Assembly (NCBI GenBank): GCA_003353945.1
Contig: PIVM01000001.1
Span: 31,811 to 95,810 of the forward strand
DNA: 64,000 nt
Reading direction: 5' to 3'
Source: Gammaproteobacteria bacterium
GTDB taxonomy: Bacteria > Pseudomonadota > Gammaproteobacteria > Pseudomonadales > PIVM01
Numbering within the stretch: position 1 is the first letter of the stretch; every line of letters begins with the position of its first letter. The notes below the pieces were generated by a model. The model searched no databases. It worked only from the letters and a program-made list of their open reading frames with translations, and had not been told where the DNA came from. Made by a program: the position numbers and the translations under genes. This document shows, in pieces, positions 1 to 64,000 of this stretch.

Positions 1-1
1 C

Positions 2-1237
2 ACCAATAATAGCGTATTTATTTTCAATACCGCCCAGCTCCTGATAAGAACAGCGGGTTGTGGCGATTCCGTTTTCTGTGGCTTTCGCCAGTATACTTTC
101 ACTGGCAGCACGCTCTTCGGTCCCAAAACCCAAATCAAGCAAAATGGCTGTCGTGGGCTGTTCTTTCGAGGGCTGCTGCAACAGGCTTAATACCAGTTGT
201 TGCTCAAACTCCGGTGATAGTTTTTTTCGCGGGTTGCCACCAACGCCAAGATTAATCGTAATAATGTGCTCATAACCTCGTCGCCGCATGGCAACGATCG
301 CTTCACTCGCATATTCCAACTTGGAGTGTTCAGGCCACACCTGTGGGTAACAGAATTGGCCGGGGCCGAGCACCGTATCCAACCAGAGATTGGCAAGCTC
401 GGCAATTGATATTTTCTTCGGGTAGGAATCTTTACCTCGACTATTAAAGAAAAAATAATAATCACTGTCAATCAACGGCAACACACCCAATTGACTGAGT
501 CGCGAATCAGGATCGAACAACAACACCTCTCCCTCCTGATAACCCGACATTTCCTCTTCCACCAAATTGAGCAAGCTCAGCCAGGCGTTAAAGCGTTCAA
601 TCAAACTGCCACGGCGCACATAACTGAGTGGTTGAATGCGCACATTTTGCTGACCCGCATAGACTTCACGTAATTTCTCCGACCCGATCAAGACAATGTC
701 TGCGTGCACAAAGCGTTGCTTTAAACGTTGGCAAAAGACGCTGGAAATAGCCACATCCGCACCAATGGTCACTCGCGATAGGAGCAGTATTTTTTTCGGT
801 TCAACCGTCAGTTGACGGCGGCGATCACTGTTAGCCCGAATCGATTCAATGCGATCATAGAGCTGCCGTCGACTGTACAAACCTTGTTGCTGCAGACGCT
901 GATCCAGTTCAGCGCACTGGGGTAATTTACGTAAAAAAGCCACCACCTGTGCAATCAGGCGGTTATAGGTTTCCGTTTGCAACTCCTCAAAATCATCACA
1001 CAATTGCTCGATTACCCTGCCAAACAATGCACCGGCACCAATATTGTTAAGTTGATCATCGTCGAAATAGGTGGCCATATCACAGAGCAGATCAATATAG
1101 TCACCATCAAAATGATCACTGTATAGGTAACGGTCCAGAAATGATAAAGCCGTGCGACGCGCCAAATGCACGAGTGGATCTATTTGAGGTGCATCGCGTA
1201 GCTCAAGCCACTGTTTGCGATAGTGAGCCGGTCTCAT
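2..1237 (-). CDS. GT9 (heptosyltransferase-like) glycosyltransferase with ~145-aa N-terminal extension; truncated at left edge
   Basis: Not in the ORF track. Translated by hand from ATG at 1237 (AAGGAA upstream); open to the window edge. MRPAHYRKQW...KKILLLSRVTIGADVAISSVFCQRLKQRF...ITINLGVGGNPRKKLSPEF resemble GT9 N- and C-lobe motifs. Start overlaps the end of the upstream GT9. Confidence 0.7.
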   Translation of the reverse strand, partial: MRPAHYRKQWLELRDAPQIDPLVHLARRTALSFLDRYLYSDHFDGDYIDLLCDMATYFDDDQLNNIGAGALFGRVIEQLCDDFEELQTETYNRLIAQVVAFLRKLPQCAELDQRLQQQGLYSRRQLYDRIESIRANSDRRRQLTVEPKKILLLSRVTIGADVAISSVFCQRLKQRFVHADIVLIGSEKLREVYAGQQNVRIQPLSYVRRGSLIERFNAWLSLLNLVEEEMSGYQEGEVLLFDPDSRLSQLGVLPLIDSDYYFFFNSRGKDSYPKKISIAELANLWLDTVLGPGQFCYPQVWPEHSKLEYASEAIVAMRRRGYEHIITINLGVGGNPRKKLSPEFEQQLVLSLLQQPSKEQPTTAILLDLGFGTEERAASESILAKATENGIATTRCSYQELGGIENKYAIIG

Positions 1238-2288
1238 GGGCGGTTGTGTTCCTTAGCAAAGCGTTAAGTTCATCAAAAACCTGTTGAGGTTTTATCTCCG
1301 TCATACATTGGTGATCGGTCGGGCAGATTTTCTTATGGCAGGGCGAACAGGGAATATCCAGCCTGATCACCGATGTTCCCTCCAGGTTTATCGCCGTATA
1401 CAGGGGGTTGGTCGGCCCCATCAGGACAACAGTCGGCACACCCAATGCAACGGCATAATGACGTGGACCCGTGTCGTTGGTCACCAACGCATTGCAGCGC
1501 TTGATTAAGGGTTTCAGTTCAGCCAGATCAATACGATCCGGTCCGGTGTTAATCAGTTTCACCTGACTTTCTGACACAATCGCCTCGGCAATTTGCTCTT
1601 CACCGGGACCCACAAACAACATCACTTTAGCACCCATCTCATTTTGCAACATCTCTGCCAATCGCGCAAAATGCGTTGCCGGCCAGCATTTGGATGCACC
1701 AAAACTGGCGCCTGGATTGAGACCAATCAGACGGTCCTGCGGGCTGATGCCGTAGCTGGCAAGCCGCTTGCACCCCGCATCATCCAAAGCCTGATCGGTG
1801 TAAAGTCGACACTCCGGTTTATTCGGCAGATGCAACTGCAGATGACGGCATAATTCGAGATAATAATCCTGCATCGGTATTGGCCGGTATTGCTTCCCGT
1901 CCCGTTGCGGCTCCGGACCACCACTTAAAAAATATTTTCTAAGATTACGACGGTAGCCATACACCTGACTGACACCGGCCAGCTTTGCGGTAACAAACGA
2001 GTGAGTTGAATTCGGCAATAACAACGCCATATCCGGCTTTAACGCTCGCACCTGTGAAACCACGCGTCGCAGACCGGCAAATGATTTGTCGTCACAATCG
2101 ATGATCTGATCAAACCAGGGACCGTGTTCAACAATGCCTCGCGCATAGGGTCGCACACAGGCCACAATGGTTGCCTGAGGAAAATTCAGGCGTAAAGCGT
2201 CGTAGACCGGAGAGGCCATGACAATATCGCCTACCCAATTGGGTAAGCGCACCATAATGGTCTGCACTGATTCAAGTGCGGGAATCAT
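1203..2288 (-). CDS. waaF: ADP-heptose:LPS heptosyltransferase II-like (GT9)
   Basis: VRLPNWVGDIVM, LNPGASFGASKCWP, TNDTGPRHYAVALG, C-terminal CSPCHKKICP motif. Confidence 0.8.
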   Translation of the reverse strand: MIPALESVQTIMVRLPNWVGDIVMASPVYDALRLNFPQATIVACVRPYARGIVEHGPWFDQIIDCDDKSFAGLRRVVSQVRALKPDMALLLPNSTHSFVTAKLAGVSQVYGYRRNLRKYFLSGGPEPQRDGKQYRPIPMQDYYLELCRHLQLHLPNKPECRLYTDQALDDAGCKRLASYGISPQDRLIGLNPGASFGASKCWPATHFARLAEMLQNEMGAKVMLFVGPGEEQIAEAIVSESQVKLINTGPDRIDLAELKPLIKRCNALVTNDTGPRHYAVALGVPTVVLMGPTNPLYTAINLEGTSVIRLDIPCSPCHKKICPTDHQCMTEIKPQQVFDELNALLRNTTAHETGSLSQTVA

Positions 2289-2358
2289 TTTTTAACATCC
2301 AATTTTTCAAAATCGTCTTTTTAGGTAGCTGAAAATATGTACTTGAAAACACTATGGT

Positions 2359-3930
2359 TCAACCTTCATCAAGTGAATACTTGACTTCTTTTTCCATTTC
2401 TCCCAGGGCAATTTTCTCCCGCTCCCATTGGATATAGTCGGATCGTACGCCCATCACATTGGAATAGCGAATTGTATAATGCACACTATTCTTTTCCATC
2501 AATGCTTCTGACAGCTGTCGATCATACGCGACCAGATTCTCTTTTTCCGTCAACCAGGTTTCCCTGTCCATGGCTTCAACCTTGCGCACCAGTTTTTCAT
2601 ATATGGGCTGGCACTCCCAGTCGGTCATTGCGTTCACATACCAGTTACATAGCTTACCGATTTTATCCAGAAACAAATCGTGATCTTCACCAAAGTTCAA
2701 ACAGGAACCATCAAAATAATTACCCATCCCGGCCATCTTGCTTTCATCGATATAGGGCTTGGAAATTTCATATCCGGCAGTACCCGGAAATGGGAAAAAC
2801 AAGGCCCAGCGAAAACGTCCCATTTTGACTTTGGCACAAAGTTCCAGCGTTTCCATTAGTTCCGCTCGGGTTTCACCCGGCAAGCCAATCATAATAAAGG
2901 CAGAGGAATGCAAATTGTGCTGGTGTGCTGCAGTGAAAGAGTTTTCAATTTGCGTATTCGTCATTGTGCGGTGCAAGACCTCGCGACGTACACGGGCGCA
3001 ACCTGACTCCAAGCCAAATTTCACAATAATGCAGCCGGCTTCTGCCAACGCCGCTGCCGATTTTTCATCGAAACAATTGACATGACCGTTTACCACAAAG
3101 GGTAGACCAATACCGTGTTCGATATACGCCTTGCAAAATGCCTGCACATACCGCTTATTCAGCGTAAAAAGATCGTCATCAAATATAAAGGTATTGATTT
3201 CAGGATTTTCTCGCTTGAGTTTTTTCAAGTCATCCATGACTACATCTATAGGAAAATGACGCAGAAAATCTTTGGCACTTTTCGCCGCGCCATCATTGAT
3301 ATATTGATCAACAATTTCGATATTAAAACAATAGGTGCATTTATAGGGGCAACCTCGTGACGTTAAAATCCCCATCCAGCCGCGTGTTTGCGACATAATG
3401 GCTTTCATATCAAACACACTGTAGTCCAGGCGCGCCAAGGTGTTTAGATCAGGAAAAGGCGCCACTTTATTGATAATGGGTTCATCGTCCCGCCACAGTC
3501 GTAAATTGGGTATCTGCTCCGTGGGCTGATTATTTTCGAGTGCATTCATCAACTCCAACAGCGCATATTCGCCTTCACCAATACAAACATAATCAAACAA
3601 TCGGCTCTGATGCACCTCATCAGGCACCATCGTGCAATGAACACCGCCGATGATTTGTGGCAATTCGGGAAAGGCACGACGGACCTCTTTGCTCTGCTCT
3701 TCTATCCAGGGCATTTGCTGGGTCATCGCAGACCACCCCAACAGTCCAGGTTGTTTTTCCTCAATTATGCAATTGATTTCATCGCTGCTGGGAATCTCCT
3801 TATGCTTATCTGAAACGTGCAGCAACTCCAGTTCATGGCCATTGGCATGAAGAACCCCGGCAAGGGAAGCAACCCCGTGATTGGTACCCAATACAGAGTC
3901 AATCTGAGGGTAAATCAATAATATCTTCAT
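2359..3930 (-). CDS. Cobalamin-binding radical SAM enzyme (class B type)
   Basis: N-terminal B12-binding domain (IIGGVH, DYVCIGEGE), SRGCPYKCTYC CxxxCxxC, FDDDLF, FGLESG, IGLPGET, PFPGT. Confidence 0.9.
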   Translation of the reverse strand: MKILLIYPQIDSVLGTNHGVASLAGVLHANGHELELLHVSDKHKEIPSSDEINCIIEEKQPGLLGWSAMTQQMPWIEEQSKEVRRAFPELPQIIGGVHCTMVPDEVHQSRLFDYVCIGEGEYALLELMNALENNQPTEQIPNLRLWRDDEPIINKVAPFPDLNTLARLDYSVFDMKAIMSQTRGWMGILTSRGCPYKCTYCFNIEIVDQYINDGAAKSAKDFLRHFPIDVVMDDLKKLKRENPEINTFIFDDDLFTLNKRYVQAFCKAYIEHGIGLPFVVNGHVNCFDEKSAAALAEAGCIIVKFGLESGCARVRREVLHRTMTNTQIENSFTAAHQHNLHSSAFIMIGLPGETRAELMETLELCAKVKMGRFRWALFFPFPGTAGYEISKPYIDESKMAGMGNYFDGSCLNFGEDHDLFLDKIGKLCNWYVNAMTDWECQPIYEKLVRKVEAMDRETWLTEKENLVAYDRQLSEALMEKNSVHYTIRYSNVMGVRSDYIQWEREKIALGEMEKEVKYSLDEG

Positions 3931-3986
3931 AACATGAACTCATTGGTTTTTCGGGACGTTACTTTTCGGGATTTTAATGATGAATA

Positions 3987-5414
3987 CTAACTAGGAGCCT
4001 GGATCTTATCGACAATTGCTGTGGTTGAGCAGTTATCCCACAAATCTAATACTTCTACTCTTCCGCCATAGGCTTCTACAAGCTGCCAGCCGACCACTCC
4101 CTGCTTATCGTAATCGCCGCCCTTGACCAGAACATCGGGTTGCAAGGCTTTCAATAATTCTTCCGGCGTATCATCATTAAAAGCCAATACCCAATCAACG
4201 GCCTCCAAACCTGCCAATACAGTCATTCGCCGATCTACGGGATTGATGGGTCGCCCCTCACCCTTTAGGCGTTTCACTGATTCATCATCATTGACGGCAA
4301 CAATCAAACGATCACCCTGACTACGCGCCTGCTCCAGGTACCCGACATGACCGGCATGTATAATGTCAAAACAGCCGTTGGTCATCACGATCTTCTCTCC
4401 CTGAGATTTCGCTTCTTGCACAACAATCAGTAGTTGCTCAAGGCTGACAACGCCGCGCTCAAAACCCTGCTCTTTTTGTACAGCCCAGCGTAATTCCGGT
4501 GCACTGATTGCAGCCGTACCCAATTTCGCTACGGCTAATCCTGCGGCAATATTCGCCTGAGCCACCGCCTCCGGCAGCGCCACTCCAGCTGCCAGCGCTG
4601 TGGCCAACACAGCGATGACCGTATCCCCTGCGCCGGTCACATCAAATACTTCACGCGCTCTTGCAGGCAAATGCAATTCAGGCCCGTCAGGGCGAATCAA
4701 GGTCATACCCAGCTCGCCACGCGTCACCAACAAGGCCTCTAGGTTCAATTGTTGAATCAATTGCAAACCTTTTTTAAGTAGCTGTTGCTCCGATTTACAA
4801 TGACCCATCACAGCTTCAAATTCTGCGATATTTGGCGTCAATAGCGTCGCGCCTCGATAGCGGGTGAATTCATTACCCTTGGGGTCAACCAGTACTGGCA
4901 CACCCAACTCTATCGCCATTTGAATCAAGGGCTGCGGATCGCTCAAAACGCCCTTGTTATAATCTGACAACACCAGAGCAGCAACTTGAGGCAAATACTG
5001 ACGAGTTTTCTCCTGCAAAGGCTGCACGTCCTCAGCAGCGAAAGCTTCCTCAAAATCCATTCGCAACAACTGCTGATGACGACTGATTACCCTTAACTTG
5101 GTAATGGTCGGATGTTGCTGTGACTGATGAAAATCACAATGGATGCTGGCCGCCTGCAAGCGCGCCAGCAAAGCTTGTGCCGCTTCATCATTACCGATTG
5201 TGCCTAGCAATGAGACGCCAGCCCCCAGAGCAGCCACATTCAACGCCACGTTTGCTGCACCGCCTGGTCGATCTTCGGTGTGATCCACTTTGACCACTGG
5301 CACCGGTGCTTCGGGGGAGACTCGCCCTGTAACGCCGTGCCAATAACGATCCAGCATCACATCGCCCACCACCAGCAGTTGGGCATTATCAAAACGTGGC
5401 ACGGTCAGCTTCAT
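3987..5414 (-). CDS. hldE: Bifunctional heptose-7-phosphate kinase / heptose-1-phosphate adenylyltransferase
   Basis: VGDVMLDRYW, DVTGAGDTV, TNGCFDIIHAGH, LVKGGDY; start set at MKLTVP (5414) after GGAG. Confidence 0.96.
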   Translation of the reverse strand: MKLTVPRFDNAQLLVVGDVMLDRYWHGVTGRVSPEAPVPVVKVDHTEDRPGGAANVALNVAALGAGVSLLGTIGNDEAAQALLARLQAASIHCDFHQSQQHPTITKLRVISRHQQLLRMDFEEAFAAEDVQPLQEKTRQYLPQVAALVLSDYNKGVLSDPQPLIQMAIELGVPVLVDPKGNEFTRYRGATLLTPNIAEFEAVMGHCKSEQQLLKKGLQLIQQLNLEALLVTRGELGMTLIRPDGPELHLPARAREVFDVTGAGDTVIAVLATALAAGVALPEAVAQANIAAGLAVAKLGTAAISAPELRWAVQKEQGFERGVVSLEQLLIVVQEAKSQGEKIVMTNGCFDIIHAGHVGYLEQARSQGDRLIVAVNDDESVKRLKGEGRPINPVDRRMTVLAGLEAVDWVLAFNDDTPEELLKALQPDVLVKGGDYDKQGVVGWQLVEAYGGRVEVLDLWDNCSTTAIVDKIQAPS

Positions 5415-5480
5415 AAAAGTAATATTCTCCAAATCGGACAACAGAAAAACTGTCAAAATCATAACGGCAAATCCGTCAGT

Positions 5481-5509
5481 TTGCCAGCTGCACGCAATTC
5501 CGTTAAGGT
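5481..5509 (+). promoter_or_regulatory. Candidate sigma70 promoter for the MeT1-like methyltransferase
   Basis: TTGCCA-N17-TAAGGT followed by GC-rich GCGCGC, ~50 nt before the ATG at 5561. Confidence 0.45.
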
Positions 5510-5560
5510 GCGCGCTTTTGCTCCTAACTACTCTTTTAGCACTTATCTGTAGGATGGCTT

Positions 5561-6178
5561 ATGTCTCTTGAACTTCCCATCGATATTGATTCCGTTAAAG
5601 GTTTTCTGGCCGAGGATGAAGCCGACGCCTTGTATAAGGCAACAAAACAATCCTCTCTGCTTGGACCCTGCCTGGAAATTGGAAGTTATTGTGGTAAATC
5701 AACTATTTATATGGGTCTGGCCTGCAAGGAAAATAATGGCGTCCTGTTTGCCCTGGATCATCATCGTGGATCAGAGGAACATCAAAAAGGAGAAATGTTC
5801 CATGATCCGGAGCTATTTGACAGCAATGAAGCCTTAATGGACAGTTTTAAGGAATTTCGACGTAATATACGCGCCGTCAATCTGGAGGGCACGGTCGCCC
5901 CCCTGGTATGCAGTTCAGACGTTGCTGCCCGACAGTGGTCTACACCCCTCGGCATGGTCTTTATCGATGGTGGACATAGTCTGGATGCGGCTCTCAATGA
6001 CTACCGCTGCTGGGCCAGCCATATTGTGCCCGGCGGCATTCTGGCCATTCATGATATCTTTCCAAACGCTGAAGACGGCGGACAGGCACCTCACGAAATC
6101 TATAAACTGGCAAAAGCCTCAGGACTCTTTGAGCAGTTGTCGCTCGTTAATACTCTCGGACTGATGCGACGAATCTAG
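5561..6178 (+). CDS. Methyltransf_24-type SAM O-methyltransferase, MeT1-like (MMP 1-O-methyltransferase homologue)
   Basis: LEIGSYCGKST, DHHRGSEEHQ, FIDGGH, AIHDIFP..DGGQAP motifs recalled from mycobacterial MeT1. Confidence 0.8.
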   Translation: MSLELPIDIDSVKGFLAEDEADALYKATKQSSLLGPCLEIGSYCGKSTIYMGLACKENNGVLFALDHHRGSEEHQKGEMFHDPELFDSNEALMDSFKEFRRNIRAVNLEGTVAPLVCSSDVAARQWSTPLGMVFIDGGHSLDAALNDYRCWASHIVPGGILAIHDIFPNAEDGGQAPHEIYKLAKASGLFEQLSLVNTLGLMRRI

Positions 6179-7207
6179 CAAACAAACTTGCGTGAACAAG
6201 CGCGAGGCCGCTGTATATTCTGTCAATGCATCGGCCGCCAATAGAATGGCCCCTGCCGTCCAGGTCGGTTTTTCATCAGGCCACAGCAGGTCTTCCACTA
6301 ATTGATAACCCGTCCAGTAAGCACCGTCTTTGGCGCGCCACTGATGTAACCAACTGTAGACGGTAACAGCACGCGCGTGATCACCTGCCGCCAGTAGCGC
6401 CATGGTCAACTCGCAGGATTCCGCCACTGTCACCCAAGGCTCATCCGAGACACAACGACAACCCATCTCTGCGATAACAAAATCATCCCAACGCTTTTGC
6501 AGATGAGATTTCGCCTGGGCCTTTGGAATCACACCGGTCAACACCGGATAGAACCAGTCCATCGAATAACGTGCCTTGCTCTCCCACGTGCGATCAAACC
6601 GGTCGCGATGATGGCGTAAAGTATTCCCAAGACGTTGCCGGGCATGCAGCCAGTCTCGACGCTCACAGTCGAGCGTCACGGAAATATTGTAGGCGCATTC
6701 AAGACTTTTATAGATAGAGCTGCAACCGGTGATGAGTGCGTCTTCCCTAGCCTTGCCGTCAGCATTAACCGCCCAGTGAATTTCGCCGTGTTGGGTTTGA
6801 AGATTGAGAACAAAGCCGATGGCTTTCTCCACCATCGGATACATGGTTTTTAAAAACTGTCGGTTTTCAGTAATCAGGTAATGATGCCAGATACCCGTCG
6901 CGACATAGGCAACAAAATTCGTTTCCCTGCGTTCGCGATTGTCTATTGCATTGTCACGATAAGCTGCCCACCAACTGCCATCGGTTAGCTGAACATCCAT
7001 CAACCATTGATAGGCTTTTTCAGCAGCATCATATTCACCACCGATACTCAGACCCATCGCTGCTTCCACATGATCCCATGGGTCTGCATAGCCACCTTCA
7101 AACCAGGGAATAGCACCATCTTTCTGCTGTGTGTTAAGCAAATATTGTACGGTAGGTCTTAGAAACTCATGAGGAAACATTCCTCGCGATAAAAACAATC
7201 CACTCAT
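6119..7207 (-). CDS. (alpha/alpha)6-barrel protein often annotated 'prenyltransferase'; MmpH-like MMP hydrolase homologue
   Basis: Repeats QQKDGAIPW, QLTDGSW, RAKDGAYW; DPWDHVEAAMGL, RYSMDWFYPVL, EPWVTVAESCE. Start at 7207 forms an ATGA overlap with the upstream stop. Confidence 0.72.
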   Translation of the reverse strand: MSGLFLSRGMFPHEFLRPTVQYLLNTQQKDGAIPWFEGGYADPWDHVEAAMGLSIGGEYDAAEKAYQWLMDVQLTDGSWWAAYRDNAIDNRERRETNFVAYVATGIWHHYLITENRQFLKTMYPMVEKAIGFVLNLQTQHGEIHWAVNADGKAREDALITGCSSIYKSLECAYNISVTLDCERRDWLHARQRLGNTLRHHRDRFDRTWESKARYSMDWFYPVLTGVIPKAQAKSHLQKRWDDFVIAEMGCRCVSDEPWVTVAESCELTMALLAAGDHARAVTVYSWLHQWRAKDGAYWTGYQLVEDLLWPDEKPTWTAGAILLAADALTEYTAASRLFTQVCLLDSSHQSESINERQLLKES

Positions 7208-7920
7208 GATGCCAGCCCTTTGCGAAAATACATCACAACACTTTTCCCTAATAGCGGATTCAAAAGTGCTTCCATTTTTCGTGTCAACCAGGGACGGTCC
7301 AACAAATCCCAAACCAGCAGGCGATGATATGCCTTGATGAGCAGGGACTGTTCCTGTTTTTCCCACATCAGGCATTTCAACCACCAAAAAGGCGCGTGTA
7401 GAGCATGCGCCCAGTGTCGATGATAGTGATCAAAGCCCTGTGACTCTATTTGTTGACGCAGTTGACGCGCCTTGAAAATCCTTAGATGCCCACCTTCATT
7501 GGCATGATAGTCATCACTAAATAACCAACAGAGTTTCTCAGGCCAAAAGCGTGGTACGCTGGCACAAAATATGCCGCCTGGTTTTAATATTCTTTCAATT
7601 TCTTTTAATGCCCCGAGATAATCTGGAATGTGTTCCAGCACTTCGGAACAAATCACTTTATCAAAACTACTGTCGGCAAACGGTAGTTCCAACGCATTGG
7701 CCACCGATATCACAAAGGTTTTATTGCCATTATTCGGTTCTGCAAACGGCTCAAAACGCTCTCTTGTTGTTTTTAGATCATCAAAACAAAGATCAACACC
7801 TACCGCTTCGACATCTGCTGTCATGTAGGTAGAAATAACATGACGTCCTTCCCCACAACCAAGATCCAACACGCGGTCGCCGGTTTTCAAGCCAAATAAT
7901 TTATAGTCGACTGTCTGCAT
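7204..7920 (-). CDS. Class I SAM methyltransferase; putative 3-O-methyltransferase of the MMP-like cluster
   Basis: VLDLGCGEGRH, SEVLEHIPD, YHANEGGHLRIF, HALHAPFWWLKC, LNPLLGKSVVMYFRK. Confidence 0.8.
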   Translation of the reverse strand: MQTVDYKLFGLKTGDRVLDLGCGEGRHVISTYMTADVEAVGVDLCFDDLKTTRERFEPFAEPNNGNKTFVISVANALELPFADSSFDKVICSEVLEHIPDYLGALKEIERILKPGGIFCASVPRFWPEKLCWLFSDDYHANEGGHLRIFKARQLRQQIESQGFDHYHRHWAHALHAPFWWLKCLMWEKQEQSLLIKAYHRLLVWDLLDRPWLTRKMEALLNPLLGKSVVMYFRKGLAS

Positions 7921-9277
7921 ATTTATCTAACACCGTATGGTAATAGCCAGTCATTTCTTGCGCAGCTACATTCCAGCAAAATTTTTCCAGAATACGCTGC
8001 CGACCAGCTCTGCCCAGAGTTTCTCTTTTAGCAGGGTCTGTCAGTAATACATCAATTGCATTGGCAATCGCATCTGCATCTGCCGGCGGTACAAGAATAC
8101 CGGCGTCACCCACAACTTCACTTAAGGCCCCTCCGGTAGTGGAAATCACCGGCACTTCACAGGCCATCGCCTCCCCTGCAGGCAAACCAAAACCCTCATA
8201 AATGGATGGCACCACTGCAATCGCAGATTCTGCGTAATAACGCACCAATTCTTCTGTCGTAATACCCTTGACGAAACGTACCTTCTTATCAATCGCCAGA
8301 GATCGCAATAATTGTTCCGTTTCACCGCGTTCTTTGGGTTTGCCCACTACCAGTAGTTCCAAGTCTGTATAGCGGCGTAATAATTGTGCATAGGCAAGCA
8401 ACAAATACCGCAAGCCCTTAAGGGGCTCGTCAGCCGAAGCCGTCGCCATAATACGCAACGGATTTCTCTTCACGCCCGGTATTGGCGCAAATTCCTCGGT
8501 ATTAATCCCGTTATACACTAAGTTGATATCGACATTGCCGATACCGAATGATGTGGCAATATCCTGCCGAGAGCGTTCCGAGACCGTCACAATATGATCT
8601 AGTTTTTTGACCACCTGTTTTTGCATGGTAAGAAAGCTATGCCAACGGCGTATCAATAGTTTGTCACGCCATCTATCGGCTGCGTTCAGTGCAATCTTAA
8701 GGTCATTGGTAATCGGATGATGCACCGTTGTCACCAGTGGCCAGCGCTGCTGGATTTTGAGCATACCATAGCTCAAACACTGGTTATCATGGATCAAATC
8801 ATACTTGTGGCCATGCATATTTAAGTACTTGGAAACACGACGGCCAAAACAATAAGGCTCGCTAAAACCACCTGTCAACTTGCTGGTCCACTCAATAATA
8901 TTGGTCAATGATTTCAGGTGATGAGGGCGTATTGATGTCAGGCCGGTTTCAAACAAATTCATACCGGGCATCTTGATCAACTTCACTCGTTCATCAAGAT
9001 GCGGGTAAGGTTGCCCTGATATAACATCCACGCTATGGCCCGCATCAACCAGGGCCTTACTAAGATACTTGATATAAATGCCCTGACCCCCGCCAAAAGG
9101 GTGGCTGCGATAACCCAGCAGGCATATTTTCAAACGATCACGAGTTTGGCTTTGACTGTTTACCGCTCCACTGGATGAAGGCACTGCTGAGGAATGATCC
9201 AACGCTTGGCGCGCCAATGGCGCAATACCGGGTAATTCACTTATTGTTGATTGAGCAATTGATTCTTTTATTTGCAT
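7901..9277 (-). CDS. GT4 glycosyltransferase, ManT-like (alpha-1,4-mannosyltransferase homologue)
   Basis: LLGYRSHPFGGGQGIY, SGQPYP, HDNQCL, TVHHPIT, ASADEPLKG, PSIYEGFGLPAGEAMAC (EX7E); start uncertain (low-complexity N-terminus). Confidence 0.82.
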   Translation of the reverse strand: MQIKESIAQSTISELPGIAPLARQALDHSSAVPSSSGAVNSQSQTRDRLKICLLGYRSHPFGGGQGIYIKYLSKALVDAGHSVDVISGQPYPHLDERVKLIKMPGMNLFETGLTSIRPHHLKSLTNIIEWTSKLTGGFSEPYCFGRRVSKYLNMHGHKYDLIHDNQCLSYGMLKIQQRWPLVTTVHHPITNDLKIALNAADRWRDKLLIRRWHSFLTMQKQVVKKLDHIVTVSERSRQDIATSFGIGNVDINLVYNGINTEEFAPIPGVKRNPLRIMATASADEPLKGLRYLLLAYAQLLRRYTDLELLVVGKPKERGETEQLLRSLAIDKKVRFVKGITTEELVRYYAESAIAVVPSIYEGFGLPAGEAMACEVPVISTTGGALSEVVGDAGILVPPADADAIANAIDVLLTDPAKRETLGRAGRQRILEKFCWNVAAQEMTGYYHTVLDKYADSRL

Positions 9278-9338
9278 ACCTGATCAGCAACTGCTCAATG
9301 GCAGCCCATTTTGTTTTTTTGTTACAATACCCTGATTT

Positions 9339-9352
9339 TTCAATATGTTACA
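9339..9352. promoter_or_regulatory. KstR-like TetR operator candidate upstream of the manT-like operon
   Basis: TTCAATATGTTACA matches TNNAACNNGTTNNA at 7 of 8 fixed positions; second TGTTACA half-site at 9320-9326. Confidence 0.35.
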
Positions 9353-9576
9353 CTTATTCTCGCTTTCTGCAGACCGATGGAAAATGATTCCATTAAATCA
9401 TCAGTAGCAGTTCCCGTTAATGCAGCGGCATATCCACGTAAATCACAGCGCCTGACACCCTTCATTCAGGGTGAAAAATGCGCAGATTCTACTCGGATAT
9501 GCAAAAAAAATCCAGCGCCTATACGAGCGTATCGCCAATGGCCCTAATGACGGTTTCGTCATAATCAGTTTCCCGG

Positions 9577-9677
9577 CCGCCTTTCTCACAAAGTAACGAT
9601 TTGAGAAAGGGCTCCGCCTAAGAGCCTGTGCGAGAATAGAAAACCTACTGCGGAAAACCCATTTCAGCCAGACTCCT
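9577..9677. repeat. Degenerate MITE-like relics
   Basis: CCTTTCTCA...TGAGAAAGG hairpin, then CTAAGAGCCTGTGCGAGAATAG (19/22 to the reverse complement of 56979-57000) and a partner end ATTTCAGCCAGACTCCT. Confidence 0.5.
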
Positions 9678-9782
9678 CAGACAAACAAGAATGGATCTTC
9701 GAAGAGTGATCGTTTTTTATCAAACCTGTAAAAATAAGGGCGCGCAGAAGCCACACCCCATTGTTTTCCCTTCACATCTGCG

Positions 9783-9893
9783 TTACTGCCAATCATCAAA
9801 AAAATGATATCCAGCAAGGATGGATAATGAAGCACATAGCACACTTATAGCCAATCTTGTTTTTGTTAAAAAATAGTTTTTATTTTCCTTCAT
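9783..9893 (-). CDS. Possible 36-aa small membrane peptide or gene remnant
   Basis: AGAGGA RBS, ATG at 9893; MKENKNYFLTKTRLAISVLCASLSILAGYHFFDDWQ has a basic N-terminus and a hydrophobic stretch. Confidence 0.25.
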   Translation of the reverse strand: MKENKNYFLTKTRLAISVLCASLSILAGYHFFDDWQ

Positions 9894-9994
9894 GAATTGC
9901 ATCCTCTGATGATTAAGCAGCTTACAGATGATATGTAATGATCGATGCTTGAAAGATCAAGCCTCTCTGCTTTGCCCACTCATCACACGGAGAA

Positions 9995-10870
9995 TCAACT
10001 ATCGCCTTGTTCCTTATACAGTTTCAACATCTGCCGCAATGCCTCACGCCAGTGCAGAGGCTCCACACTTGTCTGCTGATAACTCTGTGTTTTATCCATC
10101 ACACTGTACGCAGGTCGAGTTGCCGGTGTCGGGTACTCTGCACCTGGAATCGGAAAAATCTTACAGGAAGACGGTATCACGTCTAAGGCAGCAGCCTCCT
10201 CCTGAATGGCAATCGCAAAATCATACCAACTAGCAACACCGGTATCTGACCAGTGATACACGCCTTTTAGATCAGGCTGTTGCGCGCAATCCCAGATAAA
10301 ACGCGCCAAACCGGCTGCCCATGTCGGTGTGCCGATTTGATCATCCACCACGCTAAGTTGCTCACGCTCTGCCATCAGTTTAAGCATGGTTTTGACAAAG
10401 TTCGCACAAAAGTGCGAATACAGCCAGGACGTGCGGATAATCAAGGCATCAGGATGCGCAACCAACGCCTGTTGCTCACCAGCCAACTTACTCGCCCCAT
10501 AAACGCTGACAGGGCTGGGCGTATCAGTCACGGAGTAAGGAGTACTTTTTTTGCCATCAAAAACAAAATCCGTGGAGATTTGAATAAACCTTGCCCCTTG
10601 TTGACTAGCAGCTTGGGCCAAATTCGCCGCGCCTGATGCATTCACTGCATAGGCTAACGCTTCCTCAGTTTCAGCCTGGTCGACTGCGGTGTATGCTGCA
10701 GCATTAATCACTACATCAATTTGCAATCTAGCGAGATATTCACTCACCACTTCTGCTTTGGTAATATCGATATGCCGCTTATCCACCTCGGACAGCGTGA
10801 TATTGCCAGGGCAGCTGCAATGCAACTCCCGGCCCAACTGGCCATCACAACCAACGATCAACACATGCAT
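9995..10870 (-). CDS. rfbD: dTDP-4-dehydrorhamnose reductase
   Basis: GCDGQLG, NAAAYTAVDQAE, ISTDFVFDG, YGASKLAGE, DQIGTPT, YPTPATRPAYS. Confidence 0.95.
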   Translation of the reverse strand: MHVLIVGCDGQLGRELHCSCPGNITLSEVDKRHIDITKAEVVSEYLARLQIDVVINAAAYTAVDQAETEEALAYAVNASGAANLAQAASQQGARFIQISTDFVFDGKKSTPYSVTDTPSPVSVYGASKLAGEQQALVAHPDALIIRTSWLYSHFCANFVKTMLKLMAEREQLSVVDDQIGTPTWAAGLARFIWDCAQQPDLKGVYHWSDTGVASWYDFAIAIQEEAAALDVIPSSCKIFPIPGAEYPTPATRPAYSVMDKTQSYQQTSVEPLHWREALRQMLKLYKEQGDS

Positions 10871-11040
10871 GTTATTCCTCCTTCAACGGTCAACGCGGGC
10901 AAATGATAGGCACTGTTCTATTCGAATACAAGAAACAACTGCCATCGCCTCAATTCGATCATTAACATACAGTTCTTTGTATCTCAGGGCCTATCCTCGT
11001 TATAATCGTCCATTCACACCATACTAATGAACCACATTCT

Positions 11041-11952
11041 ATGACAATAGAGCATCTATCGCCAAAGTACTGGCTCACTTGGATAGGTCTGGGCCTGCTG
11101 TGGCTTACTGCCCAGCTACCACTTGCCGTGCAATTCCAATTCGGCAAGGCATTGGGTCTATTACTCTATTATCTAGCTCGAGAACGTCGCCACATAACGG
11201 ACGTCAATCTCAGGTTGTGCTTTCCTCAATTGAATGAGGATCAACACAAAGAACTTTGTAAAAAAACCTTTATCGAAAATGGCACTGGCATTTTTGAAAC
11301 GGCCTTTAGCTGGTGGGCCAGTGACCAAAGGGTAAAACCTCTGGTTGAAATGCGGGGACTGGAATTAGTCGAACAGGCACAGCAGCAAGGAAAAGGCGTG
11401 TTACTGCTGGGGGCACACTTTACTACTCTCGATCTGGCCGGTCGTCTGCTAAGTTACTTTCTTGACTTTGATGTCACGTATCGGAAACATAACAACCCGG
11501 TCATGAATCATTTTATTCTTAGCTCTCGCAAAAAACGTTTTAAAAATGTTATCGAACGTAAAGAGATGCGCCGCGCCTTCAGGAGCCTAAAGCAAAACCA
11601 TGTTGTCTGGTATGCCGGTGATCAGGATTACGGCCGCAAGCACGCTGTGTTTGTACCGTTCTTTGGTACGCCTGCCGCCACCATTACTGCTACTAGCCGC
11701 CTTTCCTCTTTTAACCATTCGCCGGTATTGCTAAGCCGTTACTATCGCAAAGCTGACAATAGCGGCTATGTTTTTGAGATCACGGCTCCCTTTGATTCCA
11801 TTCCCAGCGGAGATGATATTGTTGATGCGCGCATTATCAATCAAGCATTAGAAACGGCTATCAGTAAACACCCCGCACAATACATGTGGGTACACCGGCG
11901 TTTTAAAACACGCCCGGATGGCGATAAACACTTTTACAGCAAACACCGCTAA
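11041..11952 (+). CDS. lpxL: Kdo2-lipid IVA lauroyl/late acyltransferase
   Basis: PKYWLTWIG, HFTTLD (HxxxxD), YAGDQD, QYMWVHRRFKTRP. Confidence 0.9.
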   Translation: MTIEHLSPKYWLTWIGLGLLWLTAQLPLAVQFQFGKALGLLLYYLARERRHITDVNLRLCFPQLNEDQHKELCKKTFIENGTGIFETAFSWWASDQRVKPLVEMRGLELVEQAQQQGKGVLLLGAHFTTLDLAGRLLSYFLDFDVTYRKHNNPVMNHFILSSRKKRFKNVIERKEMRRAFRSLKQNHVVWYAGDQDYGRKHAVFVPFFGTPAATITATSRLSSFNHSPVLLSRYYRKADNSGYVFEITAPFDSIPSGDDIVDARIINQALETAISKHPAQYMWVHRRFKTRPDGDKHFYSKHR

Positions 11953-11958
11953 CGATCC

Positions 11959-14058
11959 TTAGTTTACTGATTTATTATTGTTGTACATCATATAGGTCGC
12001 CGTATGATAGAGGCCTAGCAGCAACTCTTTCATTGCCGCCGCTTTTTCAGGATATTGCTTCTGAACATCCTCTTTCACATTATCACTGCCCAGCTTATGC
12101 AAACTTGAACGCTCGCCATCGTACAACATCTGAAGATAAAACTGCTTGCCCCTCAGACCTATGGTCGGCCGATTACGTCGATCACCGCCATGCACGATCA
12201 CATAGGATTCAGCTTCATCGACAGCGTAGATATTTCGACCCAAGGTCGTGTTTTGATAAGGTAATCCCGCTAAAAAAGCAGTACTCGGCAGCATATCCAC
12301 CAAACTCATTGGCGTTTCAATAACACGATTTTCTCGCAATATTGTCGGCGCATAAATTATAAAAGGCACGTGATGTTTAAACAGATTCAGTTGATCGTCT
12401 TCTTTCAGATGGGGTGATGGTTTGCTTTTATCATTGTGATCTCCGTAGAGAAGAAACAAGGTATTATCAGCATAGTCAGACTGTTTCACCAACTCCTGAA
12501 AATAAAAATTTACATTAAAATCCAGCAGTCGAATCGCATTAAACTGGTCTGCACTTAGAAAACCGTTACGCTCCGCTTCTTCTGATGATACATCTACTTT
12601 TTCAAAACCACTATCATCATCTGGAATGGTAAACGGCCTGTGGTTGGCGGCAGTTTGAATCACAGCAAAAAAAGGTTTGCTGCGATCGCGCTGCATTAAC
12701 AGTTCGTGTGATTCGATAAACAGATTACGATCCGATATGCCCCATACATCCACATTTTCGCTCTTCCAGTTACCTTCCTCAAAAAGATGCAGGCCCTCAA
12801 TATTGTTTACTAATACCGCTCTAATATTGGCCCAATTTGCACTGCCGCCCAGAAAATAAAACTTTTCATAATTATCTAGCGAGCCGACTACCGTTTGTTG
12901 ATCAACAAAGCGTGGATTTCTCGATGCAGTCGTCTGACCAAATGACACATCAGGTATTCCTGTCATCTTGCCAAATACAGTTCTTGCAGTACCACTGGAC
13001 GGCACAAAAAAATGGGGGAAAAAATGGGATTTTCTTGCTAAAGCGTCCAGATTCGGTGTTGGATTGAGTGAATTGCCAAACACACCTAAACGGTTAGCAC
13101 CCAGTGACTCCAACATGATCAGCACAATATTAGGCGGCTTGTCCATTGGATGAACAAGATCCGCTGGCGCTGGCTCATTTAGTTCACGCAAATAATCCGG
13201 TTCAGTACGACTCGCTGAGTCAACAGATTCCAATCCCAAATACTTTCTAATCATCGGATAAGTGCTTTTTACAATTTCCTCATCATAGGCATGACCGCGA
13301 TTATCATAAGTATCAACAAAAAAAAGCACTGGATTAAGTGCTACGGCAGCAACAGCGATATCATTGGCAAAATAGGCTTCACTCCAGCGCAAAACGGTGA
13401 CCGACTCAAGACGAATACCATCTATCTTACCAATCAAACCGTACAAAACAGCAATTGAAGCCAACACGATGCCAACAGCTTTTTGTGCCTTTAAAACAAC
13501 CACTGCAGGCTTTTCAATAAGTCGAAATATGCGAGCAAAGAGCCTCCCACACAGAATAAATAACGCGGCTACAAACAAAGCCTGCCAGATAACGGGATAG
13601 CTTTCCCAGACCATCTGTAATGAAATTAATGGTGTTTCAGCAAAACGCAAAATAGAGGCATCAACTCTCTCCCCAAGATAGGCGTAATAGCCAAAATCAA
13701 TCATATAGAAGATTGTCACCAGCACAGTCACAAGACTAAGATACAACTGCACGACAGACGCGGTTACTTTCGATCTAACAAAACTAAACTTGGGCAATGC
13801 CGCACAGAAAAAGGCGGGGAACAGAACAATAAGTGCTAGCCTGAGATCAAACTTTACTCCCAAATAAAAGGCGTGCACCAACTCATCAACTTTATAATCA
13901 CTGTCAAAGCCGTAAAAATGGATAAAAAATAAGGAACGCCACAGGACAAAATACACAAAAAAGATGGCCACCAGCATGGCAAACAACTGGATACGGCGTG
14001 ACTTCAGATAAAGCATATTGATTCTCACAAAATAGCCAACAGAGTTACCATTCCCCAT
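11959..14058 (-). CDS. LTA synthase family / membrane-anchored sulfatase-fold phosphotransferase
   Basis: N-terminal TM helices; PPNIVLIMLESLG, TPNLD, GTART, ANHRPF, YGDH. Confidence 0.85.
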   Translation of the reverse strand: MGNGNSVGYFVRINMLYLKSRRIQLFAMLVAIFFVYFVLWRSLFFIHFYGFDSDYKVDELVHAFYLGVKFDLRLALIVLFPAFFCAALPKFSFVRSKVTASVVQLYLSLVTVLVTIFYMIDFGYYAYLGERVDASILRFAETPLISLQMVWESYPVIWQALFVAALFILCGRLFARIFRLIEKPAVVVLKAQKAVGIVLASIAVLYGLIGKIDGIRLESVTVLRWSEAYFANDIAVAAVALNPVLFFVDTYDNRGHAYDEEIVKSTYPMIRKYLGLESVDSASRTEPDYLRELNEPAPADLVHPMDKPPNIVLIMLESLGANRLGVFGNSLNPTPNLDALARKSHFFPHFFVPSSGTARTVFGKMTGIPDVSFGQTTASRNPRFVDQQTVVGSLDNYEKFYFLGGSANWANIRAVLVNNIEGLHLFEEGNWKSENVDVWGISDRNLFIESHELLMQRDRSKPFFAVIQTAANHRPFTIPDDDSGFEKVDVSSEEAERNGFLSADQFNAIRLLDFNVNFYFQELVKQSDYADNTLFLLYGDHNDKSKPSPHLKEDDQLNLFKHHVPFIIYAPTILRENRVIETPMSLVDMLPSTAFLAGLPYQNTTLGRNIYAVDEAESYVIVHGGDRRNRPTIGLRGKQFYLQMLYDGERSSLHKLGSDNVKEDVQKQYPEKAAAMKELLLGLYHTATYMMYNNNKSVN

Positions 14059-14161
14059 AAGCGGCTAAAGCTAAAAATTTAATGGTCGATATTATAATCG
14101 ATCCACCTCCTCTAACCTACCATATCTGCGCTGCAGGGCTGGGCAACATCGCTCACATACC

Positions 14162-14458
14162 TTACAACTGTATCTTGATTTCAGCGCCTATTGTGATATG
14201 GCTATCGGCGTTGCGCTGTTTGTTTATATAAAACTGCCCGTGAACTTTAACTCTCCCTGCTAGCCATTGTACATTCGAACCTTTTGGCGACAATGGCATA
14301 TTACACTTAGCGGCGACATCTAGCATGGAACAGGCTGGACCTTTGTCATATGGGGTGCAATGCGCGGCATCGCCTTTGCCAAAGGGCCAAGTAAATTGAA
14401 TCACCTGTCCGATCACTTTCAATTTTATCAACATAGCCAGGGTTCGCTTCCGTGCCAA
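14162..14458 (-). CDS. Hypothetical protein
   Basis: 98-aa ORF with GGAGAGG upstream; no recognised motif. Confidence 0.3.
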   Translation of the reverse strand: MARKRTLAMLIKLKVIGQVIQFTWPFGKGDAAHCTPYDKGPACSMLDVAAKCNMPLSPKGSNVQWLAGRVKVHGQFYINKQRNADSHITIGAEIKIQL

Positions 14459-15077
14459 TCACCTCTCCGAGCAAGCGCGACTGTAGTATTGCTTGTCTGG
14501 GCGGTATGGAATATTAATAGCGTTCGTGAATTTATTTATTATAATTTTTATTCTGCCTATGAATCCAAAAAACTGATTCTATTCCATTCCGGTTTTCACT
14601 CTGCTATTGATCACCAGCACCACATCTCTCAACTACTGGGTTAATCCACTGCTGCAATTTCGCTTTTCAACCGATAGAGTGCCTTATCGGCAATAACCGC
14701 CATCTTAATCCCGGTAGAGGAGAGGTTAATTTCCTACATTATTTGACCGCACTAGCGCCTAAACTGCATAAGAATTTTCAACAGAATATCGAACCTCTAC
14801 TTAATAAATACAGTGATATTACCTTTATCTTTTTTTACCCACCCTACTCTATTCTCGCCTGGCAGGATATCACCAATCGAGATTTACTCGATGACTCCCC
14901 TAAACAATAGCGAGATTATCCATAACCTGAAAAACGATAAAGACTTTACTCACTACTCAAACAAAAATAGTCGGCTGATGGTGGATGATATAGTCGTTGA
15001 AAAATCGCGGGTGCGCAATGTCACAACCAATGTGACGAGCGACGAAGTCTTTGATTGATCTAAGGAAATATTTTGCC

Positions 15078-16607
15078 TTAGTAAACTTGGAATATAATCA
15101 CTTTGTCGTTTTTACTATTGCTTATTTCCTTCAGTATGTCCGCATTTTTTAACAAAATTGTTTTTCTTGCTGAATCAATATCGTCGGCTTTGAAATGCAA
15201 AGCGTAGATATGTCCCGGCAACCATTTAGAAGCCAGAATCTCTTTATTTGACTTGGCAACTCCTCTGCTTCGCAAAGCATAAGCTTGACTAAAATAAGCA
15301 ATATTGGGCCTATTGGTTATCAGTGGCGTATTCGCCATCTCACCGTTTTTAATCCACTGAGCCGCCTCAATAATATGATTTTTTTTATAACTTGAACTAA
15401 CAACTGTGTCGAGCACATAACCGGCGCTAATCAGGTAAAACAACAACCAAACCACAGCGCTTTGCCTGAAACAGGTCAGTATTTTGTCAACACAAAAAGG
15501 TAGAAAAAGCAAACCCAGCACTACCAACGGAAAGCAATATCTTTCCAGCATAAATCCCCAGGAAAGCACAAACACAATCAAATAGGAAAAAACCGTTGCC
15601 AGACACAATAGAATCAATCTGCCGCTAAAGGTATCTATTGGCAACGTCACTCTCTTAACAAAAGTAAACAGCAATAGTAAAAAATAGATTGGGGTAAACG
15701 CCCTGATACAATTAACGAGCAGCAGCGTAAATAGCGCTGCATAAACCGCATATGGCGCATCCTCTACAGCGGTGTGCTTGATCAGTTCCCCCGACAACAC
15801 CTCAGCCGCCTTGCGCATCTGCTGCTGTAAATTGCTGAAAGCTTGAAAATAATTTGCTGTGTCAATAACCGGTTTAGCCTTTTCCACCAATACCGGATCA
15901 AACAGGCGCATAATAAACGCCACCACCACTGCCACCAGTACAAGCAGACTAAGAAATTTCGCTGCAACCTTTATTCGTTCCTTGACTACGCCCCTGCCAA
16001 AGAGCAATAAGCCCATGGGTGTGACAAGTGCGACAATCACCATCTCTGGTCGTGATAAAAACGCTAAGGTCACATAAGCTAACCATCTTAACTGAGATGT
16101 GAATGTCGGGATTTTATTGTAACGAATCAACTCCAACACACTTAGCAGCATAAACCCCAGAAAACCGGGATCTCTGACAATACTGGCTCGATAATCAGCA
16201 ATCAAAGGATGAAAAAGAATGATCAACAGGGCAATCAATTGTGCGCGTCTGCTACCGCCCATCTCCTCTACAATTTTAACAAATGCATAACTGACCAACA
16301 AAAAACACAGTGAGGTGATGATAGAACCCGCATAGTGTAGCGGGATTGCCGTAAGCTGGTGTAATAAAGCAATAACTATTGAATAAAACGGCCAAAAATA
16401 GCTGGCCATGACCTGAGAAAAATCCTGTTCAAGAAAACTTCTGGCGGTTAAAAGATAGAGAATACCATCCTTGTTAATCGTCGGATGTGAAGCAATAATC
16501 CACCCGGATAATAGCAAACTTGCCAACGCAATCACTTCGACGCGAAGAGCATCTCGCCGGTATAATATTGCACTGCTTGTGAGACGATCAAACAGATTGT
16601 TTTCCAC
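15078..16607 (-). CDS. GT-C-fold (GT39/ArnT/PMT-like) polytopic membrane glycosyltransferase
   Basis: Many TM segments; first loop INKDGILYLLTA...FWPFYS; IVRDPGF, LSRPE, ERY motifs. Confidence 0.7.
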   Translation of the reverse strand: MENNLFDRLTSSAILYRRDALRVEVIALASLLLSGWIIASHPTINKDGILYLLTARSFLEQDFSQVMASYFWPFYSIVIALLHQLTAIPLHYAGSIITSLCFLLVSYAFVKIVEEMGGSRRAQLIALLIILFHPLIADYRASIVRDPGFLGFMLLSVLELIRYNKIPTFTSQLRWLAYVTLAFLSRPEMVIVALVTPMGLLLFGRGVVKERIKVAAKFLSLLVLVAVVVAFIMRLFDPVLVEKAKPVIDTANYFQAFSNLQQQMRKAAEVLSGELIKHTAVEDAPYAVYAALFTLLLVNCIRAFTPIYFLLLLFTFVKRVTLPIDTFSGRLILLCLATVFSYLIVFVLSWGFMLERYCFPLVVLGLLFLPFCVDKILTCFRQSAVVWLLFYLISAGYVLDTVVSSSYKKNHIIEAAQWIKNGEMANTPLITNRPNIAYFSQAYALRSRGVAKSNKEILASKWLPGHIYALHFKADDIDSARKTILLKNADILKEISNSKNDKVIIFQVY

Positions 16608-17199
16608 TTTTTCTCCGATGATATTTTCGCAAACTTTCTAAATCAAAGAACAGTTTAGTTACAGTTTTACGCAGTGCGCAGATGATTTTGTCTAAGTGCC
16701 TAACCAAGAACAGAAACCTTAACCGTGTCAAAGCCGCTTAAATAGCAGACAATATTCCTGCTCTCATCCGTAGCAGCACGAAAAATATCATTCAATAACG
16801 ACTGATCACCGATTCTACTTCTTTAGAATAGGTAATAGTGATTTAATCCAATAGGCTTTCGTAGAAAATGCGGGTTTAAATTTGCTGATATACGGGCAAA
16901 TCAAATACGCCAATACCTCTACGGGCCACACATTATACACATCATTTTCATCAATTAATCATCTCTCCACGGCGAATCAACGCCAAATCAAGCACCAGAA
17001 AACATCAGGGTTACTGGGTATCGTCCCGTATAATAAAAACAACAAGTTAGCGTTATGGCCTCGGAAAATTTATTTTTCTCTGCGGCCCTTAGCATAGATT
17101 CGCCCTGATCAACTCTCAGCCATTGTTTACAGCTGAGTTAGATTTAGGCACTATGCCCACAGTACAATTCCATTTTCAATCTACCTCATTGACCCTGCC

Positions 17200-18204
17200 A
17201 TGCCCAAACTACTTTTTATTACTAAAAATCTCAATGGCGCCTCAACTCGCTATCGTGCGCTTGGCTATGCTGATCAGTTAAGGAATTCCGGCTGGACTGT
17301 CTCACAGTGGTCATCAAAGGGCGGATTGAGGACACTGCCGTGGCTGATAAAGGCAACGCTTCAGTCAGATGTTGTTATGATTCAACGAAAACTGCTCTCT
17401 CCGCCCATTCTTTGTCTTGTCAGGGCACTAAATACAAATCTCATCTACGATTTTGATGATGCCGTTTTTCTCAAAGACAATGGCAGCAAATCAAAACATC
17501 GCTATAAGCTATTCCGCAAAGTGACTCAAAGCGCTCGCATGATTTTTGCTGGCAATCAATATTTGGCTGACCAGGCTCGTTTATTTAATCCTCAAGTCAC
17601 CGTGTTACCGACGACAGTCAACATCAATAAATACGAAGAAGCGCATAACACCAACAGTTCAGAGACAAATACTATTGACTTGGTTTGGATAGGCAGCAGC
17701 TCTACTCGCAAATACCTGGAAGATATAACACCCATACTGGAAAAACTGGGTCAGCAATATCCTCAATTGCGCTTGAAAATCATCGCAGATTTTGATCTGC
17801 CTCTTAAACATCTGGTGACGATCCCGATTGAATGGAGTGAAAAATGTGAGGCTCATGAACTCGCCTCATCTTGTATTGGTATCGCACCAATGACAGAAAA
17901 CCCGTGGACAAAGGGTAAATGCGCGTTAAAAATCATCCAATATATGGCGGCCGGTTTGCCCGTTGTTTCATCTTGTACTGGCGCAAACAAAGAAGTTGTG
18001 GTCGATGAAGAAACAGGATTTCTAGTCAACACCGAAAATGAATGGATTTCCGCCATTGGCCGTTTAATTAATGATAAGCCATTACGACAAGCCATGGCGA
18101 GTAAAGGATTTGAACGCGCAAAAAATAATTACTCCCAGGAATATGGAGTTAACGTCATGTTAGAAATCCTGAATCATCTATTCAACAGTCACCGATTTCG
18201 CTAA
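17200..18204 (+). CDS. GT4 glycosyltransferase
   Basis: [40 protein letters not shown]. Confidence 0.9.
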
Positions 18205-20010
18205 ATTTCTCGGTTGATCTACATCGGTGCCCTTTAAGACTGCTACGTGATAGGACAGCAACTGCAATGGCAGTGTATAAATGATAGGGGCAATCACGTC
18301 AGCAACGTGAGGTACGTTGATCACGGTAACGCCTGTTTCATCGACAAAACCTGAATCCTTATCCGCAAAAACAAAGAGCTGACCACCTCTGGCCTGAACT
18401 TCCTCTAAATTGGATTTCAGTTTTTCAAGTAGCTCATCATTAGGCGCTACGGCTACGACAGGCATGTCATCATCGACGAGAGCCAGGGGACCGTGTTTTA
18501 ATTCGCCGGCAGGATAGGATTCCGCGTGAATATACGATATTTCTTTTAACTTCAGAGCGCCCTCCATTGCTACCGGGTACTGCACACCACGGCCAAGAAA
18601 CAGGGCATGGTGTTTATCTGCGAATTGCTCTGCGACCTGGTAGATGGATCGGTCCAAATCCAAAGTTTCTTGCATTAATTGAGGTAATGTATGCAACGCT
18701 TCAACAATGTCTTTTTCAAGCCCGTCTTCCATGCCGTGGCGTCGCCCAATTGCAACGGTTAGCAATAACAGGGCGACAAGCTGTGTTGTAAATGCTTTAG
18801 TTGAGGCTACCCCAATCTCAGGCCCAGCATTAGTCATTAAGGCAAGATCAGATTCTCTTACCAGTGAGCTTTGAGCCACATTGCAAATGGTCATTGTTGC
18901 CGCATAACCTAATTGTTTTGCCATGCGTAATGCCGCTAGGGTATCAGCTGTTTCACCGGATTGCGAAATCGTCACCAGGAGTTTGTTTTTGGGAACGACA
19001 AATTTACGGTATCGAAATTCACTCGCTACTTCCACACGACAGGGTACATTTGCTAGACCTTCAATCCAGTACTTAGCAACTGTTCCTGCATGAAAACTGG
19101 TTCCACAAGCAACAATCTGCACGGATTCTATACGGTCAAAAACGGCTTGAGCGCCTATGCCCATGGTTTCCTCGATTATGCCCGCAGGATTGATTCGACC
19201 GCGTAAGGTGTTTTTTACAACATCTGGCTGTTCATAAATTTCCTTTAGCATAAAATGACGGTATTGTCCTTTGTCTGCAGCCTCAGCGCTTTCTTTAATT
19301 CTCTCTGTCGGTCGCTTAATGCTCTGTCCATTAGCTTCCCATATTTTATAACTATCGGGTGTAATCTCTGCAATATCTCCCTCTTCGAGATAGACAAAAC
19401 GGTCTGTAACCTGTCTTAAAGCCAGTTGATCCGAAGCGAGAAAATTTTCTCCCAAACCAAGACCAAGAACTAATGGACTGCCGCTTCGAGCTGCTATGAT
19501 TTTATCCGGCTCCTTGCGATGTATCACTGCAAGTCCAAATGCCCCTTCCAGTTGGTTAACCGAGTCTTTTACAGCTTGAAGGAGGTTTTCCTTGGTTTTT
19601 AAGTTTTCGTTAATCAGATGAGCAATCACTTCTGTATCGGTTTCGGATAAGAATTCGTAGCCTTTGCCGATAAGGTAATCTCTCAACTCTTCATGGTTTT
19701 CAATAATGCCATTATGAACCAGCGCCAGTTCATTATTGGATAAATGTGGGTGGGCGTTTGCTTGTGACGGTTTTCCATGTGTGGCCCAGCGCGTATGGGC
19801 TATACCCGTGTGACCTAACATAGGTGTACTCTGAACACTTTGTTCAAGGATCTCCACTTTGCCTGCTTGTTTGTTGAATTTAATCTTGTCGCTATTATCA
19901 ATTATGGCGACACCAGCCGAATCATAACCTCTGTACTCAAGGCGTTTTAAGCCTTCCAGCAAAATAGCGGCAACTTCCCGCCTGGCGACTGCTCCAACAA
20001 TTCCACACAT
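18178..20010 (-). CDS. glmS: Glutamine-fructose-6-phosphate aminotransferase
   Basis: MCGIVG (catalytic Cys1), [30 protein letters not shown]. Confidence 0.99.
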
Positions 20011-20033
20011 AATCAATTCCTTAATTAATCAAT

Positions 20034-21395
20034 CTACTTCTTTTTTTCAGGGCGTTTCCAGTCAGGAATATTTCTTTGTTTACCACGCGCTATTCCCAGC
20101 TCATTGCTGGCAACTTCCCTGGTAATGGTAGAACCCGCACCTACCGTTGCCTTTGTTCCAATTCTAACTGGCGCGACCAATGACGTATTGGAACCAATGA
20201 ATGCACCATCTTCTATTACGGTTTTAAACTTATTTACGCCGTCATAATTGCATGTGATTGTACCAGCACCAATATTGACCGCCTCGCCAATTTCACTGTC
20301 ACCAATATAGCTCAGATGGTTCACTTTAGAGCCTCGACCAATATGGGTTTTTTTTGTTTCCACAAAATTGCCTACTTTGGCTTTTTCAGCCAACTTGGTA
20401 CCGGGCCTTAACCGAGCAAACGGCCCGATGCTGCACCCGTCTGAAACCTCGGTTTGATCTAAAATACTATTGGCTTGGATATCAACATTATTACCAATGA
20501 CAGAATTTATAATAATTGTATTCGCGCCAATTCGCACATTGTCACCAAGTTTTACTTTTCCCTCAATGATGACATTGACGTCAATAACCACATCCTGCCC
20601 GACCTCCAGTTCTCCGCGTAAGTCAAAGCGACCTGGATCAAGCAGGCTGGCACCCTGTTCCATTAACACAACTGCCTGTCGCTGTTGATACCAACGCTCT
20701 AACTCGGCTAATTGCACACGGCTGTTAACACCTTGCACTTCCTGTTCCTGCCCAGGCTGCACTGTCTCGATTTTGATGTTATTTTGTGCTGCCAGTGCGA
20801 TCACATCTGTCAGATAATACTCCCCCTGAGCATTGTTATTGGATAAGCCGGGCAACCATTGACGTAAATGTGAGGATTTTACTGCTAGAATGCCGGTGTT
20901 GATTTCCTTGATCGCCAGTTGCTCGTCTTTGGCGTCTTTTTGCTCTACGATTGCCGACACTAAACCCTCGCCAGAACGAATGATACGACCATAACCACTT
21001 GGAGCATCCAGCTCTACGGTAAGAAGCCCTATTTGTTGTTCATTTACCAAGCTAAGCATTTTATTGAGTGTGCTTATATGGATCAGTGGTACATCGCCGT
21101 ACAGTATTAACACAATACTGTCTTGTCTCAGATAGGGTAATGTTTGCTGAACCGCATGACCCGTACCTAATTGCTCTGATTGAATCACGCAGTTAACCCG
21201 GCTATCAACGGATTGTTTAACCTGTTCTGCGCCATGACCAACCACTAAATGAATGTGACTACTTTCTAGTTGATTGGCCGTATCCAGAACATGCTGAATG
21301 AGGCTCTTGCCAGCCAGTTGATGCATTACCTTGGGTAAATCGGATCGCATACGAGTGCCTTGACCGGCGGCAAGAATAACAACATCAATGTTCAC
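20034..21395 (-). CDS. glmU: Bifunctional UDP-GlcNAc pyrophosphorylase/acetyltransferase
   Basis: ILAAGQGTRMRS, EYYLTD, hexapeptide repeats, TCNYDG. Confidence 0.99.
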   Translation of the reverse strand: MNIDVVILAAGQGTRMRSDLPKVMHQLAGKSLIQHVLDTANQLESSHIHLVVGHGAEQVKQSVDSRVNCVIQSEQLGTGHAVQQTLPYLRQDSIVLILYGDVPLIHISTLNKMLSLVNEQQIGLLTVELDAPSGYGRIIRSGEGLVSAIVEQKDAKDEQLAIKEINTGILAVKSSHLRQWLPGLSNNNAQGEYYLTDVIALAAQNNIKIETVQPGQEQEVQGVNSRVQLAELERWYQQRQAVVLMEQGASLLDPGRFDLRGELEVGQDVVIDVNVIIEGKVKLGDNVRIGANTIIINSVIGNNVDIQANSILDQTEVSDGCSIGPFARLRPGTKLAEKAKVGNFVETKKTHIGRGSKVNHLSYIGDSEIGEAVNIGAGTITCNYDGVNKFKTVIEDGAFIGSNTSLVAPVRIGTKATVGAGSTITREVASNELGIARGKQRNIPDWKRPEKKK

Positions 21396-21437
21396 GGTGT
21401 CTCCTTTATTACTGAAATGGATTTATTTTACGGATAT

Positions 21438-21467
21438 AAAAAAGGGTAGCTCAAGCTACCCTTTTTT
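21438..21467. terminator. Intrinsic terminator after atpC (symmetrical)
   Basis: A6-GGGTAGC-TCAA-GCTACCC-T6. Confidence 0.9.
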
Positions 21468-21500
21468 ATCTTACTTTTTGTCAAAGAAGCGTTAGAAAAA

Positions 21501-21926
21501 TTACTGCCCTAGCTTTTTCCTAATCTGCTGCAGAGTCCTTAACTGAGCTGTCGCCTCCGCTAACCTAATTGCTGCTCTGGAATAATCAAAATCACTATTG
21601 CGGTTGGCAATCGCATGCTCAGCTTCTTTTTGTGCTTCAATTGCCGCCGCCTCATTGATGTCATCTGCCCGGATAGCCGTGTCAGATAATACCGTTATTA
21701 CACCTGGCTGCACTTCCAAGTATCCGCCGGACAGATAATAGACCTGCTCATCGCCTTCTTGTGTCGTAATACGAATCGGACCTGGCTTTAGTGAGGTCAA
21801 TAGAGGTGCATGACCCGGTGTAATACCCAAGTCGCCCATACTACCTGTGGCTACCAGAATCTCCACTCTCCCAGAGTAAATTTCCTCTTCCGCACTGACG
21901 ATATCACAATGGATAGTCATCGCCAT
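21501..21926 (-). CDS. atpC: ATP synthase epsilon
   Basis: [26 protein letters not shown]. Confidence 0.98.
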
Positions 21927-21974
21927 ATTTTCACACCTCTAATCTACACCTCTAGCCGTATAAGCAAACGCTGC

Positions 21975-23405
<1,431 letters not shown>

Positions 23406-23439
23406 TTAGTGTGAAAAACGTTTTCACACTCAATATTAA

Positions 23440-24306
23440 TTAGGAAATTGCCGCTGCACCGCCAACAATTTCTGATATTTCCTGCGTGATAGCCGCTTGG
23501 CGCGCCTTGTTATAAGCCAGCTCCAGACCGTCAATCATATCCCCGGCATTGTCTGTGGCGCTCTTCATGGCAATCATTCGCGCAGCTTGCTCACACGCAC
23601 CGTTCTCTACAACCGCTTGATACACCTGGGATTCGATATAACGCGCTAGCAAACCATTCAGTAATTCTTTGTCATCTGGCTCGTAGATATAATCCCAGTG
23701 ACGTTTAACATCATCTTGAACTTCTTCTGCTTCCAACGGCAATAACTGCTGAATGCGTGGATTTTGGGTCATGGTACTGATAAATTCATTGCCAACTAAA
23801 AACAGCTTGTCAATCTTGCCATCACTGTAACCATCTAACATGACCTTAACACCACCAATCAAATCATGGATTGCCGGGTCTTCACCTAAACCACGTACAG
23901 CTGCGACAACATTACCACCATAGCTATTAAAAAATGCTGCACCTTTTGCACCCACTAGGCACAAATCAATCTCTATCCCCTTATCATCCCAACCTTTCAT
24001 GCCCTTAATAGCTGCTTTAAACATATTGATATTAAGGCCACCACATAAACCACGATCCGTCGCAACGATGATAAAACCAACTCGTTTTACTTCTCGCTCC
24101 TGCATGAATTTGTGATGATATTCTGAGGTTGAATTGGCAATATGACCCACAGCAACGCGAATACGTTGAGAGTAGGGTTTTCCAGCCTGCATGCGCTCCT
24201 GTGCCTTGCGCATTTTACTGGCTGCAACCATTTCCATCGCACTGGTGATTTTTTGCGTATTCTTAATACTCGAAATCTGGGTGCGAATTTCTTTTCCAAC
24301 TGCCAT
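23440..24306 (-). CDS. atpG: ATP synthase gamma
   Basis: [37 protein letters not shown]. Confidence 0.99.
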
Positions 24307-24363
24307 AGTCTGTACTCTAGCAATTCAGTAGATGAAGGCAGCTAAAACTACCTTCACTGGGGT

Positions 24364-25908
24364 TTACCACGTCTGGGTTGATTTGAACTTCTCAACGATT
24401 TCCTTGAATTTTGCTTCCAAGTCGTCGTTCCAGTCACCAGTTTCAACAATACTTTTCATCATATCAGCGTTTTCGCTGTTGACGAAAGATAGCAAGGCTG
24501 CTTCGAAGTCGCCGATCTTAGCAACATCAATATCCCTCAAATAGCCTTCATTGGCGCAATAGATCATCAAACCCATCTCCGCAATATTTTGCGGTGAATA
24601 CTGTTTCTGCTTCATCTGCTCCGTAACGCGCTCTCCATGATCAAGCTGAGCTTTAGTCGCATCATCAAGGTCCGATGCAAACTGTGAGAATGCTGCCAAC
24701 TCTCGAAATTGCGCTAACGCAGTACGAATACCACCGGAAAGCTTCTTCATGATCTTGGTTTGAGCAGCACCACCCACTCGAGATACTGAAATCCCCGCGT
24801 TCATCGCTGGTCGAATACCGGCATTGAACAAGTCTGTCTCAAGAAATATCTGCCCATCGGTGATTGAGATAACGTTTGTGGGTACAAAAGCAGAGACATC
24901 ACCTGCCTGGGTTTCGATAACCGGCAAGGCAGTCAATGAACCGGTTTGTCCCTTCACTTCACCGTTAGTGAACTTCTCAACATATTCTGCATTAACCCGA
25001 GAAGCTCGCTCTAGCAAACGTGAGTGGAGATAAAAAACATCACCTGGATAAGCCTCTCGTCCGGGTGGACGACGCAACAACAATGAAATTTGGCGATAAG
25101 CCCAAGCTTGCTTGGTCAAATCATCATAAATAATCAAGGCATCTTGACCACGGTCACGATAGTACTCGCCCATGGTGCAACCGGAAAACGGAGCCAAAAA
25201 TTGCATCGCTGCAGGATCAGAGGCTGTGGCGGCAACGATAATGGTATGTTCCATCGCGCCGTGTTCTTCCAGCTTACGTACAACAGATGCGACAGATGAG
25301 GCTTTTTGGCCAACCGCAACGTAGATACACTTAATGCCCGTACCTTTCTGATTGATGATGGCATCCACGGCAATGGCGGTCTTGCCCACCTGGCGGTCAC
25401 CGATAATCAATTCACGTTGTCCACGACCGATAGGAACCATTGCGTCAATGGCTTTCAAACCAATTTGCACGGGTTGTTCCACTGATTTTCGAGCAATAAC
25501 GCCTGGCGCTACCTTCTCAATCGCGTCCGTCATTTTTGCATTGATCGGGCCTTTACCATCAATTGGATTTCCAAGTGCATCAACCACTCGACCCTGCAAT
25601 TCTTCACCAATCGGTACTTCCAAAATTCGATTCGTGCACTTACAAGTCTGACCTTCAGCCAGGCTTTCATAGTCTCCCAGTACCACTGCACCAACGGAAT
25701 CTCGCTCAAGGTTTAACGCCATACCGTAGACGCCGCCCTCAAATTCAATCATTTCACCGTACATCACGTCGGTTAAACCGTGAATACGAATAATGCCGTC
25801 GGTAACACCAACAATGGTGCCTTCGTTCTTAGGCTGGGTTGACACATCGAGCTGCTCGATGCGACTTTTAATTATTTCGCTGATCTCTGAGGGATTCAGT
25901 TGCTGCAT
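24364..25908 (-). CDS. atpA: ATP synthase alpha
   Basis: [22 protein letters not shown]. Confidence 0.99.
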
Positions 25909-25937
25909 GCGCTTGTCCTCAATCCTAAACTGTCTTA

Positions 25938-26474
25938 TTAGGAGTTCATTGTCTCGGCTAATTTTTTCAGTTTTCCACGAACAGAAGCATCAATCACTTG
26001 ATTTTCTGCCCGGATAAACACGCCACCAATTAGAGTTTTGTCGGTGGTCGCCTCTATATTTACAGTGCGGCCCAACATCTTACTCAATACTGTGGCGAGC
26101 GTTTGCTGTTGTGCTTCGGTTACATCGAAAGCTGACTGCAATTCAATATCAACAGTTTTATCTTTCTGTCGTTTTAATTGCTCAAATAGCTCAACTATCT
26201 CTGGAATCAGGGTAAGCCGATGGTTTTCGGCAAGAACGCCAATAAAGTTCTTGCCCTGATCATTAAGCCTGCCATCACACACATCAATAAAGAGTGTCGC
26301 TTTTTCAGTCGCCGTTAATGCAGGATTGCTAATATAGTTTTGAACCAACTCGTGTTCAGAAACTATTTTACTAACCTGCAGCATCGCTGACCATTCAAGT
26401 AAATTTTCCTTTTGGTCCGCTGCCTCAAAAGCCGCTCTTGCGTATGGTCTGGCCAAGGTAATCAATTCTGCCAT
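25938..26474 (-). CDS. atpH: ATP synthase delta
   Basis: [13 protein letters not shown]...VIDASV. Confidence 0.98.
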
Positions 26475-26485
26475 GGTAAACCTCT

Positions 26486-26956
26486 TTAGAGTTCTGCTGC
26501 CAACTTATCTAGCAACTCGCTATGCTTGGCTGCATCAATAGAGGATCCCAATATCTTCTCTGCGCCTGCCAGAGCGATTGCGGAAACATCTCTGCGCAAC
26601 GATTCGCGCGCTCGATTTCGTTCCTGATCAATCTCTGATTCTGCTAACACAATTAATCGCTCACCTTCTTCACGCGCCTGTTCTTTGGCTTCATCAATAA
26701 TCTGCGAAGAACGCTTGTTTGCCATATCGATGATATTCGCTGCTTCGGCCTTGGCATCACGCAACTTTTGCGCTGCCTTGTCTTTTGCCAGATCAAGATC
26801 CTGAGCAGCTCTGTCTGCTGCCGACAAACCTTCTTCAATGGCTTTTTGACGTGCCTCCATCGCTGCTAGGATGGGGGGCCAAATAAAACGCATGACAAGG
26901 TAAACGAATACACCAAATGCAATCATTTGGCCTATAAACGTTAAATTAAAATTCAC
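26486..26956 (-). CDS. atpF: ATP synthase b
   Basis: N-terminal TM, WPP..ARQ, coiled coil; operon position. Confidence 0.98.
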   Translation of the reverse strand: MNFNLTFIGQMIAFGVFVYLVMRFIWPPILAAMEARQKAIEEGLSAADRAAQDLDLAKDKAAQKLRDAKAEAANIIDMANKRSSQIIDEAKEQAREEGERLIVLAESEIDQERNRARESLRRDVSAIALAGAEKILGSSIDAAKHSELLDKLAAEL

Positions 26957-27001
26957 ACCGATCCTCCTTCAGATGGATTCGAAATCGTGGTGTTAATTTT
27001 C

Positions 27002-27256
<255 letters not shown>

Positions 27257-27282
27257 TTAGATGAACAGTTAGTTTAAAACGA

Positions 27283-28224
<942 letters not shown>

Positions 28225-28252
28225 TCAAACCCTGTAGTGATCAACTTACTTC

Positions 28253-28672
28253 TTAGCTATTTCTAGGCCGCTCTATACGTTTTCTGTCATGGAATAACAG
28301 CAACACCGCGTTTGCGAGCAATGCAATAACAAACGCGATAAACAGCGCAAAGATATTTAAAGGATGGATTCCTATAAATACTGCACCAAATAATAAGGCC
28401 GTTAACAACAGCTTGGTTATTTCACCCTTGTAGAACGAGCGAACTATCTGATGTACATCACCTGCTGTTGAGTCTGCAAAAGCGCTTCGGACAAAAAACA
28501 GATTTGGTATTAAAAAAATCAACACACCCAATATTGCTGAGTATGTCGCTACCAAATCCACCCACAAAAAGCTAAACGCTAAAATCATCGCGAGTATAAG
28601 TTGCCATAAAAGCAGCTTAGTTACAGATGGGCGATAGATATGGTGCCACTTTGTCTCGTGCCACTTCTTCAT
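28253..28672 (-). CDS. atpI: ATP synthase protein I
   Basis: Hydrophobic ~140 aa, FYKGE..K motif, first gene of the atp operon. Confidence 0.9.
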   Translation of the reverse strand: MKKWHETKWHHIYRPSVTKLLLWQLILAMILAFSFLWVDLVATYSAILGVLIFLIPNLFFVRSAFADSTAGDVHQIVRSFYKGEITKLLLTALLFGAVFIGIHPLNIFALFIAFVIALLANAVLLLFHDRKRIERPRNS

Positions 28673-28819
28673 ATCTAATAACCCATCTACACTCAGCAGT
28701 CTATCTAGAAAGCCTTTGTGCTATTAATTCTCGCTGACGTTTTGAATATCGCGTTACGACTAGCTTACACGCTTTTTGAAAGATGAATTCAGAATGTACT
28801 ATCAATTCAAGCGCGGCAA

Positions 28820-28848
28820 ATTATATTGATTTAGCAAACTACATTCAA
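28820..28848 (-). promoter_or_regulatory. sigma70 promoter of the atp operon
   Basis: Minus strand TTGAAT-N17-TATAAT followed by GC-rich TTGCCGCGC. Confidence 0.7.
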
Positions 28849-29074
28849 CTAAAAATACAGGTTTTTCGTTGTGATCAGTTATCAGTTAATTTAACAACAT
28901 CATATTTTAGAAAGAGCTTGTTTTTTTAACCCGTGATCGTAAAAGAATAAAAACTGGAAAACTGGAAGATCTCTGAGGAAAGATATTGTTAACCTATTGA
29001 AAGAAATAACAAAATCATAAAACTATATTCAAGTATGTTGATAAGTTTTGGCTGTATAAAAGGAAATGTGATTG

Positions 29075-29962
29075 CTATTTGATGTGATTTAATATTCCAT
29101 CCAATTCATCCAGGCTATTATATTTGAGCACCAATTTACCTTTACCTTTGACCGTATGCTGAATCATTACCGGTGCACCAATGCGTTCAGAGAGTTTTTC
29201 TTCCAGTTGTTTAATATCTGCACTCTTTACAAACACTTGTTTTTTATCTTCTGTCTGAGTCTGAAGACGACGAACAAGAGATTCTGTCTGTCGAACCGAT
29301 AAACCTTTAGCAACAACCGTTTTGGCCGCTTCAATTTGATCATTCTCTGATAATGCTAGAAGCGCCCTGGCATGACCCATTTCAAGATCACCGTGTTCCA
29401 GTAATCGACGAACTTCCTCTTTCAAATTCATTAGGCGCAGCAAATTGGTCACTGTTGTACGGGATTTGCCCACAGCGTCCGCCACCTGCTGCTGAGTCAA
29501 TTCAAATTCCTGTTGCAAACGCAGAAGTGCAGTGGCCTCTTCTACCGGATTAAGATCTTCTCGTTGAATATTTTCAATTAACGCCATCGCTACGGCAGCA
29601 TCGTCTGGCACATCGCGAATAATTACCGGAATATTATCCAAACCGGCCAATTGGCAGGCCCGCCAACGCCGCTCTCCGGCAATAATCTCGTATCGGTTTT
29701 GTTCAGCAATTGGTCTGACGACTATCGGCTGCATCACTCCCTGTAATTTGATACTGGCGGCCAACTCTTCCAATGCCTGGGGATGCATGTCCTTTCTGGG
29801 TTGGTACTTACCCCGCTGAATATACTCCAATGGAAGTTCATTAAGATTACCGCTATTTTTCTCTTCCGACTCAACTATAGGAGCAGTTTCTACTAAAGGA
29901 CTTTGCGTACTCGCCAGTAAAGCATCTAAACCTCTACCCAGACCTCTTTTCTTAGCCGCCAT
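29075..29962 (-). CDS. parB: Chromosome partitioning protein ParB
   Basis: GLGRGLDALL, IIAGERRWRA, ENIQREDL, HTH. Confidence 0.98.
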   Translation of the reverse strand: MAAKKRGLGRGLDALLASTQSPLVETAPIVESEEKNSGNLNELPLEYIQRGKYQPRKDMHPQALEELAASIKLQGVMQPIVVRPIAEQNRYEIIAGERRWRACQLAGLDNIPVIIRDVPDDAAVAMALIENIQREDLNPVEEATALLRLQQEFELTQQQVADAVGKSRTTVTNLLRLMNLKEEVRRLLEHGDLEMGHARALLALSENDQIEAAKTVVAKGLSVRQTESLVRRLQTQTEDKKQVFVKSADIKQLEEKLSERIGAPVMIQHTVKGKGKLVLKYNSLDELDGILNHIK

Positions 29963-29988
29963 CTCTCTACTCTGCCTTTCGCAAACGT

Positions 29989-30789
29989 TTATTCTTCAGT
30001 TTCCATCTCAGGTTCTTTTGCTTTTATTTCGGCTCTGCGTAATATTTCACCAGCCAATACCAGATACGCCTTGGCTCCACGAGAATTTTTGTCATAACTT
30101 AAGGCCGGTAATCCATGACTGGGCGCTTCAGCTAACCTGACATTACGAGGAATACAGGTACGGTATACTTGATCACCAAAATGTTTGATTAATTGTTTGG
30201 AGACTTCTCGTGTCAAACTATTACGTGGATCATACATAGTGCGCAAAATCCCGGCAATTTCCAATTTTGGATTAACAACTTCAGAAATCCTGGAGATGGT
30301 ATTGAGCAAGTCAGTCAATCCTTCCAAGGCATAATATTCACACTGCATCGGAATAAGAACTTTGTCAGCCGCACATAACCCATTGATTGTTAGCATATTT
30401 AACGATGGCGGACAGTCAATAATGATGTAGTCATACTCATTAATCACGCGTTGTAGTGCTCTGCGTAACCTCGTTTCTCTCGCTAAAGCATCCAATAGCT
30501 GTACTTCAGCAGCCGTCAGGTCCGCATTGCCTGGGAGCATATCGTAATTACCCACATATGAACGAATCCGACTTTCCTCTACCGTGGATTGCTCAACGAG
30601 TACATCATAAGTGCTCAGTTCCAACTCTTGTTTGTCAATACCACTGCCCATAGTGGCATTACCCTGAGGATCCAGATCAACGAGCAATACTCTTTTTTTG
30701 GTAGCTGACAAGGAAGCAGACAAGTTGACTGCAGTGGTGGTCTTGGCTACTCCACCTTTTTGATTAGCTACTGCAAAAATTTTACCCAC
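29989..30789 (-). CDS. parA: Chromosome partitioning ATPase ParA/Soj
   Basis: NQKGGVAKTTT, DLDPQGN, IDCPPSL; likely GTG start at 30789. Confidence 0.98.
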   Translation of the reverse strand: MGKIFAVANQKGGVAKTTTAVNLSASLSATKKRVLLVDLDPQGNATMGSGIDKQELELSTYDVLVEQSTVEESRIRSYVGNYDMLPGNADLTAAEVQLLDALARETRLRRALQRVINEYDYIIIDCPPSLNMLTINGLCAADKVLIPMQCEYYALEGLTDLLNTISRISEVVNPKLEIAGILRTMYDPRNSLTREVSKQLIKHFGDQVYRTCIPRNVRLAEAPSHGLPALSYDKNSRGAKAYLVLAGEILRRAEIKAKEPEMETEE

Positions 30790-30825
30790 CGCGAACTTCC
30801 TATTATTTGCTAGCTTAATTAACAA

Positions 30826-31452
30826 TCAGGGCTGTGATCGGCAAATAACAATGAGATGCCGATCACCAATGACGCCTGGCACCCTGAGTTCATGGAAACG
30901 CTCGACATTAAATCCTTTTGGTAGATCCCTCAACTCTTTTTGTGGATATTGGCCCTTCATGGCAAAAAAGTGCCCCTTATAATCACATAAGGGCGCAGTA
31001 TACTCGATCATCTGTGACAAGGATGCATAAGCGCGGCTGAGTACAGAATCAAATAATACAGCGGGTTTGTATGACTCTGCTCTGCAATGAACCACCTTGA
31101 TATTATCCAATTCCAGTTCTGTCTTAACCTGAAGTAAAAATCGTGTGCGCTTGGCGTTAGAGTCAAGTAAGGTAAAAACCTTGTCTGGCATAGCAACCGC
31201 CAGGGGAATACCCGGCAATCCCGCACCTGATCCAACATCAACAAAACGGTCACCAGACAAATAGGGCAAGACACTTAAGCTATCAAGTAAATGCAGAGAC
31301 ACCCTATCAGCAGCTGATTCAACGGCTGTGAGATTATAGGTATGATTCCATTTTTCCAGTAACTGCAGGTATCGTATTAGCTTCTCCTGCTGCCGCTTAT
31401 CCAATGACAGTGATAATTCCGCTAGACCACTGTCTAATAATCTGTCCAACAT
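30826..31452 (-). CDS. rsmG: 16S rRNA m7G527 methyltransferase
   Basis: KWNHTYNLTA, DVGSGAGLPG, SRA, MKG. Confidence 0.97.
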   Translation of the reverse strand: MLDRLLDSGLAELSLSLDKRQQEKLIRYLQLLEKWNHTYNLTAVESAADRVSLHLLDSLSVLPYLSGDRFVDVGSGAGLPGIPLAVAMPDKVFTLLDSNAKRTRFLLQVKTELELDNIKVVHCRAESYKPAVLFDSVLSRAYASLSQMIEYTAPLCDYKGHFFAMKGQYPQKELRDLPKGFNVERFHELRVPGVIGDRHLIVICRSQP

Positions 31453-31468
31453 TGTTTACCCGAATGAT

Positions 31469-33370
31469 TTAGGCAGTTTTTTTATCAACAACGCCATTTT
31501 TTTTTAAAAATATCAGTAACAAAGAAACAGCAGCAGGTGTAATTCCCGATATTCTGGATGCTTGCCCTAATGTTTCTGGTCTTGCCTCCGTCAGTTTTTG
31601 TTGAACCTCATTGGAGAGACCAGAAATGCCACTGTAATCAAAGGAATCGGGCAAAAGCGTATTTTCATAGCGCAGTAATTTTTTTACTTCATCCCGTTGT
31701 CGGTTAATGTAACCAGCATACTTCACTTCGATTTCAATTTGCTCAGACACTTGTGCTGCAACCCCATCGCCACCACAAACCGTTGAAATTGTCTGATAGC
31801 TGATTTCTGGTCGTTTCAGTAAATCGATCAGCTTGTATTCCCTGCTTAAGGGTTTTTCCAGCACATTATTCAGAGCGATAGCTTGTTCACTACCGGCTTT
31901 AACCCAGGTGTTGTTTAGGCGCGATGTCTCGCGTTCAATTGATTCTCGTTTTTTACAATAGCATTGCCATTGCAGATCACCCACCAAACCCAACTCACGT
32001 CCTTTTTCTGTTAATCGTAGATCAGCATTATCTTCACGCAGCAATAAGCGATATTCCGCCCGACTCGTGAACATTCGGTAAGGCTCCACCGTGCCAGAAG
32101 TGATCAGATCGTCCACCATTACACCAATATACGCCTCTTCTCGCCCAGGACACCAAGCTTCTAATTTTTGCACACATTGAGCTGCATTCAAACCTGCCAA
32201 TAATCCCTGGGCTGCCGCTTCTTCATAACCGGTCGTACCATTTATTTGCCCGGCAAAGAACAAGCCATGAACACATTGACTTTCGAGTGATCGTTTAAGA
32301 TCACGAGGATCAAAAAAATCATACTCAATCGCATAGCCAGGTCGCGTTATATGAGCATTTTCCAATCCCTTTATTGACCTGACCAGCTCCAGTTGCACGT
32401 CAAAGGGCAAACTGGTTGAGATACCATTGGGATAGAGTTCATGGGTGTCCAGCCCTTCTGGTTCGATAAATATCTGATGGGATGTTTTATCAGCAAAACG
32501 GTGAATTTTATCTTCTATCGAAGGGCAATAACGTGGTCCAATCCCGTCGATTACACCGGTGTACATTGGAGAACGATCTAATCCACCACGAATAATGTCA
32601 TGCGTTTTTTCGTTAGTATGGGTTATCCAGCAACAGATCTGCCTTGGATGCTGATCACTACTACCCATGTACGACATGGTTGGCAAGGGAGAGTCACCCC
32701 ACTGCTCCTGCAAATCAGAAAAATTGACAGTTCGAGCATCGATTCGAGGTGGAGTACCCGTTTTTAGTCTGCTTATGCGGAAAGATTGCTCGCGTAAGGC
32801 CTGGGCTAAAGCAGTCGAAGGTTGGTCTCCTGCTCGACCGCCCGCATAATTAATCATTCCGACATGAATTTTACCCGCTAAAAACGTACCGGCAGTTAAC
32901 ACGACAGATTGGGCCAAGAAACGAATACCCATTTCTGTGACGATACCTTTCACCGTATCGTTTTTAATGATCAGATCATCCACTGATTGCTGAAACAGTT
33001 GCAAATTGGGTTGATTTTCCAGCATTTGTCGGATGGCTGACTTGTATAGCATACGATCAGCTTGGGCACGTGTTGCTCGAACTGCTGGGCCTTTACGCGC
33101 ATTTAAAGTGCGAAACTGTATACCGGCAAGATCGGTTGCCTTGGCCATTGCGCCACCCAGTGCATCAATTTCTTTTACCAAGTGACTTTTACCAATCCCT
33201 CCAATCGCCGGATTACAAGACATTTGACCCAAGGTTTCAATGTTATGGGTAATCAATAAGGTATTGACTCCCAAGCGAGCACTAGCGAGAGCCGCTTCAG
33301 TGCCAGCATGACCACCGCCAACAACAATGACATCAAATTGGGTAGGAAAATCCATAGTGTTTGTTTTCAT
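31469..33370 (-). CDS. mnmG: tRNA uridine 5-carboxymethylaminomethyl modification enzyme
   Basis: [33 protein letters not shown]; start may be 33355. Confidence 0.99.
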
Positions 33371-33480
33371 CAGAATTAGGAAGATTATCCAATCTACAGA
33401 GAAAAAGGGCGACCATTATAGCGGATCAACGAAAGGGGGGTAAATTTTGTTCAACTTGATTTTTTTACCCAATCAACCCT

Positions 33481-33853
33481 GCTATTAGTAAATTAATAAG
33501 TAATAGATATTATATATAAGTAGAAAGATATTAAAGAACTTAATATTGTTATTATTACAGCAGTGTATTTCTGTGGAAAACGCCTTGAAATCTATATTTA
33601 TCAATATGTTAAGGTACTTATAATGTCTGTATTGTGAGTGCTTTTGCTTGTGAAAAAGCAGTGGGTTGATTTGTGGATAAGTTGCGTCTTATGAAAAACG
33701 ATAAAGTTAACAGAAGTTTTAGCCTATTACTCAACAACTTACTCACAAAAAGTTAGAGTCTTCATTCTGGTATTGGTCTTACTGCGAATATCTAAGGGAA
33801 AATTGCTGGTTAGTTGTGTAAAACCAGGGGTATGTTTTTAAAACTGTGGATAA
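33481..33853. other. oriC-like region (AT-rich unwinding element, IHF site, DnaA boxes)
   Basis: AT-rich 33481-33560 with TTA/TTG triplets; near-box TGTGGAAAA 33572-33580; IHF consensus TATCAA-TATG-TTA 33599-33611; perfect TGTGGATAA 33672-33680 and 33845-33853. Confidence 0.85.
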
Positions 33854-33865
33854 AGGAAGAAAAGA

Positions 33866-35251
33866 TTATTTTCCAATGCAAAAACTGGAGAAGATTTTCC
33901 CTAGTAGGTCATCGGGGGAAAATTCCCCTGTGATTTCACCTAGTGCCTGTTGAGCACAACGAAGATCATCGGCAAGTAACTCCGCAGCACCATGGTCTTG
34001 TAATTGCAGCAAGCCACTTTCAAGAAAGGATTTGGCTTGCTGCAAGGCTTGCAAATGGCGTCGTCGGGCGCTGAATTCACCTTCGCTTGTGTTTTTAAAT
34101 CCCATCACTGACTTCAAATGGACTCGTAAGCTGTCAATACCCGTTTTTTCCTTGGCAGATAATGCCAATACTGGGTGATCATCCAGACGTCCATCTTGTA
34201 TTCCAGGGGTAAGTTTGCTTAAGTCGCATTTATTGAGTATGACGGTGATGTTTTGTTTCTTGGCCAAGGCTTGCGTATTTTCTGGCCATAAATCTGTTAA
34301 ATCTGTTGGGATAGTTTTTGAACCATCGAGTACTAGTAATATTTGATCTGCTTTTTCAATCTCCATCCATGCTCTGCGGATACCTTCTTGTTCGATTTCA
34401 TTACCACTGTCTCGTAATCCTGCCGTATCGATAATATGCAGCGGCATACCGTCGAGCTGAATATGTTCTCGCAGCACATCTCTTGTCGTGCCTTCTACAG
34501 TGGTGACGATAGCGGTTTCTTTTTCTGCCAGGGTATTTAATAAACTGGATTTGCCAGCGTTTGGTTTGCCAGCGATGACGACTGACATACCGTCTCTAAG
34601 CAAAGCGCCCTGTCTAGATTTTGTAAAAATAGTGTGAAGTGTTTGTTGAATAAACTTTAGCTTATTCAATACGTTATCGTCATTTATGAAGTCGATTTCC
34701 TCTTCTGGGAAATCAATGGCTGCTTCAACGTATAAACGCAGTTCAATAATCTGCTCTACCAATTTATGAATATGCGATGAAAATTCTCCCTGAAGAGATC
34801 GTATTGCATTGGATGCAGCTTGTTCAGAAGAACTGTCAATCAGATCTGCAATGGCTTCAGCCTGTGTTAAATCTATTTTGTTATTCAGAAAAGCACGTAG
34901 CGAGAATTCGCCGGGTTCAGCCTGACGTGCGCCGAGGTGCAGTACTTGTCGTAACAAGCAATCCATAATGATGGGACCACCGTGTCCCTGCAGTTCGAGA
35001 ACGTCTTCACCAGTAAAAGAATGGGGTGCAGGAAAAAACAGCGCTATGCCTTGGTCGATAATATCTGTTGTATCATCAGATCCATAGAATTGTTTGAAAT
35101 GTGCGTAGCGAGGTTCTAAGTCAGAATGGGTAATCGATTTTGCAATGTTAAGCGCCTGTGGACCAGATACACGAATAATACCTATGCCGCCCCGCCCTGA
35201 AGGGGTTGCAAGAGCGGCAATAGTGTCATCATTTTTCACTGAGGCGTTCAT
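33866..35251 (-). CDS. mnmE: tRNA modification GTPase
   Basis: GKPNAGKSS, GTTRD, DTAGLR, NKCD, FSSFCIGK. Confidence 0.99.
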   Translation of the reverse strand: MNASVKNDDTIAALATPSGRGGIGIIRVSGPQALNIAKSITHSDLEPRYAHFKQFYGSDDTTDIIDQGIALFFPAPHSFTGEDVLELQGHGGPIIMDCLLRQVLHLGARQAEPGEFSLRAFLNNKIDLTQAEAIADLIDSSSEQAASNAIRSLQGEFSSHIHKLVEQIIELRLYVEAAIDFPEEEIDFINDDNVLNKLKFIQQTLHTIFTKSRQGALLRDGMSVVIAGKPNAGKSSLLNTLAEKETAIVTTVEGTTRDVLREHIQLDGMPLHIIDTAGLRDSGNEIEQEGIRRAWMEIEKADQILLVLDGSKTIPTDLTDLWPENTQALAKKQNITVILNKCDLSKLTPGIQDGRLDDHPVLALSAKEKTGIDSLRVHLKSVMGFKNTSEGEFSARRRHLQALQQAKSFLESGLLQLQDHGAAELLADDLRCAQQALGEITGEFSPDDLLGKIFSSFCIGK

Positions 35252-35283
35252 GGTGTAAAAGGTCCTGAAGAACCTTTGTTGTA

Positions 35284-36972
35284 TTAGTCAGCTGCTTCAA
35301 TCTGTCGTGTAATTACCCATTGTTGAGTAATGGATAGGAGGTTGTTAACAACCCAGTAAAGCACCAAACCGGATGGAAAAAACAGAAAGAAAAAAGTAAA
35401 AATGATGGGTAGAAATTGCATTACCTTCGCTTGTGTTGGATCGGGTGGCGGTGGATTGAGTTTTTGCTGAAAGAACATACTCGCACCCATTACAAGCGGC
35501 AGTATAAAATAAGGATCCATGGCTGAGAGATCTTTAATATAGCCCATAAAAGGCGCGTGCCTTAACTCATAGCTTTCCAGCAATACCCAATAGAGCGCGA
35601 TAAACACAGGCATTTGAATCAGGATGGGCAAGCAGCCACCCATTGGATTCACTTTTTCCTTTTTGTATAACTCCATCATAGCCTGGGATTGTTTTTGACG
35701 GTCATCAGGCCAACGTTCGCGGATTTCCAACATTTTGGGTTGGACCTTACGCATTTTAGCCATGCTTTTGTAGGACATGGCGGAAGGGTAGAAAAATAGA
35801 ATCTTTACGGATATGGTTAAGAAAATGATGGCCCAACCCCAATTATGGGTAAGGTCAAAAAAGAACTTCAACAAGGCAAACAAGGGTTGGGCGATCATCC
35901 ACAGCCAACCGTAGTCAACACTGAGATCCAATCCTTCGGCAATTTCCTGCAAGCGGTATTGGTCCTTGGGGCCTACGTAAAATTGGGCGGTTATTTCTCC
36001 TTGTTGGCCAGCGGGAACTAGAATTTCAGGTCCGGTAAAACGAGCCAGGTATTGGCCATTTTGAGTCGCTACCGTTGAATACTTAAACTGCTCTCCTTTT
36101 GCAGGAATCCATGCTGAAAGAAAATAGTGTTGCACCATGGCAATCCAGCCATCTTCCCGTGTTGTAGAAAAATTTTCATCATCCATGTCGTCAAACGTGA
36201 ATTTTTCAAAACGCGATTCATTCGTGGTTGTCGCTACACCTAAAAACGGCTGAACACCCATGCTGCCACCACTGGATGTGGCTGGATCTGGACTGTTATC
36301 CCGCTTTATTTGACCGTAAAGGTTTGCTTTCCAAGGCTTGTCACTGCGGTTATCAATCAGGTACGTTAGATGAATAAGGTAATCACTGCGATGAAATTGA
36401 TAGCGCTTGATGATAGAAACGTTCTCATCTGCCAGGAACGAAAGATCGACAGATAATTCATCTTGATCCGCAGACATTGAAAACTGGTTTTTCTCGCTGA
36501 AAAATACCGGACGGCCATCTTTGGTATCGGTTGCGTTTACACCCACCAAACCGCTTTGTGCGATATACAAACGATGCTGATTTTCAAGCAGAGTAAACGG
36601 AATATCCGGTGTATCAATATGAGCTGAAAACTTCGGCAATGACGCATGCACAATATCTCCACCAAGACGATTGATTTCAATATTCAGGACGTCTGTTGAT
36701 ATCGAAATAATATTGTTTTTATCTACGGTTTCATTATTGCTGACTTCGGCGGCTGTTGTTGTCTGGCTGGTAACGACAGGGATGTCTTCACTCGCTGATG
36801 GGGTGTCAACTGGAATATCAGCTTGGGTTGTAGAAATTTCAACGTTTCTGGTTGATTGCTGGTCAAGAATTTTTTTAATATCATGTTCTTCTTTGAACTT
36901 ACCCCATTCTGTAAGCAGCAAAAAAACAGTTAATACGATACCACCGATTAAAAATATACGCTGAAAATCCAT
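35284..36972 (-). CDS. yidC: Membrane protein insertase
   Basis: VDYGWLW, NPMGGCLPILIQMP, GLVLYW. Confidence 0.99.
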   Translation of the reverse strand: MDFQRIFLIGGIVLTVFLLLTEWGKFKEEHDIKKILDQQSTRNVEISTTQADIPVDTPSASEDIPVVTSQTTTAAEVSNNETVDKNNIISISTDVLNIEINRLGGDIVHASLPKFSAHIDTPDIPFTLLENQHRLYIAQSGLVGVNATDTKDGRPVFFSEKNQFSMSADQDELSVDLSFLADENVSIIKRYQFHRSDYLIHLTYLIDNRSDKPWKANLYGQIKRDNSPDPATSSGGSMGVQPFLGVATTTNESRFEKFTFDDMDDENFSTTREDGWIAMVQHYFLSAWIPAKGEQFKYSTVATQNGQYLARFTGPEILVPAGQQGEITAQFYVGPKDQYRLQEIAEGLDLSVDYGWLWMIAQPLFALLKFFFDLTHNWGWAIIFLTISVKILFFYPSAMSYKSMAKMRKVQPKMLEIRERWPDDRQKQSQAMMELYKKEKVNPMGGCLPILIQMPVFIALYWVLLESYELRHAPFMGYIKDLSAMDPYFILPLVMGASMFFQQKLNPPPPDPTQAKVMQFLPIIFTFFFLFFPSGLVLYWVVNNLLSITQQWVITRQIEAAD

Positions 36973-36995
36973 AATATGACTTCGCTAATAGTGTC

Positions 36996-37295
36996 TCAGT
37001 TATTACAGCATTTATCTTCAACTGGTGGTACGGGATCAATTCCACCGGGATGCCAGGGATGACAACGTGATAATCGTAAAAGAGTCAAGCAAAGGCCTTT
37101 TACTATGCCGTATTGCAGAATCGCCTGTTCGCTATAATGGGAACAACTTGGGTAAAAACGACAGCTTTGTCCAAATAGTGGGGACAAGAACAGGCGATAA
37201 CATTTTATTAAAAAAATGAAGAATGGCTGGAGAAACAGAGAAACACGACCAACAACCGTCGGGTGGTTTTCTCGTGTATACAAGCAACTCTTCAT
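36996..37295 (-). CDS. yidD: Membrane protein insertion efficiency factor
   Basis: [24 protein letters not shown]; start uncertain. Confidence 0.95.
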
Positions 37296-37328
37296 GATGT
37301 TTTACTATCAAATGATGGTTTGAAACGG

Positions 37329-37688
37329 TTAGGGACTACGGCGATTTAACAATTTTCTCCAAAGCTTGTTTAATTGCCTGGATATATCTTTACTGCTTAA
37401 CTTATCAGCTTCCCTGCGAGTTAATACGATAATATCCATGCCAACCAATTCATACTGGTGTTCGCGAAAACTTTCTCTAATTAAGCGTTTTAGTCGGTTT
37501 CGCCGCACTGCCAAACGGGTATTCTTCTTAGCGATAACCAAACCCAAACGAGCCTGTAATTCACTGTTTGGGCATGCTAGTACTAAAATACCTCCGCCAG
37601 ATACTTTCCATTTAACGCCATCGAATACTGCTTGAAAGTGCCTTGAGGACAATAAGCGCTGCTGTTTTGTGAGCAAATATTCAGACAC
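37329..37688 (-). CDS. rnpA: RNase P protein
   Basis: RLGLVIAKK, AVRRNRLKRLIRESFR. Confidence 0.98.
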   Translation of the reverse strand: MSEYLLTKQQRLLSSRHFQAVFDGVKWKVSGGGILVLACPNSELQARLGLVIAKKNTRLAVRRNRLKRLIRESFREHQYELVGMDIIVLTRREADKLSSKDISRQLNKLWRKLLNRRSP

Positions 37689-37716
37689 TGGATGGAATAA
37701 TTAGCGCATCGTTTGT

Positions 37717-37851
37717 TCAGGCAGTTAGTTTTTTACGGCCTTTCGCTCTACGACGCTTTATTACTAATCGGCCACCCTTGGTTGCCATGCGGGCTCTAAA
37801 ACCATGGTTACGTTTACGCTTGAGATTACTGGGTTGAAATGTTCTTTTCAT
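37717..37851 (-). CDS. rpmH: 50S ribosomal protein L34
   Basis: Translated by hand: [44 protein letters not shown] (below the ORF-track cutoff). Confidence 0.99.
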
Positions 37852-37914
37852 AACAATGGTCTCTTGAGAATAACTGAAATTTCGGCGACTTACTGACTTA
37901 ACAAAAGGCGGGAG

Positions 37915-37943
37915 AGTTTAGTGAATTAATGGATAAATTTCAA
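37915..37943 (-). promoter_or_regulatory. sigma70 promoter of rpmH
   Basis: TTGAAA-N17-TAAACT with GC-rich discriminator CTCCCGCC; DnaA-box-like TTATCCATT in the spacer. Confidence 0.65.
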
Positions 37944-38187
37944 TCTCGAATTCTTAAGATTGAAAAAATTAAGTTGTATGACAAAGTTGGTAAAGAAATC
38001 ACAGCAGATTTGTATAGGGTACCAGAAATTTATATGTTGTGTATGAATCGATTACTTTTACACAAAACAAGAAGTTATAAGCAACGTAAAGCTGTAGAGA
38101 ACCTTGGGGAAAACTGTGAAAAGCTATTAGTAAGAACAGTCGTAGGGAGATACAGGGAAAAGTATAATCCAACAACATAATGAAAGT

Positions 38188-38359
38188 ATATCCACAGGTT
38201 ATCCACTGCTCTAGATATTGTGTACTGGTAAATATGTTAGGGTATTGTTTCTGTGAAAAATATTTATAACCGTATGAATTTATGATAAAAAAATTGTCTA
38301 ATCAGGATTAGAAACAAAAGGAGATAGTTGTGGATAAGTCCTAATCTTCCAGGTAAAAT
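38188..38359 (+). promoter_or_regulatory. DnaA boxes and dnaA promoter
   Basis: ATATCCACA 38188-38196, TTATCCACT 38199-38207; perfect TGTGGATAA 38329-38337 overlaps the -35 of TGGATA-N17-TAAAAT (38354-38359). Confidence 0.75.
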
Positions 38360-38462
38360 GCGTCTTTCAAAGTCAATTTCCCAGCGTCGCATATTACTTT
38401 AAAAAGTAATAACCATAATAGAAAAATGGATATTAATTCGATCTTATCGAGGGGGGTAAGTT

Positions 38463-39902
38463 TTGCCCGATGCAATATGGCAGCAGTGTATTGATCATCT
38501 GCAGGATGAAATGCCGTCTCAACAGTTTAATACCTGGATCCGACCCCTGCGAGCTGAGTTGGCAAACGAGGGTTTATGCTTGTTAGCGCCAAACCGTTTT
38601 ATAAAAGACTGGGTAAATGACAAGTATTTTGGACGTATTAAAGAACTTGTTAATGAAGTGAGTAAGGGTGAGTTTGAACAGGTTGTCTTAGATATTGGAA
38701 AGAGAAACAAAACACCCAATGTACGGCCAAGTAGTTTTGATAGACGAAATGATGATTCTAATAGGAAAGCTAATTTAAAAACGCATACTGCAGTGGAAAT
38801 AGCTAAAGAATCGAAACAAGAAACTGTAAAAGGAAATGCCTCGCAAAAAAGAAAGGTTATGGTAGAAGGTGGTATCACGCACCAAAGTTTTCTCGTTGAT
38901 AATTATACATTTGACACTTTTGTTGAAGGAAAATCAAACCAGTTAGCCCGGGCCGCCTCTATGCAGATTGCTGAGAATCCAGGAGGCGCATACAACCCCT
39001 TATTTTTATATGGAGGTGTTGGTCTTGGAAAAACCCATCTTATGCAGGCCGTAGGTAATGAACTGGAAAAAAGAAATCGTAACGCAAAAGTGGTTTATCT
39101 TCATTCTGAGCGATTTGTAGCCGACATGGTCAAAGCTTTACAATTGAATGCGATAAATGATTTTAAGCGATATTATCGAAATGTAGATGCGCTATTAATT
39201 GATGACATTCAGTTTTTCGCAGGAAAAGAAAGATCACAGGAAGAATTTTTTCATACCTTTAATGCGCTGTTGGAAGGGGGGCAACAAATGATTCTCACTT
39301 GTGACAGATACCCTAAAGAAATCAATGGCGTTGAAGAACGGTTAAAATCTCGTTTTGGATGGGGACTTACTGTGGCGGTAGAACCGCCTGAGCTTGAAAC
39401 AAGGGTCGCTATTTTGCTAAAAAAAGCAGAACAGGCAAATATGGAGTTACCAGATGACGCCGCTTTTTTCATCGCACAAAGGATACGCTCTAATGTTAGG
39501 GAGTTAGAAGGTGCCTTAAAGAGAGTTATTGCCAATGCGCATTTTAAGGCCTGCCCCATTGATGTCGATATGGTGAGAGACTCGTTAAAGGATCTATTGG
39601 CTTTACAAGATCGACAAGTTGGAATTGATAATATTCAAAAAACGGTTGCTGAATATTATAAGATTAAAATGTCAGATCTGTTATCAAAGAGAAGAAACCG
39701 ATCAATCGCTCGACCCAGGCAGGTTGCTATGGCTATGGCAAAAGAATTAACGAACCATAGTTTACCTGAGATAGGAGACGCGTTCGGTGGGCGTGATCAT
39801 ACTACGGTATTGCATGCCTGCCGGAAGATTGCAGAACTGGTAGAATCTAGTTCTGATATTAGAGAAGATTATAAAAACCTGATGCGCATATTGACGAGTT
39901 AG
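38463..39902 (+). CDS. dnaA: Chromosomal replication initiator
   Basis: [29 protein letters not shown]; TTG start. Confidence 0.99.
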
Positions 39903-39972
39903 AATATTGTTACTTTTAGAATAAATGAAATCTGTTTGAAGAAAGCACCGACTAAATTTTGAGACAAAAGAT

Positions 39973-41076
39973 ATGAAATTTTCAGTGGATAGAGATTATT
40001 TTTTAAAGCCTCTAAGTTTAGTGGCCGGTGTCGTGGAGCGTAGACAGACTTTACCCGTACTTTCTAATGTATTGCTTGTGATAAATGGTTCTGAATTGAT
40101 GATTACTGGCACTGACTTGGAAGTCGAAATAATGGGCCGACTTGAACTGGATGATTCGCTGGAAGATGGTGAAATAACAGTACCAGCAAAGAAATTATTG
40201 GATATTTGCAAATCATTACCTGAAGGAAGTAGTTTGGAGTTTAGCTCTAATGATAATAAAATGACTGTGAAATCTGGGAGAAGTCGATTTTCATTGTCAA
40301 CGCTACCCGTTAGTGATTTTCCAACAGTAGAGGAAAGTGCTTCAGATTTTAGAATAGAACTATTGCAAGGCCAGTTAAGGAAGCTAATTGACCAAACTTC
40401 TTTTGCAATGGCACAGCAGGATGTACGTTATTATCTAAATGGTATGTTATGGGAGTTATCTAGAAGTCGATTTCAGGCAGTGGCAACAGATGGGCATAGA
40501 TTAGCCATGAGTGGTATCGATACTGAAATCGAAGTAGAGGGTGATAAACAGATCATAGTGCCGAGAAAGGGAATCATAGAATTAGGTCGCTTATTGCTAG
40601 ACGAAGAAAAAATAATCGAATTGGTCTTTTGTACCAATCACGTTAGAGCCTACACAGAAAACTATACCTTTACATCAAAATTAATCGATGGAAAATTTCC
40701 AGATTATGAACGAGTAATGCCAAAGGTATGCAATAAAGCAGTTTGTGGTTCAAGACAAGAGCTTAGACAAGCTTTTGCAAGGACATCAATATTATCCAAT
40801 GAAAAATATAGAGGTATTCGTCTAGTTTTATCTGATGGTAGCCTTCAGATTGTTGCTAATAATCCAGAACAGGAGGAAGCGGAAGAGACCGTTTCAGTGG
40901 ATTACAATGGAGAAAAACTAGAGATTGGCTTTAATGTCAGTTATTTGGTAGATGTGCTAACAGTTTTATCGGGTGAAACAGCAAAAATAAGCCTTTCAGA
41001 TTCAAATAGCAGTGCTTTAATTGAAGAAGAAGGAAGCAGCGATTCCCAATATGTTGTCATGCCGATGCGGTTGTAG
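39973..41076 (+). CDS. dnaN: DNA polymerase III beta clamp
   Basis: QQDVRYYLNG, ATDGHRL, VMPMRL. Confidence 0.99.
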   Translation: MKFSVDRDYFLKPLSLVAGVVERRQTLPVLSNVLLVINGSELMITGTDLEVEIMGRLELDDSLEDGEITVPAKKLLDICKSLPEGSSLEFSSNDNKMTVKSGRSRFSLSTLPVSDFPTVEESASDFRIELLQGQLRKLIDQTSFAMAQQDVRYYLNGMLWELSRSRFQAVATDGHRLAMSGIDTEIEVEGDKQIIVPRKGIIELGRLLLDEEKIIELVFCTNHVRAYTENYTFTSKLIDGKFPDYERVMPKVCNKAVCGSRQELRQAFARTSILSNEKYRGIRLVLSDGSLQIVANNPEQEEAEETVSVDYNGEKLEIGFNVSYLVDVLTVLSGETAKISLSDSNSSALIEEEGSSDSQYVVMPMRL

Positions 41077-42201
41077 ATGTTCAAGTCAGAAGAATTACCA
41101 CTGCTGCAAAATATTGTCATTAAATGTGTTCGTAACATAAGTTCGGCTGAACTGAATAGTCTTAAAAAAATTAATATAATCTATGGACGAAATGGAAGTG
41201 GAAAAACGTCTGTATTAGAAGCAATAAACATTTTAGGGTTAGCCAGGTCTTTCAGAACTGCAAAATTCAACGCTGTTATTAAAGAAAATGAAGATTTTTG
41301 CATGGTGCATGGCACCTTAACGGGTAGGCGAGAAAGAGCTATACCAGTGGGCGTCATTAGGAAACGAAACAAGGAATTTCTAATAAAAATTGACGGCCAA
41401 AAAACATCTTCGATTCATCTTCTCGCAGAAAGAATACCCATACAGATATTAAATTCTGACACCTTTCAAATATTGGAAGGTGGCCCAATAGTAAGAAGAA
41501 AGTTTTTGGATTGGGGTGTGTTCCACGTGGAACAAGAATTTAATCATTATTGGCGAAGATTAATGAGGGCTTTGAAGCAGAGGAATGAAGCGCTTCGTCA
41601 TGCTAAAATACGCCGCCTAGATGCGGTGCGGCTGTGGGATAAAGAAATATTAACCACATCAAAAGTGATTGATGGTATTAGAGAAAATTACTTTGCTGTT
41701 CTTGAAAAGAATTTTTCAGGAATCAACAAGAGATTAATCGGCGACTTAGACGTAGAAATTGAATATTTCCCTGGCTGGGATAAAAGAAAGGGACTTGAAG
41801 AACATATATCGGAAAAGCTTGAAATTGACTTAAAGCGAGGATTCACTTCCGTTGGTGCGCACAGAGCAACATTTGATATTAAAAATGGGAAAAATGACGC
41901 GAAACTAGACTTATCTAGGGGCCAACAAAAATTAGCAGTAGCCTCTCTGGTAATCGCGCATGGACTTGCCGTAAATGAGATGTCAGGAAAACACTTACTT
42001 TATCTAGTCGACGATTTGCCCGCTGAATTGGATGACATAAACCTGTCTACTTTATTACTTGTTTTGATTGAGCTGGATTTTGCCCAAATATTCATAACTT
42101 GTATAAACGTGGATACGATCATCAGTAAATTAAGTATTATTGATGCTGTGAAATTGTTTCACGTGAAACATGGTGAAGTTGTGGAAACAGTAGCATCGTA
42201 G
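41077..42201 (+). CDS. recF: DNA replication/repair protein RecF
   Basis: GRNGSGKT, RRKFLDWGVFH, SRGQQK, DDLPAELD. Confidence 0.97.
   Translation: MFKSEELPLLQNIVIKCVRNISSAELNSLKKINIIYGRNGSGKTSVLEAINILGLARSFRTAKFNAVIKENEDFCMVHGTLTGRRERAIPVGVIRKRNKEFLIKIDGQKTSSIHLLAERIPIQILNSDTFQILEGGPIVRRKFLDWGVFHVEQEFNHYWRRLMRALKQRNEALRHAKIRRLDAVRLWDKEILTTSKVIDGIRENYFAVLEKNFSGINKRLIGDLDVEIEYFPGWDKRKGLEEHISEKLEIDLKRGFTSVGAHRATFDIKNGKNDAKLDLSRGQQKLAVASLVIAHGLAVNEMSGKHLLYLVDDLPAELDDINLSTLLLVLIELDFAQIFITCINVDTIISKLSIIDAVKLFHVKHGEVVETVAS
41519..41534. other. parS site
   Basis: Perfect palindrome TGTTCCACGTGGAACA inside recF. Confidence 0.92.
42155..42170. other. parS site
   Basis: Consensus TGTTTCACGTGAAACA inside recF. 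Confidence 0.95.
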
Positions 42202-42283
42202 TGAGAGAAGCTATTTTGTAGCTTAAGGCGTTGACCATACAACCTTTTTTATTGTATTAATCAGTAATGCATTGGAGCAATAG

Positions 42284-44704
<2,421 letters not shown>

Positions 44705-44740
44705 TATTCTTTAAAATGTGCCATTAAAGGCAATGTTCTT

Positions 44741-47191
44741 ATGGTTAAGCGAGTGAAAGCACTATCCCAAACAAATCGTATTAATGATTTCCGCGAACTT
44801 GTTGAAAGGCAGTTCGGCGTTTGGGGACATCAAGTTTATAGTCATCCCTGGCTAATTATTTTCATTATGCTGGCGATCACCGCAAGCCTTGGTTCACAAC
44901 TTCCAAAAATTGATGTAGATACTTCAACAGAAGGGTTTCTCTATGAAGATGATCCGGTAAGGGTTCGCTACGATGCGTTTCGTCAGCAATTTTCTAACGA
45001 TAATAAGACGTTGATGAGTGTGGAAACCACTGAGGTTTTTAATACGACATTTTTAAAGCGTTTTAAAGAATTGCATGAAGAACTAGAGCGTGAGGTCCCC
45101 TATCTCGATGACATAGAAAGTTTAATTAACGTTCGTGAAACCCGCGGAGAAGACGACGCACTTGTTGTAAGTGATTTTCTTGAAGACATACCAGAAACAA
45201 AGGCTGCTCTACTTGAGAAGAAAAAAGCAGCATTAAGCAATCCATTCTATGTGGGTACGTTTCTTTCTGCAGATAGCAAGACGGCCGTACTGACGATTAA
45301 GAATCAAATATATGTCACAGATGAAAACAGCGATGACGAAGTCTTAAGCGGATTTGATGACAATATTTCTTATTCACATGATAAAAAAGCGAGCTTAGAA
45401 AAACTCGGCAGCGATAGAGAGCGAGAAATTTTTATTGCTGTCAAAAAGATCATCGATAAATACGACGCTCCGGGATTTCGCATATCCTCTGTCGGAGGTC
45501 CATTTGATGCGGCCTGGTTTTTGAATATGGTCAGCAATGAAATGAGCCGTTTCACGATGTTTGCAATTATTGCTATTGCAGTATTTCTGCTACTGATTTT
45601 TCGTCGTGCTGCCATGCTGTTTCTTCCGCTAAGTGTCTCAATCCTAGCTATGCTATCCACAATGTCCATTATGGCAATGGCAGGAATTAAAATCAGTTTT
45701 TCCATGCAGATTGTCCCGTCCTTCCTTCTCGCCGTTGGGGTCGGTAATTCAGTACATCTATTTACCGTATTTTTTCAAGCATGTAATCGGGGCGATAACA
45801 AAGAAGAAGCACTGGCATATTCTTTACAGCATTCAGGCTTGGCTATTGCTATGACGGGCTTAACGACGGCCGGTGGTCTACTCTCTTTTCTTTCATCGAC
45901 GATGAAACCGGTATCTGAGTTTGGCATGATCGCCCCAATGGGAGTGATATTTGCTCTCATCTACTCCTTGGTTTTACTACCGGCTCTTATAGCTGTATTC
46001 CCCATTAAAATAACGAAACAAGCTGAACGCAATGATACATTTCTACGACGACAACTGGTTAAGTGTGGAGACATAGCCATTACCTACCCCAAATCCGTTA
46101 TTTCGATCTGGATATTTTCTGTATGTCTTGCTCTAGTTTTTGCTCTGCAAATAAACTTTTCTTTTTTCCCATATAAGAATCTTCCCGAAGATCACTATCT
46201 TCGCCAGTCCATAGAAAAGTTCGATACTGATATGGGGGGGTCGGCACCGCTTGAAATCGTGATTGACACAGGAAAAAAAGATGGAATTAAGGATCCGGAA
46301 ATACTGCAACTCATTGATGAATTTCGAACATATGCGACAGAAAAGGAATTTCATAACATCAATATATCCAAAGCAATATCCATTATTGATGTTAATAAGG
46401 AACTCAATCAGGCGCTTAATGAAAACAATCCGGAATTCTATACCATACCCAAAGACAGAGAAGTAGTTGCCCAGGAATTACTACTGTTTGAAAACAGTGG
46501 GGCTGATGACTTGGAGGTATTGGTTGATTCGCAGTTTAGTATGGCAAGAATGTCCTTAACTATGTCATTAGTTGATGGTGTGTATTACACACCGGTTGTT
46601 GCCGATCTTAAAGAAAAACTGGCCGAAATGTTTAGAGGTAAAGCTGAATTCTGGGTTAGTGGCGTTATTGATCTTATATTTAGTGTTTTTGTGCAAATTG
46701 CTTATAGTTTAGCAAGTTCGTATGTTATTGCATTCCTGATTGTGACTCCCTTAATGATCGTCCTAATTGGAAATTTGAAGATAGGTCTGATCAGCATGAT
46801 TCCCAATTTGGCGCCCATTATTATTACTCTAGGCATGATGAGTTTAGTCGGTATCGAATTAACGACAGCGACTTTGTTAATGGGCAGTATCGCACTGGGT
46901 CTTGTAGTAGACGACACTATTCACTTTATGCATAACTTTCAACGCTACTACAACCGGGATCATGATTTGCGTGATGCCGTTAAACAAACATTAGAAACAA
47001 CGGGACAAGCCTTGTTTTTTAGCACTGTTGTACTGTCGACGGCATTTTTTATTTTTGTGATGAACACCTTATCCGACTGGGCAGCCTTTGGCTTTGCAAC
47101 GGGATTTTGTATTACCGTTGCCTTTTTTGCGGACATTATTCTGGCGCCAGCATTAGTAGCACTGTTAGTAAAGCACAATGAAAAACTGTAA
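44741..47191 (+). CDS. MMPL/RND-superfamily lipid transporter
   Basis: Two repeats of TM-large loop-5TM; TTAGGLLSF, IALGLVVDDTIHF, ETTGQAL. Confidence 0.88.
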   Translation: MVKRVKALSQTNRINDFRELVERQFGVWGHQVYSHPWLIIFIMLAITASLGSQLPKIDVDTSTEGFLYEDDPVRVRYDAFRQQFSNDNKTLMSVETTEVFNTTFLKRFKELHEELEREVPYLDDIESLINVRETRGEDDALVVSDFLEDIPETKAALLEKKKAALSNPFYVGTFLSADSKTAVLTIKNQIYVTDENSDDEVLSGFDDNISYSHDKKASLEKLGSDREREIFIAVKKIIDKYDAPGFRISSVGGPFDAAWFLNMVSNEMSRFTMFAIIAIAVFLLLIFRRAAMLFLPLSVSILAMLSTMSIMAMAGIKISFSMQIVPSFLLAVGVGNSVHLFTVFFQACNRGDNKEEALAYSLQHSGLAIAMTGLTTAGGLLSFLSSTMKPVSEFGMIAPMGVIFALIYSLVLLPALIAVFPIKITKQAERNDTFLRRQLVKCGDIAITYPKSVISIWIFSVCLALVFALQINFSFFPYKNLPEDHYLRQSIEKFDTDMGGSAPLEIVIDTGKKDGIKDPEILQLIDEFRTYATEKEFHNINISKAISIIDVNKELNQALNENNPEFYTIPKDREVVAQELLLFENSGADDLEVLVDSQFSMARMSLTMSLVDGVYYTPVVADLKEKLAEMFRGKAEFWVSGVIDLIFSVFVQIAYSLASSYVIAFLIVTPLMIVLIGNLKIGLISMIPNLAPIIITLGMMSLVGIELTTATLLMGSIALGLVVDDTIHFMHNFQRYYNRDHDLRDAVKQTLETTGQALFFSTVVLSTAFFIFVMNTLSDWAAFGFATGFCITVAFFADIILAPALVALLVKHNEKL

Positions 47192-47243
47192 GAATAGTTA
47201 TTCTTTAGAGTGAATACAAAGCAACCAGAATTGCCGACGAAAC

Positions 47244-47831
47244 GTGGTTCTTAAAATGCTTAGCTTTAGTTTAATACCTAATTATGATTCACGACCAGGT
47301 TTGTCCGTCGGAATCTATAGGATCTCGAATGACTTTGTGACGTTCTTGTTTTTATCGATACTCATGACAGTGAGCCAAGTCATCATGCCTGTGCAGGCAG
47401 ATTCTATTTATGAATGCAAAGACATGCATGGCAATCCAGTTTTTAGCACTCAATCCTGTGGGGATGATGCTAAAGAAGTGACTATTGACGTAGTGCCACC
47501 CTCTTCTTCTAAGCCGGAGAAACAAAATAGTGCTGTTTGGGATGAGATTGCGATTTCTAATAGACTACGGGAATTGGATAGAGAGATTGCTCAGCGGGAG
47601 AAAAAAAAGGACTCCCTGGCAGTAAAGCGGGATCAAGAATATGAGAGGCTGCGAGTGTCGAGGGATAATCAGCCGCGAACCCCGGAAGGGAAGAAAAAGC
47701 GCAGTGAAATCAGGCTTAAGATGAAGGCTGTCTACAGAAGGTATAACAAACTTAATTCACGTGAACACGAGGAAATCGGAAAGTTGCAAAATGAACGCAG
47801 ACAGCTTCTTAAAAGGCAAACACAAAACTAA
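47244..47831 (+). CDS. DUF4124-type exported protein with coiled coil
   Basis: Hydrophobic signal then ADSIYECKDMHGNPVFSTQSC; charged coiled-coil tail; true start probably downstream. Confidence 0.7.
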   Translation: MVLKMLSFSLIPNYDSRPGLSVGIYRISNDFVTFLFLSILMTVSQVIMPVQADSIYECKDMHGNPVFSTQSCGDDAKEVTIDVVPPSSSKPEKQNSAVWDEIAISNRLRELDREIAQREKKKDSLAVKRDQEYERLRVSRDNQPRTPEGKKKRSEIRLKMKAVYRRYNKLNSREHEEIGKLQNERRQLLKRQTQN

Positions 47832-47880
47832 CGTTGAAAGGATTCAAATTTTATGATGGAGCGTGTTGGTGAGCTTACAT

Positions 47881-48618
47881 TTAGTGAATTCTGTAATTTT
47901 CGAATTCCACAATTTTTGATTCGATCCATTCTTTGGCCATGCCGGTGATTTCTCTACTGGACCGGTCTGTAGTATTGAGCGCTTGGCTGAACTCTACCTT
48001 GATCACGCCTGGATATTTTATAAATTGATGGGGGGGCCAACAGTGTCCCGCATTATGGGCAACAAACACGACGGGTACGCTACTACCTGTCGCTAGATTG
48101 GCGCCACCGCGCGCATATTTTCCAGACTGCTGTGTAGAGGTACGGGTTCCTTCGGGAAAAACCAGCACCGAGATACCCTCCCGTAATCGTTCCGCTCCCT
48201 GTGTCATCATTTGTTTTAGCGCTGCACGTGGAGAACCGCGGTTGATCGCTATCGGGTTCATTAAGCGCAAACCCCAACCAAAACCAGGAATCGATAACAG
48301 CTCCTTTTTTAGGATTGTACTGAGAGGAGAGCACTGGGTTTGCAGAAAAAAGGTTTCCCATTGGCTTTGATGTTTACTTAGCACAACATAGGGGGCTTTA
48401 GGTAAATTCTGTTGTCCACTTACCTGATAGCGGACGCCGCAGCACCAACGCAACCACCAAACAACAGCGTGATTCCACCGAACTAGGTAATGTCGTCTGA
48501 CCGAATAGGGTAACCAGGACATAAATAGTATAGCGGTAAAACCAAACCAGGCTGTAAGGAGAGAGTAACCAAGATAAAATACAGCTGAACGAATACTCAG
48601 CCAGCAGGTACGAATCAT
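47881..48618 (-). CDS. plsC: 1-acyl-sn-glycerol-3-phosphate acyltransferase
   Basis: KHQSQWET, VFPEGTR. Confidence 0.9.
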   Translation of the reverse strand: MIRTCWLSIRSAVFYLGYSLLTAWFGFTAILFMSWLPYSVRRHYLVRWNHAVVWWLRWCCGVRYQVSGQQNLPKAPYVVLSKHQSQWETFFLQTQCSPLSTILKKELLSIPGFGWGLRLMNPIAINRGSPRAALKQMMTQGAERLREGISVLVFPEGTRTSTQQSGKYARGGANLATGSSVPVVFVAHNAGHCWPPHQFIKYPGVIKVEFSQALNTTDRSSREITGMAKEWIESKIVEFENYRIH

Positions 48619-49181
48619 CGTTTTGTTTCCTTTCCTCTTAAAAGGTAATTGGCGGCTTCCGCTAAGTTACTAAACACCAATAGATCTTTCCACTCATCTG
48701 ATTTTTCCGTTTTTTGCAGTGTTGATAGTCCTTTTCCCGTTTTTACGAGGATAGGAATGCAGGATCTGGATCGGGCTAACTGCAAATCTTTTAAATTATC
48801 CCCGATCAATATTTGACCATTCACTGAGCATTGGAACTCTTCCTCAATGGCATCAAGCAATCCGGGTTTTGGTTTTCGACATTGGCAGTTGTCATCAGGA
48901 TGGTGGGGGCAGTAAAAAATACCGCTGATCAATCCACCAGCATTTTCTACCAGTTGGCGCATTTTGCTGTGCATGGCTTCAAGGTCGTCAAGATCAAACA
49001 AATTGCGGCCAAGTCCAGATTGATTGCTGGCAACAACAAGGGTAAATCCGTGTTGGGATAGTGTTGCTATGGCATCAATACTGCCAGGTATAGGCACCCA
49101 TTCATCGGCATTTTTAATAAAATGATCTGAGTCCTCGTTGATGACACCATCGCGATCTAAAATGATCAAACCCAAGATCAA
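48615..49181 (-). CDS. gmhB: Heptose 1,7-bisphosphate phosphatase
   Basis: LDRDGVIN, SNQSG, CPHHPDDNCQCRKPKPG, GD. Confidence 0.96.
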   Translation of the reverse strand: MILGLIILDRDGVINEDSDHFIKNADEWVPIPGSIDAIATLSQHGFTLVVASNQSGLGRNLFDLDDLEAMHSKMRQLVENAGGLISGIFYCPHHPDDNCQCRKPKPGLLDAIEEEFQCSVNGQILIGDNLKDLQLARSRSCIPILVKTGKGLSTLQKTEKSDEWKDLLVFSNLAEAANYLLRGKETKR

Positions 49182-49187
49182 GACTCC

Positions 49188-51266
49188 TTATTTATTAGGT
49201 ACTAACAACGATATATCAGCAACTTCGAGAAACAGTTGGCGCAAGTGATGTAAAAGTGCGATCCGATTATTTCGCAAGGGTCCATCGTCGACCATTATCA
49301 TCACGTTATCGAAAAATTGATCTACAGGTTCTTTCAGGGCCGCAAGGTTAGTAAGTGCCTGCTTATAGTCTTTATCCTGAAGTAGAGGTTTGATCGATTC
49401 GGCCTGCGATGAAATTTGTTGAGCCAGGCATTGTTCGGCCGACTCTTGAAGCAAGCTTTCATCGATTGTTATCGAATTAATGTCTCCGGCCTGCTTCAGA
49501 AGAATATTAGATACTCTTTTATTTGCAGCGGCAAGTGAGGATGCAGCGGGTTGTTGAGCAAAAGCATTGACAGCCTGGACTCGTCGATCAAAATCCAATG
49601 GTGCACTCACCCCCTTGGCGTTGACGGCAAGGAACACTTCGGTTGCAATATGCTCTGCATTATACCAGGCGCGAAAACGCTCGATCATATAATGCAAAAC
49701 GGTATCCACCAAACCTTCATGACTAGGCAGTGTGGGATAGTTTTGCTGTGCATGCGCCAACAGATCCCGGAGGTCTAAGTCGAGTTCTTTTTTAACAATG
49801 ATATTTAATACACCCAAAGAGGCACGTCGTAGTGCAAACGGGTCTTTGTTCCCCGTTGGAGGTTGACCAATACCAAAAATGCCAACCAATGTGTCCAGAC
49901 GATCCGCCAAGGCAAGTACCTGCCCAGTCGCCGATATAGGTAAATCATCTCCGGCGAATCGGGGCCAATACTGTTCATCTAGCGCTTGTGCAAGTTCTGC
50001 CGCTTGGTTTTCAAGGGTGGCATAGTGGAAACCCATCACACCTTGCAAATCCTCAAATTCGAAGACCATTTCGCTGACCAGATCCGCCTTGCTTAACAGC
50101 GCGGCTTTTTCAGCTACTTTCGCATCAGCGCCAATTTGATCTGCAATGTAGACGGCTAGCTTGGCTACACGTTCGGTTTTGTCATAAATACTGCCTAGCT
50201 GTTTTTGAAAGACAACATTCTTGAGTTTTTCACTTTGAGCGGCCAGAGTCGTTTTTTTATCGGTTTCATAGAAGAAAGCCGCATCCGCTAGTCTAGGGCG
50301 AATAACCCGTTCATTACCGGCGATAATTTGTTGTGGATCCGTGCTTTCAATATTGGCGACAGTGATGAAATAAGGCAGCAGTTTTGAGTCATTGTCTTCA
50401 ACATGAAAGTACTTTTGATGTTTTTTCATTGAGGAAATCAACGCAGCTGCGGGTACTTCAAGAAAACGCTCTTCAAATCTCCCTGCCAGAGCGACAGGCC
50501 ATTCAACCAGAGCGGTGACTTCATCCAGAAGAGCCCCGTCGATTTGTGCAATACCACTGATTTTTGCGCCCTGCTCTTGCACCTGCTGCTTGATGATATT
50601 ACGTCTATCTCCAAAGCTTGGGATCACATACCCCTGCTCTTTCAAACTGCTTTCGTAATTGGAGGCTGAGCGAAGAGGGAAAGCTTGGGGTGCGTGAAAA
50701 CGATGGCCATAAGTTAGATTGCTGGCACTAATACCCAGAATTTCACAGTTAATTGTCTCTTCGCCTAGCAGCATGACGACCCAGTGTACGGGGCGAACAA
50801 ACTCTTCTTTTTTATCCCCCCATTTCATTTTTTTAGGGATGGGTAGGCTATCTAGTGCCAATTGAACAACGCCGGGCAGTTCTTCAATCGCAGTTTTTCC
50901 TTCTTGTACAGATCGATAGGCCAGCCGTAAGCCTTTATCAGTCTCTAACTGTTCGAGTTGATCGACCGTTACACCATTTGAGCGTGCAAAACCTTCGGCT
51001 GCTTTAGTGGGTTTGCCCTCGCCGTCAAATGCGGCTTTGACGGCGGGCCCTAATTTTTCTACCTGCTGGTCTGCTTGCTTTTCATCCAGGTCTTTTACCC
51101 AAACAGCCAGTCGTCGAGGTGTTGCATAGCGTATGGTACTGCCAAGATGGAATCCTGCGCTTGTCAGATTATCCCTGATACTCCGGTCAAAAGACTCGGA
51201 GAGACTCTTCAACGCCTTGGGTGGTAGCTCTTCTGTACCGATTTCTACTAAAAAGTCGATAGCCAT
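49188..51266 (-). CDS. glyS: Glycine-tRNA ligase beta
   Basis: EIGTEELPPK, FVRPVHW, DPFALRR. Confidence 0.98.
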   Translation of the reverse strand: MAIDFLVEIGTEELPPKALKSLSESFDRSIRDNLTSAGFHLGSTIRYATPRRLAVWVKDLDEKQADQQVEKLGPAVKAAFDGEGKPTKAAEGFARSNGVTVDQLEQLETDKGLRLAYRSVQEGKTAIEELPGVVQLALDSLPIPKKMKWGDKKEEFVRPVHWVVMLLGEETINCEILGISASNLTYGHRFHAPQAFPLRSASNYESSLKEQGYVIPSFGDRRNIIKQQVQEQGAKISGIAQIDGALLDEVTALVEWPVALAGRFEERFLEVPAAALISSMKKHQKYFHVEDNDSKLLPYFITVANIESTDPQQIIAGNERVIRPRLADAAFFYETDKKTTLAAQSEKLKNVVFQKQLGSIYDKTERVAKLAVYIADQIGADAKVAEKAALLSKADLVSEMVFEFEDLQGVMGFHYATLENQAAELAQALDEQYWPRFAGDDLPISATGQVLALADRLDTLVGIFGIGQPPTGNKDPFALRRASLGVLNIIVKKELDLDLRDLLAHAQQNYPTLPSHEGLVDTVLHYMIERFRAWYNAEHIATEVFLAVNAKGVSAPLDFDRRVQAVNAFAQQPAASSLAAANKRVSNILLKQAGDINSITIDESLLQESAEQCLAQQISSQAESIKPLLQDKDYKQALTNLAALKEPVDQFFDNVMIMVDDGPLRNNRIALLHHLRQLFLEVADISLLVPNK

Positions 51267-51268
51267 TA

Positions 51269-52219
51269 TTATTTGCCCTCCCCTACTTTAGCCAAAGCTT
51301 CTTTGCGTAATGCGTCTGTTGCAAGGGGAAAACCCAATGTCTGGCGCACTTGGTAATAGGCCTGTGCGACATTCCTGGCAAGTGTGCGTACACGTAAGAT
51401 AAAGCGCTGCCTTTCCGTGACTGAAATTGCGTGGCGGGCGTCCAGCAAATTAAATGCGTGCGAGGCTTTCATCACCATCTCATAGGCGGGTAGCGGTAAT
51501 TGTGCTTCAATCAGGCGGTTACTTTCCTGCTCGTATTGATCAAAACTCGTAAACAAGAAATCCACATCCGCTTGCTCGAAGTTGTAGTGAGACATCTCCA
51601 CCTCGTTTTGATGGAATACGTCACCATAGCTCACATCTCCCTGAGGAGCTCGGGTCCAGACCAAATCGTATATGCTGTCGACTCCCTGCAGATACATGGC
51701 AATCCTTTCTATGCCGTAGGTGATTTCACCGGTGACTGGGCGGCATTCAAGACCTCCTACCTGTTGAAAATAGGTAAACTGAGTCACTTCCATGCCGTTT
51801 AACCACACTTCCCAACCCAAACCCCAGGCGCCTAACGTCGGCGATTCCCAGTTATCTTCGACAAACCGGATATCATGAACCTTCGGGTCGATGCCCAGTG
51901 ATTTCAAGGATTGAAGGTAGAGATCCTGGATATTGTCAGGGGAAGGTTTCAGAACCACCTGAAACTGGTAATAGTGTTGTAGGCGATTAGGGTTTTCGCC
52001 GTAGCGTCCGTCGCTGGGTCGGCGGCAGGGTTGAACATAGGCCGAATTCCAGGTTTCCGGGCCAATAGCGCGTAAAAAAGTGGCGGGATGAAAAGTACCC
52101 GCGCCGACCTCCATATCCAGCGGTTGTAATACGACACAGCCCTGTTCGGCCCAAAATTGTTGCAGTGCCAGAATAAGGCCCTGGAATGTTGATAGATCTT
52201 TAGCACTGGTTTCGGCCAC
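51269..52219 (-). CDS. glyQ: Glycine-tRNA ligase alpha
   Basis: [31 protein letters not shown]; likely GTG start at 52219 after GAGGGG. Confidence 0.99.
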
Positions 52220-52244
52220 CGATAAACCCCTCAATATGAATTTT

Positions 52245-52400
52245 GGGCTGCCTTCAAAATTGATTTCCCTTTCTGACTTTCCATTCTCTCATTATGGCCG
52301 CGTTGTTCGTCGGTTAAATAGCCCACTATTCGCCCTCCTCACGCCTCGCCCTAATGGAGCCTGAAAACCCAGAAATGGAAATTAATTATTACGCCAGCCC
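52245..52400. mobile_element. MITE-like element with imperfect 31-bp terminal inverted repeats
   Basis: GGGCTGCCTTCAAAATTGATTTCCCTTTCTG vs reverse complement of right end GGGCTGGCGTAATAATTAATTTCCATTTCTG (25/31); non-coding. Confidence 0.65.
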
Positions 52401-52584
52401 TTATGCCGCGAAAAACGCGACATTATAGCGCCTTCTAGGCGGCAAACCTATTGAGAAGCAGTAGCTTTTTTATCTCAGCGGATCAAATCATTAAATGGAG
52501 TCGAAGTCCCTTTGCGAAACCGGCTTTGCGAAACCAGAGCCGCTTAATGTAATATCCCTCCCTTCATATTGGATAATGGGCAAC

Positions 52585-53481
52585 ATGTCAGATATACACG
52601 GTAAGTTCGTTGTTTGGATGTTGAGGCTGTTTTCAACGATGCCTCTACGATTCTGCCGCCGTATTGGGACGCTGTTAGGCGGTATTTTATGGTGGGTTAA
52701 TGGCCGGGCTCGCCGTACTACTGAAACCAATATCGCCTTATGTTATCCAGCAATGCCTGAAGCTGATCAAGCATTGCTGGTCAAAAGAAGTCTGCAGGAA
52801 ACCGCGAAAACAACCGTTGAAATGGGGCCAGCCTGGTATTGGCAGGCTGAAACCGTATTGAAAGTCATTACCAAAATACACGGGGCTGACATTCTGGCTG
52901 AAGCAGCGGCATCGAAACAGGGTGTGATTTTGTTGGCTCCCCATATTGGCAATTGGGAGTTTCTTGGCCTCTATTTAGGCAAATACTACCAAACAACCAT
53001 TCTTTACCAACCCCCAAAATCCGAGGTACTAGGCAATTTAATTTACAGATCGCGTAGACGAAATGGCGTCAAACTGGCTGCGACCGACCGCAAAGGCGTT
53101 ATGCAGCTGCTCAAAACGCTACGTGCTGGAAATATGATTGGTATTCTGCCGGACCAGGAACCTGACCCGAATAGTGGACTGTTCGCCCCTTTTTTTGGTG
53201 TGCCAGCATTGACCATGACATTGGTCAGTAATCTGGTGGCAAAAACCGGTGCGCAGCTGGTTTGTGGCATGGCTTTGCGTAATGAGCAGTCCAAAGGGTT
53301 CGAATTGATTTTTTTTAAGGCGGATGAATCTATTGCCGCCGCCGACCTCAATGAGTCAGTAGCAGCTTTGAATCGTTCGGTAGAATCTTGTGTGCAGTGT
53401 GCACCGGAACAATACCAGTGGGAATATAAACGGTTTAAGCGTCGTCCGAATAATTTGCCTCGATTTTATGCAAAAAAATAG
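52585..53481 (+). CDS. Lipid A late acyltransferase paralogue (LpxL/LpxP family)
   Basis: PHIGNWE, ILPDQEP, FAPFFG, QYQWEYKRFK; start probably MSDIHG. Confidence 0.88.
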   Translation: MSDIHGKFVVWMLRLFSTMPLRFCRRIGTLLGGILWWVNGRARRTTETNIALCYPAMPEADQALLVKRSLQETAKTTVEMGPAWYWQAETVLKVITKIHGADILAEAAASKQGVILLAPHIGNWEFLGLYLGKYYQTTILYQPPKSEVLGNLIYRSRRRNGVKLAATDRKGVMQLLKTLRAGNMIGILPDQEPDPNSGLFAPFFGVPALTMTLVSNLVAKTGAQLVCGMALRNEQSKGFELIFFKADESIAAADLNESVAALNRSVESCVQCAPEQYQWEYKRFKRRPNNLPRFYAKK

Positions 53482-53493
53482 GGCTTCGGATTG

Positions 53494-54069
53494 TCAGCGT
53501 TTGCGACCGACCAAATAAGCTTGATTGCGCAATCCTGTAGTAATGTCGCCGCAGTTACCTTCTTCGCGATAAGCGACAGGCTCCAGCATCTTAAAAAGTG
53601 AGAGCAGCTCTCCGGGGGCTAATAAAAACTCTGTGCGTTGTGGTCCTTGCTGAAATACCTTTTCTTTGCACCATGTCTGGTAAAATAATAAACCACCTTT
53701 GCGTAAAGCCTGTGATAATGCTGTACAACCCGGGCGAAAAAGAAAATGACTGACAACAATGACATCAAAGCTATCAGGTTTTGGTGGGTTTGATTCCACA
53801 TCACGTTGAAGAGTTTGAATGTTTAGTTTTTCTTTAGCTGCTGAGCTATCGAGGGCTTTTAAAGCGACATCGGAGATATCCCAGGCATGACATTCAAGTC
53901 CATGTCGGGCAAGACACAAGGCATTCGCCCCCGTGCCGCAGGCAAAGTCTAATGCCTGGCCACGGGAAGGTAACAAATGCAAGCTATCCAATAAAACACG
54001 TGAGGGTTGTGATTCAGTCTTGTTGTTGTTATATCGTTCGTTCCATTTTTTTTGCAACTTATTATTCAT
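53494..54069 (-). CDS. Class I SAM methyltransferase (TehB-like)
   Basis: KWNERY, ALDFACGTGANA, WDISDVAL, FLLAPGEL. Confidence 0.85.
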   Translation of the reverse strand: MNNKLQKKWNERYNNNKTESQPSRVLLDSLHLLPSRGQALDFACGTGANALCLARHGLECHAWDISDVALKALDSSAAKEKLNIQTLQRDVESNPPKPDSFDVIVVSHFLFRPGCTALSQALRKGGLLFYQTWCKEKVFQQGPQRTEFLLAPGELLSLFKMLEPVAYREEGNCGDITTGLRNQAYLVGRKR

Positions 54070-54084
54070 AATCTGCTTGTCGCA

Positions 54085-55533
54085 CTATTGGCGCCAGAAT
54101 TCCGGTGTCAGCAATACAAGCAAGGTAAATATTTCCAGTCGCCCTAACAACATGGAAAAACAAAGCACCCATTTGGCAAAATCACCGATATTATTGTAAT
54201 GGGCTGCAACCTCCCCTAATCCAGGACCGAGATTGTTTATGGTTGCGGCTGTGGCTGAGAAAGCGGTTAGATAATCCATTCCAGTCATCAACAGTAACAT
54301 CAGAATTCCCATAAACACGAAAACATAGGCTGAAAAAAAACTCCATACAGCAATCATGACGCGATTGCTGACAGGGTGTTTTTTTAACTTAACTGGAATG
54401 GTGGCATTTGGGTGAATCAGCTGCCTGATTTCGTGAACACCTTGTTTAAAAATAAGTAAAACCCGAATGGCTTTCATGCCTCCGCCAGTCGATCCAGCAC
54501 AACCGCCAATAAAGCCAAAAAAGATTAACCAATAAGGCAAAAAATTGGGCCAGTGAGCAAAATCCTGAGTGGCAAACCCTGTCGTCGTTGCAATGGATAC
54601 CACTTGAAAAGTGCCATGCAGCAAGGCATCGCTGAAAGACAAGGTATCGGTGATAATCAGAGCTATGAAAGTGGCTGTACCACATAACAACATCATAAAA
54701 AAATAAAAGGTTGTTTCAGAATCTGCAAAATAGTGCCAGATTTTTATGTTGCGCCAGGCGACATAATGAAGTGCGAAATTTATTCCAGATACGAACATAA
54801 ACACGATCGCTATCATCATGATCAATGGATTATCGAAATACCCCATACTGGCGTCGTGCGTTGAAAAACCGCCGATGGCTACTGTAGAGAAACTATGGGT
54901 GATGGCATCGAACAATGACATACCTGCTGCCCAATAACTTAGCGCACAAGCGGTTGTTAGCATGGAATAAATAAAAAATAGCCACTTTGCCGTTTCGGTG
55001 ATGCGTGGTGTCAGTTTGTTGTCTTTGACAGGCCCGGGTGTTTCAGCTCGATAAAGCTGCATACCCCCTATGCCTAGCATTGGCAGTATGGCGACGGCAA
55101 TAACGATAATACCGATCCCCCCCAGCCATTGTAGTTGCTGACGATAATACAAAATGGATCTGGGTAAGGCATCCAGACCACTTATGACCGTTGCGCCCGT
55201 CGTTGTCAGACCGGATACTGATTCGAATACTGCATTGGTAAAGGATAAGTTCGGTGTTTCAACAAGTACTAAGGGTATTGCACCGTACAGACCCAGTACG
55301 AGCCAGAACAATGCGGTGATAAGAAAGCCGTCTCGATGACGCAGGTCGTGACGTTCTTGGCGAACGGGTAACCAAATCGCCAGTCCAGAGGTAAAGGCAA
55401 TAACAAAACTAATGATAAACGCCATGTGGGCGTTATCATGATAAAAAAATGAAACAAATAAAGGCACTAGCATTGTGATGCTAAATAGCATCAACAAAAT
55501 ACCGAGAATGCGTGAAATAATGGAAAATTGCAT
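54085..55533 (-). CDS. trkH: Trk potassium uptake membrane subunit
   Basis: SGLTTTGAT, QWLGGIG, GSTGGGMK, NNLGPG, MLLGRLE. Confidence 0.97.
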   Translation of the reverse strand: MQFSIISRILGILLMLFSITMLVPLFVSFFYHDNAHMAFIISFVIAFTSGLAIWLPVRQERHDLRHRDGFLITALFWLVLGLYGAIPLVLVETPNLSFTNAVFESVSGLTTTGATVISGLDALPRSILYYRQQLQWLGGIGIIVIAVAILPMLGIGGMQLYRAETPGPVKDNKLTPRITETAKWLFFIYSMLTTACALSYWAAGMSLFDAITHSFSTVAIGGFSTHDASMGYFDNPLIMMIAIVFMFVSGINFALHYVAWRNIKIWHYFADSETTFYFFMMLLCGTATFIALIITDTLSFSDALLHGTFQVVSIATTTGFATQDFAHWPNFLPYWLIFFGFIGGCAGSTGGGMKAIRVLLIFKQGVHEIRQLIHPNATIPVKLKKHPVSNRVMIAVWSFFSAYVFVFMGILMLLLMTGMDYLTAFSATAATINNLGPGLGEVAAHYNNIGDFAKWVLCFSMLLGRLEIFTLLVLLTPEFWRQ

Positions 55534-55550
55534 AGCCTGAGTTACTTTTC

Positions 55551-56924
55551 TTAGAAAAAGGCAAAACCCACCTGAAACAGTTTTTCAACCTGGCGGATTT
55601 GTTTTTTATTCAGCAAAAACAATATCACATGGTCATCAGTTTCTATAACCACATGTTTGTGGGCGATAATAACGGTATCGTCCCTAACAATAGCCCCGAT
55701 AGTCACACCTTCGGGGAGATCAATTTCACTTAAATGCTTGCCCACGACTTTGGATGTGCGGCTATCGCCATGGGCTACAATTTCGATGGCTTCGGCAGCG
55801 CCTCTACGTAAAGAATGCACATTGGTCATATCTCCTTTTCGTACATGAGTCAGCAGACTGCCGATAGTGATCGTTTGAGGTGATAGTGCAACATCAATCT
55901 CGCCACCCTGGACCAGGTCAACATAGGCAGGATTGGTGATGAGTGATATCACTTTGCGAGCGCCAAGGCGTTTGGCGAGCATGGAGGACATGATGTTGGC
56001 TTCGTCATCACTGGTTAGTGCGCAAAAAATATCGGTATTTTCGATATTTTCTGAAAGCAACAGCTCCTTGTCAGAAGCATGACCGTGTATCACGATGCTG
56101 CGATCTAGATTTTCAGATAGTTGCAGGCAGCGGTCCTGGTTCTGCTCAATGATTTTGACTTGATAACGAGATTCTGTCGATTCCGCCAGTCGCTGGGCAA
56201 TATTGCCACCACCGGCGATAACAACCCGTTTATAGGGTTTGTCCATGCGCCGCAGTTCACTCATGACTGGCATAATATGATCGCTGGCAGCAATAAAAAA
56301 GACTTCGTCATCCGCTTCAACGATGGTGTCGCCGGTAGGTATGATGGAACGGTTGCGGCGAAAAATAGCGGCAACGCGTGTATCTACCTTTGGCATATGC
56401 AGGCGAATCTGACTCAGCTGTTGTCCGACCATCGGGCCGCCATAATAGGCTTTAACACCCACCAGTTGAGCCTTTCCATCGGCGAAATCCAGCACCTGCA
56501 GTGCACCAGGAAACTCTAAAAGTTGCAGAATATATTTTGTAACCAATTGCTCTGGACTGATCAATACATCTATTGGTATTGCGTCATTGCCAAACAGGTT
56601 TGCACGCGTCAAATAGGATGTTGCCCGAATGCGGCTTATTTTTGTTGGAATGCGAAACAGGCTGTAGGCGATCTGGCAGGCCACCATATTCGTTTCGTCA
56701 CTGTTGGTGACGGCGATTAGCATATCAGCATCTTCAGCGCCGGCTTTGCGCATAATATGCGGATGTGAGCATCTTCCCTGCACGGTGCTGATATCCAGCC
56801 TGTCCTGCAGTTCACGTAAGCGATCGGCATTAATGTCGATTAGGGTGATGTCGTTATTTTCACTTGCCAGGTTTTCGGCCAGCGCTCCCCCCACTTGACC
56901 GGCGCCCAGAATCAGAATTTTCAT
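55551..56924 (-). CDS. trkA: Trk system NAD-binding subunit
   Basis: LGAGQVG, AGGGNI, tandem RCK domains, [11 protein letters not shown]. Confidence 0.98.
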
Positions 56925-56996
56925 TGTATTCTTCCAGTTTAAGCATCGCTGCTACTAAAGAGCGGCTTATTATCTTATCTATTCTCGGACAGACTC

Positions 56997-57209
56997 CTAG
57001 CCCGCATTTCTCACAAGACGGCAGTTCAAATTATATTTTTTCTGAAAGTTCTGTGCATTTTGCCTATTTCGCTTGAAACTGGTTCTGACACTCTGTAAAG
57101 CATTTTACTCGGTCACAGGTATACCCAATACCTGATTCCCTCCTAAAATTCTTTACAGAGTGCCAGCCCTCACCGTCAACGCGAAATCCTTGTGAGAAAT
57201 GCGGGCTAG
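56997..57209. mobile_element. MITE with perfect 21-bp inverted ends containing a nested ~82-bp palindromic element
   Basis: CTAGCCCGCATTTCTCACAAG (56997-57017) and CTTGTGAGAAATGCGGGCTAG (57189-57209); inner IR 57085-57107 / 57144-57166 (21/23). Confidence 0.8.
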
Positions 57210-57214
57210 TGATT

Positions 57215-58510
57215 TCAGTTATAGCTCTTTTTTTCTAAATGCGCGTAATAAAAACCATCGTGCCCTCCGGGCTGAGGGAGAAGCTGTCTGCCAAAACCTG
57301 TAGGTTCTCCCCACGCGGTATTAATTGCGCAGCTTATCGCATCTTTTGTCTGTGATAAAAATTGATCAATGACTGTTTCATTCTCTTGGGGAAGAATGCT
57401 GCAGGTGGCGTAAATTAAACGCCCCCCCGGGTTTAATGTTGGCCACAGCGCTGTGAGCAAATGAAGTTGTTGCGCGGCAAGCTTGCCAATATCATCTTTT
57501 CTGCGCAGTAGTTTTATATCCGGGTGTCGTCTGATAACACCTGTTGCAGAGCATGGTGCATCTAACAGAATGGCGTCAAAGGTTTGCCTATCCCACCAGC
57601 CCTCAATATTTCCAGCGTCGGCACAAATAACCGTGCAGTTTAATTCCAGACGTTGGAGATTTTCCTGAATTTGCTGACATCGTCCTTCGTCGTGATCGAG
57701 AGCCGTAAGCTGGCAATCCGGCGTTCTTTCCAGGATATGTGCCGTTTTGCCTCCAGGTGCAGCACAGGCATCCAGCACTTTTTGGCCGGATTGTACATTG
57801 ATCAAATCGGCCGCGAACTGTGCTGCTTCATCCTGAACGCTGATCCAGCCTTGGGCAAAGCCAGGTAACTGAGTGACATCTTTTGCTTTTGCTAGGACAA
57901 TACCGTCGCTGGCATAAGTGCAGCGGGATGCAGAAGAATCTTCTGTCAGATAACTGAGATAGTCCTCCCGACTTTGTTTTTGCGTATTGACCCGTAATAT
58001 GAAGGGTGGGTGTTGATTATTGGCTTCCACAATAGATTCAAATTGCCTGGGCCAGGCAAGCCGTAATTGTTCTGCCAACCATTGTGGGTGACTTTGAAGT
58101 TGCCAATCATGCAGCGATTGCAATAATTCTTCAGATCTGCGTTGATATTGCCTTAATACCCCGTTGACTAGTTTCTTAGCCCAGGACTTTTTCAAGGTAT
58201 CGCAGCAGGAAACACAGCTATCGATAGCGGCGTGGTCCGGTATGCGTAGGTAGCTCAGTTGATAACAGCCGATCAACATCAGCGCGTAAAGATCGGAGTC
58301 TTTTTGTCGTAATGGTTTGTTGAGTAACTGGTCTATACAGGCACTTAGACGTGGTTGGTATCGACAAACGCCATAGCACAACTCCTTTGTTAATGCGGTA
58401 CCACCAGTAGGTAAGTGCTTACTAGAAAGATAGCGGGAGTTGCTGAGAGAGGATTTGCCGCGCAGTATGTCTGCTAGACATTTCGCCGCAATAAGTCTTG
58501 AATCATCCAT
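57215..58510 (-). CDS. rsmB: 16S rRNA m5C967 methyltransferase
   Basis: NusB-like N-terminus, SVQD, LDACAAPGGKT, LDAPCSATG, YATCS, DGFYYA. Confidence 0.97.
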   Translation of the reverse strand: MDDSRLIAAKCLADILRGKSSLSNSRYLSSKHLPTGGTALTKELCYGVCRYQPRLSACIDQLLNKPLRQKDSDLYALMLIGCYQLSYLRIPDHAAIDSCVSCCDTLKKSWAKKLVNGVLRQYQRRSEELLQSLHDWQLQSHPQWLAEQLRLAWPRQFESIVEANNQHPPFILRVNTQKQSREDYLSYLTEDSSASRCTYASDGIVLAKAKDVTQLPGFAQGWISVQDEAAQFAADLINVQSGQKVLDACAAPGGKTAHILERTPDCQLTALDHDEGRCQQIQENLQRLELNCTVICADAGNIEGWWDRQTFDAILLDAPCSATGVIRRHPDIKLLRRKDDIGKLAAQQLHLLTALWPTLNPGGRLIYATCSILPQENETVIDQFLSQTKDAISCAINTAWGEPTGFGRQLLPQPGGHDGFYYAHLEKKSYN

Positions 58511-59525
58511 TATTAGTCATATCAGCTGTTGTAAAACAAGAGCCAACTGCAAACAGATCTTTGCGGGCATTTAGAATATCAGCGACCGCCAGCTGTTTGG
58601 CGCCGGGTAATTGTAATTGTTGCAAGTTTAATATGCCCTGCCCACAGTGTACCCGAATACCTGATTTTGTTGCGCTGAGTATAGTGCCGAAGGGTGAACT
58701 GGAATCGGCATCATCAGTTTTGTGGCCATCAGTATCAGCGCAATCGGTTTTTGCACAATTGGTTTCTGCACAGGCATCCCAGATTTTGATGCGCGTATCA
58801 TTGAGATGAGTGAAACAGACATTATTGGCATTAAAAGCACGTATTTTTCCTGCCAGTTCCACAGCAGCTTGCGACCAATCGATTTCTGCTTCCTGTTTCG
58901 TTAGCTTGTGAGCATAACAAGCAAGTTCATCCTTCTGTTTTTCCGGCGTGACAACACCTTGCTCAAATTGCTGTAATACTTCGATCAGCGCTTCACTGCC
59001 GATTTGCGCCAACTTTTCGCGAAGACTTTTCCCAGTCTCTTGCGCTGTTATCGTCAGTTCTTTTTTGTACAGCATATCACCGGTATCCAGGCCTTCATCC
59101 ATCTGCATGATGGTCACTCCGGTTTTATCGTCCCCTGCTTCGATCGCTCTTTCGACAGGCGCTGCTCCGCGCCATCGCGGTAGCAGTGATGCATGGACAT
59201 TGATGCAGCCATACTTGGGTAAGGATAAGACTGCAGCGGGTAATATCATGCCGTAAGCTGCGACAACCATCAGTTCGGCCTTGAATTCATTTAATTCGTC
59301 TTGAGCCGCCTTGTCTTTCAGGCTAATCGGCTGTAAAACAGGCAGATCATGTGCCATGGCCAGTTGTTTGACCGGTGGTGGGCTCAGCTTTTTCCCTCGC
59401 CCCGTTTTGCGGTCGGGCTGACAGTAAACGGCGGCAATATCAACCAAGGGACAGTCGAGCAGGGTTTTAAGCTGATGTGCAGCAAAATCCGGTGTGCCGG
59501 CAAAAATAATTCGCATGGGCGCCAT
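58503..59525 (-). CDS. fmt: Methionyl-tRNA formyltransferase
   Basis: FAGTPDFA, NVHASLLPRWRGAAP, MDEGLDTG. Confidence 0.98.
   Translation of the reverse strand: MAPMRIIFAGTPDFAAHQLKTLLDCPLVDIAAVYCQPDRKTGRGKKLSPPPVKQLAMAHDLPVLQPISLKDKAAQDELNEFKAELMVVAAYGMILPAAVLSLPKYGCINVHASLLPRWRGAAPVERAIEAGDDKTGVTIMQMDEGLDTGDMLYKKELTITAQETGKSLREKLAQIGSEALIEVLQQFEQGVVTPEKQKDELACYAHKLTKQEAEIDWSQAAVELAGKIRAFNANNVCFTHLNDTRIKIWDACAETNCAKTDCADTDGHKTDDADSSSPFGTILSATKSGIRVHCGQGILNLQQLQLPGAKQLAVADILNARKDLFAVGSCFTTADMTNNG
58698..58772 (-). repeat. In-frame 15-bp tandem repeat (5 degenerate units) in fmt
   Basis: Encodes CAETN-CAKTD-CADTD-GHKTD-DADSS. Confidence 0.75.
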
Positions 59526-59576
59526 AGTTTTTCAGTTAAATTTCGATTAGTTAAGCATTGATGATGAGAAACTGCA

Positions 59577-60083
59577 TTATGCCTGTTGTTTATGTTGCTT
59601 TTCGAGCTTTTTTCGGATTCTTTGTCGTTTGATAGGAGAAAGATAATCAATAAACAATCGGCCATTCAGATGATCGATCTCATGCTGAATACAAACGGCT
59701 AGTAAGCCTTCAGCTTCAAGCTCAAAACGTTCACCCTGCTTATTCAGTGCATTAACATGAATATGTGTTGGTCGAGTTACGGTCTCGTAAAACCCAGGGA
59801 CTGACAGGCAGCCTTCCTCATATTCCTTTTCTTCATCAGGCAGAATGTCAATTTGTGGATTGATTAACACCAGTGGTTGGTCTTTATCTTCTGAAATATC
59901 AATGACCACTACCTGCTTGTGCGTATTCACTTGGGTGGCTGCGAGTCCAATCCCCGGGGCGTTGTACATGGTTTCCAGCATATCGGCCACCAGAGTCTGG
60001 ATGCGCTCATCCACCTGGGTTACTGGATCGGCTTTGTTACGCAGGCGAGGGTCGGGGAATTCCAGAATGTCGAGAATAGCCAT
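59577..60083 (-). CDS. def: Peptide deformylase
   Basis: [19 protein letters not shown]. Confidence 0.99.
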
Positions 60084-60152
60084 TGTTCGAAGGAAAAGCT
60101 CCAGATAGATTCAAAAGATGAGGCTAACTTTATGATCAGTCGGCAATTAATT

Positions 60153-60168
60153 TGTGACATCAACCACA
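60153..60168. promoter_or_regulatory. CRP/Vfr-like site in the def-LysM intergenic region
   Basis: TGTGA-CATCAA-CCACA (9/10 to TGTGA-N6-TCACA); extended -10 TGCTATATT at 60185-60193. Confidence 0.45.
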
Positions 60169-60334
60169 ACCACCGACATTCGCGTGCTATATTATACAAA
60201 TTGACATCGATTAATGCTCTATATTTAAGGAACAATAACACGTTGGCGAATAACCACATTCCGAGCTTATGCTGCTTTGCGTCCCATGTCGTGAAGCCGG
60301 TATCAATTAGGCTGGTCAGTTCAAGGAACATACC

Positions 60335-61363
60335 ATGAAAAAGATATTATTAGGGTGCTTAGCCGGTTTGCTTTCACTTGCATCGTTGGCTGCCCAGGAT
60401 GTTGTGCTCAAAGACGGCCATCCCGAGCACTATCTCGTGGAGAAAGGGGATACCCTATGGGATATCTCGAATATGTTCCTGCGTGATCCCTGGTTATGGC
60501 CTGAAATTTGGCAGGTGAATCCGCAGATTGAAAATCCCCATCTTATTTTTCCGGGCGACCGCCTAAATCTGGTTTATTTTGAAGGTAGGCCCAAGATTGT
60601 GGTTCAACGTGGTGAGGGTAGTAGAACGGTTAAGTTGACACCACAAGTGCGAATTTCGCCGATTGATACGGCCATTCCAGCTATTCCTTTGGAAAAAATC
60701 AATGCGTTTCTCAGTCGCAGTCGCATTCTGGAAAAGGATGATCTTGCATCAGCACCCTATGTTTTGGCAGGGGCGGGTGGGCGCATTATTGCAGGGGCCG
60801 GAGATGAATTATATGCCCGCGGGGAATTCGTAAAAGACGAAGTCGTTTATGGTATCTACCGTCGAGGGCAGGTCTTTAGCGATCCTGATACGGAGGAGGT
60901 GCTTGGATTGCAGGCTATTGATATTGCTGCTGGAAAAGTGATCGCAATGGATAAAGATGTGGCTACCTTGGTGCTCAATCGCTCCAATGAAGAAGTGCGC
61001 GTCAATGATCGTTTACTGCCATTTCAGGAACGCAAAGTGACTGCGACATTTTATCCCAGTGCACCCAACTTGGATATTAACGGGACTATTGTTGCCGTTG
61101 AGGGTGGAGTCTCGCAGGTTGGCACAATGGATATCGTCGCATTGAACAAAGGTGAACGAAATGGACTGGAAGTGGGTCATGTGCTGGCCATCTACAAAAA
61201 AGGAGAGGTGGTACGCGATAAGGTGACCAGCGAGCTAGTGCAATTGCCCAGTGTTCGCGCCGGCATACTGATGGTTTTTCGCACGTTTAATAAAATGAGT
61301 TACGGGATTGTGTTGAATGCCAGTCAGCCGTTGGCTGTAATGGACCATGTACGCATTCCGTAG
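60335..61363 (+). CDS. LysM peptidoglycan-binding protein (TsaP-like)
   Basis: Signal peptide; YLVEKGDTLWDIS...PWLWPEIWQVNPQIENPHLIFPGD; between def and dprA. Confidence 0.88.
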   Translation: MKKILLGCLAGLLSLASLAAQDVVLKDGHPEHYLVEKGDTLWDISNMFLRDPWLWPEIWQVNPQIENPHLIFPGDRLNLVYFEGRPKIVVQRGEGSRTVKLTPQVRISPIDTAIPAIPLEKINAFLSRSRILEKDDLASAPYVLAGAGGRIIAGAGDELYARGEFVKDEVVYGIYRRGQVFSDPDTEEVLGLQAIDIAAGKVIAMDKDVATLVLNRSNEEVRVNDRLLPFQERKVTATFYPSAPNLDINGTIVAVEGGVSQVGTMDIVALNKGERNGLEVGHVLAIYKKGEVVRDKVTSELVQLPSVRAGILMVFRTFNKMSYGIVLNASQPLAVMDHVRIP

Positions 61364-61480
61364 AAACAGTATTGTTAAATTCCAATATAAAAAATTATCC
61401 AGATATGGTTGAGATAACGTGGTTCTGAGGTAATTACTACGCTCAAAAAAACTGCTCGAATTACAGGAGGTAATAGAGGC

Positions 61481-62638
61481 ATGGACTGCCAGAGTGAACT
61501 TTTCTGTTGGATATCTCTTCAACGATTGCCAGGCATCGGCCCTAAAGGGTTTCATAAACTACTCGATTATTTTGGTTCAGCAAAAAGCGCACTAAACGCC
61601 AATAGCGCGCAATTGCGGGATCTTGGGATTAAAGCAGAATCCATTGCATTACTGGCAGATCTTACGCGCAAGCAACAGTCCCCCCTGGCCAGGCAGGTAA
61701 ATGACGATCTACAGTGGTTGAAAACCCATTCGGCGACAGTGATTACTTACCATGATGAAGACTATCCGGCGCTGTTAAGAGAAACAGTCAACCCACCTCC
61801 CCTACTCTATGTGCTTGGCGACAAAGGCCTATTGAACTCACCTCAAGTTGCCATGGTAGGTGCGCGCAACGCCAGTCAAGGAGGATGTCGAACTGCCAAA
61901 GCGTTTGCGCAGGAGCTTTGCCGCAACGGTATTACGGTGACGAGCGGTATGGCATTGGGTATTGACGCAGCCAGTCATGAAGGTGCAATTCAAGCCGGTG
62001 GCAATACCGTAGCGGTTCTGGGGACAGGGGTTGATATTGTTTATCCGGCCCGACACTGCCATTTGGCGGAGCTGATTCTTGAGAATGGCGCTTTGGTATC
62101 TGAATTTCCTCTCGGATGCGGCCCGAAAAGAGACCACTTCCCAAGGCGAAACCGCATCATTAGTGGTTTAAGCATGGGTGTATTAGTTGTAGAGGCCGCC
62201 CGCCAAAGTGGTTCATTGATCACTGCCCAATATGCGTTGGAGCAGTCTCGGGAGGTGTTTGCGATACCCGGATCAATTCACAATCCGATGAGTCGAGGTT
62301 GCCATTCACTGATTCGCCAAGGGGCAAAGCTGGTTGAATCGGCATCCGATCTATTTGAGGAAATAGGAGGTCTTTATCAGACGTTCACGGAAACTTCATC
62401 TGATGATAATAGAAAGCGCATGTCATTATCGTCACAGGAGGAGCGTCTATTAGCCTGTATTGGGTATGAGCCAACAACAGTAGAGCAAATCGTTAACTGC
62501 TCAAAACTGGAGGTGGGTGTTGTATCTGCCGGCCTGATCAGTCTGGAATTGAAAGGCTTGGTGGAAAGCGGTGCCGGTGGTTACCAGGCCTTACCGCGTG
62601 ATGAAATTAACTTAAGCTTAGAAAATGTGTGTGTGTAA
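61481..62638 (+). CDS. dprA: DNA processing protein
   Basis: VGARNAS, SGMALGIDAASH, FPRRNRIISG, SGSLITA, C-terminal winged helix. Confidence 0.97.
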   Translation: MDCQSELFCWISLQRLPGIGPKGFHKLLDYFGSAKSALNANSAQLRDLGIKAESIALLADLTRKQQSPLARQVNDDLQWLKTHSATVITYHDEDYPALLRETVNPPPLLYVLGDKGLLNSPQVAMVGARNASQGGCRTAKAFAQELCRNGITVTSGMALGIDAASHEGAIQAGGNTVAVLGTGVDIVYPARHCHLAELILENGALVSEFPLGCGPKRDHFPRRNRIISGLSMGVLVVEAARQSGSLITAQYALEQSREVFAIPGSIHNPMSRGCHSLIRQGAKLVESASDLFEEIGGLYQTFTETSSDDNRKRMSLSSQEERLLACIGYEPTTVEQIVNCSKLEVGVVSAGLISLELKGLVESGAGGYQALPRDEINLSLENVCV

Positions 62639-62709
62639 ACTTGCGTCAAATAAGCCATTGCGGTAAGTTGCGCTCTCTTTTAAACGACCGTAAGCAAGGC
62701 CTAGTGGTT

Positions 62710-63216
62710 ATGAATAATATCTTTGTCTCCGTGTTAATGGGTTCAGATTCTGATCTGCCGGTGATGGAAGCGGCTATAGATGTATTGAAAAAATTTGATA
62801 TTCCCTGTGAAGTAAAAATAACCTCAGCGCACCGCACACCTCAGGTAACCCATGACTACGTGGTTGATGCCGACAAGCGTGGTTGCCGCGTGTTTATTGC
62901 CGCTGCGGGGATGGCTGCCCATTTGGCGGGTGCCGTAGCAGCTAACACCTTGCGACCGGTCATTGGCGTTCCGATCAATGCGTCTCTCGGCGGGTTGGAT
63001 GCACTGCTTTCCACAGCCCAGATGCCTGGCGGTATTCCAGTGGCGACAGTCGCGATTGGCAAAGCCGGAGCAAAAAATGCGGCTTATCTGGCAGCCCAGA
63101 TCCTGGCGACGAGTGATGAATCCCTGGCGGTACAGTTGGAAAATGAACGCCAAGCCAACGCCAACGCTGTTCTAGAAAAAGATCAGGCACTGCAAAAGAA
63201 GTTAGCGTCTGACTAA
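62710..63216 (+). CDS. purE: N5-CAIR mutase PurE
   Basis: [38 protein letters not shown]; ATG at 62710. Confidence 0.96.
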
Positions 63217-63224
63217 ACGCCCTA

Positions 63225-63785
63225 ATGCCCTACTCTTTTCATATTCAGCAGGCTATTGGCAAGCTCCGCCAAGGCGGTGTCATCGCTTATCCTACCGAAG
63301 CAGTCTGGGGCTTGGGATGTGATCCGTTTAATGAGGTCGCAACTGATCGATTATTGGCATTGAAAAATCGGGATGTGTCTAAAGGATTGATTTTAGTGGC
63401 CAGTACCCTGGAGCAACTTAATCCCTTCTTCACTAAGCTTAAAGCCAGCCAAATCAATCAGTTACAGCAAGAGCAACCGGTGCCTACAACGTGGCTAATT
63501 CCTGATAATGGTCATGTGCCCCCCTGGATTCGTGGTGTGCATAATACAGTGGCCATCAGGATCTGTGCGCATCCGACGGTTCAGCAACTCTGTAATGCCT
63601 TTGGTGGTCCTATCGTGTCGACTTCAGCCAATTTGGAAGGCCGAGAACCCGCAAAAAACACCTTGCAATTAAAGCGGCATTTCGCGGCAGATATCGATTA
63701 TACGGTGCCTGGTGAATTAGGGGCTTATCAATCTCCTTCACAAATCAAAGACCTGATCAGTGGTAAAATATTTCGGGCCGGTTAA
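63225..63785 (+). CDS. tsaC: Threonylcarbamoyl-AMP synthase
   Basis: AYPTEAVWGLGCDP, KNRDVSKGLIL, STSAN. Confidence 0.95.
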   Translation: MPYSFHIQQAIGKLRQGGVIAYPTEAVWGLGCDPFNEVATDRLLALKNRDVSKGLILVASTLEQLNPFFTKLKASQINQLQQEQPVPTTWLIPDNGHVPPWIRGVHNTVAIRICAHPTVQQLCNAFGGPIVSTSANLEGREPAKNTLQLKRHFAADIDYTVPGELGAYQSPSQIKDLISGKIFRAG

Positions 63786-63821
63786 GTCTATTGTTACAAA
63801 TGCTACACCAAGGCAAAAACG

Positions 63822-64000
63822 ATGAGTGAACCTGATTCTGATGCGGTGGAACGTTATTTACTGGCTTTGCAACAAAATATCTGTCAAGAGCTCGAATCAC
63901 TTGAGCCAGAGGCTAGGTTTGAGCAAGAAGCCTGGCAACGTGAAGCAGGTGGCGGTGGTATCAGCCGTGTAATCAGTGAAGGGGACGTCTTTGAGAAAGG
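63822..64000 (+). CDS. hemF: Oxygen-dependent coproporphyrinogen III oxidase (partial, runs off right edge)
   Basis: Translated by hand: MSEPDSDAVERYLLALQQNICQELE...WQREAGGGGISRVISEGDVFEK; follows tsaC. Confidence 0.9.
   Translation, partial: MSEPDSDAVERYLLALQQNICQELESLEPEARFEQEAWQREAGGGGISRVISEGDVFEK

What the first reader, a model, noticed from the sequence alone, without database searches (positions are those of the whole stretch)
5561..9277. Complete mycobacterial-type methylmannose polysaccharide (MMP) gene set in a Gammaproteobacterium
Seen: GT4, class I methyltransferase and (alpha/alpha)6-barrel genes with overlapping stops and starts, plus a convergent Methyltransf_24 gene. None shows an obvious signal peptide. 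Known: the four-gene MMP cluster of non-tuberculous mycobacteria encodes mannosyltransferase ManT, 1-O-methyltransferase MeT1, hydrolase MmpH and a putative 3-O-methyltransferase. MMP is a cytoplasmic polymer that binds long-chain acyl-CoAs. Motifs here (YRSHPFGGGQG/HDNQCL/TVHHPIT; DHHRGSEEHQ/FIDGGH; YHANEGGH/HAPFWWLKC; DPWDHVEAAM) match those proteins as I recall them, not from an alignment. To my knowledge MMP has been chemically described only in Actinobacteria. Inference: this organism makes an intracellular polymethylated glycan that acts as a lipid carrier, hidden by generic 'prenyltransferase/methyltransferase' annotations.
Basis: partly seen in the sequence, partly recalled or inferred. 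Interest (0 to 1): 0.9.

Follow-up and report, generated by a model that had tools for sequence, protein, structure and literature searches.

The report
Methylmannose polysaccharide genes in marine gammaproteobacterium
A marine-type gammaproteobacterium carries all four genes that mycobacteria use to make and recycle an internal methylated mannose polymer, and the same gene set occurs in many other Gram-negative lineages where this polymer has not been looked for.

Summary
Window 5561-9277 holds four intact genes. Three match solved Mycobacterium hassiacum MMP enzymes almost exclusively: MeT1 (6g7d, E 3.4e-49), MmpH (7qsj, E 7e-93) and ManT (7qsg, E 3.3e-93). The fourth is the reciprocal best hit of the cluster's putative 3-O-methyltransferase. 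Gene order and the convergent meT1 are the same as in mycobacterial-type loci. All 11 MmpH residues named in the paper are identical. Of 10 named ManT residues, 8 are identical; the proposed guanine contact Asp293 is Thr.

The cluster is not an isolated transfer. An MmpH homologue occurs in 146 of 151 genomes of the Halieaceae-type family, 90 of 250 of its order, 9 of 301 of its class, 19 of 301 of an alphaproteobacterial class and 87 of 301 of the actinomycete class. A three-protein tree follows taxonomy.

The product, its cytoplasmic location and a lipid-carrier role are inferred, not shown. I found no paper reporting MMP genes outside Actinobacteria. Verdict: real, a new member of a known kind, of solid interest.

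The parts
5561..6178 (+). meT1-like gene: Mg-dependent-type Methyltransf_24 SAM methyltransferase, homologue of the MMP 1-O-methyltransferase that caps the reducing end
   Evidence: Pfam PF13578, E 5.9e-23. The only solved relative at E<=0.01 is 6g7d/6g80/6h40 (E 3.4e-49, residues 10-202). 6g7d is the product of the convergent gene of a mycobacterial-type cluster: L094 MeT1 matches it at E 2e-113. The window protein has a single hit, at the cluster, in 3 of 3 mycobacterial-type genomes. DHHxGSEEHQ, FIDGxH and HD are at least 97% conserved over 66 rows.
6119..7207 (-). mmpH-like gene: (alpha/alpha)6-barrel endo-alpha-(1->4)-mannosidase homologue, 362 aa from the ATG at 7207 (the ORF is open back to a TTG at 7387)
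   Evidence: 7qsj MmpH at E 7e-93; the only other PDB hit is at E 1.7e-05. 11 of 11 residues named in PMC9883506 are identical: D42 W44 D45 N97 F98 T160 M216 Y220 E263 E266 W316. Homologues of 362 aa at 100% coverage support the start.
7204..7920 (-). pmeT3-like gene: class I SAM methyltransferase, homologue of the putative MMP 3-O-methyltransferase
   Evidence: Pfam Methyltransf_23/11/31. No MMP structure exists for this protein. Best hit in 3 of 3 mycobacterial-type genomes is the gene between manT and mmpH (240-256 bits; next best <=40 bits). The reverse search finds the cluster gene in 3 of 3 Cellvibrionales-type genomes. 46-47% identity over 233-237 residues. Motifs are shared.
7901..9277 (-). 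manT-like gene: GT4 retaining glycosyltransferase, homologue of the MMP alpha-(1->4)-mannosyltransferase, with about 46 extra N-terminal residues
   Evidence: 7qsg ManT at E 3.3e-93; the next PDB hit is at 3.9e-30. Reciprocal best hits. G63, H186, K287, E361, G362, F363, L365 and E369 are identical to ManT Gly15, His142, Lys240, Glu313, Gly314, Phe315, Leu317 and Glu321. Leu291 is Ile339 and Asp293 is Thr341.
9278..9994 (.). 717-nt non-coding stretch upstream of manT, presumed to hold the operon's promoter. It separates the operon from rmlD.
   Evidence: No family-bearing ORF. A terminator-like hairpin lies at 9759-9737 on the minus strand. Promoter-like matches were no more frequent than in shuffles (8 found, 7.6 expected), so the promoter is inferred only.

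Best explanation
The four genes are orthologues of the mycobacterial methylmannose polysaccharide (MMP) cluster manT-pmeT3-mmpH with convergent meT1. They most likely make and recycle a soluble cytoplasmic polymer of alpha-(1->4)-linked 3-O-methylmannose. By analogy with the mechanism shown for M. hassiacum and M. smegmatis, four steps are expected. The GT4 enzyme extends oligomannoside primers from a nucleotide-mannose donor. The class I methyltransferase methylates O-3 of the added units. The Methyltransf_24 enzyme methylates the anomeric O-1 of free reducing ends. The (alpha/alpha)6-barrel endomannosidase cuts mature chains into oligomers that prime daughter chains. Orthology, gene order, conserved catalytic residues, lack of export signals and wide vertical distribution are shown here. 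The sugar, linkage, chain length, donor nucleotide and physiological role (binding of long acyl chains, cold adaptation) are inferred.
For: PDB matches are specific: MmpH 7qsj E 7e-93, MeT1 6g7d E 3.4e-49, ManT 7qsg E 3.3e-93. The paper assigns 7QSJ to MmpH and 7QSG to ManT. 6g7d equals the cluster's convergent gene product. Reciprocal best hits hold for pMeT3, ManT and MeT1, with large gaps to paralogues. The architecture is the same in six actinomycete loci; L093 and L094 carry MmpH matching 7qsj at E 3e-189 and 2e-187. 11 of 11 named MmpH residues and 8 of 10 named ManT residues are identical. There are no hydrophobic segments. Among 86 loci plus the window, only these four gene families are shared across phyla, and none is a transporter. 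The three genes are colinear in 77 of 87. meT1 is on the opposite strand in all 60 where it lies in the flank. It was found elsewhere in the genome in 5 of 5 genomes checked where the flank lacked it. The GDP-mannose pyrophosphorylase family TIGR01479 scores over its cut-off in 4 of 4 proteobacterial genomes with the cluster. The gene is kept in 146 of 151 genomes of one family, which argues for a selected function.
Against: No chemistry or expression data exist for any proteobacterium; no RNA run was available. ManT Asp293, proposed in the paper to contact the guanine N2 of GDP-Man, is Thr here. It is Asp in only 2 of 49 gammaproteobacterial rows against 9 of 10 actinomycete rows, so the donor nucleotide may differ. 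Identity to the mycobacterial-type proteins is only 40-47%, lower than Streptomyces versus mycobacterial-type (51-63%). The MeT1 substrate residues could not be checked because the 2019 PNAS paper is not held. pMeT3 activity is still putative even in mycobacteria. The window's own genome is not held, so its GDP-mannose genes are unverified. I recall that the proposed mycobacterial role involves FAS-I, which these bacteria are not known to have, so the physiological role may not transfer.
Confidence: 0.7

Rival explanations
1. The enzymes are true orthologues, but the product differs materially from mycobacterial MMP. It could use a different nucleotide-sugar donor or sugar, have another chain length, carry extra decorations, or be short methylated oligosaccharides serving another role.
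For: The ManT guanine-contact Asp293 is replaced in 47 of 49 gammaproteobacterial rows. Identity to the mycobacterial-type proteins is 40-47%. Other lineages add genes inside the cluster: Syntrophaceae-type loci carry a hexapeptide acyltransferase and a B12-radical SAM gene between mmpH and meT1. Streptomyces griseus makes an acetylated form (PMC9883506 figure legend).
Against: All 11 named MmpH pocket residues are identical, including the hydrophobic ones thought to accommodate a further mannose unit at the subsite next to the active centre. The residues contacting the mannosyl moiety in ManT are conserved. No extra gene is conserved with the cluster in the gammaproteobacterial loci.
Confidence: 0.16
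2. The genes build or trim a methylated mannan that is part of the cell envelope (LPS core, O-antigen or capsule) rather than a cytoplasmic polymer.
For: In the window the cluster sits among LPS genes: heptosyltransferase II, hldE, rmlD, lpxL and a sulfatase-family transferase. An hldE next to meT1 recurs in 9 of 80 loci, six Halieaceae-type and three SAR86-type. 3-O-methylmannose caps occur on some O-antigens (title, abstract and term counts of PMC9445017 in the listing, plus recall).
Against: No flippase, ABC transporter, polymerase or lipid-carrier transferase is conserved with the cluster. The nearest window ORFs carry none. The flanks differ in Microbulbifer, Cellvibrionaceae, alphaproteobacterial, Syntrophaceae and actinomycete loci, while the four genes stay together. 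All four proteins lack hydrophobic segments. A cytoplasmic endo-hydrolase fits recycling, not export.
Confidence: 0.09
3. The cluster is a decaying remnant, or serves to degrade methylated mannans taken up from outside.
For: No expression data. MmpH is a hydrolase.
Against: All four reading frames are intact. Catalytic residues are kept. The cluster is retained in 146 of 151 genomes of one family and tracks taxonomy. A glycosyltransferase and two methyltransferases have no place in catabolism. No uptake genes are conserved.
Confidence: 0.04

Closest known systems
MMP biosynthesis and recycling cluster of nontuberculous mycobacteria (M. hassiacum MHAS_04402-04405: ManT, pMeT3, MmpH, MeT1; Maranha et al. 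2023, PMC9883506; Ripoll-Rozada et al. 2019, not held)
   Same: The same four protein families, the same gene order, the same convergent meT1 with overlapping gene ends, and the same MmpH residues.
   Different: 40-47% identity. ManT Asp293 is Thr and Leu291 is Ile. ManT has about 46 extra N-terminal residues. The host is a Gram-negative gammaproteobacterium and the neighbourhood is LPS genes. The product is not demonstrated.
Acetylated MMP of Streptomyces griseus and the Streptomyces-type clusters (L069, L078, L080)
   Same: The same three colinear genes, with meT1 further away but present. This shows the cluster works at about 51-63% identity to the mycobacterial type (polymer per PMC9883506).
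   Different: The Streptomyces proteins are closer to the mycobacterial ones than the window's are, and they form one group with them in the tree.
Mycobacterial 6-O-methylglucose lipopolysaccharide (MGLP), the other polymethylated polysaccharide
   Same: A cytoplasmic methylated alpha-(1->4)-glycan proposed to bind acyl chains (PMC9883506 Discussion).
   Different: It has a different sugar and different genes. None of the window's four proteins matched MGLP enzymes in the searches run.
Polymannose O-antigens with a terminal 3-O-methylmannose cap, exported by Wzm-Wzt (E. coli O8 type; recalled, and the title, abstract and term counts of PMC9445017)
   Same: Cytosolic GT4-type mannosyltransferases and a SAM-dependent O-3 methylation of mannose.
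   Different: That system needs an undecaprenyl-linked primer, a WbdD-type terminator and an ABC transporter. None is conserved with this cluster. It has no MmpH or MeT1 counterpart.

Membership tests
MMP biosynthetic/recycling gene cluster | Four genes (manT, pmeT3, mmpH, meT1) clustered | tested here: met
   Window 5561-9277. The order manT>pmeT3>mmpH with convergent meT1 is the same as in six actinomycete loci. Two of them carry MmpH matching 7qsj at E 3e-189 and 2e-187.
MMP biosynthetic/recycling gene cluster | MmpH orthologue with catalytic base Glu262 and the Asp47/Asp50 acid pair | tested here: met
   7qsj at E 7e-93. E263, D42 and D45 are present, and all 11 named pocket residues are identical.
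MMP biosynthetic/recycling gene cluster | ManT orthologue with Gly15, His142, Lys240, Glu313 and Glu321 | tested here: met
   7qsg at E 3.3e-93. Reciprocal best hits. All five residues are identical.
MMP biosynthetic/recycling gene cluster | ManT recognises GDP-mannose (proposed guanine contacts Leu291 carbonyl and Asp293 side chain) | tested here: inconclusive
   Leu291 is Ile and Asp293 is Thr. Asp is kept in 9 of 10 actinomycete rows but 2 of 49 gammaproteobacterial rows. The contact is itself a proposal in the paper.
MMP biosynthetic/recycling gene cluster | [quoted passage not shown] | tested here: met
   6g7d is the only PDB hit, at E 3.4e-49. The window protein has a single hit, at the cluster, in 3 of 3 mycobacterial-type genomes. 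6g7d equals the cluster gene product. The substrate-binding residues were not checked because the paper is not held.
MMP biosynthetic/recycling gene cluster | pMeT3 orthologue | tested here: met
   Reciprocal best hits of 226-256 bits (240-256 forward, 226-240 reverse), against <=40 bits for the next paralogue. It occupies the same position in the cluster.
MMP biosynthetic/recycling gene cluster | Product is alpha-(1->4)-linked 3-O-methylmannose (11-14 units) with a 1-O-methyl reducing end | not testable with these tools
   This needs extraction, MS, GC-MS and NMR.
MMP biosynthetic/recycling gene cluster | Enzymes and polymer are cytoplasmic | tested here: met
   The maximum 19-residue Kyte-Doolittle score is <=1.32 in all four proteins. 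No export gene is conserved. This is a simple measure, not a dedicated predictor.
MMP biosynthetic/recycling gene cluster | GDP-mannose supply in the same genome | not testable with these tools
   The window's genome is not held and nothing of the kind lies in the part of the window scanned. TIGR01479 scores over its cut-off in 4 of 4 related proteobacterial genomes with the cluster.
O-antigen polymannan with 3-O-methyl cap (WbdD / Wzm-Wzt type) | ABC transporter and chain terminator encoded with the mannosyltransferases | tested here: not met
   No such family was found among ORFs shared by 86 loci plus the window or among the window's neighbours. Only the flanks were examined.

The most novel reading that the evidence does not exclude
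A polymethylated mannan of the MMP type is an old, vertically inherited cytoplasmic trait of several Gram-negative lineages. It is nearly universal in the abundant coastal Halieaceae, common across Cellvibrionales-type gammaproteobacteria, and present in SAR86-type, Parvibaculales/Rhodobiaceae-type and Syntrophaceae/Smithella-type bacteria. As far as I recall these organisms have no FAS-I or mycolic acids, so the polymer would be a general chaperone for long acyl or alkyl chains. By my recollection, several named hosts (Zhongshania aliphaticivorans, Pseudomaricurvus hydrocarbonicus, Smithella, Parvibaculum) are known as degraders of alkanes or long-chain fatty acids. The polymer could also be an unrecognised bacterial source of methylated sugars in seawater organic matter.
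Probability: 0.35. Interest if true: 0.8.

Novelty: new member of a known kind. Interest (0 to 1): 0.66.

Why it matters
The papers I read describe polymethylated polysaccharides as a peculiarity of mycobacteria and a few actinomycetes, and discuss their function in terms of mycobacterial lipid metabolism (PMC9883506; abstract of PMC2674218). If the proteobacterial clusters make the same polymer, three things follow. First, its function can be studied in fast-growing, non-pathogenic marine bacteria that lack the mycobacterial envelope. Second, the proposed FAS-I-centred role would need rethinking. Third, a conserved trait of an abundant marine family would get a name in place of 'prenyltransferase' and 'hypothetical protein'. 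The systematic loss of the ManT guanine-contact aspartate in proteobacteria gives a concrete biochemical question about donor specificity.

Tried and rejected
- **Genome relatives of the window.** No whole genome is held, so distribution was measured from handles reached through loci.
- **The 2019 PNAS paper on MeT1.** It is not held by DOI or PMC id, so MeT1 ligand residues were not checked. Conservation across 66 rows was computed instead.
- **Supplements of PMC9883506.** These are closed. Fig. S7 and S10 (alignments of 150 MmpH and 149 ManT homologues) and Table S1 might include non-actinobacterial sequences. I could not see them.
- **The search of earlier findings.** It was closed.
- **Rfam scan of the window.** Zero matches.
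- **Promoter scan.** 8 promoter-like sites against 7.6 expected, so no promoter is claimed.
- **Sequencing runs.** No RNA holder was listed.
- **NCBIfam.** No model passes its cut-off for any of the four proteins.
- **A fifth conserved gene.** ORF clustering over 86 loci plus the window found none. The next 'families' after the four genes are antisense shadow ORFs inside the cluster genes.
- **The B12-binding radical SAM gene at 2359-3930 as a cluster member.** Rejected. It has no counterpart in the flanks of gammaproteobacterial loci and is only 25% identical to the one inside Syntrophaceae-type clusters.
- **Recent transfer from Actinobacteria.** Not supported, because each major group forms one side of a branch in the tree. 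The root, and so any direction of transfer, is unknown.
- **Rows left out.** The 12 short loci L081-L092 were excluded from the scripts. Six of those genomes were re-fetched wider as L093-L098. L081 lies in the same genome as L069. L086-L090 were not analysed. HSPs with under 80% query coverage or with a stop were dropped before alignment, leaving 82 MmpH, 78 ManT, 79 MeT3 and 65 MeT1 rows besides the window, and 74 rows in the tree.
- **Group labels.** I assigned gamma, alpha, delta and actino from the record titles.

Full report
**What is in the sequence.** Between 5561 and 9277 the window holds four intact reading frames. On the minus strand lie a 458-aa GT4 glycosyltransferase (7901-9277), a 238-aa class I SAM methyltransferase (7204-7920) and an (alpha/alpha)6-barrel protein (6119-7207). 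On the plus strand lies a convergent 205-aa Methyltransf_24 methyltransferase (5561-6178) (Pfam). The GT4 stop overlaps the methyltransferase start by 20 nt. The methyltransferase stop and the barrel gene's ATG share ATGA. The two convergent genes overlap by 60 nt at their 3' ends. The 362-aa form of the barrel protein is supported by the lengths of the window's own database entry and its nearest relatives. None of the four proteins has a hydrophobic stretch that could be a signal peptide or membrane helix; the maximum 19-residue Kyte-Doolittle score is 1.32.

**What the genes are.** Against all solved structures, the barrel protein matches M. hassiacum MmpH (7qsj) at E 7e-93, and the only other hit is at 1.7e-05. 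The Methyltransf_24 protein matches only 6g7d/6g80/6h40, at E 3.4e-49. The GT4 matches 7qsg at E 3.3e-93, and the next hit is at 3.9e-30. The paper that solved them states that 7QSJ is MmpH and 7QSG is ManT (PMC9883506, passages). That 6g7d is MeT1 is my recollection. It is backed by the fact that the convergent gene of a mycobacterial-type cluster (L094) matches 6g7d at E 2e-113.

The class I methyltransferase has no MMP structure to match (36 generic hits). Its best hit in three mycobacterial-type genomes is the gene between manT and mmpH (240-256 bits; next paralogue <=40 bits). The reverse search from L094 lands on the cluster gene in three Cellvibrionales-type genomes. ManT and MeT1 pass the same test. 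Six actinomycete loci fetched for comparison have the same layout. Two of them carry an MmpH matching 7qsj at E 3e-189 and 2e-187.

**Residues.** I numbered from the mycobacterial-type sequences and checked that they carry the residues the paper names. All 11 MmpH residues discussed in the paper are identical in the window's protein: Asp47, Trp49, Asp50, Asn101, Phe102, Thr163, Met215, Tyr219, Glu262, Glu265 and Trp315 (sections read; result). For ManT, Gly15, His142, Lys240, Glu313, Gly314, Phe315, Leu317 and Glu321 are identical. Leu291 is Ile. Asp293, which the authors suggest contacts the guanine N2 of GDP-mannose, is Thr. That replacement is systematic: Asp occurs in 9 of 10 actinomycete rows but in 2 of 49 gammaproteobacterial rows. 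This is the one concrete sequence difference that bears on chemistry, and it leaves the donor nucleotide open. For MeT1 I could only show that DHHxGSEEHQ, FIDGxH and HD are at least 97% conserved over 66 rows from four phylum-level groups. The paper describing its ligand contacts is not held.

**Distribution.** The cluster is not an oddity of this organism.
- A search of 5.8 billion proteins gave 4778 relatives at E<=1e-10 among the 8000 candidates scored. The best 120 are all 70-79% identical, apart from the first row, which is the window's own protein at 100%. Where named, they come from the BD1-7 clade, Seongchinamella, Oceanicoccus, Litorivivens, Halieaceae and Spongiibacteraceae. They are labelled prenyltransferase, GH15 glucosidase or hypothetical, and in one JGI record 'MMP endo-(1,4)-3-O-methyl-alpha-D-mannosidase'.
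- Among representatives clustered at 50% identity there are 260 at E<=1e-30.
The best 80 loci span Cellvibrionales-type gammaproteobacteria, SAR86-type, alphaproteobacteria (Parvibaculum, Rhodobiaceae), Thermodesulfobacteriota (Syntrophaceae, Smithella) and Streptomyces/Embleya.
- In evenly drawn samples, an MmpH homologue at E<=1e-30 was found in:

| Group sampled | Genomes with a match |
|---|---|
| Family of Seongchinamella | 146 of 151 |
| Its order | 90 of 250 |
| Its class | 9 of 301 |
| Class of the Parvibaculum genome | 19 of 301 |
| Class of Streptomyces | 87 of 301 (one unpublished genome, G484) |

**Synteny.**
- In 77 of 87 regions (86 loci plus the window) manT, pmeT3 and mmpH are colinear.
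- meT1 lies on the opposite strand in all 60 regions where it is within the flank. It is within 400 nt in 48 of these, and 24 of the 48 have overlapping 3' ends.
- In 5 of 5 genomes where the flank lacked meT1, it was elsewhere in the genome.
- Only these four families are shared across the groups.

**History.** A maximum-likelihood tree of the three concatenated proteins has 74 rows (quick search, LG+G4, SH-aLRT support). It puts gammaproteobacterial, alphaproteobacterial, Thermodesulfobacteriota and actinomycete rows each on one side of a branch. Within the gammaproteobacteria it recovers Microbulbiferaceae, Cellvibrionaceae, Spongiibacteraceae and Halieaceae groupings. The window falls with Spongiibacteraceae and an uncultured Cellvibrionales row, with weak support (80) at that last node. 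GlmS agrees: it is 71% identical to that of the Zhongshania genome and 60-64% to four others. This pattern fits long vertical inheritance within these lineages rather than a recent gift from Actinobacteria. The tree is unrooted, so no origin can be named.

**Context and rivals.** The window's cluster lies among LPS genes: heptosyltransferase II, hldE, rmlD, lpxL and a sulfatase-family protein. It is about 9 kb from glmS, glmU, the atp operon and parB. An hldE next to meT1 recurs in Halieaceae-type and SAR86-type loci, 9 of 80. That is the main argument for an envelope-linked product. Against it: the flanks differ in all other lineages, no transporter or polymerase travels with the cluster, and the proteins look soluble. 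A product that differs in detail from MMP is the more serious rival, because of the ManT Asp293 replacement and because other lineages insert tailoring genes. Syntrophaceae-type loci carry a hexapeptide acyltransferase and a B12-radical SAM gene between mmpH and meT1.

**Mechanism proposed.** This follows the Discussion of PMC9883506.
1. The endomannosidase cuts mature chains into defined oligomers.
2. The GT4 extends oligomers longer than three units with alpha-(1->4)-mannose.
3. The class I enzyme methylates O-3.
4. MeT1 methylates free reducing ends.

Existing polymer therefore primes its daughters. These steps are shown for the mycobacterial enzymes, except pMeT3, which is still putative. 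Here they are inferred from orthology and conserved residues. In mycobacteria, loss of MmpH slowed growth at 15 degrees C. A cold-adaptation or acyl-chain-buffering role in marine bacteria is speculation.

**Novelty.** In PMC9883506 the word 'proteobacteria' does not occur, and its survey covered actinobacterial genomes only. Full-text searches turned up no paper linking MMP genes or the polymer to Proteobacteria. They used methylmannose polysaccharide, polymethylated polysaccharide, 3-O-methylmannose spellings, MeT1 and MmpH, combined with gammaproteobacteria or marine. The yields were 31 and 40 papers for the specific terms, judged by title and abstract start only. The library lacks most subscription journals and the 2019 PNAS paper, and supplements were closed. 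One automatic JGI annotation already uses the MMP enzyme name. I therefore rate this a new member of a known kind.

Noticed in passing
window 2359-3930 (-): A 523-aa B12-binding radical SAM protein lies between heptosyltransferase II and hldE. No NCBIfam model passes its cut-off (best: ApyD, BchE). No counterpart was found in the 8-kb flanks of related gammaproteobacterial loci. It shares domain architecture, and 25% identity (E 3e-27), with a gene inside Syntrophaceae-type MMP clusters.
   Followed up: partly
L068 9066-9788 and 9793-11373 (also L065, L067, L070, L071, L074): In Syntrophaceae/Smithella-type loci a hexapeptide-repeat acyltransferase and a B12-binding radical SAM gene sit between mmpH and meT1. 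This suggests an acylated or otherwise decorated polymer, reminiscent of the acetylated MMP of Streptomyces griseus. The acyltransferase was looked at only in L068; in the other five loci only the radical SAM gene was seen.
   Followed up: partly
alphaproteobacterial loci (L053, L056, L058, L061, L062, L063, L066): The MmpH position equivalent to Asp50, one of the two candidate catalytic acids, is Asn in 7 of 7 alphaproteobacterial rows. The consensus of 24 diverse representatives reads DPWNH. Asp47 may therefore be the essential acid, or these enzymes may differ.
   Followed up: partly
L050, L052, L057 and small genomes G195, G277, G360, G373, G405: The cluster, or at least MmpH, occurs in SAR86-type and other gammaproteobacterial genomes of 0.9-1.9 Mb (assembly sizes; completeness is not reported), in the three loci again next to hldE. 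If these small sizes reflect streamlined genomes rather than incomplete assemblies, retention there would hint at an important function.
   Followed up: no
window 18178-29962: glmS, glmU, atpD, atpG, atpA, atpB and a parB-family gene lie in the order typical of the origin-proximal region of gammaproteobacterial chromosomes (that the arrangement marks the origin region is recalled).
   Followed up: no
window 2-1237 (-), 15078-16607 (-), 11959-14058 (-): Two long ORFs (412 aa, open-ended, and 509 aa) match no Pfam or NCBIfam family. A 699-aa sulfatase-family protein (weak LtaS and arylsulfatase matches) lies next to lpxL and may be a lipid A or core phospho-group transferase.
   Followed up: no
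window 7901-9277 (-), residues 1-46: The ManT-like protein has about 46 N-terminal residues with no counterpart in 7qsg (the alignment starts at residue 47). Some relatives align over 439-441 residues, so part of the extension may be conserved.
   Followed up: no
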